From a phage: a DNA stretch of 64,000 nt. The position numbers were made by a program, and so were the translations under genes. Below are positions 1 through 64,000 of this stretch, in pieces (positions within the stretch are counted from its first letter, which is position 1; the number at the start of each line of letters is the position of its first letter). The stretch lies in assembly GCA_020773975.1 (NCBI GenBank), contig GCA_020773975.1_3638.1; one strand, 5' to 3'. The notes under the pieces are model-generated. The model searched no databases. It had not been told where the DNA came from and saw only the letters and a list, made by a program, of their open reading frames with translations.

Positions 1-230
1 ACTCACAAGACCCTCCACATTTCGCCATTCAAGGCTACTCTACTCACTTCTTCACATCAGGTGAGGCTGATGCTATGCTTTCGATAGTCGTTAGAGACAA
101 TTTCTTGCCTACGGGGTTAGCTCTGCCCCAACAGGGTTTAGCCTTTCTTACCAGCTTATTGTTTATTCAGCTATGCCCGTTTAGTGGAGTTATTCGACAA
201 CCATCACTGGTTGAAGGCCCAATTGTGTCT
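1..230 (-). mobile_element. Group I intron (intron A, partial, continues past window start) interrupting nrdD
   Basis: nrdD reading frame is lost after ...SLYGTP (exon ends ~231). The region carries the rc R-like motif (tcgatagtcgttag at ~91-104) and the same family motifs as introns B-D. Confidence 0.5.
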
Positions 231-692
231 AGGCGTGCCATATAGGCTAAATGCTAAACCACTTCGCTCTTTAAAATCAGCACAAATATCCTTCATGTAT
301 TTCAAGATATTCATTGCCATCTCTTTACGAACTGGCTCACCATACAAAATTTCAACTGCTTCATAAAGACCCACGTAACCAATACTGATTGATGCGTAGC
401 CATTAAAGAAGAGTTTACTGATCTTCTCATCAGGTCCGAGCCGTGCAATAGCCCCCTCCATAAACATTGTAGGGTTCTGGGATGCTTTTACATCCATCAG
501 TCTACCGACTCTAACCATATGCGCTTTATATGCCATTTCCATGTGCTTTTCAAGCAATTCGGTAAACAGAGTTTTCTTAGATTTTGCTTCTGCTGCAATC
601 ATAGGTAAGTTTAGAGAGACAACACCAAGATTGAATCTACCATCATATTTCTCACCATGTTCTGTTACATAATAAGATAAGAAACTTCTACA
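231..692 (-). CDS. nrdD: Anaerobic ribonucleotide reductase NrdD, exon 4 (CRSFLS...AFSLYGTP)
   Basis: ORF 204..722 translation matches the NrdD C-terminal half (GVVSLNLP, SISIGYVGL, AFSLYGTP). The first 10 codons and last 8 codons of the ORF are intron read-through. Confidence 0.7.
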
Positions 693-942
693 CATTATGT
701 TCAGAGTGGTTCGCAAGTCCACCCCCGCACCACTACGTGCTGCTGCATGTCACCATGCAGATCAGACTATATCTTCACACTTGGTGTGTCTACCATTTCG
801 AGTGTCATCGGCTTACACCCTACTCCGCTACATTCATCACGGTTAGTCGTTAGGCATTTACGGTTGATACCGATTTAGCACGGGATTCCCTCCATAGAGG
901 ATTTCCCCGTTTAGGCAGATTTTACATGAGCAGCTATAGTTT
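693..942 (-). mobile_element. Group I intron B (250 nt, ORF-less, T4-like IA2 type core)
   Basis: On the minus strand: P cuaaacggggaaaucc, Q gggaaucccgug, R gccuaacgacuaacc, S gaagauauagucu. Exon ends with U and intron ends with G. Joining the exons gives ...VTSMG|CRSFLS..., as in T4 NrdD. Confidence 0.65.
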
Positions 943-1242
943 ACCCATACTTGTAACACGCCCGTCTGAAGAACCTGTTACCTTTTTATTCAACGGTACA
1001 GATATGAAATCTGGATAAATCCTTTCAACACAACACTCCATAGCTAATTGCTTTAAGTCGTAGTTTGGATCGCCAGGCTTCATGTTTACACCATCTTCCA
1101 AGAAGAAGATAACTTTTGGAAAAACAGGTGTGACTTTATCTTTGCCAAGTCCGTTTTTGTGAACAAGAAGATAATTCTTTGTAATCATTCTCCCAAAATA
1201 AGAAGTATCAAGCCCAAGACTCAAGGTAATAAATGGGCATTG
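943..1242 (-). CDS. nrdD: NrdD exon 3 (QCPFITL...VTSMG)
   Basis: ORF 934..1245 matches the NrdD central region (GLGKDKVTPVFPK, DPNYDLKQLAMEC). Confidence 0.7.
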
Positions 1243-1521
1243 CATTGCCCACTTTATGTTTCCATAAAGACAGACTATCTCTTAGCATCTCCTAGATGCC
1301 CTCTCCGTTTCGGAGTTGGTATTTCAACCAACCACTACACTACTGGGTTGTGCTTCACAAAATCCATTTCGCACCTTTTCGTTAGTCGTTACAACCGTCA
1401 AGCCAGATGCCTGACTGGTCACGGGATTAGCATAGCTCTATGCCTTAGCGTTCCCCGTTAGCCAGAATATATCTGACCCCACTTGTGTGGTTAGGAGAGT
1501 TTTATAACGGCCATTGTGTTA
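1243..1521 (-). mobile_element. Group I intron C (279 nt, ORF-less)
   Basis: In-frame stop directly after ...NTLMSANG; S-like gagauagucu and R-like aacgacuaacg on the minus strand; splice restores SANG|QCPF. Confidence 0.6.
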
Positions 1522-1890
1522 ACCGTTAGCACTCATCAAGGTATTTACCTGATAAAGCAATGTCTGCATAGCATCGTAAACATCTTTTTCCGTCATCTGC
1601 ATAGCTACACCTTCTGGGTCTGGCAGCCATTGCTCCTGACAAAATTTTAGATTTTTATCGTAGCTTGCCTTGGCATATTGTTTTAATCCTTCATCGATAT
1701 GGGTGTATGACTGCCCCCCGTACTGAGATGAAGAAACTGATTGCGATATTTGGCTAATAATTGTACAGGCAACGCCAATTGATTTGGGTTTTTCTATTTT
1801 TGCGTTGCCAATTTTAAAGCCGTTCTCCAACATATCTCTGTAATCTACAAGACTACAGTTGAAGTGCGGACTTATTAAGTAATCTAAATC
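1522..1890 (-). CDS. nrdD: NrdD exon 2 (DLDYLISPHFNCSLVDYRDMLENGF...SANG)
   Basis: ORF 1519..1833 plus its upstream in-frame extension matches NrdD (MLENGFKIGNA, KPKSIGVA, QYGGQS). Confidence 0.7.
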
Positions 1891-2220
1891 CTTGATTTTC
1901 CTACATTTTTATAGGCAATGACTATATCATAATCTCAAAAGAGATTCTCTGCTTTTCAACTGGTAGCGTCTCCAGCTTACTCCCGAAGGATAGTCGATAC
2001 ACATAACGAAGTCTCACTCAGAATTATTATCTTCACGGAGTGATACTTCGTCTTAGCACGGTATTACCTTGCCCCTTAGCCGAGGGGTTTAGGCTCCCTT
2101 ACTCATAATGCAGTCACCTGCTTCTGAACCGTTAGCACAGTTTTTACTGCACACCGCTTTGCAATCAGCGTTAACAGAGTTATTCAATACTGATCACTCA
2201 GTAAGGCCACGATGTTATTC
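1891..2220 (-). mobile_element. Group I intron D (330 nt, ORF-less)
   Basis: Frame breaks after GYGHVH. Minus strand carries R-like aucgacuaucc and S-like gauauaguc. Exon ends in U, intron ends in G. Splice restores HVH|DLDY. Confidence 0.6.
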
Positions 2221-2718
2221 ATGGACATGACCATACCCGTTTGTATGCCATTCAGCTAATTCTTTTGGTAGAATTTGAGTTAGTGAGACGTGCTTGCTAA
2301 GGATACCAGCAAGAAGATCACGATGGCTACTAACCACCCCACTTGGTTTATTAGCGTTTTCTTTAGTAAATTCATCGGCAGTTTGTTCTAAGAATCCCGT
2401 AATATCTGCAAACAGCTTTCCTTTACCTTCCCTAACGTTATCACGCGTTTTACGATATTCAATATAAGCCCGTGCAGCATTCTTGAGGTCAAGATCCATT
2501 AGTGAATCTTCCACAATGCGGTGAATATCACAAACAGCCACTTTCTCTTGTGGTGGTTCTGATTTTTCCAGAGTCCCATAGACTTGCTCGCCAACTGCAC
2601 ACGCCAGAGGATATGATTTCTCACCATAACCAGCAGCAATCAGAGCAGCTTCTGCCGCTCTAATAACTTTCACACCATCATAATCTTCTTCACGCCCATC
2701 ACGTTTAACAACTTTCAT
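2221..2718 (-). CDS. nrdD: NrdD exon 1 (N-terminal ATP-cone region)
   Basis: MKVVKRDGREE... ATP-cone-like N-terminus, then RDLLAGILSKH...GYGHVH matching the NrdD N-terminal domain. Confidence 0.7.
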
Positions 2719-2721
2719 TGT

Positions 2722-2991
2722 TTATTCCCCCAGTTCAGTATTAATAAACGCAATAAATTCATCTGCCGTACCAACATACACAGTATCGACACCGCACTCA
2801 TAGAAAATCCGTGGGACTGTTTTTGGGATAACAGGGGAACATTTTAAGACCAATTCCTCTTTGGTGAAGTCTTCTCCTAATTTCTTATAGATAAAGTTAA
2901 GTCCTTTTTGTTTTGCAAACTCTTTTGCTCTTACACAATGAGGGCAATTATCTTTTCCATAAATTAAAAACGTGCATTCTTTAAAGTTCAT
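2722..2991 (-). CDS. Glutaredoxin/thioredoxin-like redoxin (NrdH/NrdC-like)
   Basis: CPHC active-site motif in a ~90 aa protein between nrdD and nrdB. Start probably the internal Met (MNFKECTF) rather than 3024. Confidence 0.6.
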   Translation of the reverse strand: MNFKECTFLIYGKDNCPHCVRAKEFAKQKGLNFIYKKLGEDFTKEELVLKCSPVIPKTVPRIFYECGVDTVYVGTADEFIAFINTELGE

Positions 2992-2992
2992 C

Positions 2993-4081
2993 TTAAAAAT
3001 CCCAGATTTCTTCTTCTGCATCATTCACTGTGGTGTTAACACGATAATCTGTGTTAGACATTTCTTGGTTAGCCGTCTGCTGTAGCGCAGGATTCATCCA
3101 TACTTGCATAAACGGCAAAGGGTCTTTGGAAGGAGGGTTGAAGTCTCTATCAAATCCAAAATGATCATAGATAGGAGAACAATTATAGTCAACCCACTCT
3201 TTCAACAATGGTTCGTTAAGGCCAATGATTGCTCTACCATCACTGAAGATATAGTGACTCCAACTATACTCTTTTAGTCTAACTTCGTCAAGAATTTCTT
3301 TCAATTCATGTTTGATGGCATTAAAGCTGTTCAACCATACAGGGTCTTCTAACAGAATTTCAATAATTGCCAAGTCGTTCTTTGTGTGGAGAATCTCATC
3401 AAGCATTATTTTTTGCACAAGTTGTGCCACTTGAACAAAGATCCCTTGTTCAGCCAAGGCAAATGTGCACGCAAAACTGGATATGAACTCTATAGCTTCT
3501 AGGCCAAGCAGGGCAAACATAGCTCTCAGAATGCCTCTACGGGCTTCTTCTTTATCTATAGAAGCAGGATCCAGTCTGTATTTAGCACCAAGAACTTCCA
3601 GTTCGCGCATATATTTGACAATGACACCAGATCTGTTTAAAACTTCTTGGTTGTTTTGTACTTCCTCAATAATTTCTCGTGCATTTGGCAAACACTGTCT
3701 GACAATTTCTGAGTATGTCAAAGCATGAAGCACTTCGATTTCTGCCTGTTTCATCATCAAAGCGTATAATTCACTGTTTGTGATGAATGGGGCAAATAAA
3801 CAGATAATTGATTGCGCTGCAACACTATCAGCTTCCCATTGCCACATCAAAGTTTGCACCATAACATCATAGGTTGATTTACTGCATGTGGTAAAATCTG
3901 AAATTGATTGTACTAAATCAACTTCGTCTTCTGACCAGTCTTGCTCTTTTTGTTTTTTATATAAATCGAAAAGTTTTGGGTATTTTTTATTAATGGAGTC
4001 ATACATCCCCATCTGCTGACCAAGAAACAGAGGGTAATCCCCAGTTTTATGTGCTGTGTTTTCTGTATTGAATAATGCCAT
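2993..4081 (-). CDS. nrdB: Ribonucleotide reductase small subunit NrdB
   Basis: 362 aa; ferritin-like R2 motifs (EAIEFISSFACTFALAEQG, C-terminal tail ending EEEIWDF). Confidence 0.75.
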   Translation of the reverse strand: MALFNTENTAHKTGDYPLFLGQQMGMYDSINKKYPKLFDLYKKQKEQDWSEDEVDLVQSISDFTTCSKSTYDVMVQTLMWQWEADSVAAQSIICLFAPFITNSELYALMMKQAEIEVLHALTYSEIVRQCLPNAREIIEEVQNNQEVLNRSGVIVKYMRELEVLGAKYRLDPASIDKEEARRGILRAMFALLGLEAIEFISSFACTFALAEQGIFVQVAQLVQKIMLDEILHTKNDLAIIEILLEDPVWLNSFNAIKHELKEILDEVRLKEYSWSHYIFSDGRAIIGLNEPLLKEWVDYNCSPIYDHFGFDRDFNPPSKDPLPFMQVWMNPALQQTANQEMSNTDYRVNTTVNDAEEEIWDF

Positions 4082-4094
4082 TTAGACCTCGATG

Positions 4095-4118
4095 AAAAAG
4101 GGGCTTTCGCCCCTTAAT
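4095..4118 (-). terminator. Putative hairpin terminator/attenuator between nrdA and nrdB
   Basis: Minus strand aaggggc-gaaa-gcccc followed by a U-run. Confidence 0.35.
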
Positions 4119-4121
4119 AAA

Positions 4122-7100
4122 TTACAATGCACAACTCTCGCAGTACGGATCTTCAACTGAACTGTCTGCAATCAAAGGATAGTTCTTTTTAGTTTCTTCC
4201 TCAGCTTGTTTCTTCGCGTGAAGTTCCGCTGTCAAAGAATCACCAGCACCAACCTTAGAGTTTAGATAGTACCATGTTTTCATACCCACTTTTGTTGCCT
4301 TGATAAGATATCCTAGCTGTTCTTTCATAGAAATCTTACCATCTTTGTGTTTGGTGTAATCAAGATAGAGATCTGCACTGATCGCCTGTCCAGTAAATTT
4401 CTGGAACAGGGCATAAATATCTATCAGATCATTTGTTGGTGTATCCCAAGCAGATGTGTAGTAATCTTTTAATTTTTCATAATCAGGAACGATAAAAAGA
4501 ACCTGACCTTGAGGTGATTTTTTAAAGATCACATGATCACGAACAGGGTATATACCATTTGTGGTGTTTGTTGCCAAAGACGAACTCTCGTTCGGCATGT
4601 AGGCTTCCAGAACACTGTTCCTGATCCCACCAAAATCAACAATCTCCTTGCGCAAGGACTCCCAATCCTGTTTGAGTGTAGGATCCTTCACCACACTATC
4701 AATCGCTTTGTTGTAAGTATCAATCGGTAGCCAGCCAGATGGGTATTTTGTTTTACCAATCCACTCACAAACACCACGTTCTTTAGCTAACCGCAGACTT
4801 GCCTTATGAAGGCTGTAGCTGTGCAATTCAGCTAAATCATGTACCAACTGTTTGCTCTCAGGAGAACCATAAGGAACTCTATGTGTCGCAATATAATGTG
4901 CCACGTTTGTGATGCCAACACCAATAGACCTACGTTTTTTAACTGTGCTCTCCATATTTTCATACGGATAGGTCATGATATCCATCACGTTGTCAATCAT
5001 GAGCACAGTATAGTATGCCACATCTTCATACTCTTCTGGTTTAACCCTGCCAGCAACCAACGAGGCCAAGAAGCATAAAGCAACTTCACCATCTTCAGCA
5101 TCATACTTGAAGAGGTTACGCATATCTGAATAACCTTTTGTTGGGAGTGATATTTCTTGGCATTGCCCAGTTAGCAAGCCATTAAACACTCCCATATGAC
5201 GTTTTGGCTCAGAAAAACAGTAGGTGTCATCTCTGCGACCATCATCCTTAATACCAACTATTCTTACAAAATGCCCAGCATTCCTGTTAGGTTTGTGTTT
5301 TACCAACACCAGACGGTATAACTTCAAGCCCATTTCTAACAATTTTTGTGTTTCGGTACTTGAGATAAGTAATCTGAAAGCGTCTTTAGTGTTAAAAACC
5401 CCGTAATCTCCAGAGCCATTGTTCAAAGGAAGTAGCTGCGGTCCAGATTTGCTTGCTAAAACAATTTTGCTGTGTACCCCCACCTCTTGAAGAAGGCGTT
5501 GTATCTTAACGAGGAAATTTTTATTTACAGATGCACATGTAAGTTGTTGATTATCACCATTACGGTAAACGCACCCATCAGCATCTAAATAACCAGCAAG
5601 CCATTCAAGTCTGGAATCTAGAGTGTATTCACTGCTAGGCACAAAAAATTTTGTTTTTAAATTATCTTTATAAACCAGAGTGTGTCTATCTTGGAGTTCT
5701 TGGGTTGAAATCTTAAACTCCCCACGAAAACGGCTCAATAAATGTTTTTTACCACCATAGAGATACACTAGCTTTCTATTTTCGCTAACTTCACAACCAT
5801 CACCACTGTAAAATCCGTTTTCATAGGCTAAATCAAGTACCTTAGAACCATGTACCACTTGAGATAATGTGAATTTTACCAATTTATCCCCTGGTTGAAG
5901 ATCTATTGCACGTTTTTCAATCACCCTACCTTTCCCTACAAAACCTTCTTGGATGTAGAATTTATGGTAAGGAGTACATACAAGTTCCTGCCCAGAGTCT
6001 GTTGTCACAGTGATTAGTTTTTGGTCACTACCTGTTTTTCTGACAACAACCTCTGACCACTCTTCACCATTCCACACCTCAACACTACGATCTTTAAGGT
6101 CAGAAATGGTTTGATACCCATCCTTAGTAAGAATTTCCGTTTCTGGTGCAACACACAAATTGCTTGAATAAATAATTTCCTTAAATGGGGTGTGTCTATT
6201 CATCTCGTCAGTCCAGTAAACATAAAGTCTACCCGTTTCTGTACGCTGGGTAAGTATCTCTATTGCCAAATCTCTTGCCTTAATCCAAGTTTTTGGAATA
6301 GAAGCATCCTTGGCAATCTTATCAACTTCAGAGTCAAACTCCTCCATTGTCATAGTGAACATCCCATCATGGAGTTGTGGGGCATCTTTATAAGATACCA
6401 GCATCCAATCCAGGTTTTTCGCAACACGATTGACAAAAGATTTGTTAATACCAACGGAATAATCCATTGTGTTAATCCGCTTAGATGTCACAGTCATAGG
6501 GTTACGTAAGCGAATTAATTCATCAATTTGTGGATCAAGAGCTAAGAAAGAAACTGTTGCTGAACCACCTCTGGACTGTTGCCTATTTTCTTTTACCCCA
6601 GCATCAATACCACGATAATAAGGTAGTTTACCCATATGCTTGATTGTGTTTCCTCTAACACCATCACCAATAGAGCGAGATGCTAGATAATAACCGATAC
6701 CAGCTTGATTAACAGTCATCGTATATGCAACTTCTCGTGCAACACCGATAGATTTAGCTGTATCGTCTGCCTTAATTACACAACACGAAGCATATCCTGT
6801 TTTTCCGGTACGAAGCCCGTTAAGGTATGGTGTCGGGGCGTTGATTTTAAGATCAGACAAATATGTGTACAATTTTGTCACATCTTTAATACGACGATCC
6901 TTAGGCATATTCTTCATAACTGCCATCGCCATCCCCATAAACATCATCTGTGGGGATTCAAAAAGGATGTCATTAACAGCGTCCTTAATACCGTACTTAT
7001 CACGGAACTGTTTCAATACAGCATACCCATAAGACAGATCTTTACTATGGTCGATGACAGCTTCTAATGCTGTTAACTCCAAGCCTGTGTATTTCATATC

Positions 7101-7430
7101 TTCCCAATAGCCTGAATCAACCATACGGTGATAGAAATTTGGCAAACTTGGAATTTTTGTGAACCCACCAAAGGCTTCTTTATAAATCTGCCCGACTAAA
7201 ACTCTACCAGCCATCCGTGCATGTGCTTCATCTTTACGGCTAATACATGCATCTATAATAGCTTGGTTTACTTCTTTTGTTGTGCAACCATCATATAGTC
7301 TTTTATATGCGTCAAGAGCAATGTGTGACCAGTTGCCGTTGCCATCATCACCAAAAATGGCAGCTTTGTTAAGGCGTTCAGGGTCGAATACTACCTCTGA
7401 CCCATCGCTTTTAATAACTTTAGTAATCAA
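4122..7430 (-). CDS. nrdA: Ribonucleotide reductase large subunit NrdA, containing an intein
   Basis: 1102 aa, far longer than a normal NrdA. N-terminal ATP cone; active-site SSNL / CQEISLPT split by a ~331 aa insertion. Confidence 0.8.
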   Translation of the reverse strand: MITKVIKSDGSEVVFDPERLNKAAIFGDDGNGNWSHIALDAYKRLYDGCTTKEVNQAIIDACISRKDEAHARMAGRVLVGQIYKEAFGGFTKIPSLPNFYHRMVDSGYWEDMKYTGLELTALEAVIDHSKDLSYGYAVLKQFRDKYGIKDAVNDILFESPQMMFMGMAMAVMKNMPKDRRIKDVTKLYTYLSDLKINAPTPYLNGLRTGKTGYASCCVIKADDTAKSIGVAREVAYTMTVNQAGIGYYLASRSIGDGVRGNTIKHMGKLPYYRGIDAGVKENRQQSRGGSATVSFLALDPQIDELIRLRNPMTVTSKRINTMDYSVGINKSFVNRVAKNLDWMLVSYKDAPQLHDGMFTMTMEEFDSEVDKIAKDASIPKTWIKARDLAIEILTQRTETGRLYVYWTDEMNRHTPFKEIIYSSNLCVAPETEILTKDGYQTISDLKDRSVEVWNGEEWSEVVVRKTGSDQKLITVTTDSGQELVCTPYHKFYIQEGFVGKGRVIEKRAIDLQPGDKLVKFTLSQVVHGSKVLDLAYENGFYSGDGCEVSENRKLVYLYGGKKHLLSRFRGEFKISTQELQDRHTLVYKDNLKTKFFVPSSEYTLDSRLEWLAGYLDADGCVYRNGDNQQLTCASVNKNFLVKIQRLLQEVGVHSKIVLASKSGPQLLPLNNGSGDYGVFNTKDAFRLLISSTETQKLLEMGLKLYRLVLVKHKPNRNAGHFVRIVGIKDDGRRDDTYCFSEPKRHMGVFNGLLTGQCQEISLPTKGYSDMRNLFKYDAEDGEVALCFLASLVAGRVKPEEYEDVAYYTVLMIDNVMDIMTYPYENMESTVKKRRSIGVGITNVAHYIATHRVPYGSPESKQLVHDLAELHSYSLHKASLRLAKERGVCEWIGKTKYPSGWLPIDTYNKAIDSVVKDPTLKQDWESLRKEIVDFGGIRNSVLEAYMPNESSSLATNTTNGIYPVRDHVIFKKSPQGQVLFIVPDYEKLKDYYTSAWDTPTNDLIDIYALFQKFTGQAISADLYLDYTKHKDGKISMKEQLGYLIKATKVGMKTWYYLNSKVGAGDSLTAELHAKKQAEEETKKNYPLIADSSVEDPYCESCAL
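5163..6155 (-). mobile_element. Intein in NrdA (LAGLIDADG-type homing endonuclease domain)
   Basis: Starts with Cys (CVAPETEIL) directly after SSNL and ends ...HMGVFNGLLTGQ before the +1 Cys of CQEISLPT. LAGYLDADG motif present. Terminal GQ instead of the usual HN. Confidence 0.65.
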
Positions 7431-7705
7431 ACATTCTCCTTCTCTTCTACATCATATTTAGCCAAAAATAAAGCAGCTTCATCATTAAGATCCTCTTTTA
7501 AAGAGTCTCTATCATCTGCAAGGATATTAATTACTTTTCCTGTGTATGCGTCATAATAAACATCATCATACATCTTGCTATCATCTATAAGATCATTAAA
7601 ATATAACCACCCAGCATAATGATATTTATCATCAAAACCGCGATCTTTCCATTTGGTCTTTTCTCGCGCCATTATGCCCCCAGACCAAACATATCGCCAA
7701 GCCAT
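7427..7705 (-). CDS. Hypothetical protein
   Basis: ORF in operon context; no recognisable motif. Confidence 0.35.
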   Translation of the reverse strand: MAWRYVWSGGIMAREKTKWKDRGFDDKYHYAGWLYFNDLIDDSKMYDDVYYDAYTGKVINILADDRDSLKEDLNDEAALFLAKYDVEEKENV

Positions 7706-8148
7706 GATTCATCTTTAGAATCAAAGTTAATATCTAAACTTTGCTTTCTTTCTCCACGCTTTGTGTATTTTCTGACATTGACTTTTTCTGCCACAGGAAG
7801 ATCGTATGGAAGATCAATAACAAATTCCATATCCTTTTCTGAATACATCTCTACATCAAGAATATCTATACCATTATAGATTCCTGCGTATGGATAATCA
7901 TTCCGCATATCACCTACAAAAATTGTTGTTTTTCTATAGGTTGATGGGAAATTGGCACAACGAACATTCTTGTCGTGTAGCATTGTAATATGCTTAGGAA
8001 GTCCATCAGCATCACTGACCTGGAATCCAATAGCATACAACGCAGCACGAAGTTGATTTTCTTCTTTAATATTAAAACCGGGGATTGTGCGAAGAAAGTC
8101 CAGCGTCACAGAAATATGCTGTGTAGGTTTACGTTTTGTTTTTTTCAT
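7672..8148 (-). CDS. Hypothetical protein
   Basis: ORF with upstream promoter-like element; no recognisable motif. Confidence 0.35.
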   Translation of the reverse strand: MKKTKRKPTQHISVTLDFLRTIPGFNIKEENQLRAALYAIGFQVSDADGLPKHITMLHDKNVRCANFPSTYRKTTIFVGDMRNDYPYAGIYNGIDILDVEMYSEKDMEFVIDLPYDLPVAEKVNVRKYTKRGERKQSLDINFDSKDESWLGDMFGLGA

Positions 8149-8206
8149 ATATTCTCCACCACATTTGCAAACTAGGGGACAAATAGCCCCTATACATCAT
8201 GCAAAC

Positions 8207-8235
8207 ATAATATGTATTTTTATTAAATTTGTCAA
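8207..8235 (-). promoter_or_regulatory. Sigma70-like promoter (TTGACA-17-TATTAT) for the leftward genes
   Basis: Consensus -35 and near-consensus -10 with 17 bp spacing on the minus strand. Confidence 0.4.
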
Positions 8236-10118
8236 CCTGCCACAACATTGTTGGGAACTAGTTGGCGGTATTGTACCCACCCACGTAGATTTCCTGACCA
8301 CATATTTCCTTTTCTATCCATATGCGTCACACCGTCACTTGCCTGTCCATCCCACCACAATGAAGCCTCATTCTCCAACATAGGTGTTGCAACATGCTCA
8401 AAAGGAGATGCGTGTACCTTATCACCACTTGTTAGCTTTTTATAGATATCAAGGGCTTTATCCTTAGTGTTGTTAAGCACGCGATAAGATACTTGTGCAC
8501 AACAAGACACAGAAATAGCAATTGCCTCATCAACACGTAGCATCACAGGCTCGTTGTTTTCGTCTAAAACACAATACCCATGAAATTCTCCAACACCATC
8601 ATCAACATCAATTGTGTAGAGGTGCTCTACATATGGGGTGTGCCACTGACCAGGTTCTAATGGCTCAGGTACAGACTCATCCACAGCTTGTTTCATGAGA
8701 GATGCTAGTTTATGGATCGTCGGGTCTGCATCTCCATCTGCACGAAGATGGAAAAAATTATTCCAATCCGTAGCAGTAACAACAGTTTTCATCCTCTGGA
8801 ACGGTTCCAGTAAGCGATTTGCCACCTGCTTGTGGTATCCAGCTTGTGAGTATGCTTCGGCAAAACGTGATGCACTTAAAGCCGCCAATTTCCACCAATC
8901 CTCTGGGGAATATCCAGCATCTATTTCAGCATTGTGATTGCCATCATCTTGCATACCAGGTTTATTCTTACCAAATTGAACAGGCATGGCAGGATTTTTT
9001 CGTACTTGCTCAATCATCTTAGAGATTGGAATTGCTCTGCTGCTCATAGCATTCCTGCTAAACAGTCTATGCGTCATAAGTTCACAGTTCCCACTGATAA
9101 ATACGACACCTTCCCTTCGAACAACCACGTAGGAGGTGTCTACACTTACACAATACACCTTCCCTACATAGTCTTGGTACTCGAAGATATCTTTATCCTT
9201 CCTTAAACTGATGTAGTTCGTAACCTTAAATGAGCATTTATACAGAGAGCCATACTTACGAATATTCACAGAGTCACCATTCAGGTGAGCTAACACCTGA
9301 ATTTGGTTAATCAGTGTTTTGGATGTGGTGTTATACTCCATGTTGTCAATATTGCCGTCTGAGAGTAGCAATGCTCTCTTAAATAAGCGGTACTGCTCAA
9401 TATTTAACCCTCTGATATATTCTGGTAATTTCTTCTCCCCTTCTTCAGTGTAACATGCTTCTGTTAATGGGTTTTTATTAAAACGGATAACTATATCGTC
9501 CCCATATGTAGAGGTGCTATATTCGTATCCACACTCTTCAAGGATACGTGTAACTTCCTGTGCCTTCCGGGGCTTTTTAAAGTGGAAGTTTACCTTATCC
9601 CCCTTTTCTGGAGTATGTCCATCAGCAGCAAACCAAACACAAAATTCAATCTCTGCATCAGAAAGGTCACACTTTACATCCATTACTCCAGATTGCTCAA
9701 TACGTAATGTCCCGTAGTCTTTTACAAGTTCCTCGGCAAGAATCGTCTTACTCACAAATTTACCCCCAGTAGTCCTTTTTTTCGTGAGGACTCGATGCTT
9801 GTCTGTAACAAGCATGGGGAACTTCTTCTTGTTCAGAGATACCATCCGATGATGGCCTTCGTTCTCTATGTGTGCTGAGGGGGTTACAAAGCTAATAGTC
9901 CCTGTTGTATCATCATACTGTGCTACCTTGGCATTGAGTGCAAATACTTCCTTGAAAGACCTGAACTCTGGTAATTCAGAGTTAATCTGACTGAGTATCT
10001 CTGTCTTCTCGTCAAAGCAGTGAATAATGCGGGGGTATTCCAGCTCAAAAGTGGTAATTCTGATACCTTGTGGGGAAATACTGTCAGCTACGATACGCAC
10101 AGAAATCTGATTATTCAT
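8232..10118 (-). CDS. ThyX-like (flavin-dependent thymidylate synthase family) protein containing an intein
   Basis: Extein sequence TTFELEYPRIIH / CELMTHRLFSRNAMSSR resembles the ThyX core (RHR-type motif, here THR) and FHLRADGDA resembles the ThyX LRAD motif. Family assignment is from memory of motifs. Confidence 0.45.
   Translation of the reverse strand: MNNQISVRIVADSISPQGIRITTFELEYPRIIHCFDEKTEILSQINSELPEFRSFKEVFALNAKVAQYDDTTGTISFVTPSAHIENEGHHRMVSLNKKKFPMLVTDKHRVLTKKRTTGGKFVSKTILAEELVKDYGTLRIEQSGVMDVKCDLSDAEIEFCVWFAADGHTPEKGDKVNFHFKKPRKAQEVTRILEECGYEYSTSTYGDDIVIRFNKNPLTEACYTEEGEKKLPEYIRGLNIEQYRLFKRALLLSDGNIDNMEYNTTSKTLINQIQVLAHLNGDSVNIRKYGSLYKCSFKVTNYISLRKDKDIFEYQDYVGKVYCVSVDTSYVVVRREGVVFISGNCELMTHRLFSRNAMSSRAIPISKMIEQVRKNPAMPVQFGKNKPGMQDDGNHNAEIDAGYSPEDWWKLAALSASRFAEAYSQAGYHKQVANRLLEPFQRMKTVVTATDWNNFFHLRADGDADPTIHKLASLMKQAVDESVPEPLEPGQWHTPYVEHLYTIDVDDGVGEFHGYCVLDENNEPVMLRVDEAIAISVSCCAQVSYRVLNNTKDKALDIYKKLTSGDKVHASPFEHVATPMLENEASLWWDGQASDGVTHMDRKGNMWSGNLRGWVQYRQLVPNNVVAG
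9087..10019 (-). mobile_element. Intein in ThyX-like gene (~311 aa, endonuclease-like domain)
   Basis: Begins CFDEKTEIL, ends ...VVFISGN followed by +1 Cys; degenerate LAGLIDADG-like segments (FCVWFAADGH, LLLSDGNID). Confidence 0.55.
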
Positions 10119-10438
10119 TATAAAGCCCCTTCCAGTTTCTTTAGAAAGTCATCTTTAAAACTATCTACCAGTTTCATATATTCTTCTGCAATCATATCCT
10201 CAATAATCCCACGGCGTTCAGAATATTTTTTATCGAAGGAGATCATTTCTTCGATTTCTTCTGCGGTGAAGATTTTTAAGTGCATATCGTTAATAATTTT
10301 AGTAACAAATTCCTCTGTGATACCCAGATCTTCAATTGTGATCCCTGTTCCTTCAAGGCCAAGGATAGGGATGATTTTCCCTGCACGAGCAATCATTTCA
10401 TTCTTAAGGTATTCAAAAGATTCTTTTTTCAACATCAT
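10118..10438 (-). CDS. Hypothetical protein
   Basis: ORF only. Confidence 0.35.
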   Translation of the reverse strand: MMLKKESFEYLKNEMIARAGKIIPILGLEGTGITIEDLGITEEFVTKIINDMHLKIFTAEEIEEMISFDKKYSERRGIIEDMIAEEYMKLVDSFKDDFLKKLEGAL

Positions 10439-10632
10439 CTTCCTCTCTTTTTTATCTTAAACTTTGTTTGCGGATCCATACCCGCTTTAAAAACAAGATA
10501 TCTTGTAAGAATATCATTACACATATCACTGGTAGCTTTAAAAGAGATTAAGAAGTCCTCATCCTCTGTGAAAACTTCCACCCAATCCCCATATTTTACT
10601 ACAAAATCACCTTTTGTGCATCGTCTAATCAT
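10435..10632 (-). CDS. Hypothetical small protein
   Basis: ORF only; translationally coupled to neighbours. Confidence 0.3.
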   Translation of the reverse strand: MIRRCTKGDFVVKYGDWVEVFTEDEDFLISFKATSDMCNDILTRYLVFKAGMDPQTKFKIKKRGR

Positions 10633-11234
10633 GCTATGTCTAAAACAAAATCACGTATTGTATACCAATCATCTGTTTCAAGGTCTAGGGATGTTTTTAA
10701 TTCTTCAGACTGATCATAAGGTGTTTTAAATTTAATTTTAATAACCTCTGGACCAAACTGATTAAGGAACTCATTCCTATCATCAATAATAACATCAACA
10801 TCTACCCCAGCTTTATGCTTTGTTGCATAGAAAGCATGACCGGAACCAAGCTCTAAGCTGAAAAACTCTTCTGTTTCTCTTTTTAGAAAGCGCACTTTAG
10901 ATGAAAAATGACCTTTCATACAATAAGAAACAAAATGATTAAAATGACCAGCTTTAGCCCATGCAGCCACTGCTTCAACTGCACCGGGGAGAGGCTTCAA
11001 CTTATCGTAAAGATAGGGATCCTCCCAAAACTCATAAGGACTAAGCTGATGCACCTTCGCAGGTGGGAAATACTTAGAAACATTGTAATACAGCATACCT
11101 TGCTGGTTTGGTGGTGGTAATGATAAATCCATTTTAACACCATAAACCTTTTCCAACCACTCAATCCAAGGTGTCCCAGAATCAACAAATGTCAAATCCA
11201 CATCAATTCCGATCTTAAGCGTATTCACCTTCAA
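10629..11234 (-). CDS. HAD-superfamily 5'(3')-deoxyribonucleotidase-like protein
   Basis: N-terminal DxD-type motif (GIDVDLTF) typical of HAD phosphatases and nucleotidases. Confidence 0.45.
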   Translation of the reverse strand: MKVNTLKIGIDVDLTFVDSGTPWIEWLEKVYGVKMDLSLPPPNQQGMLYYNVSKYFPPAKVHQLSPYEFWEDPYLYDKLKPLPGAVEAVAAWAKAGHFNHFVSYCMKGHFSSKVRFLKRETEEFFSLELGSGHAFYATKHKAGVDVDVIIDDRNEFLNQFGPEVIKIKFKTPYDQSEELKTSLDLETDDWYTIRDFVLDIA

Positions 11235-11844
11235 ACACTCCCCCTGCTGCCAAAATGTTTTCTAAAACTTTAGCCTTATCCATACAATATTTGTGGATCC
11301 TTTCTTCCACGCAGATAGCATCCTCACTGTCCAAATCCATTTTGATCTTCTCTACTTGGCCTTTCAACCAAGCATGGTGTGCTTCCAGTTCTGTTTCAAA
11401 CGTACCTATGTGCTTAGGATAAGGTTTTGCTAAGACAACCGCTCGCCACTTTTCTTTATTTCTTACTTTAACTGTCCCTATGAGGCCACCACTCTTTGTT
11501 CTTGCTCGTATTGGAAAGTTCACAGCCAACCACTTTGGAACAAAAACCGCGTTTTCAGGATTAAAAATGGTTGTGCCTACCTCCAGGCTAATGTATCTTC
11601 CTGGGTATCCATATTCAAGGAAATATTTTTCAAAATTGCTAAATGTTAACCATTCATCGCAAACTGATTGGTTGGATTCTTCCTCTTGTCCATACACATG
11701 TTCGATAAGATATTTCCAAGCTGCATACGCTCCACGGGACTTACCTTTTAAAGCCTCTTGATCTGAATCGTCCACAGCAATACCGTACAATAAAATACCT
11801 TTCTTATTCATTGTGAAAGCTCCGCAGCGGTAAACACGAACCAC
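11215..11844 (-). CDS. AP2-domain DNA-binding protein (freestanding homing-endonuclease-like)
   Basis: GTVKVRNKEKWRAVV...IGTFETELEAHHAW matches the AP2/ERF-like fold common in phage homing endonucleases; no clear HNH motif. Confidence 0.4.
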   Translation of the reverse strand: MVRVYRCGAFTMNKKGILLYGIAVDDSDQEALKGKSRGAYAAWKYLIEHVYGQEEESNQSVCDEWLTFSNFEKYFLEYGYPGRYISLEVGTTIFNPENAVFVPKWLAVNFPIRARTKSGGLIGTVKVRNKEKWRAVVLAKPYPKHIGTFETELEAHHAWLKGQVEKIKMDLDSEDAICVEERIHKYCMDKAKVLENILAAGGVFEGEYA

Positions 11845-12410
11845 TTATGGATTGACTTGGCACAGTCTTCCATTTTACCATCAATATTCTCGAAATCTCT
11901 TTCGTACCCTCGGATCCCATCTAAATAGAGCCAATTACGACTATCATTTCCCCAGTCACAACCTTCTCTGTGAATACGTGCCAAGAAGAATTTACCACCA
12001 GTTTCATAAGCATAGTTGGAAAGCTCAAGGATCTCTTCCTTAAAACCACCATCTGAAAAAACAACCAACCATGCCTCTTGATGGTTTTTCTTTAAATTCT
12101 CTACAGCAGCTTTGCCAAAAGCATTCTGTCCGAAAATTGGTTTAATCACATTCTCTGAACAATGGATCATCCATTCTCGTGGGGAGACATGTTCTCCATC
12201 AATTTGCAGGTAAGGACAAGGTTTTTCTTTGTATCTACGGTCATAAAGACTGTTCCACAAATCTTTTGAGACTCCAGCAGATCTGATAGCAACTTCAAAA
12301 AGGAGTTTCTTCACTTCTTCATGAAACACACCAGAGATGTTCTCACTCAAATAAGAACAAATAGCGTCTTTTCCAGCACCTGCTGGTGCATTTAAAACAA
12401 GAATATGCAT
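11808..12410 (-). CDS. P-loop nucleotide kinase (dNMP kinase-like)
   Basis: Walker A-like NAPAGAGKD near the N-terminus; ~200 aa. Confidence 0.45.
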   Translation of the reverse strand: MHILVLNAPAGAGKDAICSYLSENISGVFHEEVKKLLFEVAIRSAGVSKDLWNSLYDRRYKEKPCPYLQIDGEHVSPREWMIHCSENVIKPIFGQNAFGKAAVENLKKNHQEAWLVVFSDGGFKEEILELSNYAYETGGKFFLARIHREGCDWGNDSRNWLYLDGIRGYERDFENIDGKMEDCAKSIHKWFVFTAAELSQ

Positions 12411-12424
12411 TCAATCTCCCACAA

Positions 12425-13399
12425 TCAGATGATATTAACAAGAGTATTAGCCATCTCTTCTTTGGTACGGATATTACGTCTATCACGCATAACAGATCCA
12501 CAACATTCGCAACGGTAAGCCTGGAATTTTGATAGATATGTTGTCCCTACCTTACCATCCATAACTGACAAATTATCAGAATTACATCTTACGCAACGAA
12601 GTTCAACACTATCATCCGGCTCATTAAAAAGTGTAACGTTAGGGTGTTTTTTCATAAAAGGTCTTACTTTAAGGTAAATACCTTCCAGTGTCGGAATATC
12701 ACCAATGTTATAATATTCCATTTCCTCAAACGCCTTAACATCTCCGTGGCAGCATCGTTTCCACAAAGAGATCCCTTCGTGGTGTCTTTTACGAGCCTCT
12801 AGTTGAAAGTAGTTACACGCAGCTTCTAAAGAGTTAGAAGGTAACGAAAAAGCATTCTTTAACTCTGCAAGAGTATCAATAACAATATATGGTGATGGGG
12901 GGTTCATACCATGAAAAGCAAATCTTTGGTTTGCCCATCCTTTATCAAATTTAGCATTGTGTGCAATGAAAATATCACACTCATCCAAAATGTGCCACAA
13001 ATCTTCCACAAGCTCTCTGTCATCATGGATATCTGTTTTAAATGTTTCGTAGTCAGGCAATTTACGACTTAATATTGCTGGGTTGTCTAACCACTTCCCT
13101 GCCCATGTCAACATATATGGTTCGCTCTCTACGTGAGACGGAGAGATGTTTTCTTTAATTCTTCTAAATACCCAAGCCAACGTTGGTGCTACTTCCACAT
13201 CACCCAGAAAAATCTTTGCCCCTGGCTTTTTAGTGAGGGTCTCCACAATCTGTTTTGATGCCTCTGTATTCTGAGCGTGAGCTTTAAGAACTAACCTGAT
13301 ATGTGACTCTTTACTTTCTTTTCCCAGATACCGACGAGCTATTTCTCTGTTGCTCAAACCTTTAGACTTTAACTCTAGAATTTCTTCTGCACTAAGCAT
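12425..13399 (-). CDS. DEDD-type 3'-5' exonuclease
   Basis: DnaQ-like Exo motifs (DECDIFIAHNAKFD, YH...D). Confidence 0.5.
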   Translation of the reverse strand: MLSAEEILELKSKGLSNREIARRYLGKESKESHIRLVLKAHAQNTEASKQIVETLTKKPGAKIFLGDVEVAPTLAWVFRRIKENISPSHVESEPYMLTWAGKWLDNPAILSRKLPDYETFKTDIHDDRELVEDLWHILDECDIFIAHNAKFDKGWANQRFAFHGMNPPSPYIVIDTLAELKNAFSLPSNSLEAACNYFQLEARKRHHEGISLWKRCCHGDVKAFEEMEYYNIGDIPTLEGIYLKVRPFMKKHPNVTLFNEPDDSVELRCVRCNSDNLSVMDGKVGTTYLSKFQAYRCECCGSVMRDRRNIRTKEEMANTLVNII

Positions 13400-13611
13400 T
13401 ACACCTCTCTAACAAACTCGATGATATCGTTAACAGCAAAATCACGGACATCACCCTTGTCGATATCGTATGCCCTCATTAGCCATTGAGGTTTTTTGTG
13501 ATAAGGGGTCGTTCCAAACCACATTTTTGGGTCTAAAACATTTCTGTAGCCACACTTACCTTTCCAGTTTTTATAATAAAAACGTAGAGGGTTATTCAAA
13601 TCTCCAGCCAA
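13399..13611 (-). CDS. Hypothetical small protein
   Basis: ORF only. Confidence 0.3.
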   Translation of the reverse strand: MAGDLNNPLRFYYKNWKGKCGYRNVLDPKMWFGTTPYHKKPQWLMRAYDIDKGDVRDFAVNDIIEFVREV

Positions 13612-13891
13612 AATTCTCCTCCGTCTGCCTCACAAATTCCTTCAAATACAAGATAATACTATCCTGTTTCTTAGTTGTTGAAGGAATGTCTAATCCAAGG
13701 TCTTGTTTTGCTCTTTCGATGATCTTTTCATTAGAGCATCTTCTTAAGAACTTTAGCATGTCATCCTTATATGAGGGATGTAAAGGGTAACTGCTAAAAT
13801 CCCTCTCAAGATAATCTGCAAGGTTTCTTAATGCTGTAGACAAAGATGTTTCTGTGTGAAGTGACACATACTTCATCCAAGCCTTCAACAC
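13592..13891 (-). CDS. Hypothetical protein
   Basis: ORF only. Confidence 0.3.
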   Translation of the reverse strand: MLKAWMKYVSLHTETSLSTALRNLADYLERDFSSYPLHPSYKDDMLKFLRRCSNEKIIERAKQDLGLDIPSTTKKQDSIILYLKEFVRQTEENFGWRFE

Positions 13892-14115
13892 GTACCCTTC
13901 GAAAGTGTTAACACACTGACTAAGGACTCCACGGCATTTCCCTTCAAAATGGTCATGATCAAGACAAGGGTTGCGAAGTGGCTCACCTAAAACAGGATCA
14001 AGACCATTCTGGTCTAAGATTAGATATTCTCTAAACTCAGCTATTTGCTTAGGATTTTTTAACCAGAGACTATTGTTGAGAGGGACGCTTACTGCTTTCT
14101 TCCTTGGTTTACGTT

Positions 14116-14745
14116 TTACTTTCTGTTGTTTTTGTCTCTTTCTTGGGATAATTCCTCCAAGAATTTTTTACCTATTAAGTAAGCATCAGCATAATCTGAT
14201 TTACCAGCAGCCAATGTAATACCATCTAACCAACCAGGACAAACACAATCAACAGCCCGTATCATGTGTGATTTTTCCATCTTTACTTTACGAGATGAGT
14301 ATACCTTTTTCCCAGTCTTTTTGTCAAGTCTTTCTTTAACTATTTCTCTATCTTTTTCTGGGAGTAAGTTTCTGGCAAAAGACTTTAGAGAAGTTGGTGG
14401 TATTTTATGTATATTATCAAGCCACTCAGGTGATTTATCACATAAGGCATAGACAATGCAATGGAACAAACCTGCCAAATCACGCGTCGCATTCCCTACA
14501 GATCCGAAACTCAAATCCTCCATCACATACTTATCTATCTTGTACTTATCAACTAATTCCAAGATCTTTTGAACTATGTGTCTGATTTGTTCGTAGACTG
14601 TATCGTAATAAACGACATCTTTATTTTTCTTAGACCTGCTGGAGTTAGATCCTGTTCTAATCATCTCTCTATATATGGGAACACCATGCTCCCATATAAC
14701 AACAGCGCAGTGGGAGATTGACTGGTCAACCGACATCAGTCGCAT
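14116..14745 (-). CDS. Putative RuvC-like Holliday-junction resolvase/nuclease
   Basis: N-terminal MRLMSVDQSISHCAVVIW resembles the RuvC/A22 resolvase first strand with catalytic Asp; weak. Confidence 0.3.
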   Translation of the reverse strand: MRLMSVDQSISHCAVVIWEHGVPIYREMIRTGSNSSRSKKNKDVVYYDTVYEQIRHIVQKILELVDKYKIDKYVMEDLSFGSVGNATRDLAGLFHCIVYALCDKSPEWLDNIHKIPPTSLKSFARNLLPEKDREIVKERLDKKTGKKVYSSRKVKMEKSHMIRAVDCVCPGWLDGITLAAGKSDYADAYLIGKKFLEELSQERDKNNRK

Positions 14746-15055
14746 CTAAACCCCCGCCAAAATCTTCAACAGCCTGATCTTTAAATAAAACTAAACCACA
14801 TTCTAAATCACCATGCAACACACTTGTCAGAAGAACTAGTCTTTCTCCTTCTACCAACTCACAATCTTCTAAAATCTGTGCAGCAAATATTTTATCCTTG
14901 TTTATAAAATCATCCTTAAAAAGGATATGATCACCATTCTCATCTTCTACTAATTTCCACTGCCCTGTACCAACCAAGAACTTCGGTTTCAAAGACGATA
15001 CAGAAAGTGCTTGGGAGTCCCTCATCACAGCTTCTATAATCATCACATCTATCAT
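14726..15055 (-). CDS. Hypothetical protein
   Basis: ORF only. Confidence 0.3.
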   Translation of the reverse strand: MIDVMIIEAVMRDSQALSVSSLKPKFLVGTGQWKLVEDENGDHILFKDDFINKDKIFAAQILEDCELVEGERLVLLTSVLHGDLECGLVLFKDQAVEDFGGGLDATDVG

Positions 15056-16185
15056 AGTACCCCTACCCTTTTCAATTCTGTTGCTAGTGTTGTTTTATCA
15101 TTGGGGTGTCTTTTCATGTAAACCATCTGGAAAATTACAGATGCCCATTGACCAGCACTCATCTTTTTAAGGCTTCCATCCCAAGATGTAAATTCAACCC
15201 CGTTTGGAAACCATGCCTTATACTGGTCAACAATTGCTTCCCACATCTCTTTTTCTGTTCCAAGATGCCCGATCAAATTGAAAGCCGCAGTATCCCCAAA
15301 TCTTCCGTTTATATCAAAGCACTGGTATGGTTTAATATTGTCAGAAATATCACCACAAAGCATCTGATAACCGAAGAACTTTTTGCCCCAGCCTTTAACC
15401 TTATTACCTTCCATCCATATTTCACCCATTGAGTCATCAATCAGCATTGGGGTTGGATGTTTCCACTGCTTCTCTCCGTTATCGCGCATCGTATCAAATA
15501 GCAGACCTGGTGTTCCTTTCTGATCCTTATCGAAGGATGCTATCAGGAAATTAAACTTACCTGTCTTCTTATAATTTTCCCACCCTGTGTACATTAGTAC
15601 GGATAAGTAATCATCTGCTTCAACACCATTGATGACTTTTGCATTGTACTTCTTCTTAACGTAATCTCGCGTTTCCTGTAAAAGCAACGGCCTGAGTAGA
15701 TCTTCCCTATTACCTTTATATCTCTCTGGGGCAGGAAGCATAAGACGGAAATTATTCTCGCCACCAAGAACACTAACACCTTGCTTGCTACTAATTTCAA
15801 GATGATCAAAAATAGCATTGATCTTCATTTTGAGAAGATGAAGGCAATTCTCAACAGGCTCCGGTGTTTGGATATCCTCAACAAGGAAGTCTTCCCTCGT
15901 CCAAGGTGTAAATGATTTTCCTGCGGCCTTTGCTTTCATTTCCATATTGGCATTTTGGTCTTTTAGCCAACCGCCTACAACTTTTTTGGTTGATCCCCAA
16001 AACTCTGTGCGATTACGAAACTCTTTAGATTTCCCAGATTTAATATGCGTCGCTCGGATGGTTCTTTTTTCAGAACCAGCAGCCGATACGTAACATGTTT
16101 GATCTAAATCTAAGACAATTACACAATCATTTGTGATTTTATCTTTCCAGTTTTTATCGTATGGATACCCCACAACACCTCTCAA
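15052..16185 (-). CDS. RNase H / 5'-3' exonuclease (FEN-like)
   Basis: VEADDYLSVLM and IASFDKDQ resemble the T4 RNase H/FEN catalytic motifs. Confidence 0.5.
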   Translation of the reverse strand: MRGVVGYPYDKNWKDKITNDCVIVLDLDQTCYVSAAGSEKRTIRATHIKSGKSKEFRNRTEFWGSTKKVVGGWLKDQNANMEMKAKAAGKSFTPWTREDFLVEDIQTPEPVENCLHLLKMKINAIFDHLEISSKQGVSVLGGENNFRLMLPAPERYKGNREDLLRPLLLQETRDYVKKKYNAKVINGVEADDYLSVLMYTGWENYKKTGKFNFLIASFDKDQKGTPGLLFDTMRDNGEKQWKHPTPMLIDDSMGEIWMEGNKVKGWGKKFFGYQMLCGDISDNIKPYQCFDINGRFGDTAAFNLIGHLGTEKEMWEAIVDQYKAWFPNGVEFTSWDGSLKKMSAGQWASVIFQMVYMKRHPNDKTTLATELKRVGVL

Positions 16186-16619
16186 GTATTACCTAAATAA
16201 TCTTTCAAATAGCTAACGTCAAGTTCCCATTCCTGACGCTTACTTCTCTCACGATACAGAGCAAACGCCTCTTCAACATATTTTTCGGCTACATGTTGAG
16301 GGATGTTGTTAACTTTCATGAAATGCTTCAAAGCTATATGCCCTCTACCTCGTAAACTAGCCAAACCAATATGTTTAACTTCGTGACACGATGGGCATAG
16401 TGCAATAAGACCTTTCAGGGTGATCTTACCATCTTCAAAATCCCATACCTCGTGGCATTCAACAGGGTGTTTATGTCCTTTGCCACCGCAGATTTCACAT
16501 TTATAACCTGCTTCTGCATAACATTTCTTTCTTACCTTGTCCCATTCTGATTTTGATAAGTAAGAACGTAAATTGTTGAACCATGCCGTTTTAGGTACTA
16601 GTTCAATAGTTAATCTCAT
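16182..16619 (-). CDS. HNH-type zinc-finger nuclease-like protein
   Basis: Cys/His-rich (CEICGGKGHKHPVECHEVWD...CPSCHEVKH). Confidence 0.4.
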   Translation of the reverse strand: MRLTIELVPKTAWFNNLRSYLSKSEWDKVRKKCYAEAGYKCEICGGKGHKHPVECHEVWDFEDGKITLKGLIALCPSCHEVKHIGLASLRGRGHIALKHFMKVNNIPQHVAEKYVEEAFALYRERSKRQEWELDVSYLKDYLGNT

Positions 16620-16817
16620 TCCGATTTCTCCCGAAGTACATATGCAAAATTCTCATCCAACTGGGCATTGGTAAAAGAGACAGCAGAGAACATATCATTA
16701 GTGCCTTCAAATCATAATCTTGACAAACAAGCCATCCAATGCTTACCAAACATAAAGACAGGATAAAACTTAACAACACTATTAACATATTTTTCATAAC
16801 AATCTATGTTCTATGTT

Positions 16818-17015
16818 TTAATGAAATATTCTTTTTGATGGGCAGCTTCCAGCACCTTCTTTAACCACTGTTTCTGTCCTATGCCCATCGCTATAAATAC
16901 AGACTTTGGAATCACCATCACGATATTCTGCCTCAAGGCTCAAGGTGTTTGTGGTAGAAATTGCTAGAGGACTAAACAGAAGTGAGGACAGGAGGATAAT
17001 GTTTTTAAATTTCAT
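16818..17015 (-). CDS. Small secreted/exported protein
   Basis: N-terminal signal-peptide-like segment (MKFKNIILLSSLLFSPLA). Confidence 0.3.
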   Translation of the reverse strand: MKFKNIILLSSLLFSPLAISTTNTLSLEAEYRDGDSKVCIYSDGHRTETVVKEGAGSCPSKRIFH

Positions 17016-17066
17016 TTTTACCACCTTTGAAAAAGCCCGATGAAAGCTCATCGGGCATACGGTATA

Positions 17067-17957
17067 TTATTTACCTGTAGGTAATGTTACAAACGGGGCT
17101 TGTGCTCCACTAGTCATATACACAGGTGTTACACCATTCCATTTATTAATGGCTTCAAGCTGCATAATCTCTGGATTTTTACGCAGGGCAGCACCACGTA
17201 GTTCAATAGACTCTGCATCACCTTTGGCAATCAAGATTTTAGCATCTGCTTCGCCTTGTGCCTGTAGGCGTTTAGACTCAGCCTCACCACGAGCAGCCTC
17301 GATACGTTTCTGAGCTTCAGCTTTCACTTGCTGAATTTCGTTTTCACGAAGCAGTGCTTTTTGTGTTGCTTCGATCTTAGCATTGATGGAAGCCGTTACC
17401 TGTGGAGGATACACCAGATCGTCAGTATAAGACAGCTTCACAAGCACAATACCAACAGGATCAAGTTTTTGTTTCAGATGCTTGGTTACACGCTCAAGCA
17501 GTTGTGTTTTTCCATCACCAGCCAGTGTACCGATATCCATTGAACCAGCTTCTTTGATCAAAGCATCAGAGATATTCTGGCGAATGTTTACCTCTGTAAT
17601 TTCTTGCACACCTTTACGGTACGTCTGGAAAATAGTCGTTACTTTAGAACGATCAACATAATACTCAACACCAATTTTCGCAGAAACTGTCATAGAGTCT
17701 TTTGTCTGGAAATTGAATAGTTGGTCATAGTTATGCAACTGGTTAAAAGTCGGGAACTGATAAATCTCTTCGTTCCAAGTCAGCCAGTACTTACCTACCC
17801 CAACCTCTTGTTGCTGGACACCTTTTTCATCACCGTACAGATCAACTTTAACGCCAACGTAACCTGCTGGAACGGTTGCACGCTCACAACCTGTGAGACC
17901 AATTGCAGAGACTGCAAGAATACCTGCAAAAATAACTCGTTTAATAGATTTAAACAT
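17067..17957 (-). CDS. SPFH/band-7 (stomatin/prohibitin/HflKC-like) lipoprotein
   Basis: Lipobox LTGC, band-7 core and coiled-coil AEAQKRIEAARGEAESKR tail. Confidence 0.55.
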   Translation of the reverse strand: MFKSIKRVIFAGILAVSAIGLTGCERATVPAGYVGVKVDLYGDEKGVQQQEVGVGKYWLTWNEEIYQFPTFNQLHNYDQLFNFQTKDSMTVSAKIGVEYYVDRSKVTTIFQTYRKGVQEITEVNIRQNISDALIKEAGSMDIGTLAGDGKTQLLERVTKHLKQKLDPVGIVLVKLSYTDDLVYPPQVTASINAKIEATQKALLRENEIQQVKAEAQKRIEAARGEAESKRLQAQGEADAKILIAKGDAESIELRGAALRKNPEIMQLEAINKWNGVTPVYMTSGAQAPFVTLPTGK

Positions 17958-17970
17958 TAAACCAATCTCC

Positions 17971-18183
17971 TTACTTTTTACGTTTTCCAGTTTTCTTCTT
18001 AGAAGACTTGCCTAAGAAGACCTTACGCCCCCATACAAAAACAATCATCGGAGACACAAACAACATTGCAAAACCACACATTACCATCAGTGTGTCTTTT
18101 GCAGAAAGCATTGTTGGTACTACAAATCCAATGATGACACAGATAAAAACAAGAATACCAACGCAATTTAAATACGTCTTCAC
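17971..18183 (-). CDS. Small membrane protein (possible NfeD-like partner of the SPFH protein)
   Basis: Two hydrophobic helices plus a basic tail; adjacent to the SPFH gene. Confidence 0.35.
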   Translation of the reverse strand: MKTYLNCVGILVFICVIIGFVVPTMLSAKDTLMVMCGFAMLFVSPMIVFVWGRKVFLGKSSKKKTGKRKK

Positions 18184-18185
18184 AA

Positions 18186-18503
18186 TTATCCCTCACGACC
18201 AAACAGAATATCCACCTCAGCCATTTGCTCAACCTTTTCCTCAAGGTCTTTTCGCTTCTTACCAGCTTGGTATTGTCGGTCAAATTCTGCATTTATCATT
18301 GCATTGATAAATTTAGGGTCGTATCCGTGGCTTTCTTTTTCTACGGATACAATATCTTTAAGCATGTCACTTGCGTCTTTTTTCATGATGCGAGCTTCAA
18401 CACCTTCCAAGATGACTTTTTTCAGTCGATCGCGCTCAACAGGATCAGAAGGTAAAGTATTTTTCAGTTCAATTTTTGTTTTAGGCATACGTGGCATTTT
18501 CAT
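18186..18503 (-). CDS. Hypothetical protein
   Basis: ORF only. Confidence 0.35.
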   Translation of the reverse strand: MKMPRMPKTKIELKNTLPSDPVERDRLKKVILEGVEARIMKKDASDMLKDIVSVEKESHGYDPKFINAMINAEFDRQYQAGKKRKDLEEKVEQMAEVDILFGREG

Positions 18504-18561
18504 CTCCTCTGTCTACGTATAAATTTAATTATAAAAATTTTATATGGTTTGTCAAGGGGTA

Positions 18562-18768
18562 TTAAATAAAATCTACACCAATTAAATCACCATCACAACG
18601 AGCAATATTATCTGCCACACTGCTAAGTTCATAGACATAGCAAGTATGAGCATATTTCTTAGCGCCACCCCAACGGCGCTTTACAACAAAGCGTACAACA
18701 CACTTCTGAAACAGTGTTTCTGTACCACCGCGTTGTTCGATCTTCTTGATAAGGTCTTCGATATTCAC
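18562..18768 (-). CDS. Hypothetical small protein
   Basis: ORF only. Confidence 0.3.
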   Translation of the reverse strand: MNIEDLIKKIEQRGGTETLFQKCVVRFVVKRRWGGAKKYAHTCYVYELSSVADNIARCDGDLIGVDFI

Positions 18769-18823
18769 TTTTTACCACACTTCCAAAACAAGCCTCTTAT
18801 AAGGGGCTATTGTTATATATTGA

Positions 18824-19513
18824 TTACACTTTAATAATCGGTTCAACAAAGGTAATTGGTTTCATAATTTTACCATTACCATCCATAAAGGCAACACGTT
18901 CACCTACCTGAACATGGATTACAGAATTATAACGTCCTTTTGAACGCCGTTCAATCTCTTTGCATTCAAACTCCAACATCTCCAGTTCTTTATCCTTGTA
19001 GTCAGGATATTTAACAAGTAGTTGTGTGATTGTTGGGAACTTAGAGTCGTTAGAATTAAGAACCTCTTCCATATTATACCCAAGATTGATATCCAATTTA
19101 TAGCATAAAGCCACAACTTGTTTCAAAATCTCAGCATAATCAGAGATTTTCAACTTATCTTTATGTACCAAGTCAAGCAAACTACCGATTTGCAACTCAA
19201 CCGTGTCTGAGGGAACCATGCATGACTCCCATTTTTCAGTGTCCCACTGCACCAAACGCAAAGCGTAAGAGCTTACGACAAAAAGATCACAGGCTGCATC
19301 AATAACCGCTGCCTTGTCGGATGATGATAAGGCTTCAATAAGCTCAGAAAGCTCCTCTTTAATAAGATTTGTTTGTAGTTTAATATCTGTTGACATCCCA
19401 CCACGACCAATTCTTGCCACCTCATTCCATTTGGCAACACGATGACCATATGCAATCATGTTATCAGGCTTGCTCATGGTTTCAAGTGTGGAATACATAT
19501 TTTTTAAATTCAT
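18824..19513 (-). CDS. Putative MazG-like nucleotide pyrophosphohydrolase
   Basis: EExxE...D pattern (LIKEELSELIEAL ... DAACDLF); weak. Confidence 0.3.
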   Translation of the reverse strand: MNLKNMYSTLETMSKPDNMIAYGHRVAKWNEVARIGRGGMSTDIKLQTNLIKEELSELIEALSSSDKAAVIDAACDLFVVSSYALRLVQWDTEKWESCMVPSDTVELQIGSLLDLVHKDKLKISDYAEILKQVVALCYKLDINLGYNMEEVLNSNDSKFPTITQLLVKYPDYKDKELEMLEFECKEIERRSKGRYNSVIHVQVGERVAFMDGNGKIMKPITFVEPIIKV

Positions 19514-19522
19514 CTCTTCTCC

Positions 19523-19894
19523 TTAATTTACTGCATCTGGTATATGATCACCATCTGGTTGATCACGAATTATTCTTAGAGGTAACAAAGCACCATTTTT
19601 TCCTGTGAACAGACATTTATCTGCATAGCTACCATTCTTGTACCAAGAGTATGATGTATTAACTTTATAAGTCATACCATCAAACTGGCAAGCAACAGTG
19701 TTAATTATTGGCCTAATAAGACAAAATGTAAGGATACCAATAACAACAAACCATGCGATAATAATCTTGCGAATATTTGGTTTTACCCAATCAATAAAAT
19801 CATCTAATTTATCCCGTCTGAACCTATATGCCAGATACACACATACAGAGAACAGTATAGTAGTCAGTAGAACGAACACCCAATACCAAATCAT
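19523..19894 (-). CDS. Membrane protein
   Basis: Two or three predicted transmembrane helices. Confidence 0.35.
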   Translation of the reverse strand: MIWYWVFVLLTTILFSVCVYLAYRFRRDKLDDFIDWVKPNIRKIIIAWFVVIGILTFCLIRPIINTVACQFDGMTYKVNTSYSWYKNGSYADKCLFTGKNGALLPLRIIRDQPDGDHIPDAVN

Positions 19895-19906
19895 AATTAT
19901 TAACCT

Positions 19907-21232
19907 TTAATATATAGGATCCCACGTCAAAGAATCTACCTCACGAACACATTTGCCAACAGGAAATTGCGGAACACCGTCATCGGTCCTTGCTTGGTAT
20001 GTAAAAGTTATATACTTGCCGATAAGTTTTTTCATATTCTCTTGTGAGCGTTCTTCGTGTGTGCCTCTCATCTTACAGTTAAATTGTGTACCATCCTTCT
20101 CAGCACACAACAGGACACCTTCTCCATTCTTATCCTCAAAGGAATCAAGAACTCTGGCCTCACCATCCTGAAACAATTTCCACTTTTGAAGATCAGACGA
20201 TCTTTGTCCAAACTCATACTTTCCGTGAAAGTTCCTTATTACAACACCCTCATAACCTGCTTCCATGAACTCACTGATAAGCATCTTAACACGATCCTCA
20301 CCAGATACAATTGTTCCGTGTACCACTTTAATTAGGTGATGAGGCCACGCATATTCAGATACTTTCTGTAAATTATTAAACCTACACTTGTTTGTGTCAG
20401 AAGACATCCATGGTGTGTCATCTTCCGAAGGGATATCGAAAATATGATATTCTAAGTCTAAACTTGAATAACCACAATACTTATTAATATTTTTCTCTGG
20501 TTTCTTTGTGATAGGATGTTCTAACCCTTCGGAGTCTTTCCAAAATTCATCACCATTGTTAATTGCTTTTTCAAATCGCTTTATGTCTGATTGATAGTCT
20601 TTTTCTATCTCACACTCTATCTCTTCTGGTGTTCTCCATTTCTTAGCCAAAGAGACTATTTTCTGGAGACTTAACCCATGAATATACAACTCACCATCAA
20701 ACATTTTCAACCCTGTCTTTTTGGCTAGCTTAGACATCTGATCAAGCAATTGGCCTTGTACAGGATATGTTTTATTGCCACGACTATTAAACACAGGTAC
20801 ACCATCATCACCAACAAGAACAAGTGCTCTGACACCATCGAGTTTTGGTTGAACATGCACAGGGTACACTAAAGAGCTTTTCCTTTTAATAGCATCATGT
20901 GCAAGCATTGGTGAGAAATCTTGTGTTTTTGTAAGATCATCCTTTGATACACGATACCCAAGGCGTACTTGTTTTTCCCACTTAGATTTTGCCTCCAAAA
21001 CAGCTTGTTCTGTATCAGTTGTCTCATTTTTCTTACCGATGTTTTTGGCAAAGCATTTTGTGCGTTTATACTGCATTTTACCGTTTTCTTTACCAAACTC
21101 AACAACAGTTTCTGATCCATCTACCCACACATTCCACACTTGATATGTACCATCCCTGTTTATGGCGTACAGTGTTGGGAGGTTATTTTCAAGCATTAAA
21201 TACCTCGCTTGTGACAACAGATTTTCCTTCAA
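19907..21232 (-). CDS. ATP-dependent DNA ligase
   Basis: Motif I KLDGVRAL (KxDG) and nucleotidyltransferase architecture; 441 aa. Confidence 0.65.
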   Translation of the reverse strand: MKENLLSQARYLMLENNLPTLYAINRDGTYQVWNVWVDGSETVVEFGKENGKMQYKRTKCFAKNIGKKNETTDTEQAVLEAKSKWEKQVRLGYRVSKDDLTKTQDFSPMLAHDAIKRKSSLVYPVHVQPKLDGVRALVLVGDDGVPVFNSRGNKTYPVQGQLLDQMSKLAKKTGLKMFDGELYIHGLSLQKIVSLAKKWRTPEEIECEIEKDYQSDIKRFEKAINNGDEFWKDSEGLEHPITKKPEKNINKYCGYSSLDLEYHIFDIPSEDDTPWMSSDTNKCRFNNLQKVSEYAWPHHLIKVVHGTIVSGEDRVKMLISEFMEAGYEGVVIRNFHGKYEFGQRSSDLQKWKLFQDGEARVLDSFEDKNGEGVLLCAEKDGTQFNCKMRGTHEERSQENMKKLIGKYITFTYQARTDDGVPQFPVGKCVREVDSLTWDPIY

Positions 21233-21974
21233 GGTGATTCTCTACCAACTCGATAAGTTTTTGGTTGCTGAATGCTTCAACTGCTCCACAGCGCATTTGG
21301 TACACACCATATTTATCATACTGCTCTTGTTCAAAGTAATTGATCGCTGGGTTTATTACAACCAGTTTAATACCTCGTTTTGCGATTGCATGCAGCAATT
21401 CCCAGTTAAAGTCGATAACCTGATTAGAGCAGCCAACCAGAAGTACAAGATCTTGAGTATTCAAGTCATCAAGCATGGTAAACATGTCCTGATAAAGTGG
21501 TGCATTCTCACCGAAAAATACCACATTTGGCTTGCACCACCAGTAATCATCAGGGTCAACAACCGCATATCCGACATCAATCACACGTTTAGGAAACTCT
21601 TCACCATTCTGTACAACAAGCTCTTTGAGAAAACCATGTACATGGAGAATATCCTTCTTTTCAATGCCAGCACGTTCAAGCAGATCGTCAACGTTTGTCG
21701 TAAGATTACGTACTTGTCCAGGATAACGGTTATACCATTCTGCTACACGAAGATGTGCCATGTTGGGATGAACAGTCTTCAATTCTTCACGGCGTTTGTT
21801 ATAAAATTCGTGTGTTTTGTGATAGAAATTGCCACGAAATGCATGGATATTGCACACCTCTTCAAGATCATATTCGTCCCAGAGGGCTTTACCTGACGAA
21901 GTATCTGTACGGAATGTACGAATACCGCTTTCTGTTGACATACCTGCACCACTAATCACAAGTAATCGACGCAT
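21189..21974 (-). CDS. Sir2-family (sirtuin-like) NAD-dependent protein
   Basis: Canonical Sir2 NAD-binding motif GAGMSTESGIRTFR near the N-terminus; 261 aa. Confidence 0.7.
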   Translation of the reverse strand: MRRLLVISGAGMSTESGIRTFRTDTSSGKALWDEYDLEEVCNIHAFRGNFYHKTHEFYNKRREELKTVHPNMAHLRVAEWYNRYPGQVRNLTTNVDDLLERAGIEKKDILHVHGFLKELVVQNGEEFPKRVIDVGYAVVDPDDYWWCKPNVVFFGENAPLYQDMFTMLDDLNTQDLVLLVGCSNQVIDFNWELLHAIAKRGIKLVVINPAINYFEQEQYDKYGVYQMRCGAVEAFSNQKLIELVENHLEGKSVVTSEVFNA

Positions 21975-21982
21975 ATAACCAC

Positions 21983-22390
21983 CTATTGTAATTTTAAAGA
22001 GTTACGTAAACGTGCTTCTTGACGATCACGAATAAACTGCGGGACATCATGAATGCTTTCGTTACCATGATAATTTTCCACAACTACAGATGTTACATCA
22101 TAGCAGTACCTTTCTGCTAAGTCAAGATAAGGTTTTAACTCTTTTACAGAAGTTGTTGTGTTTGAAACAATAACCTTTTCAACTTCATTCTGCATGTGGA
22201 GTTCTACTTTGTCACGACACCATTGATGAGCTTTGTGGACATTTTCTTCCTTCCACTCATACACACCTTCTTCGGTGTAATGAAATTGGTCAGCTTCGCA
22301 TACAGGCCAACGACCACCATCAGCCAACTCTTTAGCCAAAGTTGACTTTCCTGACCCAGAAACACCACGTAAAATAAATAACTTTTTCAT
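21983..22390 (-). CDS. P-loop kinase (polynucleotide-kinase-like)
   Basis: Walker A GVSGSGKST; 135 aa. Confidence 0.45.
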   Translation of the reverse strand: MKKLFILRGVSGSGKSTLAKELADGGRWPVCEADQFHYTEEGVYEWKEENVHKAHQWCRDKVELHMQNEVEKVIVSNTTTSVKELKPYLDLAERYCYDVTSVVVENYHGNESIHDVPQFIRDRQEARLRNSLKLQ

Positions 22391-22400
22391 TAGTTTCCCT

Positions 22401-22733
22401 TTAGTATTGGTGGCGGTAGAATTTTATACCTAGAGTATTTTCAAAATATTCTCTCGCCAACATGAATTTGTTCACAGCAGATGGATTAGAGCTATGTACG
22501 TGAATCTCCTTAAGATTCATAAACTTACCATCATGAAGCTCACGTTCAATATAGATGAAAGCATCGTAACCTTCCTCATCACCACCCAAGTCATTATCAA
22601 AATGGATGGAATCAATGTCACTATCACTCATAAATTTTAGTAATGAGTAGAAGCTAGAGAGATTCTTACACCATAAGGCATTAGGGTATCCATAATCTAC
22701 TGGATTTCGCAGATCATCCAACCACAGTTTCAA
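22401..22733 (-). CDS. Hypothetical protein
   Basis: ORF only. Confidence 0.3.
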   Translation of the reverse strand: MKLWLDDLRNPVDYGYPNALWCKNLSSFYSLLKFMSDSDIDSIHFDNDLGGDEEGYDAFIYIERELHDGKFMNLKEIHVHSSNPSAVNKFMLAREYFENTLGIKFYRHQY

Positions 22734-23662
22734 ATTGTACCTCCGAAAAAATCCTCAATGATTTCACGACGGAATTGTTCATGCAAACATTCCCAATGTT
22801 CTTTAGAATAGTTATCACGCAAATAGTTTAGAAGTTTATAATACTCTTCGTCAACTTTCTTCTTAGCTTCTTCTGGATTTCCCCAAATCATATCCCACTT
22901 GTTCTTACCACCACGCATCAAGAATTTCTTCGCCAAATAGTGTGGAGATTTTATTTTCAATAGAAGATCTTGTTGCCCTGTGGCAGCACGTACAACAAAT
23001 CCCTCATGTTTGCATTCCTTAGACATTTTAAGGATGTCTGAAAAGTGCATATTTATGTAAATCTCCGGTCGTTTAAAACCGAACTCTTTTGCGATAAGAT
23101 CAAGAGCTTTTTCACTAAGCATAGAAGTTAATTTGTCTTTGTGAAAGCGAACACCAATCAAATACACACCAGATTTTTCAGGTACAATGTGTGGATCTGA
23201 AGGAGCACAAATCTCAAAGATAAATGTTGTCTTTGGTTCTTCCACACATGATAACAACATTGGCAAATTAGTACATTCAGCCATAATCATGCCTTTTGCA
23301 AGTTTTGCAAAATCTGAATCTAAAGTTCCTGTTGTTGAAACAATTAGCTCACCATTGTATGAGCTTACTGCTGCCATAAAGCCATTAACTTTACGTGCTG
23401 CATTTACAGCCATATCTTTTGGCAGGTCAGTACCGTTCTCTAAATGATTGAAAATCTTTGTAAAAGGCCAAACAATAATGTTGTCATCACTGTCCACAAC
23501 CATACCACGGCAATCAAGTAAGCGACTGTCTTGATCCCACAAGTTTTCCCAGAAAACTTTGTTACTGTATTTCAAAACAGACAAACCTTTAAACTCACCA
23601 CTGGTATAAGTCTTCTTTTTAACAAGACCTTTTGCCACTAAATCTTCAACATTAAATTTCAT
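22730..23662 (-). CDS. Putative RNA ligase (nucleotidyltransferase superfamily)
   Basis: KVNG (KxNG-type motif I lysine); sits with the kinase and phosphatase genes. Confidence 0.4.
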   Translation of the reverse strand: MKFNVEDLVAKGLVKKKTYTSGEFKGLSVLKYSNKVFWENLWDQDSRLLDCRGMVVDSDDNIIVWPFTKIFNHLENGTDLPKDMAVNAARKVNGFMAAVSSYNGELIVSTTGTLDSDFAKLAKGMIMAECTNLPMLLSCVEEPKTTFIFEICAPSDPHIVPEKSGVYLIGVRFHKDKLTSMLSEKALDLIAKEFGFKRPEIYINMHFSDILKMSKECKHEGFVVRAATGQQDLLLKIKSPHYLAKKFLMRGGKNKWDMIWGNPEEAKKKVDEEYYKLLNYLRDNYSKEHWECLHEQFRREIIEDFFGGTI

Positions 23663-23859
23663 AAGTCTTCACCACCACTATTGTAGGTTTGTTTATTCAA
23701 TAACTCAATTATACATAGCGATCGTCTTGCGTCAACAGATTGGCTTGTTGAGTTTTTAGCAACAACCAGCTTGTCCACATCTTCTTTCTTGATGGATCCG
23801 TAAGCACCAGAATCCATCATGAAGAATATTTTATCGTCTGTTATCTTGTATATTTTCAT
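23659..23859 (-). CDS. Hypothetical small protein
   Basis: ORF only. Confidence 0.3.
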   Translation of the reverse strand: MKIYKITDDKIFFMMDSGAYGSIKKEDVDKLVVAKNSTSQSVDARRSLCIIELLNKQTYNSGGEDL

Positions 23860-23880
23860 TCATAAACTCTGAATAATTAT

Positions 23881-24459
23881 TCAATGACCATCAGCGGTGA
23901 AAACGTCTTTTTCCATGCACATTTGGTATGCTTCTGGTAGATCCAAAATTCTCCCATGTACATCCCAACCCACATCAAGGATCCGTCCTTTCGCACTGTA
24001 AGAGCCGTGGCAATGACCGTGCAAGAACACAGACCCAAAGTGGGATTTATTCCATGCGGCAAACGGATAATGACTCATACAAATTTTTTGTTCATAATCG
24101 TTAAATTCGTAATAATCGCACACATCATGACCACGTTTTTTGAATGTTTTAATCGCATCAAAATTGTCATGATTACCTTTGACAAGGACGATATGCCCAA
24201 CAAGTTCATCAAGAATTTCTTCAAGTCTTTTAATAACTTGCTTGCCATGACCGAAACAGAAATCACCAAGCACAAAAGTCACAGTGTCAGCATCTGCACC
24301 ATGGTTAAATTTCACTGTGAGGTCTTGGTTCATTTGTTCAACTGTTTTGTACAAATCACCACGAAAACGTTTTGAACTCTCAAAGTTAAGGATGTTTTTA
24401 TGCCAGTAATGTAAATCAGATGTTACACGGTATTTGGTTCCCATTTCTCTCTCCCACAC
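23881..24459 (-). CDS. Calcineurin-like metallophosphoesterase
   Basis: Motifs GD...G, GNHD and GHCHG. Confidence 0.6.
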   Translation of the reverse strand: MWEREMGTKYRVTSDLHYWHKNILNFESSKRFRGDLYKTVEQMNQDLTVKFNHGADADTVTFVLGDFCFGHGKQVIKRLEEILDELVGHIVLVKGNHDNFDAIKTFKKRGHDVCDYYEFNDYEQKICMSHYPFAAWNKSHFGSVFLHGHCHGSYSAKGRILDVGWDVHGRILDLPEAYQMCMEKDVFTADGH

Positions 24460-24469
24460 ACAACAAAAA

Positions 24470-24748
24470 TCACTGTCGCTCTAACAAATCTTCTGCTGGA
24501 TAAGCATACAGCATGTATTCCCAACCACGATGATAGTGTCTGTGCTGCCAGTTGATTAATTTTAGGCACACAATGTTCACCACGTTCCTGTCCCCATGGA
24601 TAAAAACACAAGTCTCAAGGATTGACTTTCCAAACTCAACATGACTGTCAAGATACAGTTTTGTGTTGTATCTTTTTTCAGCATCTAGCATGATCTGTTT
24701 CAGAGCCAGAAATGCCTCACGACACACAGATTTTTCATCAGAAATCAT
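24470..24748 (-). CDS. Hypothetical protein (first gene of the leftward unit; start trimmed to internal Met)
   Basis: C-terminal 92 aa of ORF 24470..25060. The N-terminal part of the ORF runs through the repeat-rich non-coding region and is Cys-rich junk. Confidence 0.3.
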   Translation of the reverse strand: MISDEKSVCREAFLALKQIMLDAEKRYNTKLYLDSHVEFGKSILETCVFIHGDRNVVNIVCLKLINWQHRHYHRGWEYMLYAYPAEDLLERQ

Positions 24749-25188
24749 TTTGATATTCAAGCATTTCCCCCACACAGGCAACCACGTAAATCGTGTCTGA
24801 TCACCACAACACAATCGGTTTGAAACAAACCTGTTTGACACACAACTGAATCGTCGTAGTGTCATGCCAAAACACAGACAGACATGATACGACGAAGATC
24901 CCCACACAGAGTCACATAGTGACTTGTGACAACCCGAATCCATGATTGAGATCAACACACAGAGACAAACCTGTAGGGTTTGTTGATGTGGGTTTATCTC
25001 AGAATGGCTCATGAGGGTTAGATGGTCACAAGCTATCAGCGCAGTGAGCATCTTACACACTCACGTATTGCCTGAAGAGTCTCATCGACTCACACTTTCA
25101 GGCAAAACACTATGAACTCTATGATTCGAAATCATCGAACCATACGATTCGACTCAATCGAATCATATCAACAAAAATATTTAAAATC

Positions 25189-25222
25189 AAGTCTTGACAT
25201 TCTTCAAGACTTAGTGTATTTT
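25189..25222 (+). promoter_or_regulatory. Sigma70-like promoter (TTGACA-17-TATTTT) overlapped by a 9-6-9 palindrome
   Basis: TTGACA at 25194-25199; palindrome AAGTCTTGA-cattct-TCAAGACTT spans 25189-25211. Confidence 0.45.
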
Positions 25223-25253
25223 AAATAAATTTTATATAATATATTATTATATA

Positions 25254-25384
25254 TATAATACGTAGTATTATATTAAATTATATTATATAATTTATATTAT
25301 ATTAGATCATATTAAATTATATTATACGTAGTATAATATATTATATTAAATAGATCATAGTATTATAATACGTAGTATTATATT
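25254..25384. repeat. AT tract with three copies of an ~20 bp repeat containing palindromic TACGTA, and clustered GATC sites
   Basis: ataatacgtagtattatatt at ~25255 and ~25365 (exact) and a variant at ~25322. GATC at 25305, 25353, 25390 and 25413. Confidence 0.55.
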
Positions 25385-25427
25385 TAATAGATCTTATATG
25401 TTAGTTTAATTTGATCAGTTAGTATTG

Positions 25428-25471
25428 TGTCCCTGAAACGGGGACATACCCATGTCCCTGAAACGGGGACA
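25428..25471. repeat. Two tandem 19 bp hairpin repeats (tgtccc-tgaaacg-gggaca), 25 bp period
   Basis: Exact direct repeat at 25428-25446 and 25453-25471; each is an inverted repeat GTCCC/GGGAC. Confidence 0.6.
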
Positions 25472-25481
25472 TATGGGAGGG

Positions 25482-25510
25482 TTGACATTGTGTGGGGTTA
25501 TGGGTAGCAT
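25482..25510 (+). promoter_or_regulatory. Sigma70-like promoter (TTGACA-17-TAGCAT) for the rightward gene block
   Basis: Consensus -35, weaker -10, immediately downstream of the hairpin repeats. Confidence 0.4.
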
Positions 25511-25917
25511 TCTCGGTGTTGGATTACACACCGGAGTTTGCCTTGAAATCTATTGTTGGGGGTTTCCATGTAAATCCGAAACCTGGGTCGTACATCGCTG
25601 TCCCGACAGAGTGGGTTTTTGATGAACGCTTATCACCAAGCGATCTGCAAAGACTGATACGCTTGTTGTGGAGGTACGAGTATTTCAAGAATCTGAACCC
25701 TCTGGGTGGGGAACTGGTATTCTTTCCGTCACAACAATCCTTGTGTGGCCTGTTGGGGTGGAATGAAAACTCACGAACCAAAGTGTCTGAATTTCTGTCC
25801 CGGATGGAGAGCTTTGGTTATATCAGGCGTGTTAGATCAGGATTTCAGGATTCTGATGGTAACGTGAAACCAAGAAATTATATTATCGTCAATCGTATCA
25901 GAGGGGATAAATCATGA
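25492..25917 (+). CDS. Hypothetical protein (true start probably TTG ~25543 after GGAG)
   Basis: The ORF-track start lies inside the promoter spacer. Stop overlaps the start of the next gene. Confidence 0.35.
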   Translation: MGLWVAFSVLDYTPEFALKSIVGGFHVNPKPGSYIAVPTEWVFDERLSPSDLQRLIRLLWRYEYFKNLNPLGGELVFFPSQQSLCGLLGWNENSRTKVSEFLSRMESFGYIRRVRSGFQDSDGNVKPRNYIIVNRIRGDKS

Positions 25918-26723
25918 ATATTCGTTTGAGTTTGAACAAGCTACATGTGCCAGTTGACCATTTCACATTTAGTGGTGGTGAGGAGCAGATTAAGATCGAT
26001 ATGCGTCATGTTCCGCATGGTTCGATAGGTTTTGTTGATATCTTCGCTAGACTCAAGAACTCACAGGATGTGATGTGTTTGGCACTGCTTGTTGATGCAG
26101 TTAATCGTCTTGGCAATTTGGATGTTGGTGTGGAAAAGGTTTTACACCTGCCGTACATTCCGTATGCTCGACAAGACCGAGTTATGAACCCTGGAGAATC
26201 TCTGTCGGTGAAAGTCTTTGCCACAATGATTAACTCGCTTGGTTTCCACAAAGTCATCGTCGATGATCCACACAGTGACGTATCCGCAGCACTGATTGAT
26301 AACGTGAAAATTCGTTCTCAGACTGATTTGTTCTTGAACATGAATTTTGATTTTGATCTGCTTACGGACGAATCGCTTGTGTTGGTTGCTCCAGATGCAG
26401 GTGCACGCAAGAAGACCCAGAAGGTTGCTGATACCTTGGAACTATCTGTGGTTGAAGCAGGTAAAGTCCGTGATGTTTCGACAGGGGCAATCACAGGTAC
26501 AACAGTGTTTGGTGATGTCGATGGGAAGACATGCCTGGTTGTCGATGATATCTGCGATGGTGGGTTTACGTTTACAAACTTAGCTCAAGCCTTGAAAGCT
26601 GCTGGTGCAAAACGTGTTATTTTGTATGTTACGCATGGAATTTTCTCTCGTGGGAAAGAATTTATTCTCGACGGTGGTGTTGACGAAATTTATGCGTATT
26701 ACGACTGGACAGAAAATTTTTAA
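25914..26723 (+). CDS. Ribose-phosphate pyrophosphokinase (PRPP synthetase) family protein; candidate ADP-ribose pyrophosphate synthetase
   Basis: Prs motifs PYARQDR and PRPP-binding VDDICDGG; 269 aa. Confidence 0.65.
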   Translation: MNIRLSLNKLHVPVDHFTFSGGEEQIKIDMRHVPHGSIGFVDIFARLKNSQDVMCLALLVDAVNRLGNLDVGVEKVLHLPYIPYARQDRVMNPGESLSVKVFATMINSLGFHKVIVDDPHSDVSAALIDNVKIRSQTDLFLNMNFDFDLLTDESLVLVAPDAGARKKTQKVADTLELSVVEAGKVRDVSTGAITGTTVFGDVDGKTCLVVDDICDGGFTFTNLAQALKAAGAKRVILYVTHGIFSRGKEFILDGGVDEIYAYYDWTENF

Positions 26724-26788
26724 GTAGGTATTGACAAAGATACGTTTTAGTGAAAAAATACGCTTTTTAGGATTGGAGGGTTGAGACC

Positions 26789-28504
26789 ATGCTTCACAAA
26801 GAAAGTCCATTGCTGTTTGCAGATTTTTATAAACCAAGTCACATCTCGATGTACGACAAACGTTCACAGTTTGTTCAAGACAACATGACACCACGCAATG
26901 CGAAACACTTTGTACACTTTGCAGATGATGACCATCGTGTGATGTTTGCTGGTCTTCAGGGATTTATCAAGTGGTTCCTGATTGACATGTTTAATAATAA
27001 TTTCTTTGCTTTACCGAAAGAAAAGGCGATTCAGGATTACAAAGAGATTTGTGATTTGAGCATTGGGAAGGATGCTGTTGAAACTTGGGGTTTTGAGAGA
27101 TTGCATGATCTTGGCTATCTCCCAATTGAAATTAGAGCCTTGCCTGAAGGAACTCTTGTTCCTGTTCAGGTTCCTATGTTCACGATTCAGAATACGCACC
27201 CTGATTTTTACTGGCTGCCAAACTTCCTTGAGAGCGTGATCTCCTCGGAGACTTGGAAGACAATTACCACGGCAACGACTTTCTGGCAATACCGTAAACT
27301 ATCAGAACTGTGGGCAAAGAAAACATGTGATAACAACGATCACGTTCCTTTCCAGAACCATTGTTTTGCATACCGTGGTGAAGCTGGAACACATGACGCA
27401 GCACAGAGCGAATTTGGGCAACTGATTAGCTCAATGGGCACAGATACAATTCCAGCGATTGTTTACGCAAATCGCTATTACAACATGAAAGGTCGCTTTG
27501 TTGCTGGGTCTATTCCCGCATCTGAGCATAGCGTAGCGACAACGAACATTGGTTTTATTGTTGAGCGTATCCAGCAGGAAAATCCTGATATGTCGCTTGC
27601 TGAAGTACGTTTTCGTGCTGAAGTTGAGTTCTTAAAGCGTTATGCAACAGAGATTTTTCCGTCAGGCTATGCTTCATACGTCGCAGACAGCTATGATTTT
27701 TGGGCAATCATTACACAGGCAGCCAAAATCCTGAAAGATGAGATTATGTCTCGTGATGGCAAGCTGGTCTTTCGACCGGACAGTGGGATCCCAGAGCACA
27801 TTATTGCTGGCTATCGTGTGTGCTCCCAGGAAGAATGGGCAACTGGTCAGTGCTGTGATATGGATGCTGTGCTGTTTAAAAATGGCAAATATGTCACTCT
27901 GCACGAGATGTCCAGAGACACTTCCTGGATGCGAGATTCGGAAGGAAACCTCGTAGATTGGAAATCTTTGACAGGTGATGAGTTTACAAATTATCTGACC
28001 AAAGAGGAGGTTAAGGGTGCTGTACAATGCTTGTGGGAAATCTTTGGTGGTAGTGTAAACTCTTTGGGTTACAAAGTTCTTGATAGCCATGTTGGTTTAA
28101 TCTACGGAGACTCTATCACAATCTCTCGTGCTAAAGAGATCTTTGAGCGCCTTGAAGAACGAGGCTTTGCTTCCAGCAACATTGTGTTTGGTGTAGGATC
28201 TTATACAACGCAATATACAACTCGTGATTCTCTTGGGATGGCTGTAAAAGCTACTGGTGCTGTGATTGATGGCAGACAAGTAATGGTTGTAAAAGAGCCT
28301 AAGACTGATCTTGGGAAGAAATCTGCGAAAGGTTTTGTTAAAGTTATTCGTGGTGATGATGGTGAGTTGAAGCTGGTAGATAATCTTGGTATTAATCAGG
28401 TATCTGACCCTGATAACGAGCTTAGAACAGTTTTTGTTAATGGTAAGCTGCTTGTGGATGAGGATCTTGAAGAAATTCGCCAAAGAGCTTTGTCACAGCT
28501 TTAA
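26789..28504 (+). CDS. Nicotinamide phosphoribosyltransferase (NAMPT) family protein; candidate nicotinamide ADP-ribose transferase
   Basis: 571 aa with type II phosphoribosyltransferase features; directly downstream of the Prs-like gene. Confidence 0.6.
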   Translation: MLHKESPLLFADFYKPSHISMYDKRSQFVQDNMTPRNAKHFVHFADDDHRVMFAGLQGFIKWFLIDMFNNNFFALPKEKAIQDYKEICDLSIGKDAVETWGFERLHDLGYLPIEIRALPEGTLVPVQVPMFTIQNTHPDFYWLPNFLESVISSETWKTITTATTFWQYRKLSELWAKKTCDNNDHVPFQNHCFAYRGEAGTHDAAQSEFGQLISSMGTDTIPAIVYANRYYNMKGRFVAGSIPASEHSVATTNIGFIVERIQQENPDMSLAEVRFRAEVEFLKRYATEIFPSGYASYVADSYDFWAIITQAAKILKDEIMSRDGKLVFRPDSGIPEHIIAGYRVCSQEEWATGQCCDMDAVLFKNGKYVTLHEMSRDTSWMRDSEGNLVDWKSLTGDEFTNYLTKEEVKGAVQCLWEIFGGSVNSLGYKVLDSHVGLIYGDSITISRAKEIFERLEERGFASSNIVFGVGSYTTQYTTRDSLGMAVKATGAVIDGRQVMVVKEPKTDLGKKSAKGFVKVIRGDDGELKLVDNLGINQVSDPDNELRTVFVNGKLLVDEDLEEIRQRALSQL

Positions 28505-28517
28505 CAGCATAATCATT

Positions 28518-28541
28518 CCCCTCCGTGCGGAGGGGTTTTTC
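28518..28541 (+). terminator. Rho-independent terminator
   Basis: ccctccg-tg-cggaggg hairpin followed by ttttt. Confidence 0.55.
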
Positions 28542-28558
28542 ATCTCTAGGAGAGCGTT

Positions 28559-28765
28559 TTGAGAAATTTCGTAGTGAAGCACGACAGAAACCGTGCATCA
28601 GTCCACACGGACATGAAAAAAGCGTGGGAGCCAGATATCCTTGACGGGCTAGAAGAACATTACATCGAAGTCGGTCTTTGCAAGGATGCATCCTGTGACC
28701 TTTCCCCTCATGAGATTGCAGTAGCAGAATACGAGCGTGGTGTCAAGGCTTCTGGAATAGTTTAA
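28559..28765 (+). CDS. Hypothetical small protein
   Basis: ORF only. Confidence 0.3.
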   Translation: MRNFVVKHDRNRASVHTDMKKAWEPDILDGLEEHYIEVGLCKDASCDLSPHEIAVAEYERGVKASGIV

Positions 28766-28833
28766 TTGACAAAAATAAACACCACTGATAAGATCTAATA
28801 ACAAGATAAAAATAAAGTTAGTGGTGATTTGTT

Positions 28834-29082
28834 ATGTTTAAATTAAAAATGGTTCTTAAGTCTGATAACGGGGAGTACGTAGAACATGAGTCTTTTCATA
28901 AAACACATGATGATGCGCTTGAAGAAGCGGATGATGTCGCTTTTTCTACAACTGGTTTTGGAATTGAATCCTGGAAATATATTGCATCGTTCGGTGAAGA
29001 AGGCGGGTTATATTATTTCTACCCCATCGAAGGGATTAGTACAACAAAGTACGTTATCAGGATCCTTAGAACAACCGTATAA
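28834..29082 (+). CDS. Hypothetical small protein
   Basis: ORF; an alternative overlapping frame exists at 28886..29143. Confidence 0.25.
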   Translation: MFKLKMVLKSDNGEYVEHESFHKTHDDALEEADDVAFSTTGFGIESWKYIASFGEEGGLYYFYPIEGISTTKYVIRILRTTV

Positions 29083-29415
29083 AAATCGTAAACAAAGACG
29101 TGCAGAAGCTGCAATGAAAAGATCGCGGAGAAAAGCAAGATGACCAAAACGTATACTGAAGAGACGCATAGACAAGTTGAGTTGTTGCTTTGTAGATTAC
29201 AACAATGCATTGACAGAGTTCGTATTTTACGTTTTGAGTTTGAAAATAATATCTCTTAATGTGAGGAATGTATGAAAAAAGGTATTGATTTTGAAAAAGA
29301 AGTTGGTTTCGGGGAAGGGTGTCATCAAGAAGAAAACTGGGATGTATGAAATTTTAAAATATCTCTTGACAATGTAGATCATACAGGATAACATCATCTC
29401 ATACCAAAGAGATAC

Positions 29416-29488
29416 GGCCCCTTAGCTCAGTGGTTAGAGCAGGTGACTCATAATCGCTTGGTCGCTGGTTCAAGTCCAGCAGGGGCCA
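29416..29488 (+). tRNA. tRNA-Met (anticodon CAT; could be initiator, elongator or lysidine-modified Ile2)
   Basis: Cloverleaf by eye: acceptor ggcccct/aggggcc, anticodon loop cuCAUaa, T-loop ttcaagt, 3' CCA encoded. Confidence 0.75.
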
Positions 29489-29543
29489 CCAAATGTGGCA
29501 CACGAAATAAACTAGGTTTATTGTTTTCGGAGGAGAAAACTTA

Positions 29544-29867
29544 ATGGCTAAGAAACAGTCTGCTAAAAAGGTATCAGCTATCGAGGCGATCAAGCAACCT
29601 TTTCAGTTTGAATCAAAATCCACGCAGACACATTCTGCACCGCACGATGTGCGTCTTGGTGGCAAAACGCAAACTGTAGCAGTTCTGAAAAAACGCAAAG
29701 ATGAAGACGGTAATACTGAAATGTATTATGAATCTGTGTCTCGTGTCATTGGTGGTGAAGTGATTTCTGCTTCCTATCGTATCCGTACTGGGAAAACAAA
29801 GCGTGAACGAGAAGTGAAACAGAAAACAAGCACTCCTGTAGAAAACGTTAAGAAAACTAAAAAATAA
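29544..29867 (+). CDS. Hypothetical basic protein
   Basis: ORF with RBS; lysine-rich. Confidence 0.35.
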   Translation: MAKKQSAKKVSAIEAIKQPFQFESKSTQTHSAPHDVRLGGKTQTVAVLKKRKDEDGNTEMYYESVSRVIGGEVISASYRIRTGKTKREREVKQKTSTPVENVKKTKK

Positions 29868-29943
29868 TTTACTGACGAGAGTGCCACCGTGAGCCAGCGT
29901 CATTAAACAAAGGGAATCACGGACATTCAGGAGGGTTGAGATT

Positions 29944-30138
29944 ATGATAGGATCTTTGCTTAAGATTGCAAGCGATGTAACAACAACGGCTGTTGAAGTG
30001 ACTGCTGCGGTAACAACTCCGTTTGTTGATTTAGCATCAGATGCTATAGCAGCAGCAGCAGACGAGATGATTTTGTCACCGACATCTGATCTTGTCCAAG
30101 ATCTTTGTGATTCTATAAAAGATGCTGTAAAAGATTAA
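29944..30138 (+). CDS. Hypothetical small protein
   Basis: ORF only. Confidence 0.3.
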   Translation: MIGSLLKIASDVTTTAVEVTAAVTTPFVDLASDAIAAAADEMILSPTSDLVQDLCDSIKDAVKD

Positions 30139-30211
30139 AATTTTTCTTGACATAGTTTTTGTTTTTCTGTATAGTTACTTTATCAAAGCTAATTTACATA
30201 TGAGAGATTGA

Positions 30212-30859
30212 ATGTCTACTAAGATTTCCGTAACTCGTGCACTTGCTTCTATCTCTAAGATTGAAGATAAGATCAATAAGCGTATTTATAACCTTGAATG
30301 TATTAAGATTGCAAAAGGAACTGAGAATAATTGTAAGATTCCTGGTTATATCGGCTCTGTTGATGATTTTAAGAAATCTGCGATCAACGACTATCAAAGT
30401 CTGCAAGACCTCTTGGCAGTTCGCGATGAACTGAAGGCAAAAATTGTCAAGTCTAATGCTGAGACAATTGTCAAAATTGGTAAGGTGTCTATGACAGTTG
30501 CTGAGGCAATCGAACGCAAACGGACGATTTGCTTTAAACAAGAGTTGTTAAACAAACTTTGTGCACAGCGTGCTTCTGCACAGCTTCTTCTGGCAAAAGA
30601 AGAAAAATCTCTGGAAGATAAACTTGAAAATGCCAGAGCGCCATATATCCAACGTGATAAAGCGCCAGATGCAGAGCAGATTAAGACTGTGGAAGCTCCC
30701 ATTCGAATGATGAACACACCATCGGTTGTGGATCCTCTTGAACTGGCTTCTAAGATTCGTTCTCTTGAAGAAGAGATTGAAGATTTCTTGTCTAACGTTG
30801 ATTTTGCGTTGTCTGAGTCAAACGCTAAGACAGAAATTGAGATTGAGCACTCTCTCTAA
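30212..30859 (+). CDS. Hypothetical protein (coiled-coil)
   Basis: ORF only. Confidence 0.35.
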   Translation: MSTKISVTRALASISKIEDKINKRIYNLECIKIAKGTENNCKIPGYIGSVDDFKKSAINDYQSLQDLLAVRDELKAKIVKSNAETIVKIGKVSMTVAEAIERKRTICFKQELLNKLCAQRASAQLLLAKEEKSLEDKLENARAPYIQRDKAPDAEQIKTVEAPIRMMNTPSVVDPLELASKIRSLEEEIEDFLSNVDFALSESNAKTEIEIEHSL

Positions 30860-31224
30860 AAGGCTCTGATAATATCATTATCGTTCCTTTGTTTTGAAAT
30901 TTAAAACATTGCTTTTGATTAACGAAGTTTACATCATCTTGCCTCCTGGGGATTGGAGGTTAAATATTCCCCACCATGTATCGTATATGTATGAGGATAA
31001 TACAGGACATAGATGCAGCGAGGCACACTAAGATGCCTTGTTGTTTCTACTAAGTAAAAGTTCATACAATAAAGGTCAATGGTCAAATGTAAAAGATGAA
31101 ACTTGAAAGTTAATTCTTGAAAGATAAAATTTCGTTTATCATCTGAAATCCTTGGCACAGGTTATGGCTCACAAGATATGGTCTGTAAAGCCTCAAGGCT
31201 GTTAATCGGAAGCAATGTCTTATT

Positions 31225-31296
31225 GCTCGTATAGCTCAACGGTAGAGCACCTGCCTTGTAAGCAGGGGGTTGCAGGTTCGAAACCTGCTGCGAGCA
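31225..31296 (+). tRNA. tRNA-Thr (anticodon TGT)
   Basis: Anticodon loop cuUGUaa, T-loop ttcgaaa, CCA encoded. Confidence 0.7.
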
Positions 31297-31301
31297 CCAA
31301 T

Positions 31302-31398
31302 GCTGGGTAAGCCCCTTGGCAAGGGCGAGGATTTATAATCCTGAAAATAGACGGGCTAGCCGTTGAATACATAGGTGGTTCGATTCCATCGCCCAGCT
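31302..31398 (+). tRNA. Atypical tRNA-like gene (~97 nt; canonical acceptor and T-arm, anticodon not confidently assignable)
   Basis: Acceptor gctgggt/gcccagc and T-arm ggtgg-ttcgatt-ccatc are canonical; the central region holds the palindrome aggatt-TAT-aatcct and a hairpin acgg-gctag-ccgt. Confidence 0.35.
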
Positions 31399-31598
31399 AC
31401 AAGTTTGTTTTATAGTGTATTAGCTTATATTATTCGATATAAATGCCTGATCAGCATTTGTTGGGAATGAGGCATACAATGCGTGAGAAAGCTATCGGTG
31501 CGCAACGTTGATTTCAAACGTATTCATGCTCGTAGAGCACCAACTGTGGAAGTTGGGGTGAGGTTGAGTAACCATACACTATAAAGCATTCTTATTCT

Positions 31599-31672
31599 CG
31601 GGGTGTAGCTCAGTTGGATAGAGCAGCGGCCTTCTAAGCCGTAGGTCACAGGTTCGAATCCTGTCTCCTCGA
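31599..31672 (+). tRNA. tRNA-Arg (anticodon TCT)
   Basis: D-arm tagctcagttggatagagca, anticodon loop cuUCUaa, T-loop ttcgaat, CCA encoded. Confidence 0.7.
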
Positions 31673-31751
31673 CCAGATTAACCCCAACTTGAGAATCGTC
31701 AGCGCGGCTCGTAAGACCCACTCTATAGGTTCTCTACTCGGGGTACTTATT

Positions 31752-31825
31752 GCACGGTTGCCGGAATTTGGTTACGGGTCTGTCTGCAAAACGGATATAT
31801 GTCGGTTCAAGTCCGACACCGTGCT
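31752..31825 (+). tRNA. tRNA-Cys (anticodon GCA)
   Basis: Acceptor gcacggt/accgtgc, anticodon loop cuGCAaa, T-loop ttcaagt, CCA encoded. Confidence 0.6.
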
Positions 31826-31865
31826 CCAAACTTTCAATTTCTTGGTAAATATGTTAAAATACCAC

Positions 31866-31894
31866 TTGACAGATATGTTTTTATTTGATAATAT
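31866..31894 (+). promoter_or_regulatory. Sigma70-like promoter (TTGACA-17-TAATAT)
   Basis: Near-consensus hexamers with 17 bp spacer ~20 nt upstream of the RBS/ATG at 31914. Confidence 0.55.
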
Positions 31895-31913
31895 CATTAA
31901 GTGGGGTTTTAAA

Positions 31914-32261
31914 ATGGCTACCAAGCAGCTTACAAAACGTAGAAGAGGAAAAGGTCGTCCTCTGAAAGAGGAATCTAATGCAATTCAGTTAGAGAAAAAT
32001 ATCCTAGATTTGAAAACGAATCTGATTGCAATGATTCCTGAAGCTCATCAGGTTCTTAGGGATTTGATGAAGAATGTGAATACAAAAGACAATATCAGAG
32101 AAAATATCGCTCGTTATGTTATTGAGAAAGGTGAGCAGATGCTTTCTGATTACTTTGATGAGGAAAACGAAGAGTTACTCGAAAAAGATAACTCAGAAAA
32201 AGCTCCTATTAAGGCAGCTAAACCATTCTCGACGGATATTGTTCAATTCAAACAAGGTTAA
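31914..32261 (+). CDS. Hypothetical basic protein (115 aa) inside the tRNA array
   Basis: ATG with upstream promoter; the longer ORF-track start at 31689 overlaps tRNA-Cys and is rejected. Confidence 0.4.
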   Translation: MATKQLTKRRRGKGRPLKEESNAIQLEKNILDLKTNLIAMIPEAHQVLRDLMKNVNTKDNIRENIARYVIEKGEQMLSDYFDEENEELLEKDNSEKAPIKAAKPFSTDIVQFKQG

Positions 32262-32262
32262 T

Positions 32263-32349
32263 GTGTCGTTAGACCGTAGGGGTAGCTGGGGAGACTGTAA
32301 ATCTCCTGTCTCGAAAGGGACTCGGGTAGTTCGACTCTATCACGGCACA
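32263..32349 (+). tRNA. tRNA-Tyr (anticodon GTA), class II with long variable arm
   Basis: Anticodon arm ggaga-cuGUAaa-tctcc, variable arm, T-loop ttcgact, CCA encoded. Confidence 0.65.
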
Positions 32350-32420
32350 CCAACTGAATCTGTACTGGCTTTGATGTGTGACGATACCCTCCAATCGTGG
32401 TTGTTGGGCCAGTACAGTTT

Positions 32421-32493
32421 GGGAGTGTAGATCAGTTAGTAGATCGCTCGACCGATAATCGAGAGGACGTAGGGGCAGAGCCTACCACTCCCA
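32421..32493 (+). tRNA. tRNA-like, apparent anticodon GAT (Ile), with non-canonical T-loop (possible pseudo-tRNA)
   Basis: Acceptor gggagtg/cactccc, anticodon arm ctcga-ccGAUaa-tcgag (C33), T-arm gtagg-GGCAGAG-cctac lacks the TTCRA consensus. Confidence 0.4.
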
Positions 32494-32501
32494 CCAAATA
32501 T

Positions 32502-32573
32502 GCATCCATAGTTTAATTGGGAAAACTACAGCCTTCCAAGCTGAAGTCGAGGGTTCGATACCCTCTGGATGCT
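32502..32573 (+). tRNA. tRNA-Gly (anticodon TCC)
   Basis: Acceptor gcatcca/tggatgc, anticodon loop cuUCCaa, T-loop ttcgata, CCA encoded. Confidence 0.65.
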
Positions 32574-32687
32574 CCAGTTAAAAGATGTCAATGAAATCCG
32601 CTTGGGTCAACTGAAGACCGTAACAAATTCCATGGTGTTGTGTTTGCGGTCCAACACCAGACATCTTCTATCTATGTACAGGCTTGA

Positions 32688-33251
32688 GTGCGTATGAGAT
32701 ACTTGAAATATTTATCGTGGATTCTGTTAGCACCTCTTGACCCAATTATGTCGGTTCTATGTGTTATTCTGGCTCCTTTTGTTGTTCCGTTCTATAATGA
32801 GAAGACAGGGCATCTACCTTATATTTTCAGGTGGATGGAAACATATGATAATCCTATAGATGGTGACAGAGGACACATAGAGAGATGGGAAGAAGTCCGT
32901 AAAATAGGAAGTTTTGGTGTTTACCTACAACGAGTTGCTTGGTTGTGGAGAAATAAAGCCTACAATTTTTCCTATCACGTACTTGGACGTGAAATCACAT
33001 CTGTGACAAAGTGGAAAGGAAACATCCATGTAAGCTCTGATGTGGAGGATAATCAACAAGGCTATTTGTTGATGTGGAATGACAATGCGTGGGGTGTATT
33101 CGCGTTTGTCCCGTCTTTTAGATTGTTTGGAAAACAATTTTACTGGCGAATTTATGTCGGTTGGAAACTGAAGAGTGTGGTTCCTGAAGACAGAGCTTTT
33201 TCAAGAGAGAGAGTGATGTTGGCATTTTTCATAAGTCCTTTCCGAAAATAG
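32688..33251 (+). CDS. Hypothetical membrane protein inside the tRNA array
   Basis: N-terminal hydrophobic helices (LSWILLAPLDPIMSVLCVILAPFVVPF); 187 aa. Confidence 0.4.
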   Translation: MRMRYLKYLSWILLAPLDPIMSVLCVILAPFVVPFYNEKTGHLPYIFRWMETYDNPIDGDRGHIERWEEVRKIGSFGVYLQRVAWLWRNKAYNFSYHVLGREITSVTKWKGNIHVSSDVEDNQQGYLLMWNDNAWGVFAFVPSFRLFGKQFYWRIYVGWKLKSVVPEDRAFSRERVMLAFFISPFRK

Positions 33252-33256
33252 TTTTT

Positions 33257-33336
33257 AATGAGAGTAGCGTAACTTCACTGGGTGAAGGCTGGCCTCCAAA
33301 ACCAGTGACTAAGAGGTTCGATTCCTCACTCTCGTG
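33257..33336 (+). tRNA. Non-canonical tRNA-like gene with apparent 8-bp acceptor / 4-bp T-stem, 6-bp D-stem; possible anticodon CCA
   Basis: Hand fold: acceptor atgagagt/actctcgt, D hairpin cttcac-tgg-gtgaag, anticodon arm gctgg(c)-cuCCAaa-(a)ccagt, T-arm gagg-ttcgatt-cctc. No CCA encoded. Confidence 0.35.
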
Positions 33337-33340
33337 CAAA

Positions 33341-33413
33341 AGGGGATTAGCATAGTGGCCTAATGCAACGGGCTTTGACCCCGTGATCGGTTGTTCGAAT
33401 CAACCATCCCCTG
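33341..33413 (+). tRNA. tRNA-Gln (anticodon TTG)
   Basis: Acceptor aggggat/atcccct, anticodon arm acggg-cuUUGac-cccgt, T-loop ttcgaat, CCA encoded. Confidence 0.7.
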
Positions 33414-33425
33414 CCAAGTTAAAAC

Positions 33426-33512
33426 GGAGAAGCAAATCGATTGGCGACGAAAACACATTGGAAATGTGCTGACTGGTAAAACGGATTGAGAGTTCGATTC
33501 TCTCCTTCTCCG
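33426..33512 (+). tRNA. tRNA-Ser (anticodon GGA), class II
   Basis: Acceptor ggagaag/cttctcc, anticodon loop uuGGAaa, long variable region, T-arm gagag-ttcgatt-ctctc, G73, CCA encoded. Confidence 0.6.
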
Positions 33513-33549
33513 CCAGTTTTTAATTACTAAGGTATTGGAAGATTAACCC

Positions 33550-33627
33550 TAATTTGGTAAGGGGTCTCCCTGCTGAGGAGATAGTAACCCAGAAATGGGT
33601 GTGACAGTTCGATTCTGTCAGCCTCCT
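33550..33627 (+). tRNA. tRNA-like element with canonical T-arm, acceptor 3' strand and CCA but non-canonical 5' half (GNRA hairpin where the anticodon arm should be)
   Basis: T-arm gacag-ttcgatt-ctgtc, then agcctcc-t-cca; upstream hairpin accca-GAAA-tgggt. The 5' boundary is uncertain. Confidence 0.3.
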
Positions 33628-33857
33628 CCAAGTTATCTTTAATGTAGCTTGTTATTCTTACTTTAGCAGAGTAAATCTTCGGCAAGTGGCGGTAACCACT
33701 TTACCGATACCCCAGAGCAGTCCGCTCTTTACTGGCGTAAGTCAAACACTCATGATGGTCATGTAATCGTAATCTATCATTAGTGTGCCCTCCCTAGAGG
33801 GCTGTTGCGTATAGCTAATTATGTGCGAGTAATTAGCTATTTTAAAGATAATTTAAA

Positions 33858-33931
33858 GGATCTGTAGCCAAATGGTTTAAGGCACTCGACTTTTAATCGA
33901 GGGATTGTTAGTTCGAATCTAACCAGATCCA
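33858..33931 (+). tRNA. tRNA-Lys (anticodon TTT)
   Basis: Acceptor ggatctg/cagatcc, anticodon arm ctcga-cuUUUaa-tcgag, T-loop ttcgaat, CCA encoded. Confidence 0.75.
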
Positions 33932-33953
33932 CCAAAATATTCTGGTTCTTTGA

Positions 33954-34041
33954 CCGAGTGGTCGATGGTGACGGCCTGTTAAGCCGTTGGGAGGAATCTC
34001 CCCACCGAAGGTTCGAATCCTTCAGGAACCGCCAATTCTTG
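33954..34041 (+). tRNA. Class II (Ser-like, long variable arm, G73) tRNA carrying apparent anticodon GTT (Asn codons)
   Basis: Acceptor ggttctt/aggaacc, D-arm acc-gagtggtcgat-ggt, anticodon arm acggc-cuGUUaa-gccgt, variable hairpin gggag-gaat-ctccc, T-arm gaagg-ttcgaat-ccttc, G73, CCA encoded. Confidence 0.5.
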
Positions 34042-34120
34042 ACTTAATCAAGTCACAGATATCACCTAGCCAGCGATACCAGTTAGTAGATTCTGGGACA
34101 ATTAAAATCTACATCTCTCT

Positions 34121-34195
34121 CTGTCCGTAGCGCAGCTTGGGTAGCGCGGGTCACTTGGGATGATCAGGTCGTTGGTTCAAATCCAACCGGACAGA
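34121..34195 (+). tRNA. tRNA-Pro (anticodon TGG)
   Basis: D-arm gcgc-agcttgggta-gcgc, anticodon arm ggtca-cuUGGga-tgatc, T-loop ttcaaat, CCA encoded. Confidence 0.7.
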
Positions 34196-34240
34196 CCAAC
34201 AAACATATACATATCAAAGCAGAAATGTACAGAGGATACC

Positions 34241-34432
34241 ATGTTAACAGTTAAAGTCGTATCTCCAAATGATGAACAAATTTTTTGTGGCAAAATTGTT
34301 GGGTATTGTGCTCATCAAAAGTCTATAGCTATTTCAGGTATTGACCAAAAAGTGTTTTTGTCTGAGGATCAGACAGCTTATGTTATCAATGCCAATGGGA
34401 AAACTATTTCTGTGTATCGTGGAAAACCATAA
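34241..34432 (+). CDS. Hypothetical small protein (63 aa)
   Basis: ATG with SD agagga; the longer ORF-track start overlaps tRNA-Pro and is rejected. Confidence 0.35.
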   Translation: MLTVKVVSPNDEQIFCGKIVGYCAHQKSIAISGIDQKVFLSEDQTAYVINANGKTISVYRGKP

Positions 34433-34446
34433 CTGTTGATATAAAT

Positions 34447-34520
34447 GGGCGATTGATGGAATTGGTATACATGTCAGGCTTAGAACCTGAATTTTGGGGG
34501 TTCGAGTCCCTCATCGCCTA
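34447..34520 (+). tRNA. Class I tRNA with apparent anticodon TAG (Leu codon CUA) but no long variable arm; A73
   Basis: Acceptor gggcgat/atcgcct, anticodon arm tcagg-cuUAGaa-cctga, 5-nt variable loop, T-arm ggggg-ttcgagt-ccctc, CCA encoded. Confidence 0.5.
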
Positions 34521-34528
34521 CCAATCAT

Positions 34529-34601
34529 GTGACGGTAACTCAGTTGGTAGAGTGCCTTGCTGAAGACTAGGTGGTCACAGGTTCGAACCCTGTCCGTCAC
34601 A
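34529..34601 (+). tRNA. tRNA-Phe (anticodon GAA)
   Basis: Acceptor gtgacgg/ccgtcac, D-arm actc-agttggta-gagt, anticodon loop cuGAAga, T-loop ttcgaac, CCA encoded. Confidence 0.7.
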
Positions 34602-34610
34602 CCAAATTAT

Positions 34611-34686
34611 TGCAGAGTGGTGGAAATGGATTTACCATGTTAGGTTCATACCCTGAAGATTGCAGGTTCGACTCCTGCCTCTGCAT
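34611..34686 (+). tRNA. Second CAT-anticodon tRNA (Met or Ile2)
   Basis: Acceptor tgcagag/ctctgca, anticodon arm ttagg-uuCAUac-cctga, T-loop ttcgact, CCA encoded. Confidence 0.6.
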
Positions 34687-34707
34687 CCAAGAATAAGAGA
34701 GAGTATT

Positions 34708-35133
34708 TTGAAAATATGTGGTTGTTGTAATAAATTAAAGGATTTCTCTGAGTTTAGTAAAAAATCAGCAGCAAAAGACGGTTATGCAAGTAAATGTAAA
34801 GAGTGCCACAATAACTATGTTAGAACTAAATGGTATCCTAGGAATAAAAAGAAGCACATCTCTTCCGTAGCTAAATATAAGAAGCTAAACCCTTATAAAA
34901 TAATTTCACATAGGTATGGTATACCAGAAGATATTGTTGAAAATATAATGTCAAAAGGTGAATGCGAGATTTGTGGCTCAACAGAAAATCTTGTTTTTGA
35001 TCATATACATCTGACAAATACTGCTAGAGGATGTCTTTGTACTCTATGTAATATAATGATTGGAAGATTGGGTGATACGAACGAAGAGATTTTAGAAAAA
35101 CTCCCTAAAATTTTAGCCTATGTAAGTAAATAA
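34708..35133 (+). CDS. Endonuclease VII-like (HNH/His-Cys box) nuclease, possible freestanding homing endonuclease
   Basis: C-terminal VFDHIHLTNTARGCLCTLCNIMIG matches the T4 endonuclease VII family signature. Probable TTG start after the GAGAG RBS; the ORF-track start overlaps the tRNA. Confidence 0.5.
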   Translation: MKICGCCNKLKDFSEFSKKSAAKDGYASKCKECHNNYVRTKWYPRNKKKHISSVAKYKKLNPYKIISHRYGIPEDIVENIMSKGECEICGSTENLVFDHIHLTNTARGCLCTLCNIMIGRLGDTNEEILEKLPKILAYVSK

Positions 35134-35140
35134 AATTTTG

Positions 35141-35165
35141 ATTGGTTCGATTCCAATACTCGCAA
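35141..35165 (+). pseudogene. Orphan tRNA 3' fragment (T-arm plus acceptor 3' strand plus CCA) without a matching 5' half
   Basis: attgg-ttcgatt-ccaat-actcgca-a-cca directly after the endonuclease VII-like ORF. Confidence 0.4.
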
Positions 35166-35298
35166 CCAGAATTAAAGTGGACACTAAGGAAGGTCGTGGC
35201 TGAGTAAACGGTAAGACACTCTCGACATGTAAAGGTTCCTTCGCCACTTTTCTCAAATAACTATAATAATAATCCAATCAATCTCCTCTCCTATGCCT

Positions 35299-35326
35299 AA
35301 CCCCGCCTCTTGCGGGGTTTTTCTTT
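35299..35326 (+). terminator. Rho-independent terminator closing the tRNA array
   Basis: ccccgc-ctctt-gcgggg hairpin followed by tttttcttt. Confidence 0.6.
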
Positions 35327-35373
35327 ATGTGCTAGTCTTTACGCATCTTGTTTTGTACTCAAGGATAGCTAAG

Positions 35374-36711
35374 ATGTTGCATGTTTTCAAAAAAGAAGAT
35401 TTTCAAAGAGAGTACGACATTTTGTGCTCTTTTATACCAAAAGGTGTTTATGATTTATTGTCGAAGCTGGATGTTAAGATAGCTGGCGGTGCAATAACCT
35501 CTTTGTTCTCTAATAGTAAAGTCAACGATCTTGATTTGTATTTCCCATCTTGGGAAAGCCTTGAGATATTCATTGCGTACATGATGGATAAAAATCTCTT
35601 AGGTGGAAAGTATGATTTAGCCGCACAGACAAACGGATGGGGAAATCAAAAAAGAACTTTTAGGTATTTTTATAACCTTGATAATGGGCAGGGTTCTCAT
35701 TTAGGTTTCACAGATCCTTTGTCAAGATGTAAAAATCTTCATTTTGAAGATGAAGATCTTCCAAACCTTACCAGAGTTGGTGTAACCGATAAGAGTGTGA
35801 TGCTGTACTTTGGGAAAGACCCTGTATTACAGTGTGTTGCTGTGGATGTGTTCAAAACAACAGAAGATATCTTTAGCAAAGTTGATTTTACAATCAACAT
35901 GGGCGCTTTTAACTTCAAGGATGGTGTGTGGGAATTTGATAGCAATTTCTTAAAACATATTGCTCAAAGGGTTTTAGTTGTAAATCATAAGACTGAATAC
36001 CCGATTATATCACTTTTGAGATCTGAAAAATATAAATCTCGTGGTTATACAATTTCGAAAAAAGAGACAATGAAACTGGCTATGACCATTGCTAGCCTTC
36101 AGATACAAAGTTGGGAATCGGCAAAGTCACATCTTAGCGGGATGTACGGAATGAAACTGTCTGATATCTTTGATGAGACAAAGCCGTTTTCACTTGATTT
36201 TTTGGTTGAGTGTCTAGACAGATTAGAATCTGGTTGCCAGCAGATAGACAAAAATGTTACCCCTGTGCAACCGTTGCCGTTTAATGATGTGTCCCAAGTT
36301 AATATGTTCAGTATTTTCCAAAGATTAAGAAAAGCAACAGGCAGGAAATACTTTACAAAACTATATGGGGTTTGTCCTGCTGAAGTTTTCTATCTTATGA
36401 TGCCAACAAAAGATACACATTATGTTGGGCTTCACAAAGAAGATATAGCAAATAATTTTCCAACTCTCAGACTTTATGTTGATGAAACGGAGGCAAGAGG
36501 AGAGTACAAAATTCTGTGTGAGAACGGAGAGATAGATGGCTATGGGTTTACAATATATCGGCCAGGTGCAGTTCTGTTAAAGGTTTCTGTAAGCGATACG
36601 TCAAAGATCCAATACGATATAGGTTATTTTAATGATTTGTGTATTTCTGAAAACAGAAAAACAACACTGAAAATTGAAAACATTATTGAGTGTGATGGGG
36701 ATATATCATGA
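35374..36711 (+). CDS. Hypothetical protein with possible minimal nucleotidyltransferase-fold motif
   Basis: 445 aa from internal Met (MLHVFKKEDF). IAGGAITS...x12...DLDLYF resembles the [GS]-x(9-13)-Dh[DE] motif of Pol-beta-type NTases; weak. Confidence 0.35.
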   Translation: MLHVFKKEDFQREYDILCSFIPKGVYDLLSKLDVKIAGGAITSLFSNSKVNDLDLYFPSWESLEIFIAYMMDKNLLGGKYDLAAQTNGWGNQKRTFRYFYNLDNGQGSHLGFTDPLSRCKNLHFEDEDLPNLTRVGVTDKSVMLYFGKDPVLQCVAVDVFKTTEDIFSKVDFTINMGAFNFKDGVWEFDSNFLKHIAQRVLVVNHKTEYPIISLLRSEKYKSRGYTISKKETMKLAMTIASLQIQSWESAKSHLSGMYGMKLSDIFDETKPFSLDFLVECLDRLESGCQQIDKNVTPVQPLPFNDVSQVNMFSIFQRLRKATGRKYFTKLYGVCPAEVFYLMMPTKDTHYVGLHKEDIANNFPTLRLYVDETEARGEYKILCENGEIDGYGFTIYRPGAVLLKVSVSDTSKIQYDIGYFNDLCISENRKTTLKIENIIECDGDIS

Positions 36712-37109
36712 TATGGTTTAAAACGCTGTTAACTTTCTTTTCTAAGAACATAAAACAGATAGGTGTTGTTTTGTGTTGTGTGATGCTCGTTTGGGGTGTT
36801 GTGGAGATAAAGCATTGGTATAATGACCAGTTAACATCGTCATACAACGCAGGTGTCAGCGACACTGATCTTAAATGGGAGAGGATTAACCAGCAAGTTC
36901 GGGATCATAATAACGCTTTTAAAAAACAACAGCAGGATAAGATCGATGAGTTGTCAACCATGTTGGTGAAAGAGAGAGAAATTAATAACCAACTGAAAGA
37001 AGACCTTGATAAAAAGGTTAAAAGTTATAGCAAAACACAAGCAGGAAAACAGGTTTGCCTAGATAACCAGTTTGTTGATATTTATAACGATAGTCTGGGG
37101 GTGAAATGA
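36708..37109 (+). CDS. Putative i-spanin (Rz-like)
   Basis: N-terminal TM helix plus coiled-coil periplasmic domain; immediately upstream of a lipoprotein gene. Confidence 0.45.
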   Translation: MIWFKTLLTFFSKNIKQIGVVLCCVMLVWGVVEIKHWYNDQLTSSYNAGVSDTDLKWERINQQVRDHNNAFKKQQQDKIDELSTMLVKEREINNQLKEDLDKKVKSYSKTQAGKQVCLDNQFVDIYNDSLGVK

Positions 37110-37399
37110 AAAAGTGTGTCATCATGGTTCCTTTTCTATTATTGATGTTAATAGGGTGCACTTCACCACCTGAGAGAGTTGTTCCTGTTGCAAAAGAGAT
37201 CATAATAAGCGATATCTTAGCAAGACCACCCGCTGAGGCTATGATACCACCGAAAGAACCTGAAAAATTGCCAGGTGGTCTTAGTAATGCAGATGCTATC
37301 GAGGTGATTAAGAAAAACAACATTAAGGCTGCTGAAGATCGTATGAGATTAAGAACGTTACAGCAGTATGTGAAGACAATATTTTCTTCAGATAAGTAG
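37106..37399 (+). CDS. Putative o-spanin (Rz1-like outer-membrane lipoprotein)
   Basis: Lipobox LIGC after the signal peptide, proline-rich, 97 aa. Confidence 0.5.
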   Translation: MKKCVIMVPFLLLMLIGCTSPPERVVPVAKEIIISDILARPPAEAMIPPKEPEKLPGGLSNADAIEVIKKNNIKAAEDRMRLRTLQQYVKTIFSSDK

Positions 37400-37494
37400 T
37401 TGACAATGCCCTTATTTAATGATAAGGGCTTTATTTTTATCGTTATTCGTGGTAAACTACCTTCTATGGTAGGAATAGAAAATATGGAGGTCTT

Positions 37495-38823
37495 TTGAGT
37501 AAAGTATTTGGACCTGCCAGTCCTAAACAAAAAATGATTTTGGAGAGTAAAGCCCAAATTCTAATAATTGGCGGGGCCGCCGGGTGTTTGTCTAAAGACC
37601 ACGAGGTGTTGACACCATCTGGCTGGATTAAGATATCAGAATGGTCAGGGCAGGACATTCTGCAATATGATAAAGCCACTGGGGAGGCTAAATTTATCCC
37701 TCCTTTAGAGTTTGTTAAACTCCCTTGCGACAAACTTACAAGAATAGAAGGTAATGGCATTTGTCAAGAGCTATCTGACGAACATACTGTGATTTATAAA
37801 CCAGACTATAAATCACAGCCAAGAACACTTTCTTTTTCTGAAGTGGCAGAAAGACATAACAACTCTGTTAAAAAAGGTTGGACAGGTAAGTTCATAACTA
37901 CATTTAACTATGATGGGCCTGGGATAGACATGACAGAAGGGGAATTAAGGCTTCAGGTTGCTGTCATGGCTGATGGGAGAGTTGTTAAAGAAGGGAAAGA
38001 TAATTATACACAGATGCGCTTTGCTAAAAAGCGTAAATATGACCGCTTAATCGAACTTTGTAAAAAGTTTGGATTAAGATATGAAGACAGAGGATCAAAA
38101 CCCAGTGAAAGATATACCACTGGGGAACAGTACGAGGTCATTGTATGGCCTAAATATCCTGATAAAAAATTTACAGAGAAATACTATCAGTGTTCAAATG
38201 AACAACTGGAGATAATACTTGATGAGATTTTTCATTGGGATGGTTCTTTTTGTAAGCCATATGGCGGTAAAACACATAACAGCTTTACAGGTAGATATTT
38301 TACTGCTCATAAGACGAACGCTGATTTTATTCAGTTTGTAGGATCTTCTCTTGGTTATAATACCACCATAAGCCATGACACAAGAAGTGGAAAGGACAGT
38401 TATACTGTTAATATTATGGCTAGAGGAAAAGGATTAAGGTCACTGGCTAATAAAGACAGAAAAGCTGAGTTTAAAGCGTTTACACCTACGGATGGGTTTA
38501 AATACTGCTTTGTAACACAAACAGGTTTCTTTGTTACCAGACTGGAAGATTGTGTGGTTGTCACTGGGAATAGTGGAAAATCATATCTCCTACAATTGAT
38601 GCCGCTTGCTTATGTCGATGACCCGCAGACAGCATGTATAATGTTTCGTAGGACAACACCTCAATTGACAGGTGCAGGTGGACTTTTTGATACAGCGAAA
38701 AGTATTTATTTGCAACTCGATAAGGAATGGAAGCCGAAGTTCAGGGAGAAAGCTCTGGAAGCAATTTTCCCATCTGGGGCAAAGGTGTTGTGGAGACACA
38801 TGGAGTATGAGAATAACAAATTA
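37495..38823 (+). CDS. terL: Terminase large subunit, exon 1 (contains an in-frame intein; 3' boundary ~38806-38823)
   Basis: Walker A GAAG|SGKSY restored across the intein; then ...AIFPSGAKVLWRHMEY. TTG start after GGAGG. ORF continues as intron read-through to 38841. Confidence 0.65.
37585..38571 (+). mobile_element. Intein in terminase Walker A motif (329 aa, LAGLIDADG-like domain)
   Basis: Starts Cys (CLSKDHEVLTPSGW), ends ...CVVVTGN followed by Ser. Removal gives a perfect P-loop GAAGSGKS. Confidence 0.7.
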
Positions 38824-39081
38824 GATCATCAGGGTGAATAGCTTGCCCTTCGTGCCTATAACGGTGGAACTCCCTATGGGAAAATACCGTGCCACAGAAT
38901 ATGGAAATATAAACTCTGGGTGTAACGACTATCTCCGATGAGTGTAGGAGAGTAGAATCACAAGCGATTGGTGATCCAAACGGCACGCCAAGGATGGAAG
39001 ATATAGTCTGTTCCACATGGAAACATGTGGCGGGTGTTTTAGCACACCGCCTCAGTGTAGCGAACTGAGGGGACAATAAGT
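38824..39081 (+). mobile_element. Group I intron 1 in terL (~260 nt, ORF-less; boundaries +/-17 nt)
   Basis: R-like guguaacgacuaucu (~38918) and S gaagauauagucu (~38998). The frame resumes in ...QYTFIGFDEG (Walker B-like). Confidence 0.55.
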
Positions 39082-39111
39082 TGCAATATACCTTTATAGG
39101 TTTCGATGAGG
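39082..39111 (+). CDS. terL: Terminase large subunit, micro-exon 2a (Walker B region ...QYTFIGFDEG)
   Basis: In-frame segment between two intron cores encoding a hhhhDE Walker B-like motif; stop follows within 6 codons unless spliced. Confidence 0.45.
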
Positions 39112-39462
39112 GTAGAACAGTGTGCTCTCTATAAACCCCTTTAATTGACGGGTAACTCTTTATACATATCACCACTAAGTAGGTATGGTAACATATTTAT
39201 GGTCAACGGTAATGACGTTGAGTATAGTAACAGTGTGAATGTTTAGACAATCCGCAGCGAAGCATCCCTACGGGATGAACGTTCAACGACTATCGCTTAC
39301 GGGCGTTAGGGCCAAGCGGTGAGGGAAACCTCCGGTTGATTATCAACCGCCGAAACAGGGGGGTGTGTAATAACACACAAGATATAGTCTGATCTGCATG
39401 GTGACATGCAGCAGCACGTAGTGGTGCGGGATAAGAGTAGCGATCTTATCTGAACAAAAACG
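39112..39462 (+). mobile_element. Group I intron 2 in terL (~351 nt, ORF-less)
   Basis: Q aauccgcagc (39246), R guucaacgacuaucg, S aagauauagucu (39381), then the shared block cugcauggugacaugcagcagcacguaguggugcggg. Ends in G before ACA CAA TTC... Confidence 0.6.
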
Positions 39463-39752
39463 ACACAATTCACATGGTCACAGATAGATTATCTGATATC
39501 TCGTCTACGTTCAAACTCTAAATATCCGAGCAGGATGGTTATCTCTTGTAACCCTGATCCAGATCATAAGATCAAGGAGTTGATTTCTTGGTATTTAGAT
39601 GATGAGGGATATCCTATACCTGAACGCGATGGGGTGATTAGATGGTTTATAAGACGTGACGGGGAGTTTATCTGGGGTGAATCAGAGCAAGAATTAATTG
39701 AAAAGTATTGGGATGGCAAGGATGAGAAAAGAAAGCCTAAACCACTTTCATT
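39463..39752 (+). CDS. terL: Terminase large subunit, exon 2b (TQFTWSQIDYLISRL...VISCNPDPDH...)
   Basis: Spacing and residues between Walker B and the SCNP motif mirror T4 gp17 (DE-x28-TTTPNG). ORF 39535..39846 is the tail of this exon plus intron read-through; 3' boundary +/-6 nt. Confidence 0.5.
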
Positions 39753-40755
39753 TTCCTTCATTTCCGCAACCATTAAAAGAATAGTGGCTTCATGCAGTAA
39801 TGCATGTCGAATAACTTCGTTAATTGCTGGGAAACCCTTTGTATAAGGGCAATCAGCAGCTATAATTACTTTTCCGAAACTGTAGTAGGGAGAATGTTTG
39901 AGATGAAAAATTTAGGATTTTTAGGGTATTCCCATTATTGTGCGACGTATGATGGAAGAATTTATAGTTTGTATTCCCACAAATTTTTACATCCTAATGT
40001 CCATAAGAAAACTGGCTATGCAATGTTAACGTTGTGTGAGGATGGTAAAAAGTTTCAAGTTCTTGTCCATAGGGTTATTGCTTTTGCTTTTGTCGAGAAT
40101 GATAGCCCTGATACAAAAACTCAAGTGAACCATTTAGATGGAAACAAACTTAATAACGCAGCGTGGAATCTTGAGTGGACAACTGCAAAGGAAAACACAC
40201 ATCACGCACATGAAATAGGGCTTAAGAAGTCTTATGTAAACAGTTACAGGCCTCTTGATGATAACACTGCCCTTGAGATATGCAGATTACTTGAGCAGGG
40301 TGCTAGAGTAAAGGATATCAGTGAGATGTTTGGTATTGGGCAGACTGTGGTTAGTAGTATCAAAGCTGGGAGAGTCTACCCAGACATTTCTAAAGAGTTT
40401 AATTTCAGGATGGTTCCTTCTTCCAACAGAATTAGTGAATCCAAAGTTATAGGGATATGTGAAGATCTGAGAGACGGTATCCTAAGCATTAATAAGATAT
40501 CTAAAAAATGGGGTGTTAGTTTTAATCTTGTTAGAAGAATAAAAGATAGAAAAACTTACATCTATATCTCAAACAACTATGAATGGTAATGTAGTTCAAC
40601 GACTATCCCGCAAGGGAGTAGATCGCAAGCTAATGGCGTTCGAAAAGCGAAGCACCCATTATGTGTGGGTGGTGATATAGTCTACTCTGCATGGTGACAT
40701 GCAGCAGCACGTAGTGGTGCGGGGGTTGGCGTTGCGTCCAACCTTGAATACAAGG
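39753..40755 (+). mobile_element. Group I intron 3 in terL (~1 kb) carrying an HNH homing endonuclease ORF
   Basis: P aauugcugggaaaccc (39822), Q aaucagcagc (39851), ORF in a peripheral loop, R guucaacgacuaucc (~40596), S gauauagucu (~40674), shared P9 block, ends in G. Confidence 0.6.
39894..40589 (+). CDS. Intron-encoded HNH homing endonuclease
   Basis: HNH motif QVNHLDGNKLNNAAWNLEWTTAKENTHHA plus C-terminal helix-turn-helix-like repeats; lies inside intron 3. Confidence 0.65.
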   Translation: MFEMKNLGFLGYSHYCATYDGRIYSLYSHKFLHPNVHKKTGYAMLTLCEDGKKFQVLVHRVIAFAFVENDSPDTKTQVNHLDGNKLNNAAWNLEWTTAKENTHHAHEIGLKKSYVNSYRPLDDNTALEICRLLEQGARVKDISEMFGIGQTVVSSIKAGRVYPDISKEFNFRMVPSSNRISESKVIGICEDLRDGILSINKISKKWGVSFNLVRRIKDRKTYIYISNNYEW

Positions 40756-41557
40756 ATTCGATAATCCTCCCATGCTGGAGAATAACCCAGATTATCTAGC
40801 ATTCCTTGAAGGTCTTCCAGAGGTAGAAAAAGCCCAGTTGTTGCATGGGAACTGGAACGCAAGACCTGAAGGGGCAAACTATTTCCAGAGATCTTATTTA
40901 AAAGAGGTTCCCTGCTTACCTCTCGGTGTTGTATCTGTTCGCCCGTATGATAAAGCAGGTACAGAAAGAACATCTGGAAACAGATATCCTGACTTTACAG
41001 CATCTGTTAAGGTAAGTAAAGACAATGATGGCTTTTACTACTTGTCTGGTGATTATTGTCCTGAATTTTTTGATGATGGTAGATATTCGACTCAAACGCA
41101 GGGAAGATTCTGTAAAAAAGCTGGGGAACGTGATGTTATCATTAAGAAACAGGCTTATTTTGATGGTGATGATGTCACTATAATTTTCAGTGTTGACCCA
41201 GGACAAGCAGGAATAAGTGAATTTTTAACAAGCTCTCGTGAACTAATAGCGGAAGGGTTTACAGTAGAAAAAGATCCTACACCAAGCAATAAATCAAAAT
41301 TAACACGATTCACACCGTTTGCAAAACTTGCTCAAGCAGGTATGGTGAGAATAGTTCGTGATAGTTTTGATCCTAAAACTTATGAAGCCCTTATGACAGA
41401 GCTTGAAAAGTTCAATGGGGAAAGGAGTACGACGACAAGAAAAGACGATTGGGTCGACGCCATTTCTTCTGGGATAAATTATCTTGAAAAAGAAGAAATA
41501 GTCAAACCTGTTGTTATTCCAAAAATTGTAGCTCCTACCTTGTATAAAAGAATATAA
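40756..41557 (+). CDS. terL: Terminase large subunit, exon 3 (C-terminal nuclease domain)
   Basis: ...FDNPPMLENNPDYLAFL..., IIFSVDPGQAG and RKDDWVDAISSGINY are typical RNase H-fold terminase nuclease motifs. Confidence 0.6.
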
Positions 41558-41572
41558 CAGAGGGGATAATTC

Positions 41573-43114
41573 GTGTCAACAAGATTTGCACAACAAGAAG
41601 AGATTTCTAAAGCAGGTAATGAGAGACTTGCTGTTAGTCGTCTTCGCACCGGAGAGTTAGGCTCTGGTGCTCTTTCTCAACTTAGGGCTGAATCAGAGAT
41701 TATGAAAGTTAAGGAGTTGAGATGGCCTAATTTCATCGCCACTGTTGAAGCCATGAAGCAAGACCATACAGTTTCCACAGCCCTTGATACAAAGTATGTC
41801 TTTGTAACTAAAGCATTCAATGATTTTAAAATCTTGTATAACAGAGATAGCAGAAAATCTAAGAAAGCTGCTGAGTTTGTGGAGTATGCGCTGAAGAATC
41901 TTGCTAACCAACAAACTCTACGTGACATAGCCCGAAGCGCAGCAACGTTCAATGAGTATGGGTTTTCGATATTTGAAAAAGTTTATCGTACTGAGCCAGA
42001 GACTTCAAGGTATGCTGGGTATATTACGATTGATAAAATTGCATTCAGGCCACAGTGCAGTCTTTCTAGATCAAAGCCTTGGGTATTTGATGCCGATGGT
42101 AAGACGCTGAAGGGCATTAACCAAAGCAGTTTGGCTTTCTCCAATTTACAAAACGGAATGCTGGGGGATACTTTAAACATTATCCGTAAATTGACTAATG
42201 GTGATGATGTTTTTATTCCAGTTAATAAGTTGATGATAATGAGTTTGGGGGGTACGGAATCCAACCCTGCTGGGTTATCACCTTTGGTTGGTTGTTATAG
42301 GGCATTCCGAGAGAAGATCCTTATAGAAAATTTGGAGACTATCGGAGCATCTAAAGATCTTGGTGGTATCATAGAACTTAAGATACCCTCCCAGATCCTT
42401 AATAAAGCAGCAATAGACCCAACATCACCAGAAGCTGCTATGGTGCAAGGACTAATGGCAGATGCTGCAAACGCACACGCTGGGGAACAAGCCTATTTTA
42501 TCTTACCATCTGACCTCAATAATCAAGGTGGTAAACAATATGAAATGTCCCTTAAAGGGATCGATGGCGCAGGTAAACAATACAGCACACAAGAGCTTGT
42601 TAACTCTCGCAAGAAGGCTATTCTTGATCGTTTTGGTGCGGGGTTTATTAACTTAGGTAACGATGGGCAAGGATCTTATAATCTTTCAGAATCAAAACAA
42701 ACTATTCATGGTCATTTTGTCCAGAGAGATATTGATATTATTGTTGAGGCGTTCAATAAGAACTTAATACCTCAACTTCTTGCTTTGAACGATATAAGAT
42801 TGTCTGACGAAGATATGCCAAGACTGAAACCTGGGCTTATTCAAGAAGTCGATATGGAAGGCTTCTCTAAATTTGTTCAGCGTATTGGTGCTGTTGGGTA
42901 TTTGCCTAAAACACCTACAGTTATTAATAAAATTCTTGAGGTTGGTGGCTTTGACGAAGAAATCCCTGAAGATATGGAGCTTGATGAATTGTTGCAAATT
43001 CTTGGTCAGGATGTAAGCCGTTCTGGAGATGGTATGACACCAGGATCAACAGGTAACGGAACATCAAAAATATCTACTGTCAGGGATAATTCTGTTTCTA
43101 ATTTAGAGAATTAA
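41573..43114 (+). CDS. Putative portal protein
   Basis: 513 aa ORF immediately downstream of terL; position and size only. Confidence 0.45.
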   Translation: MSTRFAQQEEISKAGNERLAVSRLRTGELGSGALSQLRAESEIMKVKELRWPNFIATVEAMKQDHTVSTALDTKYVFVTKAFNDFKILYNRDSRKSKKAAEFVEYALKNLANQQTLRDIARSAATFNEYGFSIFEKVYRTEPETSRYAGYITIDKIAFRPQCSLSRSKPWVFDADGKTLKGINQSSLAFSNLQNGMLGDTLNIIRKLTNGDDVFIPVNKLMIMSLGGTESNPAGLSPLVGCYRAFREKILIENLETIGASKDLGGIIELKIPSQILNKAAIDPTSPEAAMVQGLMADAANAHAGEQAYFILPSDLNNQGGKQYEMSLKGIDGAGKQYSTQELVNSRKKAILDRFGAGFINLGNDGQGSYNLSESKQTIHGHFVQRDIDIIVEAFNKNLIPQLLALNDIRLSDEDMPRLKPGLIQEVDMEGFSKFVQRIGAVGYLPKTPTVINKILEVGGFDEEIPEDMELDELLQILGQDVSRSGDGMTPGSTGNGTSKISTVRDNSVSNLEN

Positions 43115-43182
43115 CACTCAACCTTCTGAAATAACTTGCAAAAGAAAAAGAACGATGTTAAAATAACTGTTATGGGGAAATA

Positions 43183-43824
43183 ATGAAATTTAAAAGCATT
43201 AAAGACCTTCCTTCATCAGTATCTGATCTGTCTCTTGTTCAAAAGAGCAAGATACTGAATATCGCTAATGGCCTGATTGCTTCAGGCCATTCTCCAGAAA
43301 TTTCTGTAGAAAAGGCTTCTGAGAGAGTTTTATCTCTAAATCTTAAAAAGAGTCTTAATAAAGAAACATCTGTAGTTAATATCCAAAAAGATGCGGAACA
43401 AATGATCTCTTATGAGGTTATTTATGAGCCAAACACCAAGGATGCCCATGGAGAGTGGATGTCTCCTGAAACGATAGTAAAGGCAAAAGAATCTTACGAT
43501 AAGGCACTCGCTGCTGGTTTGGTGAAAGAAAATTTATTCCATCTTAGCGAGACTGATGCATTCACTATTGAAAAAACTTGGATTCAAGAAGAACTGGATG
43601 TTGTGGTCATTGGGACGGAACAGATAATTAAAGCAGGAACATGGGTAGCCAAGGTTAAGTATAATGATCCTGATTTGTGGAATTTGAAAAAAGCAAATGT
43701 TGTTGGTGGTTTAAGCATCCAGTGCTCTGGGCGTGTGGACACAGCAACAGGAGAAATAACAGATGTTGATTTCGGTATCGAATGTCTGGGTTATCTAGAT
43801 GAAACAGAGGAAGAGGACGAATGA
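43183..43824 (+). CDS. Head morphogenesis protein (possible prohead protease/core)
   Basis: Position between portal and scaffold-like gene; acidic C-terminus. Confidence 0.3.
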   Translation: MKFKSIKDLPSSVSDLSLVQKSKILNIANGLIASGHSPEISVEKASERVLSLNLKKSLNKETSVVNIQKDAEQMISYEVIYEPNTKDAHGEWMSPETIVKAKESYDKALAAGLVKENLFHLSETDAFTIEKTWIQEELDVVVIGTEQIIKAGTWVAKVKYNDPDLWNLKKANVVGGLSIQCSGRVDTATGEITDVDFGIECLGYLDETEEEDE

Positions 43825-44822
43825 CAATTGTAAAGGCCAAAGCCATTAAGGAGAAGGGTATTGCACTGTGTCATGAGCTTCAAGGGTATTCTGCTAATTT
43901 AAGACCAGTATCACTTCTTATGAAGTCTGATCTTAAACCTGAGCAGCTTACTAAAGACGTTATCAAAGCCCTCCAGCAAGTAACTGTTACAATGAGCTTT
44001 GAAGAATTTCTGCGTAGATTCTTCTACATGTGGCATGATGATGCAGAACTGCTGGCAAAACTTCTTGGTTTTGAAACTGAACTTGAATACGATGCGGCGC
44101 AAAACCCTGATGATGAATTTATTGTGGCGTGGAATGCACAACATCAAGAATTTCTTGAAGAACGCGTGCAAGCAATAACAATTGCTAAAGCTGCTCACGA
44201 AGGTAAAGAATTAGATCTCGCTAAACAATATGAGTTGCTAAAATTACAACAATTGTTTGAAAAAGGTGTTGCAGAATTAGGAGTCACTTTCGTAGAGGGT
44301 GATGATAAAGATCTCCAGGTGACTGGGGTCGTCAAAGAAGCAGGTTCAAAACCTGTAGTTGATAAATCCAAGAAAAAAGAGGAGACCTCAGTGTCTAATA
44401 ATGTTGATGTGACCAAATCTCAGGAATATCTGGATCTGGTTAAAAAATTAGAAGAAGCTGAAGCCAAAGCTGCTAAAGCTGATGAAATTATCAAAGCTGC
44501 CGTTGAAGTGGAAAAGAAAGAAGCTCTGAATAAAGCAAAAACTTTCACTTTCGCTGCTGACTCTGATCATGAAGCACTGGCTAACTTTATTATCGAGAAA
44601 GCTAATGCTCCTGTGGTGACTATTCTGGAAAAAGCACAAGCTCGTATTAAGGAGCTTGAAGAAGAAGTTAAGACTGTGAAAAAAGAATTTGCTACCGCTG
44701 AACATGGTTCCGGTGCTGAAGCTACTACAGACGACATTAATAAGTCTGCTGAAGATATTCTGAAAGCCAACGTAGAAAAAGCTCGCGCCCGTGCACGCGA
44801 AGCGGCTGCAATGAACGCGTAA
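43821..44822 (+). CDS. Putative scaffolding protein
   Basis: Highly charged, alpha-helical/coiled-coil (EEAEAKAAKADEIIKAAVEVEKKEALNKAK); upstream of the capsid gene. Confidence 0.4.
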   Translation: MTIVKAKAIKEKGIALCHELQGYSANLRPVSLLMKSDLKPEQLTKDVIKALQQVTVTMSFEEFLRRFFYMWHDDAELLAKLLGFETELEYDAAQNPDDEFIVAWNAQHQEFLEERVQAITIAKAAHEGKELDLAKQYELLKLQQLFEKGVAELGVTFVEGDDKDLQVTGVVKEAGSKPVVDKSKKKEETSVSNNVDVTKSQEYLDLVKKLEEAEAKAAKADEIIKAAVEVEKKEALNKAKTFTFAADSDHEALANFIIEKANAPVVTILEKAQARIKELEEEVKTVKKEFATAEHGSGAEATTDDINKSAEDILKANVEKARARAREAAAMNA

Positions 44823-44840
44823 TTCGAGGAGATTAAATAA

Positions 44841-45263
44841 ATGGCTAATCCAATTCAAGGTTTCTACTCTGACATTGTACTGGGTAAAGTTGATTCTTCT
44901 GACCAAGGCTATAGCTTCAAGGAAATGGAGATTCAGTACGCAGCAGGTATGAAAGCAGGTATGATCGTTAAAGAAGATGGTACTCTAGCTGCATCTGGTG
45001 ATGCTGCGCAGGCTTATGGTGTTCTGGTTGACCATGACCTTGTACCTGCATACGAACCTGTTACCCCGTTCAAAGTAGGAACTAAATATAATTTTGTTGT
45101 TGCTGTTCGTGGCCTTACTCTGAATAAGTCCAAGATTGTGTTCTCTGATGGTTCTACTGGAATTGACGAGACTGCTATTAAAGCTCTTGAGGCAAGAGGT
45201 CTGAAAATCACCGATAAATATTACGATGGTTCTGAAGATATTAAAGTAACGGCTATCAGCTAA
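44841..45263 (+). CDS. Putative head decoration/auxiliary capsid protein
   Basis: 140 aa ORF directly upstream of the major capsid gene with strong RBS. Confidence 0.3.
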   Translation: MANPIQGFYSDIVLGKVDSSDQGYSFKEMEIQYAAGMKAGMIVKEDGTLAASGDAAQAYGVLVDHDLVPAYEPVTPFKVGTKYNFVVAVRGLTLNKSKIVFSDGSTGIDETAIKALEARGLKITDKYYDGSEDIKVTAIS

Positions 45264-45286
45264 TTTGCATCAAGGAGAATTTATAA

Positions 45287-46300
45287 ATGGCAGCAGTACA
45301 GACTAACGACTTTCAAATCGTAAACCTTGGCGCAGCACTGGAACTTGTTCCACGTCAGTATCGCCTGATTACCAACATGGATCTGTTCACCGCTTACCAT
45401 GGTGAAACCACAATTGCTCGTGTTGAGCGTGTTGACGAAATTGTTGCGGATATTCCTGCACGTCGTCGTGGTGGAGAACGTAACTATGTGGGTAGTGAAA
45501 AAGCCCAAATCAAGAACTTCAACATTCCGTTCTTCCCTCTGGATCGTCAGATCACTGCGGCAGATGTTCAGAACTTCCGTAAATACTTCACTACGGACGC
45601 TCCGAGAACTGTTGAAGACGTAGTTGCTCGCGTAGTTAAGCGTATTCGCGTTTCTCATGAACAACTGAAAGAAAAAGCAATGGTTCAGGCAATCATGGGT
45701 AAATCATGGTCTCCACAAGATCCGACCGCACAGTACAACTACTTTACTGAGTGGGGAGTTACCCAGCATACTGCCAATATCAACTTCACAGATGTTGCAG
45801 TTGACCCGTCTGACCTGATTGAGAAAGACGCTCGTGCATACATTATCGACAATGCAGGTGATAACGGCAATAACTACAATATCATTGTTCTGGCTTCTCG
45901 TAAATGGTTCTCTGCTCTGATCGCCCATCCGCTGATCATGAACGCTTACCAGTATTACTCTTCTACCCAAGAGCCGCTGCGTCGTCGTCTGGGTATGGGT
46001 TCTGAGAATGCCAACAACCGTATGTTTGTTCATAAGAACGTAACCTACATTGAAGACATCTCTGGATATATCCCAGATGGTGAGGCGTACATCCTGCCGC
46101 AAGGTATTGATGATATGTTCCAGATCCATTACGCTCCGGCAGACGATGTTCGTGAAGCGAACACTGTAGCTGAAGAACTGTACCTGTGGTACAAATCTTC
46201 TGCATATCTGCGTGAAGAGAAAGTTGAATCTGAGACTTCCTTCTTGACGGTTAACACCCGTCCTGAACTGGTTGTACGTTCTACAGGTACTTTCGCATAA
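45287..46300 (+). CDS. Putative major capsid protein
   Basis: 337 aa, strong RBS, biased codon usage, followed by a strong terminator. Confidence 0.5.
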   Translation: MAAVQTNDFQIVNLGAALELVPRQYRLITNMDLFTAYHGETTIARVERVDEIVADIPARRRGGERNYVGSEKAQIKNFNIPFFPLDRQITAADVQNFRKYFTTDAPRTVEDVVARVVKRIRVSHEQLKEKAMVQAIMGKSWSPQDPTAQYNYFTEWGVTQHTANINFTDVAVDPSDLIEKDARAYIIDNAGDNGNNYNIIVLASRKWFSALIAHPLIMNAYQYYSSTQEPLRRRLGMGSENANNRMFVHKNVTYIEDISGYIPDGEAYILPQGIDDMFQIHYAPADDVREANTVAEELYLWYKSSAYLREEKVESETSFLTVNTRPELVVRSTGTFA

Positions 46301-46324
46301 GATAGCTTAAATGCTACCTCTAAT

Positions 46325-46356
46325 GAGGGGAGGTGATAATTCACCTCCCCTTTTTC
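46325..46356 (+). terminator. Strong rho-independent terminator after the capsid gene
   Basis: 10 bp stem ggggaggtga/tcacctcccc with taat loop, followed by ttttt. Confidence 0.65.
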
Positions 46357-46431
46357 ACATTCTGACTTTAATAATAACCACTTATCCTGTATTGTAAAGT
46401 GGTTTTTACTAAGGAATAAAAAGGAGAATTT

Positions 46432-46938
46432 ATGGCGAATCAAAATTATCGTATTTTCCCTAACAAAGTTGAGCTGTTTAAATTTTTCGGAGCATATGCA
46501 CCACAATTGAATGCAGCAGTATCTGCAAGACTGCCTTTGAACGGTTTGTGTGTGGGGACACAACACAAGGCATTCCGAAATACGGTTGAATTTTTCACTG
46601 CTCTTGCTGAGATGTCTGGTCTGGATGTTGATGCGCAGCATTCTACCATTCGTATGGGTTCTTATATCGTATTCTTTAATAAAGATATTCCTAATCCAAA
46701 CAGTATGGGTAAGATAGTTGATGCTAAGATTGTTACAGCACAAGAGAAGAAAGATGGAGAGCCACTTTCAGTTGAAGAGATTTTGGCTGAAGCAGAGAAG
46801 TTGAATGACGAAACTGATAAGAAAGGTAGTAAGGATAAACTGGCTGAGTTTGCACTCTCTAAAGGTGTTACATTGGCTAAGAATAAATCTTTTGAGAAGA
46901 TGATTGCTGATTTAAAATCTGAATTAGAAGTATCCTAA
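46432..46938 (+). CDS. Hypothetical structural protein
   Basis: ORF with RBS aaggag. Confidence 0.35.
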   Translation: MANQNYRIFPNKVELFKFFGAYAPQLNAAVSARLPLNGLCVGTQHKAFRNTVEFFTALAEMSGLDVDAQHSTIRMGSYIVFFNKDIPNPNSMGKIVDAKIVTAQEKKDGEPLSVEEILAEAEKLNDETDKKGSKDKLAEFALSKGVTLAKNKSFEKMIADLKSELEVS

Positions 46939-46956
46939 TTTTTAAGGAGTTAAGCC

Positions 46957-48234
46957 ATGACAGCAACTACAGGTGTTGGCGGGTTAATTTATGGTCGTGC
47001 ATTAGTTGACCAGAAAACAGGAAAGAAAATAAATTTTGATGAGTTGGGTGGTGGGAATATCCCAGAAGATATAACAGAACTTATTGCATCTAAAGCCCCA
47101 ATAGAAAGCCCTTCATTTACAGGGAAACCTCAAGCACCAACACCATCGGATGATGCGGTAGGGAAGGAAATAACTAATGTAGAGTATGTTAAAAATCTAA
47201 TTGCAAAACTAGTTAACTCAGCACCTGAGACATTGGACACTCTCAATGAGTTGGCAAAAGCATTAGGTGATGACCCCAATTTTGCGACAACGGTCACTAA
47301 TGAACTGGCAGGTAAACAGCCGCTGAACGACGTGCTGACGGCAATCAGTGAACTGAAGCAACGGGCAGATAATCTTCTGTGCTTTAATCAGGACGGGAAT
47401 GCTTCACTGTCCCCGCTGTCAGAAAAAGCCCGGTCACTGCTGGCACTGGACACGACAGAAGCCATGCGCACGGAGCTTGAACTGAAGGCTGCCGCGACAA
47501 TGGATGTTCAGAGCGATATCCGTGACCGCACAGAAGGGCGTCTGGCCCTGCCGGGAGCATATGGTTACGGGCGTCTGTTCGCGTACGATGAGCACCTTTA
47601 CGTGAACGACGAACCCCAGGGCAGGAACTGGATAAAGAGTGCCACGCCGGGACGGTATGCGCTTACTTTTCGCGATGTCTCCTGGCTGCTTCCCGGCGTG
47701 AAAACATTTTCCGGCATTATTGATGTACTCCAGTCACCATTCACCATCAGTGATGATGAGCGTGGTGCCAAAAACATGACACTGGTCTGTTATAACCAGC
47801 GTGGTGATGGTGAAAACAGCATTCATATAGTCAGCTACAGTGTTTCCGGTGATGAGCTGAGCTTCACATCGTCCACTGTTGTCTCAGACGGTCTTTCACT
47901 GGCCCGGTTGATGTCGGTGACGACAGGAGAGGGGCCGTCATCCTGGTACAGGTATCCGGATGTTGGCGCGCCAGTTCTGGCTGTGTATCAGGGAACAGCG
48001 GCCGGAGATAACTCAGTCAAAATAGGCCTGGGAGATACGGTGCCGGGGTCACGACTTGGTCCGGTGAGTATTACCTGTACATTCAGTCAGTCTGGCATAT
48101 CGGAGTCCACACCGTCTGTAAACACAGGAGGTGCAGGTGCATACAGTTTTCCGGGGCGTTATCAGGCGCTGTCCGGGTGGAAGCAGGGAGGGTCAGCCCG
48201 TGGCTGTATCTGCCTGTTCGTGCGCATTGAGTAA
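46957..48234 (+). CDS. Tail fibre protein (chimeric: AT-rich N-terminal part, GC-rich C-terminal part from ~47330)
   Basis: N-terminal SPSFTGKPQAPTP...NELAGKQPLNDVLTAISEL resembles the conserved joint of T4 gp37/lambda Stf-type fibres; abrupt rise in GC after ~47330. Confidence 0.55.
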   Translation: MTATTGVGGLIYGRALVDQKTGKKINFDELGGGNIPEDITELIASKAPIESPSFTGKPQAPTPSDDAVGKEITNVEYVKNLIAKLVNSAPETLDTLNELAKALGDDPNFATTVTNELAGKQPLNDVLTAISELKQRADNLLCFNQDGNASLSPLSEKARSLLALDTTEAMRTELELKAAATMDVQSDIRDRTEGRLALPGAYGYGRLFAYDEHLYVNDEPQGRNWIKSATPGRYALTFRDVSWLLPGVKTFSGIIDVLQSPFTISDDERGAKNMTLVCYNQRGDGENSIHIVSYSVSGDELSFTSSTVVSDGLSLARLMSVTTGEGPSSWYRYPDVGAPVLAVYQGTAAGDNSVKIGLGDTVPGSRLGPVSITCTFSQSGISESTPSVNTGGAGAYSFPGRYQALSGWKQGGSARGCICLFVRIE

Positions 48235-48249
48235 CGGGGTAAATAAGGC

Positions 48250-48825
48250 ATGAAAATCAGAGCGGTAAAAGGCATCAGAAACGCACATTATCTTGAAAAT
48301 GGTGCGGTTGACTGCGAGGTGTTATTTGAAGGCGAAACGGAATTCGTTCCGTATACCGCCATGCGTGACGACAGCGCCCGGACAGGGCGGTATATCTGGC
48401 GGGAGCTGCAAAGCGGCAAATGGGGTGAAGTCGCGCCGTTTACCGTCACGCCTGAACGTATCGCTGCGGCAAAAGCAGCCAAAAAACAGGAAATCGAGGC
48501 ATGGCAAACAGAGCAGGAAGCGCTGGCGTTCACGTTCGAATGGAACGGTCGAACGTGGAATGGAGGTGCGTCCTCAGTATCCCGTCTCACGCCAGCGGTG
48601 ATGACGGCAAAGTCAGAGAGTCGCGAGGAGACAGAGTGGAGTGATGCGGAAAACAGGCGGGTGAAGCTGTCGTTGCAGAAACTGGAAGAGTTGCTTACAG
48701 CGATGGTGCAGGAGCAGGTTATTCGCAACGATGAGATTTATCGCCGGCAGCGGGAGATGAAGGATGAACTGAATAACCTGGAGGATTTAAGCTCAATCAG
48801 AGCGATGACGATTAGCAGCAGTTAG
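48250..48825 (+). CDS. Tail fibre assembly protein (Tfa-like chaperone)
   Basis: C-terminal ...NDEIYRRQREMKDELNNLEDLSSIRAMT typical of lambda/Mu-type Tfa; GC-rich like the fibre 3' end. Confidence 0.55.
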   Translation: MKIRAVKGIRNAHYLENGAVDCEVLFEGETEFVPYTAMRDDSARTGRYIWRELQSGKWGEVAPFTVTPERIAAAKAAKKQEIEAWQTEQEALAFTFEWNGRTWNGGASSVSRLTPAVMTAKSESREETEWSDAENRRVKLSLQKLEELLTAMVQEQVIRNDEIYRRQREMKDELNNLEDLSSIRAMTISSS

Positions 48826-49192
48826 CGGTCAATTAGCCCAGAAAAAAAAACGCGAAGTTACAAAAGAGTGGAGAAAACGGGAAGAAAGCTCTACAACTAT
48901 TGTTTCCTATAATGGTGCAAGGTATGATGTTGATAATGCAACTCTTGATCGTATTTATCCAGTATTATTAGCACAAAAAGCATCCTCGGCTAGGCAAGCT
49001 GTGATTTGGAGAGATGTTGATAACAGACCTGTTGAGATGAGTAGCTCTGAATTTGAAAATCTTGTTGTAGCTATGTCTTCCGAGTTGGCAACCAAGAATG
49101 ATACAATATACACTAGGCAACGAGAGATGAAAGACCAAGTGCTTTCAGCCTCTACAGTTGAGGAATTGCAAAGTATAACAATTGGGTGGTAG
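48809..49192 (+). pseudogene. Remnant of a second, AT-rich tfa paralogue (C-terminal part, no start codon, different frame)
   Basis: Frame translation ...DVDNRPVEMSSSEFENLVVAMSSELATKNDTIYTRQREMKDQVLSASTVEELQSI parallels the Tfa C-terminus; only a GTG at 49001 is available as start. Confidence 0.4.
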
Positions 49193-49494
49193 CTACGGAT
49201 TATAAGGATAAAGTTGTCAATGCTGAAGTTATACTTCCAGATGGGCATAGTATTGGAGGATCAGGACTCCCAAACCAATCTTTTAAATTATACACAGAAG
49301 ACACCGCGACCATAAAACTTTCAGGTAATGGTGAAAAAGCAACACCACTTAAAGGTGTTGTTGTGGTGGCAGAAGATGAAAATAATGCTCTCCAAGCTGG
49401 AGATAATGGGTTAGCTGGAGTAATACCCGAAGCAGGTGCTGATGAAGCCTCACATGAATTTAATTATGTTGTTCAATATAGTTACACAAGTTAA
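49186..49494 (+). CDS. Hypothetical protein
   Basis: ORF only. Confidence 0.3.
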   Translation: MVATDYKDKVVNAEVILPDGHSIGGSGLPNQSFKLYTEDTATIKLSGNGEKATPLKGVVVVAEDENNALQAGDNGLAGVIPEAGADEASHEFNYVVQYSYTS

Positions 49495-49505
49495 AAGGAG
49501 AAAAT

Positions 49506-49763
49506 ATGGCAACAAATGGCGTAGCAGGTAAAGTATATGCATCAAGCCTTATTGATATAAAAACTGGAAAATCTGTGAAAATCGAAGATATTGTTGCTGG
49601 AGGCTCAGATAGCTATGTTCTTCCAGCGGCTACGGAATCAGTATTAGGAGGTGTTAAGAAAGCACAAACACAAGCAGATTCTGTGGCTTCAGATGTCTCT
49701 ACGTTGGTCAACGATTTTAATGCTTTGCTTGCCAAATTGAAAGCCGCTGGTATTATGTCGTGA
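49506..49763 (+). CDS. Small protein similar to the tail-fibre N-terminus
   Basis: MATNGVAGKVYASSLIDIKTGKSVKIEDIVAGG parallels MTATTGVGGLIYGRALVDQKTGKKINFDELGGG of the 46957 fibre. Confidence 0.35.
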   Translation: MATNGVAGKVYASSLIDIKTGKSVKIEDIVAGGSDSYVLPAATESVLGGVKKAQTQADSVASDVSTLVNDFNALLAKLKAAGIMS

Positions 49764-49765
49764 TA

Positions 49766-49792
49766 AAAAGACCCTTCGGGGTCTTTTATTTT
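49766..49792. terminator. Bidirectional rho-independent terminator
   Basis: gaccc-ttcg-gggtc hairpin flanked by A-run and T-run; between convergent genes. Confidence 0.6.
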
Positions 49793-50190
49793 AGGATTCC
49801 TTGCACTCCTTTATCCAAGTTTGCATTAATATACACTTCCCGCCCATCTTTGTAAAAAGTGCAGATGTATTTTCCAGTGTAAGATTGTTTTCCTGAGATA
49901 ATTGCGACATCATCAAAATATTGATATGCTTCCGCCTGTTCTGCTATCCTACCCTCGAAACCTGATGACACAACAATAACGCCTGGTTTAAATGCTTCTC
50001 TAAATCTCTTATCGCAAGATAATTGTACAATACGGCTAATTGCCTCATCTTTTTCTTCTGGCGACAACCAACTTGCCTCGACAGATTTATAATCATTAAT
50101 ATCTGGGTTCTTTTTCACATATTGGAAAGTTCCCGCTGCAATAACAGCACAGACGCACAGACCAATTGTAATTTTTAAAATATTTTTCAT
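49786..50190 (-). CDS. Reverse-oriented lipoprotein (moron-like insertion in the structural module)
   Basis: Signal peptide with lipobox-like LCVCAV; own promoter-like element at ~50200-50260 (rc TTGACA); opposite strand to all neighbours. Confidence 0.45.
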   Translation of the reverse strand: MKNILKITIGLCVCAVIAAGTFQYVKKNPDINDYKSVEASWLSPEEKDEAISRIVQLSCDKRFREAFKPGVIVVSSGFEGRIAEQAEAYQYFDDVAIISGKQSYTGKYICTFYKDGREVYINANLDKGVQGILK

Positions 50191-50317
50191 AAATCCTCCA
50201 TAGCAATTGTTGTGTTTATCTTACCTACGGAATTTTTCGTGTCAAGCGTTTTTAATGACAAAAATTGTATTTTGTGATAATATAGTTACTGACAAGTAAC
50301 ATAAAATGGAGAGTTAG

Positions 50318-50836
50318 ATGACAGACCAAGAAATTGTTGATTACATCAGGCTCCTGCTTGGGTCAATATCCCCAGAGGCACTACCTGATGAAGTTATCAT
50401 GGCATTCCTTGAGATGGAGAAAAAAAGAGCAAACTGGCCTAACCCATCATCCACGCCTTGCGACATGTGGAAAGTGGTCTATAACACAATGGTGGCTGTA
50501 TTAAGATGGTTAATTCTTCAAGAGATAAATTCTGGCGAGGCATCCATCACAGAAAGATTGGAAAAGATAGGTGATGAGACAATACAGGTGAAAGGCGGCT
50601 CATCATACCAGAACTGGAAAGATTTTCTGGACTGGCTACTGCAAAACCCTGATTACGTCAATAGTTGTCTGAATGGTGTCTCTGGTTTGATTATTGTAGG
50701 TGGTGTGCGGCAGGATGAGTTTTGGCGTGTCAAGAACAATCCAAACTCCAGAAGCCCGTTTGATGTTTCTGGTATAGTTCCTCAAACAGGAGTCCCCGGT
50801 ATTCCTCGGAGATACCCAAAACACAGGTATTATTGA
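50318..50836 (+). CDS. Hypothetical structural protein
   Basis: ORF in the late operon. Confidence 0.3.
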   Translation: MTDQEIVDYIRLLLGSISPEALPDEVIMAFLEMEKKRANWPNPSSTPCDMWKVVYNTMVAVLRWLILQEINSGEASITERLEKIGDETIQVKGGSSYQNWKDFLDWLLQNPDYVNSCLNGVSGLIIVGGVRQDEFWRVKNNPNSRSPFDVSGIVPQTGVPGIPRRYPKHRYY

Positions 50837-50901
50837 CAATCGTATTCCTAATTATTGATTTTGCTTGGATAATGTGGTAAAATACCTTAACGGGAGTTCT
50901 T

Positions 50902-51378
50902 ATGAGAACAAAATTTAAATCTCATCAAGATTTAAGTGCTTTGGAGAATTTTTATAACTCTGTACAGCAACTTGATAAAAAACAAGTCTCCTATGGTTAT
51001 TATGATGACCCACACTATTCAGGACTAAATACTGCAACTCTGGCAGCTATCCATGAACAAGGCTGGAATAATCTTCCAGCCCGTACATTCATAACTAGCG
51101 CGGCTGTGTCCTTTCAAAAGGATTTGGAGAAATTACAGAAGGAGTTATTCGGCACGTTAGCATCTGGAAGTAATAATCCAACCCCAATGCTGAAAAAAAT
51201 TGGTAAAGCAGGTGCTGAAAAAATTAAGTTTGTAATAGACTCTGGTCTTTTCCCTCATAATACTGTATCAGATGCATGGGCAGATGTCAAAGGTTTTAGC
51301 GCAGCTATGTATCATTATGGGGATTTAAGAGATTCCACAACTTATAAAATTTCGAACAGAAGAGGTTCAGGGGCGTAA
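50902..51378 (+). CDS. Hypothetical structural protein
   Basis: ORF in the late operon. Confidence 0.3.
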   Translation: MRTKFKSHQDLSALENFYNSVQQLDKKQVSYGYYDDPHYSGLNTATLAAIHEQGWNNLPARTFITSAAVSFQKDLEKLQKELFGTLASGSNNPTPMLKKIGKAGAEKIKFVIDSGLFPHNTVSDAWADVKGFSAAMYHYGDLRDSTTYKISNRRGSGA

Positions 51379-51381
51379 ATT

Positions 51382-51816
51382 ATGGCGGGATACAAACTTA
51401 TAGGCAAGAACAAATTGATACCCAGAGTCACCATGAAAGGTAGACACAGACAGTTCAAAAAGACAGACTTAGATAATCCATTTGAAAATGGTGGGTTGGA
51501 TATTGAGTATGTTGAATTTGATGTACCTGAATGTGTCGTTCAACCTATTAGTGGTAAAGCAGCTAGGGATTATACGTCCCAATTAGTTCCTGAAGGTGGT
51601 AGGCAGTATGATTCCTTTACTGTGTATTCATCTGTGATGTTGAAAGGCCCAGTTGAAGGGTCTGATAACATGGCTGATCAGATCCTATTAATGAACTCTC
51701 GTGGTGAGATGGAGTGGTTCACAGTTATTAAATCTGATTTGTATCAGACCACAGGTGTCTCTAGGTTCAGAGCTTATGTGGTGGCAATACCAGAAGGGAC
51801 AAACGGAGGTATTTAA
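51382..51816 (+). CDS. Hypothetical structural protein
   Basis: ORF in the late operon. Confidence 0.3.
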   Translation: MAGYKLIGKNKLIPRVTMKGRHRQFKKTDLDNPFENGGLDIEYVEFDVPECVVQPISGKAARDYTSQLVPEGGRQYDSFTVYSSVMLKGPVEGSDNMADQILLMNSRGEMEWFTVIKSDLYQTTGVSRFRAYVVAIPEGTNGGI

Positions 51817-52346
51817 TGACTGATTTTATCAGTACAGATGAAATCTTCGATGCTTTGACGAAAACAATAGGTTCTTTTTGTAAAGAAGTTACTGGTAGGA
51901 AAGTCGTGCTGGCAGGGGAAGATGAAATACCTAAAGTTGATGGTGAGTTTATTCTAGTGGATCTTACTGCTGTAGATCAGCTTGACTGGCAATCAGACGA
52001 TGGATTTACTGATGATGGTCGAGCGATGACAGTTCATAACTATGAAATTGTATATACATTGACTGCTTATCGTGGTAAAGCACCAAATGCCCTAAGTCGT
52101 ATTTTACAAGCTATGAACTTACCTTTTATATACGATAAGTATTTCCCAACTAATTCACCTTTTGCATATTCCTCCTCTTCAACAATATCTCGGTTGAGAG
52201 TTCCTTTGAATGTCCAAAAATATGAAACTCGGGCTGTAGTGCTGATAACTTTTAATGTTTGCTTTGCAGAAACAGACACTGGAGTTTTCGAAGATTTGGA
52301 AACCCTCAATGCGCAACTTTCATATCATTTTCCGAAAGAGGATTAA
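51816..52346 (+). CDS. Hypothetical structural protein
   Basis: ORF in the late operon. Confidence 0.3.
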   Translation: MTDFISTDEIFDALTKTIGSFCKEVTGRKVVLAGEDEIPKVDGEFILVDLTAVDQLDWQSDDGFTDDGRAMTVHNYEIVYTLTAYRGKAPNALSRILQAMNLPFIYDKYFPTNSPFAYSSSSTISRLRVPLNVQKYETRAVVLITFNVCFAETDTGVFEDLETLNAQLSYHFPKED

Positions 52347-52472
52347 AAGAAATATTTTGGTTATTGATAAGCACTGGCTTATTGGTGATCACGATGTGGA
52401 GAAATAACCCACAACACAGCACAAATAAGTGCTGGTCAATAACTGTACGTACAGAAATAAAAGAGGAAATCG

Positions 52473-53885
52473 ATGGCTTATAATGACAAGGTGGTTGATG
52501 TAACAGTCACACTTGGTACTCAACCAATCGACACAAAAGGGTTTGAAACCCCACTGTTCCTTGCGATCCATAATGTCTTCCCAGAAAGAGTTCGTGCTTA
52601 TACCGAACTTAGTCAATTAGTTGATGATGGATTTGCTGTTGGAACACCTGCATATAATTATGCATCTAAGGCATTTTCTGGAACATTCCGTCCACAATAT
52701 CTGATGATTGGTCGCCAAGGCTTCACCAATACGATTGTGGATTTTACAGACCAGACAAACACAGACCCAGAAACACCTGTAGCTCTAAACTTTGTGACAG
52801 GGGCTTATCAAAAGAGCATACTTGTCAATGTAAATGCATCTTCAGAGCCTTCTACAATTGCTACATCTCTGGCTAACGCTATTAATGCGGATACAACGCT
52901 GAAGACTGTACTTACGGCAACAGCAAGCAAGGCTAAAGTAACAATTGCCCCAAAAGATAGTGGCAAGTTTAGTGTTGGTAAAGACAGCGGAAATATGGTC
53001 ATCACCAATACCTCCGATGAGACAGTTTCTTCTGTTCTTCCGCAGGTTATGACCGCAAATGAGAACTGGTATTTTGTCAGCACTGAGTCACACACAAAAA
53101 CATCTATCTTAAGTGCCGCCGCATTCGCCGCTGCAAATTACAAGATGCATGTCTACTCAACTGCGGATGAAAAATCTAAAACTGCTGATAGTGATTCCAT
53201 CGCAGATGAACTGAAAGCTCTGCAATACGACACCTCTATTGGTATGTACGATCCGCTGGCAGACAGTGCCTATCCAGAAGGAGGAATTATCGGGGCGATG
53301 GCCTCAAATGATCCTTCCTATGGGGATTCTATCCACCTGAAGACTATGGACGGGGTTGTTGCTCCAACCTTGAGTGCAACGGAACGTATGACTATCTGGG
53401 GTAAGAATCTGAACTTCTACCGCATGATTAATGGTGTAGGATCCTTCTATGAAGGCAAATGTGCTTCCGGCAATTATGTAGATGTTGTGAGATTTGGTCA
53501 CTGGCTTAAGTTCCGCACCGAAGAAAGTGTTTTCGGATATATGTCCCGCAGATCCAACATGGGACTGTCTGTTAAAATGAGTGATGATGACCTCCCTAAC
53601 CTGAAGTCTGTCATCATGAATAACCCTATCAACGTAGGTATTTCTAACGGAGCTATTTTAACAGGTTATGATGAGGTTAACAAGGTCTTCTTCGACCCTG
53701 TAATCACAATCCCTCTGCGTGGAAGCATACCTACTAACGATCTGGCAGCACGTACACTTAACAACGTGAAAGTGGAACTGGTATACAACACACCACTACA
53801 TTTTGTCAAGATCCGTATGACTGTCATGCTGGACAAAACAGGTTCAAATTCTGGTAACGCACAGACAGTAACAGCAGGAGTGTAA
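52473..53885 (+). CDS. Putative tail sheath protein
   Basis: 470 aa ORF followed by a ~157 aa ORF, chaperone-like ORFs and a tape measure gene (myovirus order). Confidence 0.45.
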   Translation: MAYNDKVVDVTVTLGTQPIDTKGFETPLFLAIHNVFPERVRAYTELSQLVDDGFAVGTPAYNYASKAFSGTFRPQYLMIGRQGFTNTIVDFTDQTNTDPETPVALNFVTGAYQKSILVNVNASSEPSTIATSLANAINADTTLKTVLTATASKAKVTIAPKDSGKFSVGKDSGNMVITNTSDETVSSVLPQVMTANENWYFVSTESHTKTSILSAAAFAAANYKMHVYSTADEKSKTADSDSIADELKALQYDTSIGMYDPLADSAYPEGGIIGAMASNDPSYGDSIHLKTMDGVVAPTLSATERMTIWGKNLNFYRMINGVGSFYEGKCASGNYVDVVRFGHWLKFRTEESVFGYMSRRSNMGLSVKMSDDDLPNLKSVIMNNPINVGISNGAILTGYDEVNKVFFDPVITIPLRGSIPTNDLAARTLNNVKVELVYNTPLHFVKIRMTVMLDKTGSNSGNAQTVTAGV

Positions 53886-53888
53886 TAA

Positions 53889-54362
53889 ATGAATACAGCT
53901 ATTCTAACGCCGTATGCATATGACCCTAAAAAAGTAAAATTGTATCTGATGACTCAAAGAGTAACAGGATTCGCAGCGGACACGAAAATTGTTGTGTCCC
54001 GTAATGAAGACAATATCATCCCCCACATGGGGGTTGATGGTGAGCTATCTGCTGCACTGTCCCGTAACCAATCTGGTGTTATGACGGTTTCTCTTCAGAA
54101 TACAGCATCATGGAATGGTAATTTAGCAAACTGGCAAAAACAAGCATCCGTAACTGGCCTTATTTTCTTCCCTGTTCTTCTGGAAGGTTCTCAAGGTATG
54201 GGCTTGAGTACAATTGGATGGATTCAGAAACAGCCTGACCTTACTTACGGAACGGAAGTTGGTCAGATGGACTGGGAAATTGGTATTCTGGATGCTTGGT
54301 TGAGTCCTGATACTCTGTCCTCTGTTGGCTTCGGCCTCGCTGGACTTTCCGGTATTATTTAA
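53889..54362 (+). CDS. Putative tail tube protein
   Basis: 157 aa ORF immediately after the sheath candidate. Confidence 0.4.
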   Translation: MNTAILTPYAYDPKKVKLYLMTQRVTGFAADTKIVVSRNEDNIIPHMGVDGELSAALSRNQSGVMTVSLQNTASWNGNLANWQKQASVTGLIFFPVLLEGSQGMGLSTIGWIQKQPDLTYGTEVGQMDWEIGILDAWLSPDTLSSVGFGLAGLSGII

Positions 54363-54371
54363 TAATTTCGT

Positions 54372-54905
54372 GTGCCACATGGATGTGGCCTTTATACACG
54401 TAAGGATAGTTCAACTTCTAAAGACGCAGGAGCGTGCATGAAAATCAGACAAACAACTGAAATTGACCTAGCGGGTCACAACTTTGTTATTACACATTGG
54501 TCCCCAACAAAAGCATTTAAAAATATTCCTAAGATAGGACGTTATATTGCTGTTCCAATGGCATCCATTTCTGGAGCACTTATGTCTGGTGGGCAGAATC
54601 TTTCGGATGCTATTCCAACAGCAGTATTATACCTATTTGACCAGATGGAGCAAGATAATATTGAAGAACTTTTTGCCTTAATTCTGGACGATGTATCTGT
54701 TGATGGTATGGCAGGTAAGGTAGACATTGATGATATTTTCCAAGGGAAGATGATGGACCTTATCAAACTCGTGGCAAAAGTGCTGGAGGTTAACTACGGC
54801 TGTTTTTTCACGAAAGACGGTTTCGCAAGCCTTCAGGATCTTCTGGGACGCCTGGGTCAGACCCATCAACTGAACACGATGGATCAGGCAGAGGAAGCGG
54901 AGTAA
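54372..54905 (+). CDS. Putative tail assembly chaperone (start probably internal Met ~54438)
   Basis: Acidic ~155 aa ORF upstream of the tape measure gene. Confidence 0.3.
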   Translation: MPHGCGLYTRKDSSTSKDAGACMKIRQTTEIDLAGHNFVITHWSPTKAFKNIPKIGRYIAVPMASISGALMSGGQNLSDAIPTAVLYLFDQMEQDNIEELFALILDDVSVDGMAGKVDIDDIFQGKMMDLIKLVAKVLEVNYGCFFTKDGFASLQDLLGRLGQTHQLNTMDQAEEAE

Positions 54906-54940
54906 CACCGTCTAATATTTCGAAAGTTGTCCTGAGAGCT

Positions 54941-55183
54941 ATGAACTATGCAAGAAAAAATAGCTCATTGACTTGGTTCGATTATTTGTGGTGTCGTGCT
55001 CTGAAGAGTTTTAAAGGTGAGTCTTATTCCTCACTTGAGTCTGCTGACATGGCCTACCTGCTTAAACTGAACGAATATCTTGATATCGAAGAGTTTATCC
55101 AAGACGTACAGGAGAGAGAGGAACAAAGTGCAGCCAATGCTGCCGCCGCTGCAAATAGGTCGCGCCGAGGTAGAAGAGGTTAA
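54941..55183 (+). CDS. Small protein upstream of tape measure (possible chaperone partner)
   Basis: Position only. Confidence 0.25.
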   Translation: MNYARKNSSLTWFDYLWCRALKSFKGESYSSLESADMAYLLKLNEYLDIEEFIQDVQEREEQSAANAAAAANRSRRGRRG

Positions 55184-55234
55184 TCTCAAGCCAGGTTCCT
55201 TCTCGGAACCTGGCTTTTTTATTGAGGAAAATCT

Positions 55235-57619
55235 ATGGCGAATATCATAGTAACTAAAACCGTAAATGCTGTCGAGTGGTCTGTAGATCGCACCAGTTAC
55301 GGTCGTGCAATGAAAGCTATAAAATCCCTGAAGAAGGAATGGGAAAAGACTAACAGAGCTTTCACTTCTAATAAAAGTAATCCGGCAGCAATTTATAAAC
55401 GTTCTGCGCAAGAGGCTCGTCTTGTAGCTAAAAGATTACACCAAACTGAACGTGCAGAGCAAGCAAAATCTACGGCACATGCTATTGCAATGGCAAAAAA
55501 GGAAGCTCGTGCTCGTGAACAAATAGCCAAAGTTGAGAGCGCGAGAAGAAAGCAAGCAGTAGCCAGACTAACAAACAGAAGAACACCTGAAGAACAAAAA
55601 GAATATAATGCATTAAAATCAAAGTTGAAGCAGATGGAAAAAACAGGTTCTGGATATGGAACAAATCCAGAAATATCTGCTGCCCGTCAAGCAAGATTGC
55701 AGCAAGAACTTGCAGCAAGAAAGTCTTCAGGGTCTGCCTCTGGTATTGTTGGGGATCCTAATAGTCGTCACGATCCAAGTCTTGTGGCTGCCCAGAACTC
55801 TGCTATGGAACGCTATCATAAATCTATTCCGAAAGAAAAAACAGCGGATGAGATTAAGGCAGAAAAAGATGCTAATAAGAAGAAAGAAAGAGAAGCGTTA
55901 AGAGCAGAAAGGATAAAGGCTGCAAAACAATCAACAATTGCTAATGCTGCTGTAAGACTTCGTGCTAAGTATGGTGATGATTTCAGGTCTAAAATTAAAG
56001 GTTATGATGATCTGGAAAAGAGATTTATGCAAAGCCAGACTATGAGAGCTTCTAATTTCCGTGCTGAATTGGCAGCAATGGAAACAGGACTCCGCAAAGC
56101 TAAGGCAAATACACTATCTCTTGATCAAGGATTGAAAAACCTTCGTAGCACATTAATTAGTGTTTCTGCTGCATACGGAGCTTTTAATGCTGCCGCAAGT
56201 GTTGTGAAAACAGGACAATTCTTTCAAGGCATGGAAGCTACCATGTTAATGGTTTCTGATGACTCAGAAGAAGCAGCGAAAAGAATACAGTTTGTTCGGG
56301 AGCAATCTTACAGATTGGGTTTGGATTTAAAAACCGCCGCCCAAGGTTATACCCAAATGTCCATATCTGCCAAAGGTGTTTTGAGCAAGGCGCAAAATGA
56401 CGAACTGTTCAAAGGTTTCTCAGAATATGCTACTGCACTTCAGGTTGATCCTGTAAAATACCAGCGTGGTATTACCGCTATCCAACAAATGATGGGTAAA
56501 GGTCAGATCATGGCTGAAGAATTAAAACAGCAGTTAGCCGAGGGTATTCCTGGTTCTCTTGATGTATTCCTTAAAGCCACACAAGAAGCATTCAATGATT
56601 CATCTATAGACATTGCAAAATTAATGGATATGATGAAGAATGGAGAGCTAAAGGCTTCAAAAATTCTTCCTTTGGTCGCTAAGTATTATGCCGAGGCTGC
56701 AAGAAAAGGTGGTGCACTTACCAAGGCACAACAAAGCAACCGTGTTGCTATGCAGCGTTTACAACAAACATGGATGAACTTTCAAAATAAGATATTCGAG
56801 AGTGGATTCGGGGATGAATTAACTAAAACGTTTAATACTCTAGCTGACGTATTGGATACCAATGGAGAGTTAGCCACTAATCTAGGGGAATTTGTTGCAG
56901 GATTTATACAGGGGTTTAAGGATATATCCCTAACGGTGGTAGATACACTTCTGTTTATCAACTTGGCAATAAAAAATTCTATACCACAGTGGGTAAAAGA
57001 GAGTGAGACATTCCAAAAAGCGACTAACTGGGTAGGTTGGGGTCTCGGTGCTCTATTCTTCGCGACTTCCTTGGTTAGAGTATTCAGAATCTTGGCTAAA
57101 ATTGCTGGAATAACGGGAACATTGAAAGTATTGAAGGATATCTTTGGTGATGGTGACGGCTCTGGAGGTGATAAACCTAAAAATCCAAGAAAACCAAGAA
57201 TACCAAAATTCCTGAGACGCGGGAAAGGTTGGCTCGGTTTAATAGCAACAGCCGCTATAGCAGCAACAGGTTTGGATGTTGATGACTCCGAAGAACCAAG
57301 TTCTGACCAAATACCTACAAAATCAATGCAGGAAGATTTTGTTAAGAATAGGAGTGTTTCAGGCGGCCTTTCTCAATGGTGGGATAGTTTATGGGCTGGG
57401 CATATGCAGGATAAAGCCAACTATCTTCAATCCCATAATCTAATGCCCGGCGGATCTGCTACAGGTCAAACTGTAGCTCCTATGGTTATTCCTACCGAAC
57501 CTGTCAGTGGTGAAATAACAATTAAAATAGATGCTGGAGAATTACGTAATATGATTGATCAGCAAATAGAGACAGCTAACATGGATAACATTAATCTTAT
57601 TCTCGCTGTCCCTCAATAA
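55235..57619 (+). CDS. Tail tape measure protein
   Basis: 794 aa, alpha-helical, Ala/Lys/Gln-rich with hydrophobic segments. Confidence 0.55.
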   Translation: MANIIVTKTVNAVEWSVDRTSYGRAMKAIKSLKKEWEKTNRAFTSNKSNPAAIYKRSAQEARLVAKRLHQTERAEQAKSTAHAIAMAKKEARAREQIAKVESARRKQAVARLTNRRTPEEQKEYNALKSKLKQMEKTGSGYGTNPEISAARQARLQQELAARKSSGSASGIVGDPNSRHDPSLVAAQNSAMERYHKSIPKEKTADEIKAEKDANKKKEREALRAERIKAAKQSTIANAAVRLRAKYGDDFRSKIKGYDDLEKRFMQSQTMRASNFRAELAAMETGLRKAKANTLSLDQGLKNLRSTLISVSAAYGAFNAAASVVKTGQFFQGMEATMLMVSDDSEEAAKRIQFVREQSYRLGLDLKTAAQGYTQMSISAKGVLSKAQNDELFKGFSEYATALQVDPVKYQRGITAIQQMMGKGQIMAEELKQQLAEGIPGSLDVFLKATQEAFNDSSIDIAKLMDMMKNGELKASKILPLVAKYYAEAARKGGALTKAQQSNRVAMQRLQQTWMNFQNKIFESGFGDELTKTFNTLADVLDTNGELATNLGEFVAGFIQGFKDISLTVVDTLLFINLAIKNSIPQWVKESETFQKATNWVGWGLGALFFATSLVRVFRILAKIAGITGTLKVLKDIFGDGDGSGGDKPKNPRKPRIPKFLRRGKGWLGLIATAAIAATGLDVDDSEEPSSDQIPTKSMQEDFVKNRSVSGGLSQWWDSLWAGHMQDKANYLQSHNLMPGGSATGQTVAPMVIPTEPVSGEITIKIDAGELRNMIDQQIETANMDNINLILAVPQ

Positions 57620-57622
57620 TTT

Positions 57623-57646
57623 GAAGGGGCTTTTGCCCCTTTTTGT
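57623..57646 (+). terminator. Rho-independent terminator
   Basis: aggggc-tttt-gcccct followed by a T-run. Confidence 0.55.
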
Positions 57647-57698
57647 TGTTTTAATAAAATATTTATGATAAAATCATACAATAACAAGTGAGGTTTTT

Positions 57699-58550
57699 AT
57701 GGCTTCAGTTTCCAATAACCAGTCAAAACCACAGCAAGGGAAAGCTACAGCAAATGTCGAAAGAAAGGTGAGTAGTGCACAGGAAACAAGTTCCGGCATT
57801 AAGTATACACTTTTCGCAAGTGGCTTGAATTATGGTGGGCGTAATATTGAACTGAAAGATAAAAATTATACAGATGATTTAGCTATAATTTTTGATGTTG
57901 TTGAAGAACACTCCTATACAAGAACTGTGGATAAAACTTCGTATGCAGTTGAAGATAGGGTTAAGTTCAGTGACCACGGTGTAATAGGAGATGGGAAATT
58001 CTCTTTTAGTGCAAGGGTTAGCTCATCACCACTTTCAATTATTCAGTTTAATTATATAGATAAAGATACCGATAATCAGAACCCCGCTGCCTCAAAAAGA
58101 CCAGAAAAAGCTCTGGAAGTGCTTGAGCGTCTCATAGACCAACGACAAATTGTAACCCTTGTGACAGAGGATAGAATCTTAGATAATTATATCCTTACTT
58201 CAATGGAGGCATCTCGTAGCAATTCAGATGGTGCGGCATTAGTTTTTCAATTAGAGTTTACAGAGTTCCGTACATTCACATTAGGAAAGACTGTTTTAGC
58301 TACTATCTACACAGATCCTAAAAAATCAGGTAAAACAAAACAAAAAGGCGCTGTCCAGTCATCTGCTACACAACAAGAAGTTGATATCATGGTGCATAAA
58401 AGTATTTTTAATGGTCCTTGGACAAAAGATGCGTATGCACAAATGGCTAAAGATATGCATTGGGATGGTGCGACAGTATTACGCAAAGCAGGTACATACA
58501 ATCCTACAACAGGCCAATGGAAGGATTTGGATGGTAATCCTATGAAATAA
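57699..58550 (+). CDS. Tail/baseplate protein
   Basis: Position downstream of the tape measure gene. Confidence 0.3.
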   Translation: MASVSNNQSKPQQGKATANVERKVSSAQETSSGIKYTLFASGLNYGGRNIELKDKNYTDDLAIIFDVVEEHSYTRTVDKTSYAVEDRVKFSDHGVIGDGKFSFSARVSSSPLSIIQFNYIDKDTDNQNPAASKRPEKALEVLERLIDQRQIVTLVTEDRILDNYILTSMEASRSNSDGAALVFQLEFTEFRTFTLGKTVLATIYTDPKKSGKTKQKGAVQSSATQQEVDIMVHKSIFNGPWTKDAYAQMAKDMHWDGATVLRKAGTYNPTTGQWKDLDGNPMK

Positions 58551-58572
58551 TTTTGCAAACAGGAGAATACAT

Positions 58573-58923
58573 ATGTCCAAAATAACTTTTGTGTGGGATA
58601 TAGATGGTTTTGCTGATCAAACAATGAGAGTTGTCTTGGACAGCCAAACATACGAGATGAGATTTCAATGGAATGAGAGAGATGAATCTTGGTTGGTATA
58701 TTTTGGTGATGTTGGAGCAACACCAACAATTTCTTTTAAGTTGACAACTATATTTGATATCTTCGAGCCTTTCAAGTATCTTGAAAATATTCCGTCTGGG
58801 CAATTAAGGGTCTTTTCTTTTAAACAGTCTACAAAACGTGTCGGAAGATACAATATCGGATTTCTTGCAGATCTCCAACTTCTTTATTCATCTCCTGACG
58901 AGGAGTTAACAGGTGAGGAGTAA
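58573..58923 (+). CDS. Tail/baseplate protein
   Basis: Position only. Confidence 0.3.
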   Translation: MSKITFVWDIDGFADQTMRVVLDSQTYEMRFQWNERDESWLVYFGDVGATPTISFKLTTIFDIFEPFKYLENIPSGQLRVFSFKQSTKRVGRYNIGFLADLQLLYSSPDEELTGEE

Positions 58924-58928
58924 TAATT

Positions 58929-59927
58929 ATGCCATCTTACAGAACAAGAACATATAAACTAACAATAGGTAAACCAATATACATTGGAGAGAAGCCAACG
59001 AATATTTCAGATTATACAAATCAGAATAATAAGGATGCTTATGTTGTAAGTAACGAGTACGGTTCTGCAAATATAGAATTTGAAGTTAAAAAAGACAACT
59101 CAAAAGACCCCAACAAAGGTTACGTAACAATTTACAATTTAAGTGATGAGACCGTTAGCTATCTAGATGCTAATCAGAGAGAATCTCTAGCCATAGTGTT
59201 GGAGGCTGGGTTTGATGGTGAAAACCAAATGTTATTCTCTGGGACAGTAGAGTTTGTTCAGGATAAATGGGATGGAAATACTCGCCAAACAAAAATGATC
59301 CTTGGTGATGCAACCACAAATATTATGACTGCTAAAACAGCAAGATCATATAAAAAAGGAACACCTTTAGATACTGTTCTTAATGATTTAATTTCTGATT
59401 TAAAATTACCTATCGGAAAAGTTGTTAAATTCGGGAATAAGACTCTTCAACAATCAATGGCATTCACAGGGAATGCTGCTAATAATCTTGAGAGGTTAGC
59501 TAGAAATACAGGTTCCACATTTAGTGTCCAAGACGGTGCTGTGTACTGGACAACCCAAGGTAAAAGATTTAAGAACGCTGTTTTTGAAATAAGCGCAGAA
59601 TCTGGGATGCATGATTCTCCAACCCCACAAAATCCAGAACCTGCTAAAAGAAGACTTGAGAAAGAAAGCAAAAAGAAAAAAAGGAAACCTAAACCTGGCA
59701 CGGATACAAGACCAAGTAGAGCAAGAATAAAAGAAGACGCTGGGTTGGTTGTAACCACAGAGCTTAATGGGGCAATTATTCCTGAGAGCACAATTTATTT
59801 GAAGAGTCATAAATATACAGGTTTTTATAAAGTAGTATATTTGACACACAAAGGGCAACTTGAAGGTGGAGATTGGATTTCCGAAATTGGCCTTGCTGAA
59901 GCCCGTGGTGGTGTTGTGGAGGAATAA
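58929..59927 (+). CDS. Tail/baseplate protein
   Basis: Position only; lysine-rich internal linker. Confidence 0.3.
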   Translation: MPSYRTRTYKLTIGKPIYIGEKPTNISDYTNQNNKDAYVVSNEYGSANIEFEVKKDNSKDPNKGYVTIYNLSDETVSYLDANQRESLAIVLEAGFDGENQMLFSGTVEFVQDKWDGNTRQTKMILGDATTNIMTAKTARSYKKGTPLDTVLNDLISDLKLPIGKVVKFGNKTLQQSMAFTGNAANNLERLARNTGSTFSVQDGAVYWTTQGKRFKNAVFEISAESGMHDSPTPQNPEPAKRRLEKESKKKKRKPKPGTDTRPSRARIKEDAGLVVTTELNGAIIPESTIYLKSHKYTGFYKVVYLTHKGQLEGGDWISEIGLAEARGGVVEE

Positions 59928-60628
59928 TGGCAGCAATTCAAAGAATGGACGCAGCATTGAATCAGTGGTTTGCGAGACAAGCTAGAGACATCCACACAGG
60001 ATTAAGGGCGAAGGTTGTTGAGGTTGATTATAGCATACCCTCAGCAACTGTACAACCTTTAGCATCCACTAATTTCGATGACGGAACAGTAGATGCATAT
60101 CCTGCTGTTTTCGATGTGCCGCTTTCGATGCCAAGCGCAAACGGCGGTAAGGCAAGACTTACATTGCCTGTTAAACCAGGTGATATTGTCGGGTTATCTT
60201 TTTCAGAGAGAAATGAGTCAGATGCTAATGACTTAACGACACACGGTTTATTTCCTGGGTGGTCAATCATTGGTGTTCACAGTGATGGGAATGCAATGGT
60301 TATCGACCCAAACAATGTGGAATTATGGAACGACCAAGTTCATTTCTCTCTTGCCCCTGAAGGAGATTTTGTATTAAAAGGCCCAGTGGGAACATTTACT
60401 GTTGATAAAGATGGTAAAATGTCTTTTACCAACGGGTCTGCGACATTGACAGCGAAGCCTGATGGGAATATAGAGATGAATGGGGCGAAGGTTACACCAG
60501 ATGGGAATATCGTGACAGCTAGAGGTGTGAATCTAAATGATTTCTACGACTGGTTTACAAGACACACACATCACTATGTTTGGACAGACCCATCTGGTGA
60601 AAGTGACACAAATGCCCCTAACAAATGA
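59927..60628 (+). CDS. Putative baseplate spike/hub protein (gpV-like)
   Basis: Gly-rich beta-strand repeats; weak. Confidence 0.3.
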   Translation: MAAIQRMDAALNQWFARQARDIHTGLRAKVVEVDYSIPSATVQPLASTNFDDGTVDAYPAVFDVPLSMPSANGGKARLTLPVKPGDIVGLSFSERNESDANDLTTHGLFPGWSIIGVHSDGNAMVIDPNNVELWNDQVHFSLAPEGDFVLKGPVGTFTVDKDGKMSFTNGSATLTAKPDGNIEMNGAKVTPDGNIVTARGVNLNDFYDWFTRHTHHYVWTDPSGESDTNAPNK

Positions 60629-60637
60629 GGAGTGTAA

Positions 60638-61165
60638 ATGGCAACTCTCTATTCTGATTTATTAATGGATCCTGTTACTGGGGATCTCGATGTCTCAGAA
60701 GGTCTTAAACTGATAGAATCAAACCAAGTTAGTCTTCGTCAACGTTTGTGGCTAAGGTTTAATGTCTGGCAAGGAGACTGGTATTTCGATGAGACATTCG
60801 GATTTCCATATCGAACATATATTAGCAAGAAGGTTATGAAGACTGTACTTGATAATAAGATAAAAGAGGTAACAAGGCAGGAACCGGACGTTTTGGAAAT
60901 AACTTATTTTCATTCCACAATGGATTCAGGGACAAGAAGCTATCAAGCATATTTTGAAGTGACAACCAAAGAACAAGAGGTTGTTAGGATTGCCTTTATA
61001 GGGCAGGATGAGTATTATTATCCAGAAGCTGATGCAGGGACAACAATCCTTTGCGATGATGATGGCTGGATACTTTGGGCTAACAAACTCTATTACCTCA
61101 TTAATTTCCGTTTACCTCGTACAGGTGACGCAACTTGGTGGAATAAGTGGGCAACTAATGAATAA
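60638..61165 (+). CDS. Putative baseplate protein
   Basis: Position only. Confidence 0.3.
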   Translation: MATLYSDLLMDPVTGDLDVSEGLKLIESNQVSLRQRLWLRFNVWQGDWYFDETFGFPYRTYISKKVMKTVLDNKIKEVTRQEPDVLEITYFHSTMDSGTRSYQAYFEVTTKEQEVVRIAFIGQDEYYYPEADAGTTILCDDDGWILWANKLYYLINFRLPRTGDATWWNKWATNE

Positions 61166-61168
61166 TGG

Positions 61169-61192
61169 AAAGGGGCTTATGCCCCTTTATTT
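61169..61192 (+). terminator. Rho-independent terminator
   Basis: aggggc-ttat-gcccct followed by tttatttg. Confidence 0.5.
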
Positions 61193-61270
61193 GTGTTTAC
61201 TATTTATAATTAAGACATATTGTGGTAAAATAACCACATCTTATAATAATTTACAAGAGGAGGCATAATC

Positions 61271-62764
61271 GTGGCTGCTCAATTTGGATTAAATGACTAC
61301 GGTTTTTCAATTCCGTCCCTTGATGACTTGATAACAGACACTAAGCAATCCCTTATTAGAGCTTTTGGTGAAAACTTTAACACCCAAACTAACTCTGTTG
61401 TTGATAAGATCACTACTATTTTCAACGAAAGGGAATATCAATTAATTCTTTTGGCTGCATCTATTTATGCAGCACAAACGCTAGCAGGGGCAGAAGGTAT
61501 ATATCTTGACGAGATTCTTGGTCGTCGTGGCATATTCCGTAGAGGAAAAGCCAAAGGGTCCGGTACTGTTCAAATGGTAATTAATAACACAGTGCCGTAT
61601 AACATGATTTATGATACCGCAACATACAGTATTGACGGTGGAAATTTTGTGTTAACAGAAGATACCGCCGTTGCTGGCAATATCATAGCGCAGCAAATAA
61701 CCAATCAAGATTGGGTTCTTGGTAACTACACCATCCAGATAGTTAACCAGAATGATGAGACAACAAAGACACTGAACCTATCTCTGAAAAACAAAACTCC
61801 AAACAGTACCGAATTAAACTCTTTTATGATGGCTATGAAAAAGTTTATAGTCGATAATACAACTTATCTGAACGAAGATAAGATCTTTATCGAATCTTCT
61901 TCAGGAAGTATGTTTATAGGTTATGATCAAAATAAGAAAATGATTGGTCTTAATGCTCCTGTGGACTTTAGAACATCACCCCTACTTGGTCAAAGAACAA
62001 TAACCATGGATGTTATTGCTGTTGAAGCAGGAGAAATATCTAGAGAAGCAGAGACAGTTACTAACATAAGCCCGACACCAAGTGGTTTTGTTAGCTTGAC
62101 GAACAGGGAAGCATTTAGTGATGGTACAGATGTTGAGACGGATACAGAATATAAGCTGAGGGCTTCGAACACCACATCAGCGGGCGCTGCCGCAACACGA
62201 CCTGCTATTGTTTCTGCTGTTTTAAATGTGCCTGGTGTAAGTAAGGTTAAAATTTTCTCCAACAATACTGGTGTGACAAACGAGTACGGTGTTCCAGCGT
62301 ATAAGTTTGAGACAGTAGTCCATGGTGGGGCCACAGAAGATATCAGTAAGGCACTTTATAATACTATAGCACTCTCTAATGCTACTTATGGTGATGTATT
62401 CTATGATGTGACTACAGAAGATGACCAAGTAGAAAGAATTTATCATAGCAAGGCAAAAGTAAGGCAACTTGAAATTCGTGTCAGATATAAAGGTAAATTA
62501 CTATCCCTTACAGAACAGAACACGATCAGGGATTCCCTTAAAGCTGTTGTTGATCCTCTTAACATTGCAGATACGTTGTACAATATCCAACTTGTTTCTG
62601 CTGTGGGGTCATCCATCTCATCAGGCAGATTTACTCAACTTTTAGTAGATGTCAAAAACAAAGGTGAGCCAGACAGTACGTACACTAATGATGATATTGT
62701 TGCTACTATGACAGAAGTTTTCGCTGTAGAGTTAAATGACATAACTTTCCAGCAAGTTCTTTAA
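61271..62764 (+). CDS. Putative baseplate J-like protein
   Basis: 497 aa ORF (GTG start) in the baseplate cluster. Confidence 0.3.
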   Translation: MAAQFGLNDYGFSIPSLDDLITDTKQSLIRAFGENFNTQTNSVVDKITTIFNEREYQLILLAASIYAAQTLAGAEGIYLDEILGRRGIFRRGKAKGSGTVQMVINNTVPYNMIYDTATYSIDGGNFVLTEDTAVAGNIIAQQITNQDWVLGNYTIQIVNQNDETTKTLNLSLKNKTPNSTELNSFMMAMKKFIVDNTTYLNEDKIFIESSSGSMFIGYDQNKKMIGLNAPVDFRTSPLLGQRTITMDVIAVEAGEISREAETVTNISPTPSGFVSLTNREAFSDGTDVETDTEYKLRASNTTSAGAAATRPAIVSAVLNVPGVSKVKIFSNNTGVTNEYGVPAYKFETVVHGGATEDISKALYNTIALSNATYGDVFYDVTTEDDQVERIYHSKAKVRQLEIRVRYKGKLLSLTEQNTIRDSLKAVVDPLNIADTLYNIQLVSAVGSSISSGRFTQLLVDVKNKGEPDSTYTNDDIVATMTEVFAVELNDITFQQVL

Positions 62765-62774
62765 GGATGTTATT

Positions 62775-63452
62775 ATGGCAGACTATTTAAAAGATGTAAA
62801 TCATATACACACACTGCCAGATTTCGTTGAGGGAGGTATTGATTATCTCCCTGGTGATTTTCTGAAAGAGAAAAAGAATCTTGTAAAATTTCTGACAATA
62901 TACCTTGAAAGATTGAAAGCTATTGATGAGATGCTTGTAAAGCTATCAGAAGGTAGATTATTAAGGAATGCCGCAGGGCTGAATCTTGATGAGATAGGTA
63001 ATCAGGTTGGTATTGAGAGAAACGGGCTTGATGATGCCACCTATAGGGCAATAATAATGATCTTGGCTGCTGGATCTGCAAGACACGGTACAAGACCAGA
63101 GTTTATTGAAACATTAGATCAACTGTTTGGTGTTGGAAATTTTACAACTTACAAAGGGGATAATTACCGTTTTGACGTAAACGTATCGAAAAGCTGTTTC
63201 GACTTAGCAGCAGCGATAGATGAGATACTTGACCTATTACCGTTACCAACTCACCTTAGACTAACAGAGTCTGTGGGTTTGGCGTTTGGTTTTAAGAATG
63301 ACAAACATGCACTTGGATTAGGATCTGTGGCAGAGAAATCAAGAACTGGGGATGGTGGTTTAGCCCATCTAGTTTACGTACCGGATCCACCAAGAACATC
63401 GGATGACATCCTTATTTATGTTGACAATATTTCTGTAGATGCAACAGAGTAG
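62775..63452 (+). CDS. Putative baseplate/tail fibre-associated protein
   Basis: Position only. Confidence 0.3.
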   Translation: MADYLKDVNHIHTLPDFVEGGIDYLPGDFLKEKKNLVKFLTIYLERLKAIDEMLVKLSEGRLLRNAAGLNLDEIGNQVGIERNGLDDATYRAIIMILAAGSARHGTRPEFIETLDQLFGVGNFTTYKGDNYRFDVNVSKSCFDLAAAIDEILDLLPLPTHLRLTESVGLAFGFKNDKHALGLGSVAEKSRTGDGGLAHLVYVPDPPRTSDDILIYVDNISVDATE

Positions 63453-63464
63453 AGGAGACCACAT

Positions 63465-64000
63465 ATGGCAGAGGCTATTTTCACAGCCAGAAGAGAAGAT
63501 GACTCTGTAGCTGTCAGCTTTGACTATGAAACAATATCAAACACAGCTATTGCTGGAAGAGATTATACACCCAAAGTAGGTACGGCAACAATTCCTAAAG
63601 GGGAAAAGTCTGTACAGATACCTGTGAAGATAAAACAACATCCTAAAAACTCATTACCAAGAGAATTTACCTTAAAAATGAGTAATCCGTCTTTTGGTGC
63701 AAGGCTAGACAGGCTGGCTTCCAGATGTGTTATTAGCACCAAGGAGGATATGTCTGAGTTGGGGTGGGGAACAAAAGAAGAGAAAATGTTTCTACCTAAA
63801 TATTGGACAATTGATTCTCAACCCACAGAAAGTTGCTCTATAATATCTAATGGTAATATACTTACAGCTTATATGACTAATAGAACTGTAAGCGGTTTAG
63901 CAGGGGTTATTTGGAGCACAAAAGATAAGTATGATCATAAAGGGATCTCTTTTCAAGATCACGCAGATCTTCGAAACGCTAAACTGTGGTTCGATATAGA
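63465..64000 (+). CDS. Structural protein with Calx-beta-like motif (partial, runs off window)
   Basis: AIAGRDYTPKVGTATIPKGEKSVQIPVKI resembles the Calx-beta/adhesion-domain motif; open to the window end. Confidence 0.3.
   Translation, partial: MAEAIFTARREDDSVAVSFDYETISNTAIAGRDYTPKVGTATIPKGEKSVQIPVKIKQHPKNSLPREFTLKMSNPSFGARLDRLASRCVISTKEDMSELGWGTKEEKMFLPKYWTIDSQPTESCSIISNGNILTAYMTNRTVSGLAGVIWSTKDKYDHKGISFQDHADLRNAKLWFDI

What the first reader, a model, noticed from the sequence alone, without database searches (positions are those of the whole stretch)
1..2718. nrdD is broken into at least five exons by four compact, ORF-less group I introns within 2.7 kb
The NrdD reading frame can only be reconstructed by removing four intervening sequences (<=230, 693-942, 1243-1521, 1891-2220). 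Each carries T4-type group I core elements on the coding strand, and each predicted junction follows a U and a terminal G and restores conserved NrdD sequence (HVH|DLDY, SANG|QCPF, SMG|CRSFLS). T-even phages carry at most one intron in nrdD, usually with a homing endonuclease ORF. Four paralogous mini-introns (250-330 nt, no ORF) in one gene is unusual and suggests an intron family spreading within the genome.
Basis: partly seen in the sequence, partly recalled or inferred. Interest (0 to 1): 0.85.

Follow-up and report, generated by a model that had tools for sequence, protein, structure and literature searches.

The report
Four self-splicing introns in one phage gene

Summary
Confirmed. nrdD lies on the minus strand (ATG at 2718). 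All four are phase 0, follow a U and end in G. The spliced product is colinear with T4 NrdD (E 6e-120).

The closest relative, Escherichia phage TH18 (Vequintavirinae, 96% identical), lacks introns 1 and 2 precisely and has introns 3 and 4. rV5_ev147 has none.

Group I identity rests on different evidence for each intron:
- Intron 3: Rfam, 74.7 bits.
- Intron 2: Rfam, 41.3 bits, below the family threshold.
- Introns 1 and 4: hand-drawn cores with 9 and 13 compensatory pairs.

The "paralogous family spreading within the genome" idea fails. The four show no pairwise similarity. Each has orthologues at the same site in other phages, some carrying an HNH endonuclease gene. An IMG/VR contig carries all four plus a fifth. 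There the introns are 87-92% identical to the window's, while the flanking exons are only about 70% identical, which points to horizontal transfer.

Multi-intron phage genes are already published (Brochothrix phage A9 nrdE, Jug-phage nrdD, rV5 terL). This is a new member of a known kind, of moderate interest.

The parts
2221..2718 (-). nrdD exon 1 (166 aa, ATP-cone and start of the NRDD domain; ends ...GYGHVH)
   Evidence: ORF and translation. Pfam ATP-cone and NRDD. Contiguous with exon 2 in TH18.
1891..2220 (-). Intron 1, 330 nt, no ORF, phase 0, site HVH|DLDY. P1 pairs exon GUCCAU with guide sequence GUGGCC (2210-2205), with U.G at the splice site. P7 is GACUA (1995-1991) with UAGUC (1924-1920). 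P7.1 and P7.2 are present. There is a 39-nt two-hairpin insertion after P3.
   Evidence: Precisely absent from TH18. Rfam Intron_gpI only 21.7 bits, E 0.014. A 92% identical copy sits at the same site in IMG/VR locus L011. With two DNA-polymerase-gene relatives, P2, P3, P7, P7.1, P8 and P9 are 100% paired with 9 compensatory pairs, against 0-1 in the slid controls.
1522..1890 (-). nrdD exon 2 (123 aa, DLDYLISP...LMSANG)
   Evidence: Only 90.2% identical to TH18, against 96-98% for the other exons.
1243..1521 (-). Intron 2, 279 nt, no ORF, phase 0, site SANG|QCPF. P1 pairs exon AACGGU with guide sequence GCCGUU (1511-1506).
   Evidence: Precisely absent from TH18. Rfam 41.3 bits, E 1.8e-8, below the gathering score of 50. 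About 77% identical to introns at the same site in about 42 Vequintavirus records; FV3's copy carries an HNH ORF. RNAalifold on 4 family members gives 10 compensatory pairs.
943..1242 (-). nrdD exon 3 (100 aa, QCPFITL...VTSMG)
693..942 (-). Intron 3, 250 nt, no ORF, phase 0, between the codons aligned to T4 NrdD G289 and C290. P1 pairs exon AUGGGU with guide sequence GCUCAU (931-926).
   Evidence: Rfam Intron_gpI 74.7 bits, above the gathering score of 50. 79% identical over 192 nt to the T4 nrdD intron, which lies at a different site. Introns at the same site in HMD-6, YP-6, A135 and VEcB carry an HNH ORF in the P6a loop. Residue numbering counted on the alignment.
231..692 (-). nrdD exon 4 (154 aa, CRSFLSYY...SLYGTP)
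1..230 (-). Intron 4, first 230 nt of about 290 (P1 through the 5' strand of P8). About 60 nt run off the window. Site YGTP|(A/S)ES.
   Evidence: The TH18 orthologue (L001 3230-2941, 290 nt, 4 differences in the shared 230 nt) ends ...CAUCG before exon AESLCYKF. Rfam finds nothing even for the full copy. A hand-drawn P2-P9 structure on 4 family members is 97.5% paired with 13 compensatory pairs; 0 of 500 shuffles reach this. The 5' part is 68-79% identical to Herelleviridae phage introns.
1663..2256 (-). Divergence tract around the intron 1 site (exon bases 2256-2221 and 1890-1663; intron 1 lies between them)
   Evidence: Window against TH18: 85% identity here against about 98% on both sides. 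36 of the 74 exon differences fall in the 232 nt just 3' of the junction (Fisher p 4e-13).

Best explanation
nrdD of this TH18/Av-05-like Vequintavirinae coliphage carries four independent, ORF-less group I introns of the T4-like IA type (they have P7.1 and P7.2). Each is inserted between codons, after a U, inside a highly conserved NrdD motif.

Inferred mechanism, from standard group I chemistry. The gene is transcribed as one pre-mRNA. Each intron folds into its ribozyme core. A free guanosine attacks after the U of the U.G pair in P1, then the terminal G of the intron is used to join the exons. All four must be removed to give the roughly 660-aa enzyme. In-frame stop codons 1-9 codons into every intron halt ribosomes on unspliced RNA.

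The introns are not recent copies of one another. They are four lineages that circulate horizontally among large enterobacterial myoviruses. They persist at fixed sites by recombination between co-infecting phages. At two sites this is helped by relatives that still carry an HNH endonuclease gene.
For: Shown:
- Exact junctions and a restored, colinear NrdD.
- Natural intron-less alleles at all four sites.
- Rfam hits for introns 3, 2 and, weakly, 1.
- Covariation for the intron 4 family, the intron 1 family and the intron 2 family.
- Core motifs far above chance.
- No sense-strand ORF longer than 33 aa inside any intron.
- Stop codons right after each 5' splice site, read: CAT|GAA TAA; GGT|TAA; GGT|AAA CTA TAG; CCT|...CAG TGA.
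- Exons under purifying selection against TH18: 56 synonymous and 10 non-synonymous codon differences.
- Introns 87-92% identical to those of L011, where the exons are 70-72% identical.
- ORF-containing and ORF-less versions at the same sites in relatives.
- A recombination tract abutting the intron 1 site.

From the literature: in a Vequintavirinae relative (CB7), HNH-containing introns in terL, DNA polymerase, nrdA and nrdB splice by RT-PCR (PMC7344957).
Against: - No RNA data, so splicing is inferred.
- Only intron 3 reaches Rfam's gathering score. Intron 2 is below it, intron 1 is marginal (21.7 bits), and intron 4 is undetected even at full length.
- The P4-P6 domain of intron 1 is drawn by hand and untested. 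It carries an unusual 39-nt insertion next to J3/4.
- The last 60 nt of intron 4 and exon 5 lie outside the window and are inferred from TH18.
- In Jug phages only 37 of 76 predicted introns had read support for splicing (PMC12880540).
Confidence: 0.85

Rival explanations
1. One reading: the four are paralogous copies of one mini-intron family that recently multiplied within this genome.
For: All four share the IA-type core motifs. The 3' tail of intron 3 is 100% identical over 52 nt to the terL intron at 39086-39411, and 96% identical to the one ending near 40704. Some intragenomic exchange of intron modules has therefore happened.
Against: blastn with word size 7 finds no similarity between any two of the four nrdD introns. 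Each has closer relatives in other phages than in this genome. All four occur at the same sites in a phage whose exons are only about 70% identical. TH18 has introns 3 and 4 but not 1 and 2. Together these indicate independent gains or losses.
Confidence: 0.05
2. One or more of the intervening sequences, most likely intron 1, no longer self-splices. nrdD would then be a decaying or poorly expressed gene, or would need a protein cofactor.
For: Weak or absent Rfam scores for introns 1 and 4. An odd insertion in the core of intron 1. Published precedent for predicted phage introns without splicing evidence (PMC12880540; the CB7 NAMPT intron in PMC7344957).
Against: Exons are intact, in frame and under purifying selection. 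The helices of introns 1 and 4 are kept by compensatory changes across diverged copies. The inserted hairpin of intron 1 itself shows a compensatory U-A to C-G change.
Confidence: 0.1
3. The interruptions are not RNA introns. They would be inteins, translational bypass elements, or boundaries of separately translated NrdD fragments (as with Aeh1 NrdA).
For: Split RNR genes expressed as separate polypeptides, and inteins in RNR genes, exist in phages (PMC3653736).
Against: Every interruption has in-frame stops within 1-9 codons, so none can be an intein. They carry group I cores with covariation. No downstream exon begins with a start codon: their first codons are GAT, CAA and TGT.
Confidence: 0.02

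Closest known systems
T4 nrdD (sunY) group I intron carrying I-TevII
   Same: Same host gene and the same ribozyme type. Intron 3 is 79% identical to it over 192 nt, uses the same guide sequence GCUCAU, and has a similar 3' tail (...CUGAACAnAnUG).
   Different: The T4 intron sits inside a Tyr codon (AYE-Y-EVN, phase 1), about 10 codons upstream of the intron 2 site and about 110 codons upstream of the intron 3 site. It is 1033 nt long and carries a GIY-YIG endonuclease gene. The window's introns are 250-330 nt, ORF-less, phase 0, and there are four of them.
Polymorphic nrdD introns of rV5-like (Vequintavirus) and phi92-like (Justusliebigvirus) phages
   Same: Introns 2 and 3 are orthologues at the same sites of introns in FV3, AlexBoehm and A135 (site B) and in HMD-6, YP-6, A135, VEcB and A110a (site C). 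AlexBoehm's CDS is already annotated as joined.
   Different: Those phages have 0-2 nrdD introns, and several copies carry an HNH ORF. Among the fetched loci, introns at sites A and D were found only in the window, the TH18 group and three IMG/VR contigs (L011, L015 for D; L011 for A). Nothing similar to intron 1 was found in the phage collection.
IMG/VR contig IMGVR_UViG_3300045988_157310 (locus L011)
   Same: It carries orthologues of all four introns at the same four sites, 87-92% identical.
   Different: It has a fifth intron of 1195 nt with a 316-aa ORF, at SQYG|GQ. Its NrdD exons are only 70-72% identical in nucleotide sequence.
Published multi-intron phage genes: Brochothrix A9 nrdE (three introns plus an intein), Twort nrdE (two), Twort orf142 (three), Jug-phage nrdD (four fragments), rV5 terL (three segments)
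   Same: Several small group I introns in a single essential phage gene, typically a ribonucleotide reductase, polymerase or terminase gene (PMC3653736, PMC12880540, PMC3606486). Twort orf142 is from my own knowledge: Landthaler and Shub 1999, PNAS.
   Different: Different phage families and hosts. Four introns in one gene, five in L011, is at or above the counts given in those papers.

Membership tests
Group I intron (Rfam RF00028) | Score at or above the family's gathering threshold (50 bits) | tested here: inconclusive
   Intron 3 scores 74.7 bits (met). Intron 2 scores 41.3 (below, E 1.8e-8). Intron 1 scores 21.7 (E 0.014). Intron 4 gives no hit, even for the full TH18 copy.
Group I intron | P1 helix between the 5' exon and an internal guide sequence, with a U.G pair at the splice site | tested here: met
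   Read from the sequence. Intron 1: GUCCAU with GUGGCC. Intron 2: AACGGU with GCCGUU. Intron 3: AUGGGU with GCUCAU. Intron 4: GCCU(AG) with (UU)GGGC. The last exon base is U in all four.
Group I intron | Terminal guanosine at the 3' end of the intron | tested here: met
   G at 1891, 1243 and 693. The 3' end of intron 4 is outside the window, but its orthologues in TH18, L011 and L015 all end in CG.
Group I intron | Conserved core with the P3/P7 pseudoknot, P4-P6 and P8, maintained by covariation | tested here: met
   Intron 4 family: 66 pairs, 97.5% paired, 13 compensatory. Intron 1 family: 30 pairs in P2, P3, P7, P7.1, P8 and P9, 100% paired, 9 compensatory. Intron 2 family: 10 compensatory pairs. 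Intron 3: Rfam alignment. P4-P6 of intron 1 is drawn but not tested by covariation.
Group I intron | Precise absence from homologous alleles, with the reading frame restored | tested here: met
   TH18 lacks introns 1 and 2. rV5_ev147, L012 and L014 lack all four.
Group I intron | Guanosine-dependent self-splicing | not testable with these tools
   Needs an in vitro GTP-labelling or splicing assay, or RNA-seq.
Subgroup IA (T4 td/nrdD-like) | Extra helices P7.1 and P7.2 between P7 and the 3' strand of P3 | tested here: met
   Hairpins are present there in introns 1 and 4, where they are drawn (P7.1 of intron 4 has two compensatory pairs). Introns 2 and 3 have a 33-nt and a 45-nt insert at that position in the Rfam alignment.
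Mobile (homing) group I intron | Intron-encoded homing endonuclease gene | tested here: not met
   No sense-strand ORF longer than 33 aa in any of the four. Orthologues at sites B and C in other phages do carry HNH ORFs.
T4 nrdD (sunY) intron | Same insertion site in nrdD | tested here: not met
   The T4 site lies within AYE-Y-EVN. None of the four window sites coincides with it.

The most novel reading that the evidence does not exclude
ORF-less mini-introns in these phages reach new sites by pairing of their guide sequence with the target (reverse splicing, or insertion followed by selection for a matching site). They then pile up in conserved catalytic motifs because each one destroys a homing-endonuclease target, so a stack of four or five works as immunity of nrdD against endonucleases of competing phages.

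Hints:
- Intron 1 and its relatives in a DNA polymerase gene keep the same guide sequence GUGG and sit at UCCAU|GAU in both genes.
- Intron 3 and the T4 nrdD intron keep GCUCAU and sit at AUGGGU| and AUGAGU| respectively.
- Sites B and C are targets of HNH-carrying cognate introns in relatives.
Probability: 0.2. Interest if true: 0.6.

Novelty: new member of a known kind. Interest (0 to 1): 0.4.

Why it matters
It corrects annotation. Relatives of this phage are deposited with nrdD as two or three separate "large subunit" genes.

It shows that a single phage gene can tolerate four or five ribozyme-dependent interruptions in its most conserved motifs.

It also offers a convenient natural experiment. 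The window phage and TH18 are 96% identical coliphages whose nrdD genes differ by exactly two ORF-less introns, and there is a sharp recombination tract at one of the two sites. Mixed infections could measure directly how introns without an endonuclease gene are inherited, which is still an open question for phage group I introns.

The finding does not reveal a new kind of element.

Tried and rejected
- Rfam on the full-length intron 4 orthologue of TH18 gave no hit. I relied instead on hand-drawn helices plus covariation.
- blastn of intron 1 against 50,697 phage records gave nothing. An exact 24-mer from a variable part gave nothing in IMG/VR. A 20-mer from the P7/P7.1 core then found relatives, and a protein-based locus search found L011.
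- Pairwise blastn among the four introns gave no hits. This rejects close paralogy.
- I tested whether the divergent exon tract next to intron 1 came from an L011-like or rV5-like donor. It is not closer to either, so the donor is unknown.
- Intein, bypass and split-protein readings are rejected because of in-frame stops and the group I cores.
- The pseudogene reading is rejected because of the ratio of synonymous to non-synonymous differences.
- P3 of intron 2 could not be assigned with confidence. The MAFFT alignment of the two subfamilies is poor in the 3' half.
- Pfam found no family in the N-terminal terL ORF, and a PDB sequence search gave only a weak intein hit at E 0.11. The intein suggested there stays unconfirmed.
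- I did not map the terL exon boundaries.
Full report
**What is there.** On the minus strand of window 1-2718 lies nrdD, downstream of nrdB (4081-2993) and a 100-aa ORF (3024-2722) that corresponds in position to the glutaredoxin gene of relatives. Its reading frame exists only as four blocks: 2718-2221, 1890-1522, 1242-943 and 692-231. Each block is a multiple of three. Joined, they give a 543-aa product without stops. That product hits Pfam NRDD at 374.7 bits and ATP-cone at 52.5 bits. It aligns colinearly with the T4 NrdD crystal-structure sequence (1H78, E 6e-120) and with a bacterial NrdD (9D3X, E 9e-112), with no gap at any junction.

The intervening blocks are 330, 279 and 250 nt, plus 230 nt that run off the window start.

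**Independent proof of the junctions.** The window comes from an unsequenced relative of Escherichia phage vB_EcoM_TH18 and of Av-05 (Vequintavirinae), at 95-97% identity. blastn against TH18 shows that window 1891-2220 and 1243-1521 are simply missing there. TH18 reads through GHIH-DLDY and SANG-QCPF in one ORF. TH18 does have introns 3 and 4.

In TH18, intron 4 is 290 nt and ends ...CAUCG before an exon that reads AESLCYKF. The window therefore holds its first 230 nt. The fully intron-less NrdD of rV5_ev147 (707 aa) breaks on the window at residues 165, 287, 387 and 548. All four introns are in phase 0. Each follows a U, and each ends in G.

**Are they group I introns?** The evidence differs by intron.
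- Intron 3 scores 74.7 bits against Rfam Intron_gpI, above the gathering score of 50.
- Intron 2 scores 41.3 bits, E 1.8e-8. RNAalifold on four family members finds 10 compensatory pairs.
- Intron 1 scores only 21.7 bits.
- Intron 4 is not detected by Rfam, even at full length in TH18.

For introns 1 and 4 I drew the helices by hand and tested them on orthologues.

The intron 4 family (TH18, L011, L015 and the window fragment) keeps 97.5% of 240 cells paired. It has 13 pairs with changes on both sides. None of 500 shuffles reaches that, and the slid controls give 1-2. The whole P8 helix is replaced by a different complementary sequence.

Intron 1 was aligned with its L011 orthologue and two related introns from IMG/VR. 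P2, P3, P7, P7.1, P8 and P9 are 100% paired, with 9 compensatory pairs against 0-1 in the slid controls. This includes the long-range P3 that defines the pseudoknot.

All four introns show a P1 helix with U.G at the splice site, and the P7 motifs GACUA and UAGUC. These motifs are 6-9 times more frequent in the window than expected by chance, and nearly all copies lie inside predicted introns in sense orientation. P7.1 and P7.2 place the introns in the IA (T4-like) subgroup.

None holds a sense-strand ORF longer than 33 aa. In-frame stops follow each 5' splice site within 1-9 codons.

**Is the gene alive?** Against TH18, the exons differ at 56 synonymous and 10 non-synonymous codons. That is purifying selection and argues against a pseudogene.

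**Not a paralogous family.** blastn with a 7-nt word finds no similarity between any two of the four introns. Each has its own kin.
- Intron 3 is 79% identical over 192 nt to the T4 nrdD intron, which sits elsewhere in the gene, inside a Tyr codon about 110 codons upstream. It is also 78-95% identical to introns at the same site (SMG|CRS) in rV5-like and phi92-like phages. Several of those carry an HNH gene in the P6a loop.
- Intron 2 is about 77% identical to introns at the same site in about 42 Vequintavirus records. FV3's copy has an HNH gene, and AlexBoehm's CDS is already annotated as joined.
- The 5' part of intron 4 is 68-79% identical to introns in DNA polymerase and terminase genes of Bacillus and Enterococcus Herelleviridae phages.
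- Intron 1 has no match among 50,697 phage records. It is related to 250-nt introns in a family-A DNA polymerase gene on two IMG/VR contigs.

**Horizontal circulation.** A protein-based search of IMG/VR found contig IMGVR_UViG_3300045988_157310 (locus L011), whose nrdD is in six pieces. It has orthologues of all four window introns at the same sites. It also has a fifth, 1195-nt intron with a 316-aa ORF at SQYG|GQ.

The introns are 92, 87, 89 and 86.5% identical to the window's. The flanking coding exons are only 70-72% identical. Non-coding introns that are much better conserved than the protein-coding sequence around them point to recent transfer between diverged phages.

Within the TH18 comparison, 36 of the 74 exon differences fall in the 232 nt just downstream of the intron 1 site (Fisher p 4e-13). 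Identity there is 85%, against about 98% on both sides. This looks like a co-conversion tract from the gain or loss of intron 1. Its donor is neither L011-like nor rV5-like. The flanks of intron 2 are almost identical between the two phages.

**Context in the literature.**
- rV5 terL is described as three segments, with an endonuclease gene in one intervening sequence (PMC3606486).
- In the Vequintavirinae phage CB7, HNH-containing introns in terL, DNA polymerase, nrdA and nrdB splice by RT-PCR (PMC7344957).
- A survey of phage RNR genes lists nrdD as the most often split. It also lists Brochothrix A9 nrdE with three introns plus an intein, and Twort nrdE with two (PMC3653736).
- Jug phages average 18.5 small group I introns per genome, and one nrdD example there is in four fragments (PMC12880540).

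The window is therefore a high-count example of a known phenomenon. No record in the phage collection that I inspected has more than two introns in this stretch of nrdD, but L011 has five.

**Mechanism.**
- Shown: anatomy, junctions, structural conservation, selection on the exons, horizontal distribution.
- Inferred from established group I chemistry: guanosine-initiated two-step transesterification at each intron, with all four needed for a functional enzyme.
- Inferred from the population pattern: maintenance by recombination between co-infecting phages. At sites B and C this is helped by cognate introns that encode HNH endonucleases.
- Speculative: guide-sequence-directed choice of new sites. 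Intron 1 at GUCCAU|GAU in nrdD can be compared with its relatives at UUCCAU|GAU in a polymerase gene, and intron 3 at AUGGGU| with the T4 intron at AUGAGU|. In each pair the guide sequence is unchanged. This pattern is equally expected if random insertions survive only where P1 can form.

Noticed in passing
window 37495-41557 (+): The terminase large-subunit gene is also heavily invaded. Rfam Intron_gpI hits lie at 38780-39030 (33.9 bits), 39086-39411 (67.9 bits), and 39764-39971 plus 40513-40704. The last two look like the two halves of one intron holding an HNH_3 ORF at 39804-40589. The exon boundaries were not mapped.
   Followed up: partly
window 37495-38841 (+), about aa 31-365 of the ORF: The first terL ORF reads GGAAG|CLSKDHEV...VVVTGN|SGKSY. 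This looks like a Walker A motif split by an intein of about 335 aa with LAGLIDADG-like motifs. PHROG terminase profiles match only the ends. Pfam finds nothing, and a PDB search gives only a weak intein hit, E 0.11.
   Followed up: partly
window 693-775 (-), 39381-39470 (+), 40674-40770 (+): Intron 3 of nrdD and two terL introns share a nearly identical 3' module, CUGCAUGGUGACAUGCAGCAGCACGUAGUGGUGCGGG. It is followed by a hairpin whose stem differs but stays complementary. This suggests exchange of 3' domains between introns of different genes in one genome.
   Followed up: partly
L016 2385-2633 and L019 3324-3573 (IMG/VR contigs): Relatives of intron 1 interrupt a family-A DNA polymerase gene at GSFH|DECIL. 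The target is UUCCAU|GAUGAA, against GUCCAU|GAUUUA in nrdD, with the same guide sequence GUGG. One intron lineage thus occupies two genes at look-alike sites.
   Followed up: partly
window 2131-2169 (-), inside intron 1: Compared with its polymerase-gene relatives, intron 1 has a 39-nt insertion forming two hairpins right after P3, flanked by a UAAC repeat. This is next to the normally 3-nt J3/4 joint. It is conserved in L011, with one compensatory change.
   Followed up: partly
L011 5010-6204: A fifth nrdD intron site (SQYG|GQ, after aa 222 of rV5 NrdD) is occupied by a 1195-nt intron with a 316-aa ORF. The ORF shows an HNH-like motif by eye (VNHKDGDTTNDVAENLEW). It was not checked against Pfam.
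   Followed up: partly
window 29416-34686 (+): A cluster of about 15 tRNA genes, all on the plus strand.
   Followed up: no
L001 (TH18) 2464-5111, and other GenBank records: Public records annotate nrdD as two or three separate "large subunit" CDSs that run on into the introns (for example ...SMGKL*...GTPKHNWAFNQ*). Exon 5 of TH18 is called from an internal GTG and misses AESLCYKF....
   Followed up: yes

What the first reader, a model, noticed from the sequence alone, without database searches (positions are those of the whole stretch)
5163..6155. Three inteins in one window (NrdA, ThyX-like, TerL); the NrdA intein ends in Gly-Gln instead of His-Asn
Inteins sit in NrdA, the ThyX-like protein (9087-10019) and TerL (37585-38571). 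Each begins with Cys and is followed by a Cys/Ser +1 residue at a conserved active-site position. The NrdA intein's C-terminal block aligns to the usual HNFxANGxxxHN as HMGVFNGLLTGQ, so the terminal Asn is replaced by Gln and the penultimate His by Gly, implying an atypical or slow C-terminal cleavage chemistry.
Basis: partly seen in the sequence, partly recalled or inferred. Interest (0 to 1): 0.6.

Follow-up and report, generated by a model that had tools for sequence, protein, structure and literature searches.

The report
Phage RNR intein ending in glutamine
The three inteins are real and their boundaries are exact, but the Gly-Gln end of the NrdA intein is the normal state of a known, widespread family of viral ribonucleotide-reductase inteins, so this is a new member of a known kind and not new chemistry.

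Summary
All three inteins sit at the stated coordinates. Deleting each one restores colinearity with an uninterrupted ortholog: NrdA against phage TH18 (96.7% nt identity), and ThyX-like and TerL against phage PVP-SE1. The NrdA intein (331 aa, 5163-6155, minus strand) lies between the equivalents of E. coli R1 Leu438 and the radical Cys439, and it ends ...HMGVFNGLLTGQ|C. No alternative boundary gives His-Asn.

The Gly-Gln end is a family trait. In 80 distinct homologous RNR inteins from phages and giant viruses, the last residue is Gln in 50 and Asn in 30. The penultimate residue is never His (Gly 69, Ser 10, Met 1). Block B Thr-x-x-His and a block F Cys are essentially invariant.

Gln-terminated inteins are documented, and the Chilo iridescent virus RNR intein is reported to splice better with Gln than with Asn. 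Phage inteins with a penultimate Gly are also known to splice well. "Atypical" is therefore fair; "slow" is not supported.

The ThyX-like and TerL inteins also lack the penultimate His (both end Gly-Asn). The most likely mechanism is ordinary class 1 splicing with Gln cyclisation, carried by an intact LAGLIDADG homing endonuclease. Interest is low to moderate.

The parts
4122..7430 (-). NrdA (class Ia RNR alpha subunit) precursor ORF, 1102 aa, including the intein
   Evidence: ORF list. Pfam Ribonuc_red_lgC 1.5e-94, Ribonuc_red_lgN and ATP-cone.
6156..7430 (-). N-extein, aa 1-425, ending ...IIYSSNL
   Evidence: Colinear with TH18 NrdA. Aligns to E. coli R1 up to L438.
5163..6155 (-). NrdA intein, 331 aa (HINT splicing domain with a nested LAGLIDADG endonuclease)
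   Evidence: TIGR01445 intein_Nterm 48 bits. Pfam LAGLIDADG_3 8.5e-12. AF2 pLDDT 92.4. Foldseek top hits are the TliVMA, PI-SceI and PI-PfuI inteins.
6153..6155 (-). Cys1 codon (TGT), the block A nucleophile
   Evidence: Cys1 is present in all family members.
5964..5975 (-). Block B Thr61-Pro-Tyr-His64 (T-x-x-H)
   Evidence: In the family, Thr in 79/80 and His in 80/80.
5793..5831 (-). First LAGLIDADG motif, LAYENGFYSGDGC
   Evidence: 44 of 47 full-length family members have two such motifs.
5571..5609 (-). Second LAGLIDADG motif, LEWLAGYLDADGC
5163..5231 (-). Blocks F and G: DDTYC313FSEPKRH320MGVFNGLLT329G330Q331
   Evidence: Family census: Cys at F:4 in 80/80, His at F:11 in 66/80, Thr at G:5 in 69/80, G:6 is Gly 69 / Ser 10 / Met 1, G:7 is Gln 50 / Asn 30.
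5163..5165 (-). Terminal Gln331 codon (CAA)
   Evidence: Two base changes are needed to reach any Asn codon. The same codon is in the Logan contig.
5160..5162 (-). Cys+1 codon (TGC), equivalent to E. coli R1 Cys439, the thiyl-radical cysteine
   Evidence: The phmmer alignment to 2xax_A places SSNLCQEISLPT on SNLCLEIALPT.
4122..5162 (-). C-extein, aa 757-1102, plus the stop codon
8232..10118 (-). ThyX-like (Thy1 family) precursor ORF, 628 aa
   Evidence: Pfam Thy1 27.7 bits against a cutoff of 24.8.
9087..10019 (-). ThyX-like intein, 311 aa: C...ISGN followed by C
   Evidence: Colinearity with PVP-SE1 ThyX. LAGLIDADG_3 8.8e-6. 94.6% identical copy in TH18-like phages and 45.6% in Acinetobacter phage B9 ThyX, which also ends ISGN|C.
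37495..38835 (+). TerL exon 1, which holds the intein
37585..38571 (+). TerL intein, 329 aa, inside Walker A: GGAAG|C...VTGN|SGKS
   Evidence: Colinearity with PVP-SE1 TerL. No Pfam or NCBIfam hit, but AF2 pLDDT 91.7 with top folds TliVMA and PI-SceI inteins. Homologs end ...TGN|SGKS in 19 of about 20.

Best explanation
The NrdA insertion is a functional class 1 intein of the viral RNR family that normally ends in Gly/Ser-Gln or Gly/Ser-Asn, and it carries an intact LAGLIDADG homing endonuclease.

Inferred mechanism:
1. The 1102-aa precursor folds its HINT domain. Cys426 (intein Cys1), helped by block B Thr61 and His64, converts the Leu425-Cys426 peptide bond into a thioester.
2. Cys757 (+1), which is the future thiyl-radical cysteine of the enzyme, takes over the N-extein by trans-thioesterification.
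3. [quoted passage not shown] This releases the intein with a six-membered aminoglutarimide ring instead of the usual succinimide. With no penultimate His, the block F His320 is the likely helper.
4. An S-to-N shift makes the Leu-Cys peptide bond and yields an active 771-aa NrdA.

RNR is inactive until splicing, because the insertion splits the Asn-x-Cys-x-Glu catalytic loop. The excised intein then acts as a homing endonuclease that cuts intein-less nrdA alleles, such as that of phage TH18, during co-infection and is copied in by repair.

Shown here: boundaries, site, fold, conservation of residues, and presence/absence polymorphism. Inferred: every chemical step and the endonuclease activity.

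The ThyX-like and TerL insertions are two further, unrelated LAGLIDADG inteins of a clade that ends in Gly-Asn.
For: - Boundaries: exact colinearity with the intein-less TH18 allele.
- Site: the +1 Cys equals E. coli C439.
- Profiles: TIGR01445 and LAGLIDADG_3 matches.
- Fold: AF2 pLDDT 92.4, pTM 0.90, with intein-endonuclease folds as top PDB hits.
- Spread of homologs: BFVD top hits are intein-bearing RNRs of phage phiTE (52% identity, TM 0.95) and Marseillevirus LCMAC101 (38%). There are 348 phage records with homologs, including the ICP1 NrdA annotated as an intein-containing precursor, and 59 IMG/VR loci including giant-virus MAGs.
- Census of 80 distinct inteins: Cys1 80/80, Thr-x-x-His about 80/80, Cys F:4 80/80, terminal Gln 50 / Asn 30, no penultimate His. 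Such conservation at no more than 57% identity argues for selection on splicing.
- Mobility: two LAGLIDADG motifs with their acidic residues, presence/absence between phages 96.7% identical, and a cluster of substitutions at the junction.
- Literature: Gln cyclisation gives aminoglutarimide (PMC8175363). The CIV RNR intein splices better with Gln (PMC4031507). Penultimate Gly is common and efficient in phage inteins, and the block F His can substitute (PMC5050341).
Against: - Splicing and endonuclease activity were not tested for this protein.
- No relative is closer than 57% identity, so its own activity cannot be inferred from a near-identical tested intein.
- The phage also encodes NrdD, so loss of NrdA might be tolerated.
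- I could not obtain the CIV intein sequence, so the link to the one biochemically tested RNR Gln intein rests on shared host protein, shared terminus and giant-virus homologs.
- The invariant Cys at block F:4 is unusual for class 1 (usually Asp; PMC2807308) and its role is unexplained.
Confidence: 0.85

Rival explanations
1. The NrdA intein is a decaying, splicing-impaired element. Loss of His-Asn would have disabled C-terminal cleavage, leaving NrdA as a dead precursor, with the phage relying on NrdD or the host RNR.
For: It has a non-canonical G:6 and G:7. The phage also carries nrdD/nrdG. No direct splicing data exist.
Against: Gly-Gln is the majority state in 80 divergent homologs that keep every other splicing residue. 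The ORF is intact with both LAGLIDADG motifs. The exteins are 98.6% identical in protein to the intein-less TH18 NrdA with no disabling changes. Gln-terminated RNR and PolII inteins splice experimentally.
Confidence: 0.06
2. The family uses a modified, class-3-like or hybrid route. The invariant block F Cys313, with Thr329 at G:5 and an aromatic residue at B:12, would take part in catalysis, either as a relay thioester or as a redox gate through a disulfide with Cys1 or Cys+1. C-terminal resolution would then depend less on the terminal residue, which would explain why Gln and Asn interchange.
For: Cys at F:4 in 80/80 and Thr at G:5 in 69/80 match two of the three WCT hallmark positions of class 3 inteins. 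B:12 is Phe in 75 and Trp in 3. F:4 is usually Asp in class 1 (PMC2807308). Trp-to-Phe at B:12 retained partial splicing in the Bethlehem DnaB intein. Disulfides between catalytic Cys residues regulate other Gln-terminated inteins.
Against: Cys1 is invariant and Thr-x-x-His is canonical, so the standard first step is available. Class 3 is defined by the lack of an N-terminal nucleophile. No biochemical evidence exists for this family.
Confidence: 0.08
3. The boundaries are misplaced or the terminal codon is a sequencing error, and the true intein ends in a canonical His-Asn.
For: Cys codons flank both junctions, so DNA alignment alone leaves an ambiguity of one codon. The GenBank annotation of the ICP1 homolog places the intein two codons downstream.
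Against: Only the C1...Q331|C+1 register gives nucleophiles at both junctions and restores NLCxE. There is no His-Asn within the last 20 residues. CAA needs two changes to become an Asn codon. An identical sequence is found in an SRA assembly. Gln is shared by 50 homologs.
Confidence: 0.01

Closest known systems
Chilo iridescent virus (IIV-6) RNR large-subunit (RIR1) intein, the prototype glutamine-type intein (Pietrokovski 1998; Amitai, Dassa & Pietrokovski 2004, as cited in PMC4031507, PMC549080 and PMC1635734)
   Same: It has the same host protein (RNR large subunit), is a full-length intein in a virus, and has a native C-terminal Gln. Allelic mini-inteins are reported in other iridoviruses, and the family found here likewise contains both full-length and mini forms and members in giant-virus RNRs. 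From memory only, the CIV intein starts CVAPET and ends ...FNGILTGQ like this family. That is a lead, not a test.
   Different: The host here is a bacteriophage NrdA of bacterial type (LPT context), not a eukaryote-type R1. Identity to the giant-virus members I could retrieve is only 36-42%. I could not retrieve the CIV sequence, so allelic identity of the insertion site is not shown.
NrdA inteins of Vibrio phage ICP1 (ORF203, annotated intein-containing precursor) and Pectobacterium phage phiTE
   Same: Same insertion point SSNL|C, same CVAPET start and ...FNGILTGQ|CQEI end, similar length (328-337 aa), LAGLIDADG type, 52% identity, and TM-score 0.95 to the phiTE model.
   Different: They are only about 52% identical. 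The ICP1 record places the intein two codons off. None is known to me to have been tested biochemically.
Pyrococcus abyssi, P. horikoshii and Methanoculleus marisnigri PolII inteins (C-terminal Gln)
   Same: The terminal Gln is cyclised to aminoglutarimide in step 3, and both Cys1 and Cys+1 are present.
   Different: They are unrelated in sequence (PDB 2lcj matches only at E 0.26), sit in a different host protein, are archaeal thermophile inteins, and keep the penultimate His. For them Gln is slower than Asn, whereas the RNR type is reported to prefer Gln.
Mycobacteriophage class 1 inteins lacking the penultimate His (for example the Bethlehem RDF intein with Gly), TerL P-loop inteins and thymidylate synthase inteins (Kelley et al. 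2016, PMC5050341)
   Same: They have a penultimate Gly, are phage-borne, and insert in the TerL Walker A motif and in thymidylate synthase. The block F His is proposed to take over the role of the missing His.
   Different: They come from different phage lineages and intein families. Those inteins end in Asn.
Class 3 (WCT) inteins, prototype the mycobacteriophage Bethlehem DnaB intein (PMC2807308)
   Same: Cys at block F:4 and Thr at G:5. A phage origin has been proposed for the class.
   Different: Class 3 inteins lack an N-terminal nucleophile, have Trp at B:12 and usually Ser or Thr at +1. This family has Cys1, Phe at B:12 and Cys+1.

Membership tests
Intein (HINT-domain protein-splicing element, class 1) | In-frame insertion in a conserved host protein that is absent from orthologs, with exteins colinear after removal | tested here: met
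   NrdA against TH18. ThyX-like and TerL against PVP-SE1.
Intein (HINT-domain protein-splicing element, class 1) | Cys or Ser at intein position 1, and Cys, Ser or Thr at +1 | tested here: met
   The pairs are C/C for NrdA, C/C for ThyX-like and C/S for TerL.
Intein (HINT-domain protein-splicing element, class 1) | Block B Thr-x-x-His | tested here: met
   NrdA has T61-P-Y-H64, with family conservation of about 80/80. ThyX-like has TDKH and TerL has SDEH (read from the sequence).
Intein (HINT-domain protein-splicing element, class 1) | Block G His-Asn at the C-terminus | tested here: not met
   NrdA ends Gly-Gln, and ThyX-like and TerL end Gly-Asn. Both departures are documented functional variants, so this does not exclude membership.
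Intein (HINT-domain protein-splicing element, class 1) | HINT fold | tested here: met
   NrdA intein: AF2 pLDDT 92.4, top PDB folds TliVMA, PI-SceI and PI-PfuI. TerL intein: pLDDT 91.7, same top folds. The ThyX-like intein was not modelled.
Intein (HINT-domain protein-splicing element, class 1) | Autocatalytic excision with ligation of the exteins | not testable with these tools
   This needs expression and SDS-PAGE or MS.
Glutamine-type viral RNR (CIV RIR1-type) inteins | Inserted in the RNR large subunit and ending in Gln before a Cys+1 | tested here: met
Glutamine-type viral RNR (CIV RIR1-type) inteins | Sequence homology and same insertion site as the CIV RIR1 intein itself | not testable with these tools
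   The CIV sequence and the primary papers are not held. The indirect evidence is homologs at the same site in giant-virus MAG RNRs and in Marseillevirus LCMAC101.
LAGLIDADG (DOD) homing endonuclease, intein-borne | Two LAGLIDADG motifs with a conserved acidic residue, and an endonuclease fold nested in the HINT domain | tested here: met
   Motifs at aa 109-121 and 183-195. Pfam LAGLIDADG_3 8.5e-12. Fold matches to PI-SceI, PI-PfuI and I-DmoI.
LAGLIDADG (DOD) homing endonuclease, intein-borne | Site-specific cleavage of the intein-less allele, and homing | not testable with these tools
   Only circumstantial evidence: presence/absence between phages 96.7% identical, and clustered substitutions at the junction.
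Class 3 (WCT) inteins | No N-terminal nucleophile | tested here: not met
   Cys1 is present in all 80 family members.
Class 3 (WCT) inteins | Trp B:12, Cys F:4, Thr G:5 triplet | tested here: inconclusive
   Cys F:4 in 80/80 and Thr G:5 in 69/80, but B:12 is Phe in 75/80 and Trp in only 3/80.

The most novel reading that the evidence does not exclude
The CIV-type RNR intein family, to which this intein belongs, could be a mechanistically distinct subclass. Its invariant block F:4 Cys would act together with Thr G:5, an aromatic B:12 and no G:6 His, either as a relay nucleophile or as a redox gate with Cys1 or the radical Cys+1. This would make the identity of the terminal residue (Gln or Asn) nearly irrelevant and would couple maturation of ribonucleotide reductase to thiol redox state. 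The family could also be the class 1 relative from which class 3 inteins arose in phages.
Probability: 0.1. Interest if true: 0.5.

Novelty: new member of a known kind. Interest (0 to 1): 0.25.

Why it matters
For intein biology this is a confirmation, not a discovery. It adds a divergent allele, no more than 57% identical to anything retrieved, of the glutamine-type RNR intein in an E. coli-infecting Vequintavirinae-like phage. A nearly identical intein-less sister phage (TH18) is available.

That pair is a convenient natural system in a tractable host for three things: measuring intein homing, testing Gln against Asn and Gly against His at the C-terminus, and probing the unexplained invariant block F cysteine.

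The family census made here may be a useful summary of which residues are constrained: Gln 50 / Asn 30, never a penultimate His, always Cys at F:4, and repeated Gln/Asn switches even though the switch needs two base changes.

For annotation, the inteins and introns of this phage group are currently recorded as fragmented "terminase large subunit (x3)" or as over-long "thymidylate synthase" genes.

Tried and rejected
- Alternative boundaries. A one-codon shift gives the same product but leaves no nucleophiles. The two-codon shift used in the ICP1 GenBank record gives Ala1 and Glu+1, which cannot splice. Rejected.
- Sequencing error at the Gln codon. Rejected on three grounds: the two-base distance to any Asn codon, the identical SRA contig, and 50 homologs with Gln.
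- The three inteins as paralogs that share a Gly by descent. The NrdA intein is unrelated to the other two (best E 0.002 over 18 aa), and the ThyX-like and TerL inteins are only weakly related to each other (E 2.5e-4, 22% identity). The penultimate Gly is a trait of each family separately.
- Class 3 membership. Rejected because Cys1 is present and B:12 is Phe.
- Getting the CIV RIR1 sequence or the primary papers. The Amitai 2004 DOI, PMC3133030 and PMC3801215 are not held. Text searches for CVAPET, "CIV RIR1" and NGILTGQ found nothing useful. A second protein search seeded with a giant-virus member returned no named iridovirus entry; that database returned no hit longer than about 590 aa, so full-length intein-bearing RNRs seem to be out of its reach. 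BFVD listed Marseillevirus but no iridovirus among the top 50.
- Sequence search of the PDB with the NrdA intein gave only marginal hits (PI-PfuI at E 0.0011). The fold search was needed.
- The spliced ThyX-like protein has no PDB sequence match, so its intein site could not be mapped onto a structure.
- GC content of the inteins does not differ from their hosts: 0.39 against 0.40 for NrdA. There is no compositional sign of recent foreign origin.
Full report
**1.

The minus-strand ORF 4122-7430 encodes a 1102-aa class Ia ribonucleotide reductase alpha subunit (Pfam Ribonuc_red_lgC 1.5e-94, with Ribonuc_red_lgN and ATP-cone) interrupted by LAGLIDADG_3 and Intein_splicing matches. It reads C-VAPETEIL...HMGVFNGLLTG-Q and is followed by CQEISLPT. 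The terminal codon is CAA and the +1 codon is TGC.

The window is a Vequintavirinae-like phage, 95-97% identical in nucleotides to Escherichia phage vB_EcoM_TH18. TH18 has an intein-less nrdA of 772 codons. Deleting the 331 codons from the window gene gives a gap-free alignment with 11 amino-acid differences. The empty site reads SSNL|CCEISLPT against SSNL|[intein]|CQEISLPT.

Both junctions begin with a Cys codon, so DNA alignment leaves a one-codon ambiguity. Only the stated register puts a nucleophile at position 1 and at +1. No His-Asn lies near the end. A Logan assembly of SRR16760863 contains a contig 100% identical to window 2232-16118, so the Gln codon is reproduced there.

**2. The site**

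A phmmer alignment of the spliced sequence to E. coli R1 (2xax_A) places SSNLCQEISLPT on SNLCLEIALPT. The intein therefore lies between L438 and C439, and its +1 Cys is the thiyl-radical cysteine, flanked by N437 and E441 (residue roles from established RNR knowledge). The enzyme cannot be active before splicing.

**3. The other two inteins**

The uninterrupted orthologs from Salmonella phage PVP-SE1 give exact empty sites:
- ThyX-like: PRIIH|SELMTHR against PRIIH|[C...ISGN]|CELMTHR, nt 9087-10019.
- TerL: GGAAG|SGKS against GGAAG|[C...VTGN]|SGKS, nt 37585-38571, inside Walker A.

The TerL insertion matches no Pfam or NCBIfam model. Its AlphaFold model, built on 28 homologs, is confident (pLDDT 91.7), and its best PDB folds are the TliVMA and PI-SceI inteins.

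The three inteins are not copies of one another. The NrdA intein is unrelated to the other two, and the ThyX-like and TerL inteins share only 22% identity (E 2.5e-4). All three nevertheless have Gly instead of the penultimate His. Relatives of the ThyX-like intein (Acinetobacter phage B9...HISGN|C) and of the TerL intein (19 of about 20 homologs...TGN|SGKS) share this feature.

**4. What the NrdA intein is**

It matches TIGR01445 (48 bits). Its model (pLDDT 92.4, pTM 0.90) has intein-endonuclease folds as its top PDB matches (TliVMA, PI-SceI, PI-PfuI). Against BFVD it matches the intein-bearing RNRs of Pectobacterium phage phiTE (52% identity, TM 0.95) and Marseillevirus LCMAC101 (38%).

Homologs are numerous:
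- 87 proteins in the metagenome protein search, best identity 54%.
- 348 phage records, including ICP1, whose NrdA is annotated as an intein-containing precursor, plus phiTE and Acinetobacter, Aeromonas, Rheinheimera and Caulobacter phages.
- 59 IMG/VR loci, many from giant-virus MAGs with eukaryote-type R1 exteins.

From these I extracted 80 distinct complete inteins, all at the same catalytic-loop motif. Nearly all lie at NL|C; one giant-virus subgroup lies one codon downstream.

| Position | Residue counts in 80 inteins |
|---|---|
| Position 1 | Cys 80 |
| Block B:7 | Thr 79 |
| Block B:10 | His 80 |
| Block B:12 | Phe 75, Trp 3 |
| Block F:4 | Cys 80 |
| Block F:11 | His 66 |
| Block G:5 | Thr 69 |
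| Block G:6 (penultimate) | Gly 69, Ser 10, Met 1; never His |
| Block G:7 (terminal) | Gln 50, Asn 30 |

A rough neighbour-joining tree with Fitch parsimony needs about 11 Gln/Asn switches. This number is approximate because the tree is poorly resolved. The Gly-Gln terminus is thus the commonest state of a well-conserved family, not a lesion.

**5. Comparison with the literature**

- A review of splicing mechanisms states that inteins with C-terminal Gln, Asp or Glu use the same four steps, with cyclisation of that residue in step 3. It reports that Gln is slow in the Pab and Mma PolII inteins, but that the Chilo iridescent virus RNR intein splices more efficiently with its native Gln than with Asn (PMC4031507).
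- Gln cyclisation gives an aminoglutarimide, and the block F His may assist it (PMC8175363).
- CIV carries a full-length glutamine-type intein in RIR1, and other iridoviruses carry allelic mini-inteins (PMC549080 and PMC1635734).
- Phage class 1 inteins often lack the penultimate His. A Gly-to-His change slowed the Bethlehem RDF intein, and the block F His can substitute for the missing His. TerL P-loop inteins and thymidylate synthase inteins are well known in phages (PMC5050341).

I could not obtain the CIV sequence itself. Allelic membership with CIV is therefore inferred from the shared host protein, the shared terminus and the giant-virus homologs. My recollection that the CIV intein begins CVAPET and ends ...LTGQ is only a lead.

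**6. Mechanism and mobility**

The best-supported account is standard class 1 splicing:
1. An acyl shift at Cys1, assisted by Thr61 and His64.
2. Transfer of the N-extein to Cys+1.
3. Cyclisation of Gln331, helped by His320.
4. An S-to-N shift that forms the Leu-Cys peptide bond.

Homing by the nested LAGLIDADG enzyme would follow. Its two motifs, LAYENGFYSGDGC and LEWLAGYLDADGC, are intact.

Evidence for mobility is circumstantial. The intein is present here and absent in TH18 although the flanks are 96.7% identical. Six of the 81 extein nucleotide differences cluster within 10 nt of the junction. The +2 Gln of the window allele is shared with other intein-bearing alleles (ICP1, P0001, P0012, P0017, P0021), whereas TH18 has Cys there. 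This fits either co-conversion or adaptation of the extein.

**7. What remains odd**

The invariant Cys at block F:4 is unusual. That position is usually Asp in class 1 inteins, and Cys there is the hallmark of class 3 (WCT) inteins (PMC2807308). This family also has Thr at G:5 but Phe at B:12, and it always keeps Cys1, so it is not class 3. Whether the Cys has a catalytic or a redox role is open. This is the only route by which the finding could become more than ordinary, and I give it about 10%.

**8. Verdict**

The intein is a new, divergent member of a known kind. The interest score is 0.25.

The window is also very rich in self-splicing elements: three inteins, up to six group I introns and several homing-endonuclease ORFs. 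These are listed under things noticed in passing.

Noticed in passing
window 38836-40756 (+): Besides the intein, terL is split by three intervening sequences. Intron A is 38836-39080 (Rfam group I, sub-threshold at 33.8 bits). A 33-nt mini-exon at 39081-39113 encodes LQYTFIGFDEG. Intron B is 39114-39462 (RF00028, 67.9 bits) and is absent from TH18. A 982-nt insertion at 39775-40756 has group I-like halves. Exon order was confirmed against the uninterrupted PVP-SE1 TerL.
   Followed up: partly
window 39804-40589 (+): A 261-aa ORF inside the third terL insertion has an HNH_3 domain and helix-turn-helix motifs. It is probably an intron-borne homing endonuclease. TH18 annotates its counterpart as an HNH homing endonuclease.
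   Followed up: partly
window 743-2230 (-): The nrdD region holds up to three group I introns: 743-981 (74.7 bits), 1252-1531 (41 bits, E 1.7e-8) and 1899-2230 (21.7 bits, E 0.013). The last two coincide with window-specific insertions relative to TH18, at 1243-1518 and 1891-2218.
   Followed up: partly
window 11215-11844 (-): A 209-aa ORF fills a 598-nt stretch (11234-11831) that is missing from TH18. It has no Pfam hit. It may be a free-standing mobile endonuclease gene, but this is unproven.
   Followed up: partly
L024, L026, L027, L028, L036, L039, L041 (giant-virus MAG loci): A subgroup of the same intein family sits one codon downstream, after the catalytic Cys: SSNLC|CVRGDT...ITSQ|CEI. 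The residue after the radical Cys is then a Cys that serves as +1. This is a one-residue shift of insertion site within one intein family.
   Followed up: no
TH18 / OK136180.1 at about 19950-20801 (outside the window): The closest relatives carry a fourth intein, in the DNA primase/helicase, 29.7% identical to the ThyX-like intein (H142).
   Followed up: no
P0095, P0100, P0106, P0109, P0117, P0118 and others: Inteins related to the giant-virus branch of this family also occur in RNR small-subunit (PF00268) proteins.
   Followed up: no
L061 (Vibrio phage ICP1, HQ641347) 2001-2990: The GenBank mat_peptide for the ICP1 NrdA intein (2007-2990) is two codons downstream of the mechanistically required boundaries (2001-2984). 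As annotated, the intein would start with Ala and be followed by Glu.
   Followed up: yes
window 8232-10118 (-): The spliced ThyX-like protein matches Pfam Thy1 only weakly (27.7 bits), reads THR where ThyX has RHR, and has no sequence match in the PDB. It may be a divergent flavin-dependent thymidylate synthase or something else.
   Followed up: partly
window 29416-34686 (+): There is a cluster of 14 tRNA genes.
   Followed up: no
window 5157-5170 and 6150-6160: Six of the 81 nucleotide differences between the window and TH18 nrdA exteins lie within 10 nt of the intein junction. The +2 residue is Gln here and in several other intein-bearing alleles, but Cys in intein-less TH18. This suggests co-conversion or adaptation of the extein.
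   Followed up: partly
window 24893-25452, compared with the TH18 record ends: The window runs across the end of the linear TH18 record (133882) and continues into TH18 at about 79864, reversed. The TH18 and OK1361xx records are therefore arranged or assembled differently from the window.
   Followed up: no

Follow-up and report, generated by a model that had tools for sequence, protein, structure and literature searches.

The gene described here lies on the minus strand of a 64,000-nucleotide stretch of phage DNA (the window) and encodes a ThyX-like protein that is interrupted by an intein and carries THR where flavin-dependent thymidylate synthases carry RHR. According to the original prediction, such a protein might be a divergent enzyme, for example for modified pyrimidine synthesis, rather than a standard ThyX. 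The question raised by this locus was whether its product still makes dTMP. In our best reading, the gene product is a genuine flavin-dependent thymidylate synthase that belongs to a distinct and very large ThyX subfamily. For the explanation as a whole, namely an intein-spliced, module-relocated, THR-type ThyX that makes ordinary dTMP, we estimate a probability of roughly 0.78. The features of the locus are shown in Table 1.

Table 1. Position, strand, and basis of assignment of the features of the ThyX-like gene and its neighbors in the window
Feature	Position (nt)	Strand	Basis
Precursor ORF, intein-interrupted ThyX-like thymidylate synthase	8232..10118	(-)	628 aa + stop; ORF list
N-extein, residues 1-33 (MNNQ...EYPRIIH)	10020..10118	(-)	Translation; alignment with intein-free allele P0001
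LAGLIDADG-type intein, 311 aa (CFDEK...FISGN), precursor residues 34-344	9087..10019	(-)	Absent from P0001
C-extein, residues 345-628, 284 aa	8235..9086; stop codon 8232..8234	(-)	Translation; alignment
Variant ThyX signature THRLFSRNAMSSRA	9033..9074	(-)	Profile alignment to 1kq4; column counts
Core segment with two invariant arginines, R124 and R148	8742..8816	(-)	Alignment to T. maritima ThyX
WHTP, family-specific W-H-x-P at the junction of collinear core and relocated module	8634..8645	(-)	Column counts
Relocated ThyX N-terminal helical module (VDEAIAISVSCCAQVSYR...KVHASPFEH)	8394..8534	(-)	Profile matches; re-permutation
Family-specific C-terminal tail MWSGNLRGWVQYRQL	8259..8303	(-)	Conservation
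nrdB, class Ia ribonucleotide reductase, downstream	2993..4081	(-)	Pfam Ribonuc_red_sm; TH18 and PVP-SE1 annotation
nrdA, downstream, itself intein-containing	4122..7430	(-)	TH18 and PVP-SE1 annotation; nrdA comparison
NT5C-like deoxyribonucleotidase, upstream	10629..11234	(-)	Pfam NT5C, 25.8 bits
HNH endonuclease ORF, upstream	11215..11844	(-)	PHROG 953
dNMP kinase-like gene, upstream	11808..12410	(-)	PHROG 139 deoxynucleoside monophosphate kinase

The boundaries of the intein were fixed by an uninterrupted allele, P0001, which is 318 aa long, is 97% identical, and spans the junction with the reading ...EYPRIIH-S-ELMTHR.... In the alignment to P0001, in-frame removal of the intein restored an uninterrupted host protein, and the predicted spliced product was 317 aa (its sequence includes ELMTHRLFSRNAMSSRA). 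The expected splicing residues were C1, a block B TxxH motif (TDKH at intein residues 72 to 75), a terminal Asn (...SGN), and a Cys at the +1 position (nt 9084..9086); the penultimate residue was Gly, where His is usual. A homing endonuclease domain was matched by Pfam LAGLIDADG_3 (23.7 bits versus a cutoff of 22.5). The 311-aa intein would excise itself and ligate the 33-aa N-extein to the C-extein, whose 284 aa agreed with the approximately 280 aa that had been predicted, to give the 317-aa enzyme. The insertion point was four residues ahead of the THR motif, and homologous inteins occupied the same site in the distant family members P0133, P0174, and P0212. Based on the alignment and an AF2 model, the N-extein consisted of the N-terminal strand followed by the strand and the helix start that lead into the THR motif; strands were modeled at residues 6 to 14 and 20 to 29.

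Several profiles placed the spliced protein in the ThyX family. Pfam Thy1 (PF02511) matched it with 39.9 bits, above the gathering cutoff of 24.8, and covered only profile positions 59 to 191. This was the HMM search that had been proposed as a check, and its outcome argued for the ThyX family and against an unrelated one. The PHROG 85 "thymidylate synthase" profile matched residues 3 to 315 (E 2.3e-108; E 7e-107 for the precursor ORF), and the spliced protein was assigned to the ThyX fold. In the case of the NCBIfam TIGR02170 thyX equivalog, the score was 42.4 bits and fell short of the curated cutoff of 87.9. At the nucleotide level, the ORF was 96% identical to a "putative thymidylate synthase" of Escherichia phage vB_EcoM_TH18. 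A direct search of the PDB with the spliced protein sequence returned nothing relevant, and comparison with solved ThyX structures required a family profile instead of a single sequence. A tblastn search with Thermotoga maritima ThyX did not detect the present gene at all; thus, the two proteins are highly divergent.

The string ELMTHRLFSRNAMSSR was confirmed in the translation, with THR at nt 9066..9074. In a profile alignment to T. maritima ThyX (1kq4), the T, H, R, S, and N of the motif fell on R78, H79, R80, S83, and N85, respectively, and S48, R50, and A51 fell on S88, R90, and Y91. Compared to the ThyX signature RHRX7S (Myllykallio 2002, as quoted in PMC2826268), the sequence THRLFSRNAMS has Thr in place of the first R, and the remaining H, R, and S are kept. 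The profile alignment revealed no alternative RHR elsewhere in the protein, so the predicted THR stood after realignment. It was also a property of the family: among 98 diverse members, the motif columns contained T in 94, H in 98, and R in 85, the further columns contained S48 in 97 and R50 and A51 in all 98, and THR...SSRA as a whole was kept in 94. RHR was found in just 2 of the 98. The motif residues, including the T and A51, were present in 24/24 chromosomal bacterial homologues, and the T was also found in phage relatives as distant as about 30% identity. The third motif position varied in some subclades (THC, THQ, THG, and THK).

These counts bear on whether THR might be an artefact of a wrong splice junction, a misalignment, or a sequencing error. 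We found no support for such an artefact, and it was refuted by the placement of the T on R78, by the recurrence of the T in the diverse and chromosomal homologues, by the rarity of RHR, and by the intein-free allele P0001, in which both the junction and the THR are identical.

A second change at this site had been overlooked in the original prediction: the conserved Tyr after S-x-R (Y91 in T. maritima) is absent, and an invariant Ala51 takes its place.

The order of domains along the chain was also unusual. When the family profile was compared to T. maritima ThyX, the matches were permuted, with residues 214 to 259 matching 20 to 63, residues 24 to 53 matching 61 to 90, and residues 105 to 175 matching 128 to 200. 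With a profile of the C-terminal module alone, the top 10 PDB matches were T. maritima ThyX residues 21 to 61 (E 0.0017). Hence, the collinear order, in which the helical module precedes the RHR helix, was not found. The module residues S233, H258, S260, E263, and H264 corresponded to T. maritima S30, H53, T55, E58, and H59; the first four of these, which are flavin/folate-site equivalents, were invariant or near-invariant, but in this protein they lie toward the C-terminal end.

When the sequence was re-permuted in silico, the match to Pfam Thy1 improved from 39.9 to 53.7-54.5 bits, and its coverage grew from positions 59 to 191 to positions 13 to 191 of 191, in one stretch. The TIGR02170 score rose from 42.4 to 57.4 bits, which was still below 87.9. 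Three re-ordered constructs, in which the canonical first strand was supplied by the N-terminal strand or by the C-terminal beta-meander, all matched Thy1 from position 13. Because all of the first-strand constructs matched from position 13 only, we use the term relocated module and not strict circular permutation. Judged from the sequence, the module is relocated behind the core, and the subfamily is non-collinear with canonical ThyX.

This arrangement bears on the long C-terminal extension that had been noted. The protein is indeed long (317 aa versus 216 to 270 aa for solved ThyX chains, tags included), but the extra sequence is not an add-on; it is mainly the relocated N-terminal module plus a short conserved tail. 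The departure from a standard ThyX was likewise borne out, by the THR motif, the greater length, and the TIGR02170 score. Neither a permuted ThyX nor one of the THR type was described in the literature searched, and the "ThyX2" of PMC10733785 was something else.

The equivalents of the residues that bind and activate dUMP (T. maritima S88, R90, R147, and R174) were retained. In addition to S48 and R50, R124 (nt 8814..8816) and R148 (nt 8742..8744) were present in 98/98 members; by alignment, R124 corresponded to the phosphate-binding R147 and R148 to R174, whose role in T. maritima is uracil activation (PMC8316439). A ThyX-fold methylase that acts on a substrate other than dUMP, such as UMP (like PolB), dCMP, or uridine in RNA or tRNA, would have a precedent in PolB, and the THC, THQ, THG, and THK subclades hint at relaxed constraints near the nucleotide phosphate site. 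We regard this as quite improbable because the arginines that activate uracil (R148) and bind phosphate (R50 and R124) are invariant, the genes nearby encode enzymes of deoxynucleotide metabolism (RNR, dCTP deaminase, thymidylate kinase, and dNMP kinase), and no RNA-binding domain was detected.

Two further conserved elements were family specific. In the W-H-x-P motif, H182 and P184 were present in 98/98 members and W181 in 88/98, and the motif was found in 24/24 cellular members. In the C-terminal tail (N..GW.Q.R), which is without a counterpart in canonical ThyX, N299 and Q305 were near-invariant and R307 was invariant (23/24 in cellular members). Residues 176 to 317 had no Pfam match. The gene of Flavobacterium phage FPSV-D7 is split just past the W-H-x-P motif, and this split gene is a lead for a gene-fission-and-fusion origin of the rearrangement.

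The evidence against our best explanation includes the TIGR02170 score below its cutoff and the replacement of two residues deemed important in the T. maritima enzyme. In that enzyme, R78 stabilizes FADH- and hydrogen-bonds dUMP, and mutation of Y91 slows flavin oxidation about 1000-fold (PMC11940539, PMC3498832, PMC8316439). Y91 has also been given roles as a general acid and as a loop gate (PMC8316439, PMC11940539). Loss of two residues whose mutation cripples the T. maritima enzyme is what might be seen in a relic of ThyX that has lost catalysis or is regulatory, such as a protein that binds nucleotides. A relic is highly unlikely, however, given that about 14 invariant and 34 near-invariant positions, most active-site equivalents among them, persisted across 40 to 76% identity, that the subfamily comprises more than 5,000 clusters when grouped at 50% identity, and that the gene is kept in the reduced genomes of Saccharibacteria, within a dcd-tmk operon. 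The position of the intein at the motif also counts against a relic since inteins typically sit at functionally essential sites.

The distribution of the subfamily, which spans phages and several bacterial phyla, pointed in the same direction as our best reading. A PHROG 85-type protein was found in 1,017 phage records at a coverage of at least 80%. Genomic loci were collected with a 9-sequence alignment, and 30 of the best 80 loci considered were chromosomal housekeeping contexts. Specifically, Saccharibacteria loci had the order rplA-[TS]-dcd-tmk with overlapping ORFs, 11 loci had the order ftsA-ftsZ-[TS], as in Eremiobacterota and relatives, and 15 loci adjoined map-adk-secY/rpoA, as in Solirubrobacterales. 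Complete genomes with the chromosomal version include OY969703.1 and OY970241.1. All hallmark residues were kept at the chromosomal loci. A prophage or contamination origin was rejected for the 30 loci, which adjoin ribosomal, secY, or ftsZ genes. Such an origin does apply to proteobacterial loci, where the neighbors resembled RNR, DNA polymerase, and SbcCD when the sequences were read. Because it is chromosomal in several bacterial phyla, occurs in dcd-tmk operons, and is found in more than 1,000 phages, the subfamily appears to be functional.

The phage gene itself sits in a cluster of nrdAB, dNMP kinase, and NT5C genes in the window, and a similar cluster is present in PVP-SE1. No ThyA, DHFR, or canonical ThyX was found by tblastn in the complete genome of TH18, the closest complete phage genome. 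A more distant relative, PaP1 gp110 (51% identical, same motif), also adjoins RNR genes. PaP1 gp110 is highly expressed, and thymidine goes up in infected cells (PMC5377924); this rise is correlative support for dTMP synthesis by gp110-type proteins.

These contexts also bear on whether the protein is a neofunctionalized ThyX-like enzyme that supplies phage DNA with a modified pyrimidine nucleotide. The altered residues, R78 and Y91, support the reductive step, so the exocyclic-methylene intermediate could instead be trapped by water, which would yield 5-hydroxymethyl-dUMP. This is unlikely in our view. Identical hallmarks occur in chromosomal dcd/tmk operons and beside ftsZ and ribosomal genes, and bacteria need plain dTMP; it is thymidine itself that rises during PaP1 infection, and TH18 has no other thymidylate synthase by tblastn. 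Moreover, the enzymes in the phage pathways known to lead to 5-hmdU are of the ThyA type (PMC8989533), and no hypermodification genes were noticed in the neighborhood. Thus, the modified pyrimidine synthesis that had been suggested was unsupported, and the invariant uracil-activating and phosphate-binding arginines, the dcd-tmk and housekeeping contexts, and the PaP1 result made ordinary dTMP synthesis the better reading. Functionally, the gene is ordinary, and its product most likely continues to make plain dTMP.

Canonical ThyX is a homotetramer that binds FAD at its subunit interfaces. By analogy, the present enzyme would form an FAD-binding oligomer, and NADPH would reduce the flavin. Methylene-tetrahydrofolate would give its CH2 via flavin N5 to C5 of dUMP, which would be activated by the invariant Arg148 (R174 in T. 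maritima), and the reduced flavin would reduce the exocyclic methylene to yield dTMP and tetrahydrofolate. Because the product would be tetrahydrofolate, the proposed mechanism needs no DHFR. Either other residues would fill the roles of T. maritima R78 and Y91 or the enzyme would do without these roles; R30, K119, H182, and R307, which are invariant and family specific, are candidate substitutes on a speculative basis. Compensatory changes were sought in the few members that have R or K at position 38 or lack R40, and no co-variation with A51, K119, or R307 was seen. In the phage, the enzyme would boost the dTMP supply beside the neighboring RNR, dNMP kinase, and nucleotidase.

A wider proposal can be made tentatively. 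The THR/SSRA, module-relocated proteins might constitute an unrecognized second architectural class, one that serves as the housekeeping thymidylate synthase of Saccharibacteria, Solirubrobacterales, Eremiobacterota, and others and as the thymidylate synthase of more than 1,000 phages and that works without Arg78 and Tyr91, using invariant residues of its own. If so, active-site geometry, kinetics, and inhibitor sensitivity might differ.

ThyX is an antibacterial target and a model enzyme for the transfer of methylene by flavin. Genome annotation is unchanged by our results since close relatives are already labeled thymidylate synthase. Current mechanistic proposals assign specific roles to R78 and Y91, and a subfamily that lacks both and has a rearranged chain is a natural experiment for telling which ThyX residues are indispensable. 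The curated thyX equivalog model does not pick up the subfamily, and the RHRX7S motif filters of earlier evolutionary surveys may exclude part of it; therefore, the known distribution of ThyX and calls of "thyA/thyX-less" genomes may be biased. Among the papers that we found on phages with PHROG 85-type proteins, the family is called "ThyX" by annotation, and the altered motif and chain order go unmentioned. In the literature searched, no member of the subfamily had been studied biochemically, genetically, or structurally, and the subfamily has no solved structure.

The closest known relatives are the PHROG 85 proteins (rV5 gp102, PVP-SE1 gp133, and those of N4 gp30-type, ICP1, PaP1 gp110, and phiCbK-like phages), which are 51 to 76% identical to the present protein and share its motif, architecture, and RNR-linked neighborhood. 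Most of them are without an intein, whereas the present copy has a LAGLIDADG intein that adjoins the motif. This intein resembles other LAGLIDADG inteins of phage nucleotide-metabolism genes in its N-terminal Cys, TxxH motif, LAGLIDADG domain, and C-terminal Asn followed by Cys, as well as in its insertion at a conserved active-site motif, and it differs from them in having Gly for the usual penultimate His.

Canonical ThyX proteins, such as those of T. maritima (TM0449; 1kq4/1o26), M. tuberculosis (2af6), PBCV-1 (A674R; 2cfa/4fzb), and H. pylori (3ah5), have the motif R-H-R-x2-S-x-N-x2-S-x-R-Y, a helical module ahead of the core, and a length of about 220 to 250 aa. In contrast, the present subfamily has T-H-R-x2-S-x-N-x2-S-S-R-A, encodes the module behind the core, is 270 to 340 aa long, and has the WHxP junction and the N..GW.Q.R tail as extra elements. 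PolB of Streptomyces cacaoi (4p5a) is a ThyX-fold UMP/dUMP methylase of polyoxin biosynthesis that has the canonical chain order and belongs to an antibiotic gene cluster; unlike PolB, the present subfamily is found in deoxynucleotide and housekeeping contexts. ThyA-type enzymes and their phage derivatives (dCMP/dUMP hydroxymethylases such as T4 gp42 and SPO1/ViI dUMP hydroxymethyltransferase) occupy the same metabolic position, and the phage derivatives are the known route to modified pyrimidines, but ThyA-type enzymes are unrelated to the present protein in fold and mechanism.

The window was assigned to an rV5/PVP-SE1-like myovirus. Over the ORF at 8232..10118, it was 96% identical to Escherichia phage vB_EcoM_TH18 (ON075799; TH18) and to three marmot-derived phages; these relatives are classified as Vequintavirinae, and their ORF is annotated as a "putative thymidylate synthase." A 97%-identical public intein-free allele of 318 aa (P0001) aligned to both flanks of an insertion of 311 residues, with a junction of EYPRIIH-S-ELMTHR in P0001 versus EYPRIIH/CFDEK...FISGN/CELMTHR in the window. 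Within the insertion, a LAGLIDADG_3 domain scored higher than its Pfam cutoff and a TxxH block was present; the last residue was Asn, with Cys next in the chain. Homologous inteins filled the same site in family members that were just 43-47% identical. The predicted spliced product was 317 aa, and residue numbers below refer to it.

Coordinates of the ThyX-like gene, of its profile segments relative to Thermotoga maritima ThyX (TmThyX), and of a Saccharibacteria locus (L051)
Feature	Position	Strand	Equivalent or basis
Precursor ORF, 628 codons	8232..10118	-	ORF list
N-extein	10020..10118	-	Translation
Intein, 311 residues	9087..10019	-	Translation and alignment to P0001
C-extein	8232..9086	-	Translation
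Family profile segment	214-259		Native TmThyX 20-63 (DLSAVRAARVSF...HGHETPFEHIVFT); family profile vs PDB
Family profile segment	24-53		Native TmThyX 61-90; family profile vs PDB
Family profile segment	105-175		Native TmThyX 128-200; family profile vs PDB
L051 synthase gene	5989-6942		
L051 dCTP deaminase	6935-7630		
L051 thymidylate kinase	7608-8261		

Other mobile elements were observed in the window and its relatives. The class Ia ribonucleotide reductase (RNR) alpha gene nrdA (4122..7430, minus strand) carried a 331-aa insertion (residues 426-756) that was missing from TH18, which reads SSNLC/CEISLPT at that site. Placed immediately ahead of the Cys in the NLCxE active-site motif, this insertion started with Cys (CVAPETEIL...), and its last residue appears to be Gln (...LLTGQ) instead of Asn. 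It resembles a second intein, one whose C-terminal residue is unusual. An HNH-endonuclease-like ORF (11215..11844, minus strand; PHROG 953, E 5e-22) lay between the NT5C-like and dNMP-kinase-like genes. It looks like a free-standing homing-endonuclease insertion particular to this phage because the TH18 counterparts of the flanking genes are adjacent (10401..11000 and 11003..11611 in locus L001). In PVP-SE1, an intein-less synthase gene (22808..24203 in locus L002) had an annotated fragment of an HNH homing endonuclease immediately behind it, so the synthase locus seems to draw different mobile elements in different relatives. In TH18 (loci L089, L090, and L001), the annotation breaks the terminase large subunit into three parts, with an HNH homing endonuclease among them, and gives the anaerobic RNR large subunit (nrdD) in three parts as well, which suggests further introns, inteins, homing endonucleases, or assembly or annotation breaks. 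Elsewhere in the window (about 24000..26000), the GC skew changed sign near 25 kb (about -0.19 to +0.12), minus-strand ORFs predominated as far as about 25.1 kb, and plus-strand ORFs began near 25.5 kb, a pattern that would fit a boundary from which transcription units diverge.

The spliced protein contained EYPRIIHCELMTHRLFSRNAMSSRAIP, a variant of the ThyX signature region. In alignment A1, a profile from 98 diverse relatives was aligned with HMMER to canonical TmThyX (1kq4, whose chain numbering is native +12). T38, H39, and R40 corresponded to R78, H79, and R80; S43, N45, S48, and R50 corresponded to S83, N85, S88, and R90; and A51 sat opposite Y91 by position. The original prediction that THR replaces RHR was borne out, as no alternative RHR was found in the spliced protein in this alignment, and the first motif position was T in 94 of the 98 members (K in 2 and R in 2). 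The remaining columns were H (98/98), R40 (85/98), S48 (97/98), S49 (94/98), R50 (98/98), and A51 (98/98). The signature was also present in the remotest phage homologues retrieved, namely, Caulobacter phage Karma, EBPR siphovirus 2, and Flavobacterium phage FPSV-D7 (about 30-35% identity), and in 24 of 24 chromosomal bacterial homologues. Because it was kept in all of these sets, THR is a family hallmark and not noise, and the Tyr-to-Ala change at position 51, which the original prediction did not include, is a second one. Canonical RHR occurred in two of the 98 members (P0189 and P0224), yet both had Ala51. No compensatory co-variation with the motif changes was seen among the 98 members. 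The third motif position (R40) was variable among subclades (K, G, N, C, or Q). Members of the THC, THQ, THK, THG, and THN subclades (P0130, P0213, P0160, P0184, P0186, P0200, and others) often had Pro, Asn, or Cys in place of Ser43 and Lys at position 44, and functional sub-specialization of these subclades is possible.

In TmThyX, R78 faces N1/C2=O of the reduced flavin, and a role in stabilizing FADH- is ascribed to it (PMC11940539); it is also among the listed dUMP hydrogen-bonding residues (PMC3498832). Y91 is a proposed general acid and gates the active-site loop via H53, and its mutation makes flavin oxidation about 1000-fold slower (PMC8316439, PMC11940539). Unlike the T. maritima enzyme, the subfamily lacks equivalents of both residues. 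The invariant, family-specific residues R30, K119, H182, and R307 are candidates for reduced-flavin stabilization and leaving-group protonation.

The protein had also been described as having a long C-terminal extension. The Pfam Thy1 profile (PF02511) matched the spliced protein with 39.9 bits versus a threshold of 24.8 bits, and the match was limited to profile positions 59-191 (residues 22-174). At the N terminus, the opening third of the profile had no counterpart, and about 140 residues did lie beyond the match. When the family profile was compared with all PDB sequences, the matches were to ThyX chains only (E down to 3.5e-7), with no unrelated family among them, and they were non-collinear. 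A4, a profile of 59 positions built from the C-terminal segment alone, was searched against 177,635 PDB sequences, and its ten best matches were all TmThyX (E 0.0017, native residues 21-61). Shifting residues 176-264 (or 213-264) ahead of residues 20-175 in silico yielded a single Thy1 stretch (profile 13-191) with a score of 53.7-54.5 bits, and the TIGR02170 score rose from 42.4 to 57.4 bits with coverage of 19-205/211. The segment carried S233 and H258 (each 98/98), the equivalents of TmThyX S30 and H53, as well as S260, E263, and H264, the equivalents of T55, E58, and H59; these TmThyX residues make flavin contacts and stack on folate (PMC11940539). As judged by the family-profile and A4 matches and the re-ordering scores, the "extension" is mainly the canonical ThyX N-terminal module moved behind the core. 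We refer to this order as a relocated module, or as circular-permutation-like, and not as a strict circular permutation because the canonical first strand could correspond to either the N-terminal strand or the C-terminal strands. Family-specific additions included a W-H-x-P motif, invariant at H182 and P184, where core and module join, and a C-terminal tail (N299..G-W-x-Q305-x-R307). Phage members alone had an inserted beta-meander (about 187-216) and an extended tail loop, both missing from chromosomal versions.

A split gene was observed at the module junction. In FPSV-D7 (MW421580, 3498..5431; locus L007), the homologous gene was in two ORFs: one of 239 aa with EINTHRMLSKNTSSSRAIP, ending ...GEWHIPFIEIIED, and one of 129 aa with the SPFEH module and the GFIQYR tail. 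The break fell exactly where the collinear ThyX core gives way to the relocated module, and a 274-aa ORF resembling a GIY-YIG homing endonuclease lay between the pieces. E. coli phage ECP26 also had "thymidylate synthase" pieces of 245 aa and 97 aa in BFVD. The split could reflect an intron, or the enzyme may truly consist of two subunits.

In the alignment to TmThyX, the dUMP-phosphate-binding and uracil-activating residues were invariant (R50 = R90, R124 = R147, and R148 = R174; for the role of R174, see PMC8316439). In the window, the gene shared a strand with nrdB, nrdA, the NT5C-like nucleotidase gene, and the dNMP-kinase-like gene. The same arrangement was found in PVP-SE1 and rV5, with glutaredoxin and nrdDG farther along; PaP1 gp110, a 51%-identical family member with the same motif, adjoined nrdAB; and in N4-like roseophages, the gene is two genes from a dCMP deaminase gene (PMC2784036). 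This genomic context points to deoxynucleotide supply. The complete TH18 genome had one annotated thymidylate synthase, and tblastn detected no ThyA, DHFR, dUTPase, or canonical ThyX in it. The lack of DHFR agrees with ThyX chemistry because the ThyX reaction yields tetrahydrofolate. During PaP1 infection, gp110 is strongly expressed and thymidine is significantly increased in infected cells, a correlative result (PMC5377924).

Cellular genomes gave the strongest evidence on what the enzyme does. Scanning the GTDB species representatives yielded 285 confirmed loci, and neighbors were analyzed at the best 80 (L008-L087) via ORF clustering and Pfam confirmation. All 80 encoded a family member, and 72 had the strict THR...S[ST]RA pattern. 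At 15 loci, in Solirubrobacterales and related Actinomycetes MAGs and including a complete 2.7-Mb chromosome, the gene was located between rpoA and map-adk-secY-...-rplR. At 11 loci, in Eremiobacterota, Vulcanimicrobiota, Acidiferrales, and others (contigs up to 2.2 Mb), it followed ftsA-ftsZ; in the two that were fully listed (L032 and L034), the genes were on one strand with ftsZ-to-synthase gaps of about 10-13 bp. Four Saccharibacteria loci had the order nusG-rplK-rplA-synthase-dcd(-tmk) with overlapping reading frames, and another MAG (L084) had the synthase gene followed by tmk. The chromosomal copies retained every hallmark (T38, A51, WHxP, and R307). Proteobacterial loci looked phage derived because their neighbors resembled RNR, DNA polymerase, and SbcCD by sequence reading, without a profile check. 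The THR-type, module-relocated ThyX is not limited to phages: several bacterial phyla carry it on the chromosome, where the conserved synteny differs from lineage to lineage. Because many species have the gene wedged between those for dCTP deaminase/thymidylate kinase and those for ribosomal or division proteins, the chromosomal version is most likely a housekeeping thymidylate synthase and not a DNA-modification enzyme. The suggestion of modified-pyrimidine synthesis found no support, given the invariant dUMP residues and the RNR, dcd-tmk, ribosomal, and ftsZ contexts. The phage gene is most likely functionally ordinary, a putative phage dTMP synthase carrying an intein.

The family was large. 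By tblastn, it was present in 1,036 phage records (1,017 at ≥80% coverage), including rV5-like, phAPEC8-like, ICP1, Pakpunavirus, N4-like, and phiCbK-like phages. A word-indexed protein search gave 6,843 matches. When representatives at 50% identity were searched exhaustively, 5,141 clusters passed E≤1e-3 and 2,295 passed the stricter E≤1e-30. Sequence searches of the PDB found no solved structure of the subfamily, and full-text searches of papers outside subscription journals brought up no account of its altered motif, its module relocation, or its biochemistry; this very large ThyX variant with a rearranged architecture merits biochemical and structural attention. The proteins are called "thyX" on annotation alone in the literature found (including PMC2784036 and PMC5377924). 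The window protein matched PHROG 85 "thymidylate synthase" over its full length (E 2e-108) and was an ordinary member of this "N4 gp30 / rV5 gp102 type." Judged on its fold, its Pfam score, and the majority of its active-site residues, it is related to ThyX and would work like it. In contrast to strict ThyX, it lacked the RHRX7S signature and the conserved Tyr, differed in chain order, and fell below the TIGR02170 equivalog cutoff (42.4 versus 87.9 bits). The proposal of a divergent enzyme therefore held for the protein's makeup, whereas dTMP synthesis, the canonical ThyX reaction, was favored by its context.
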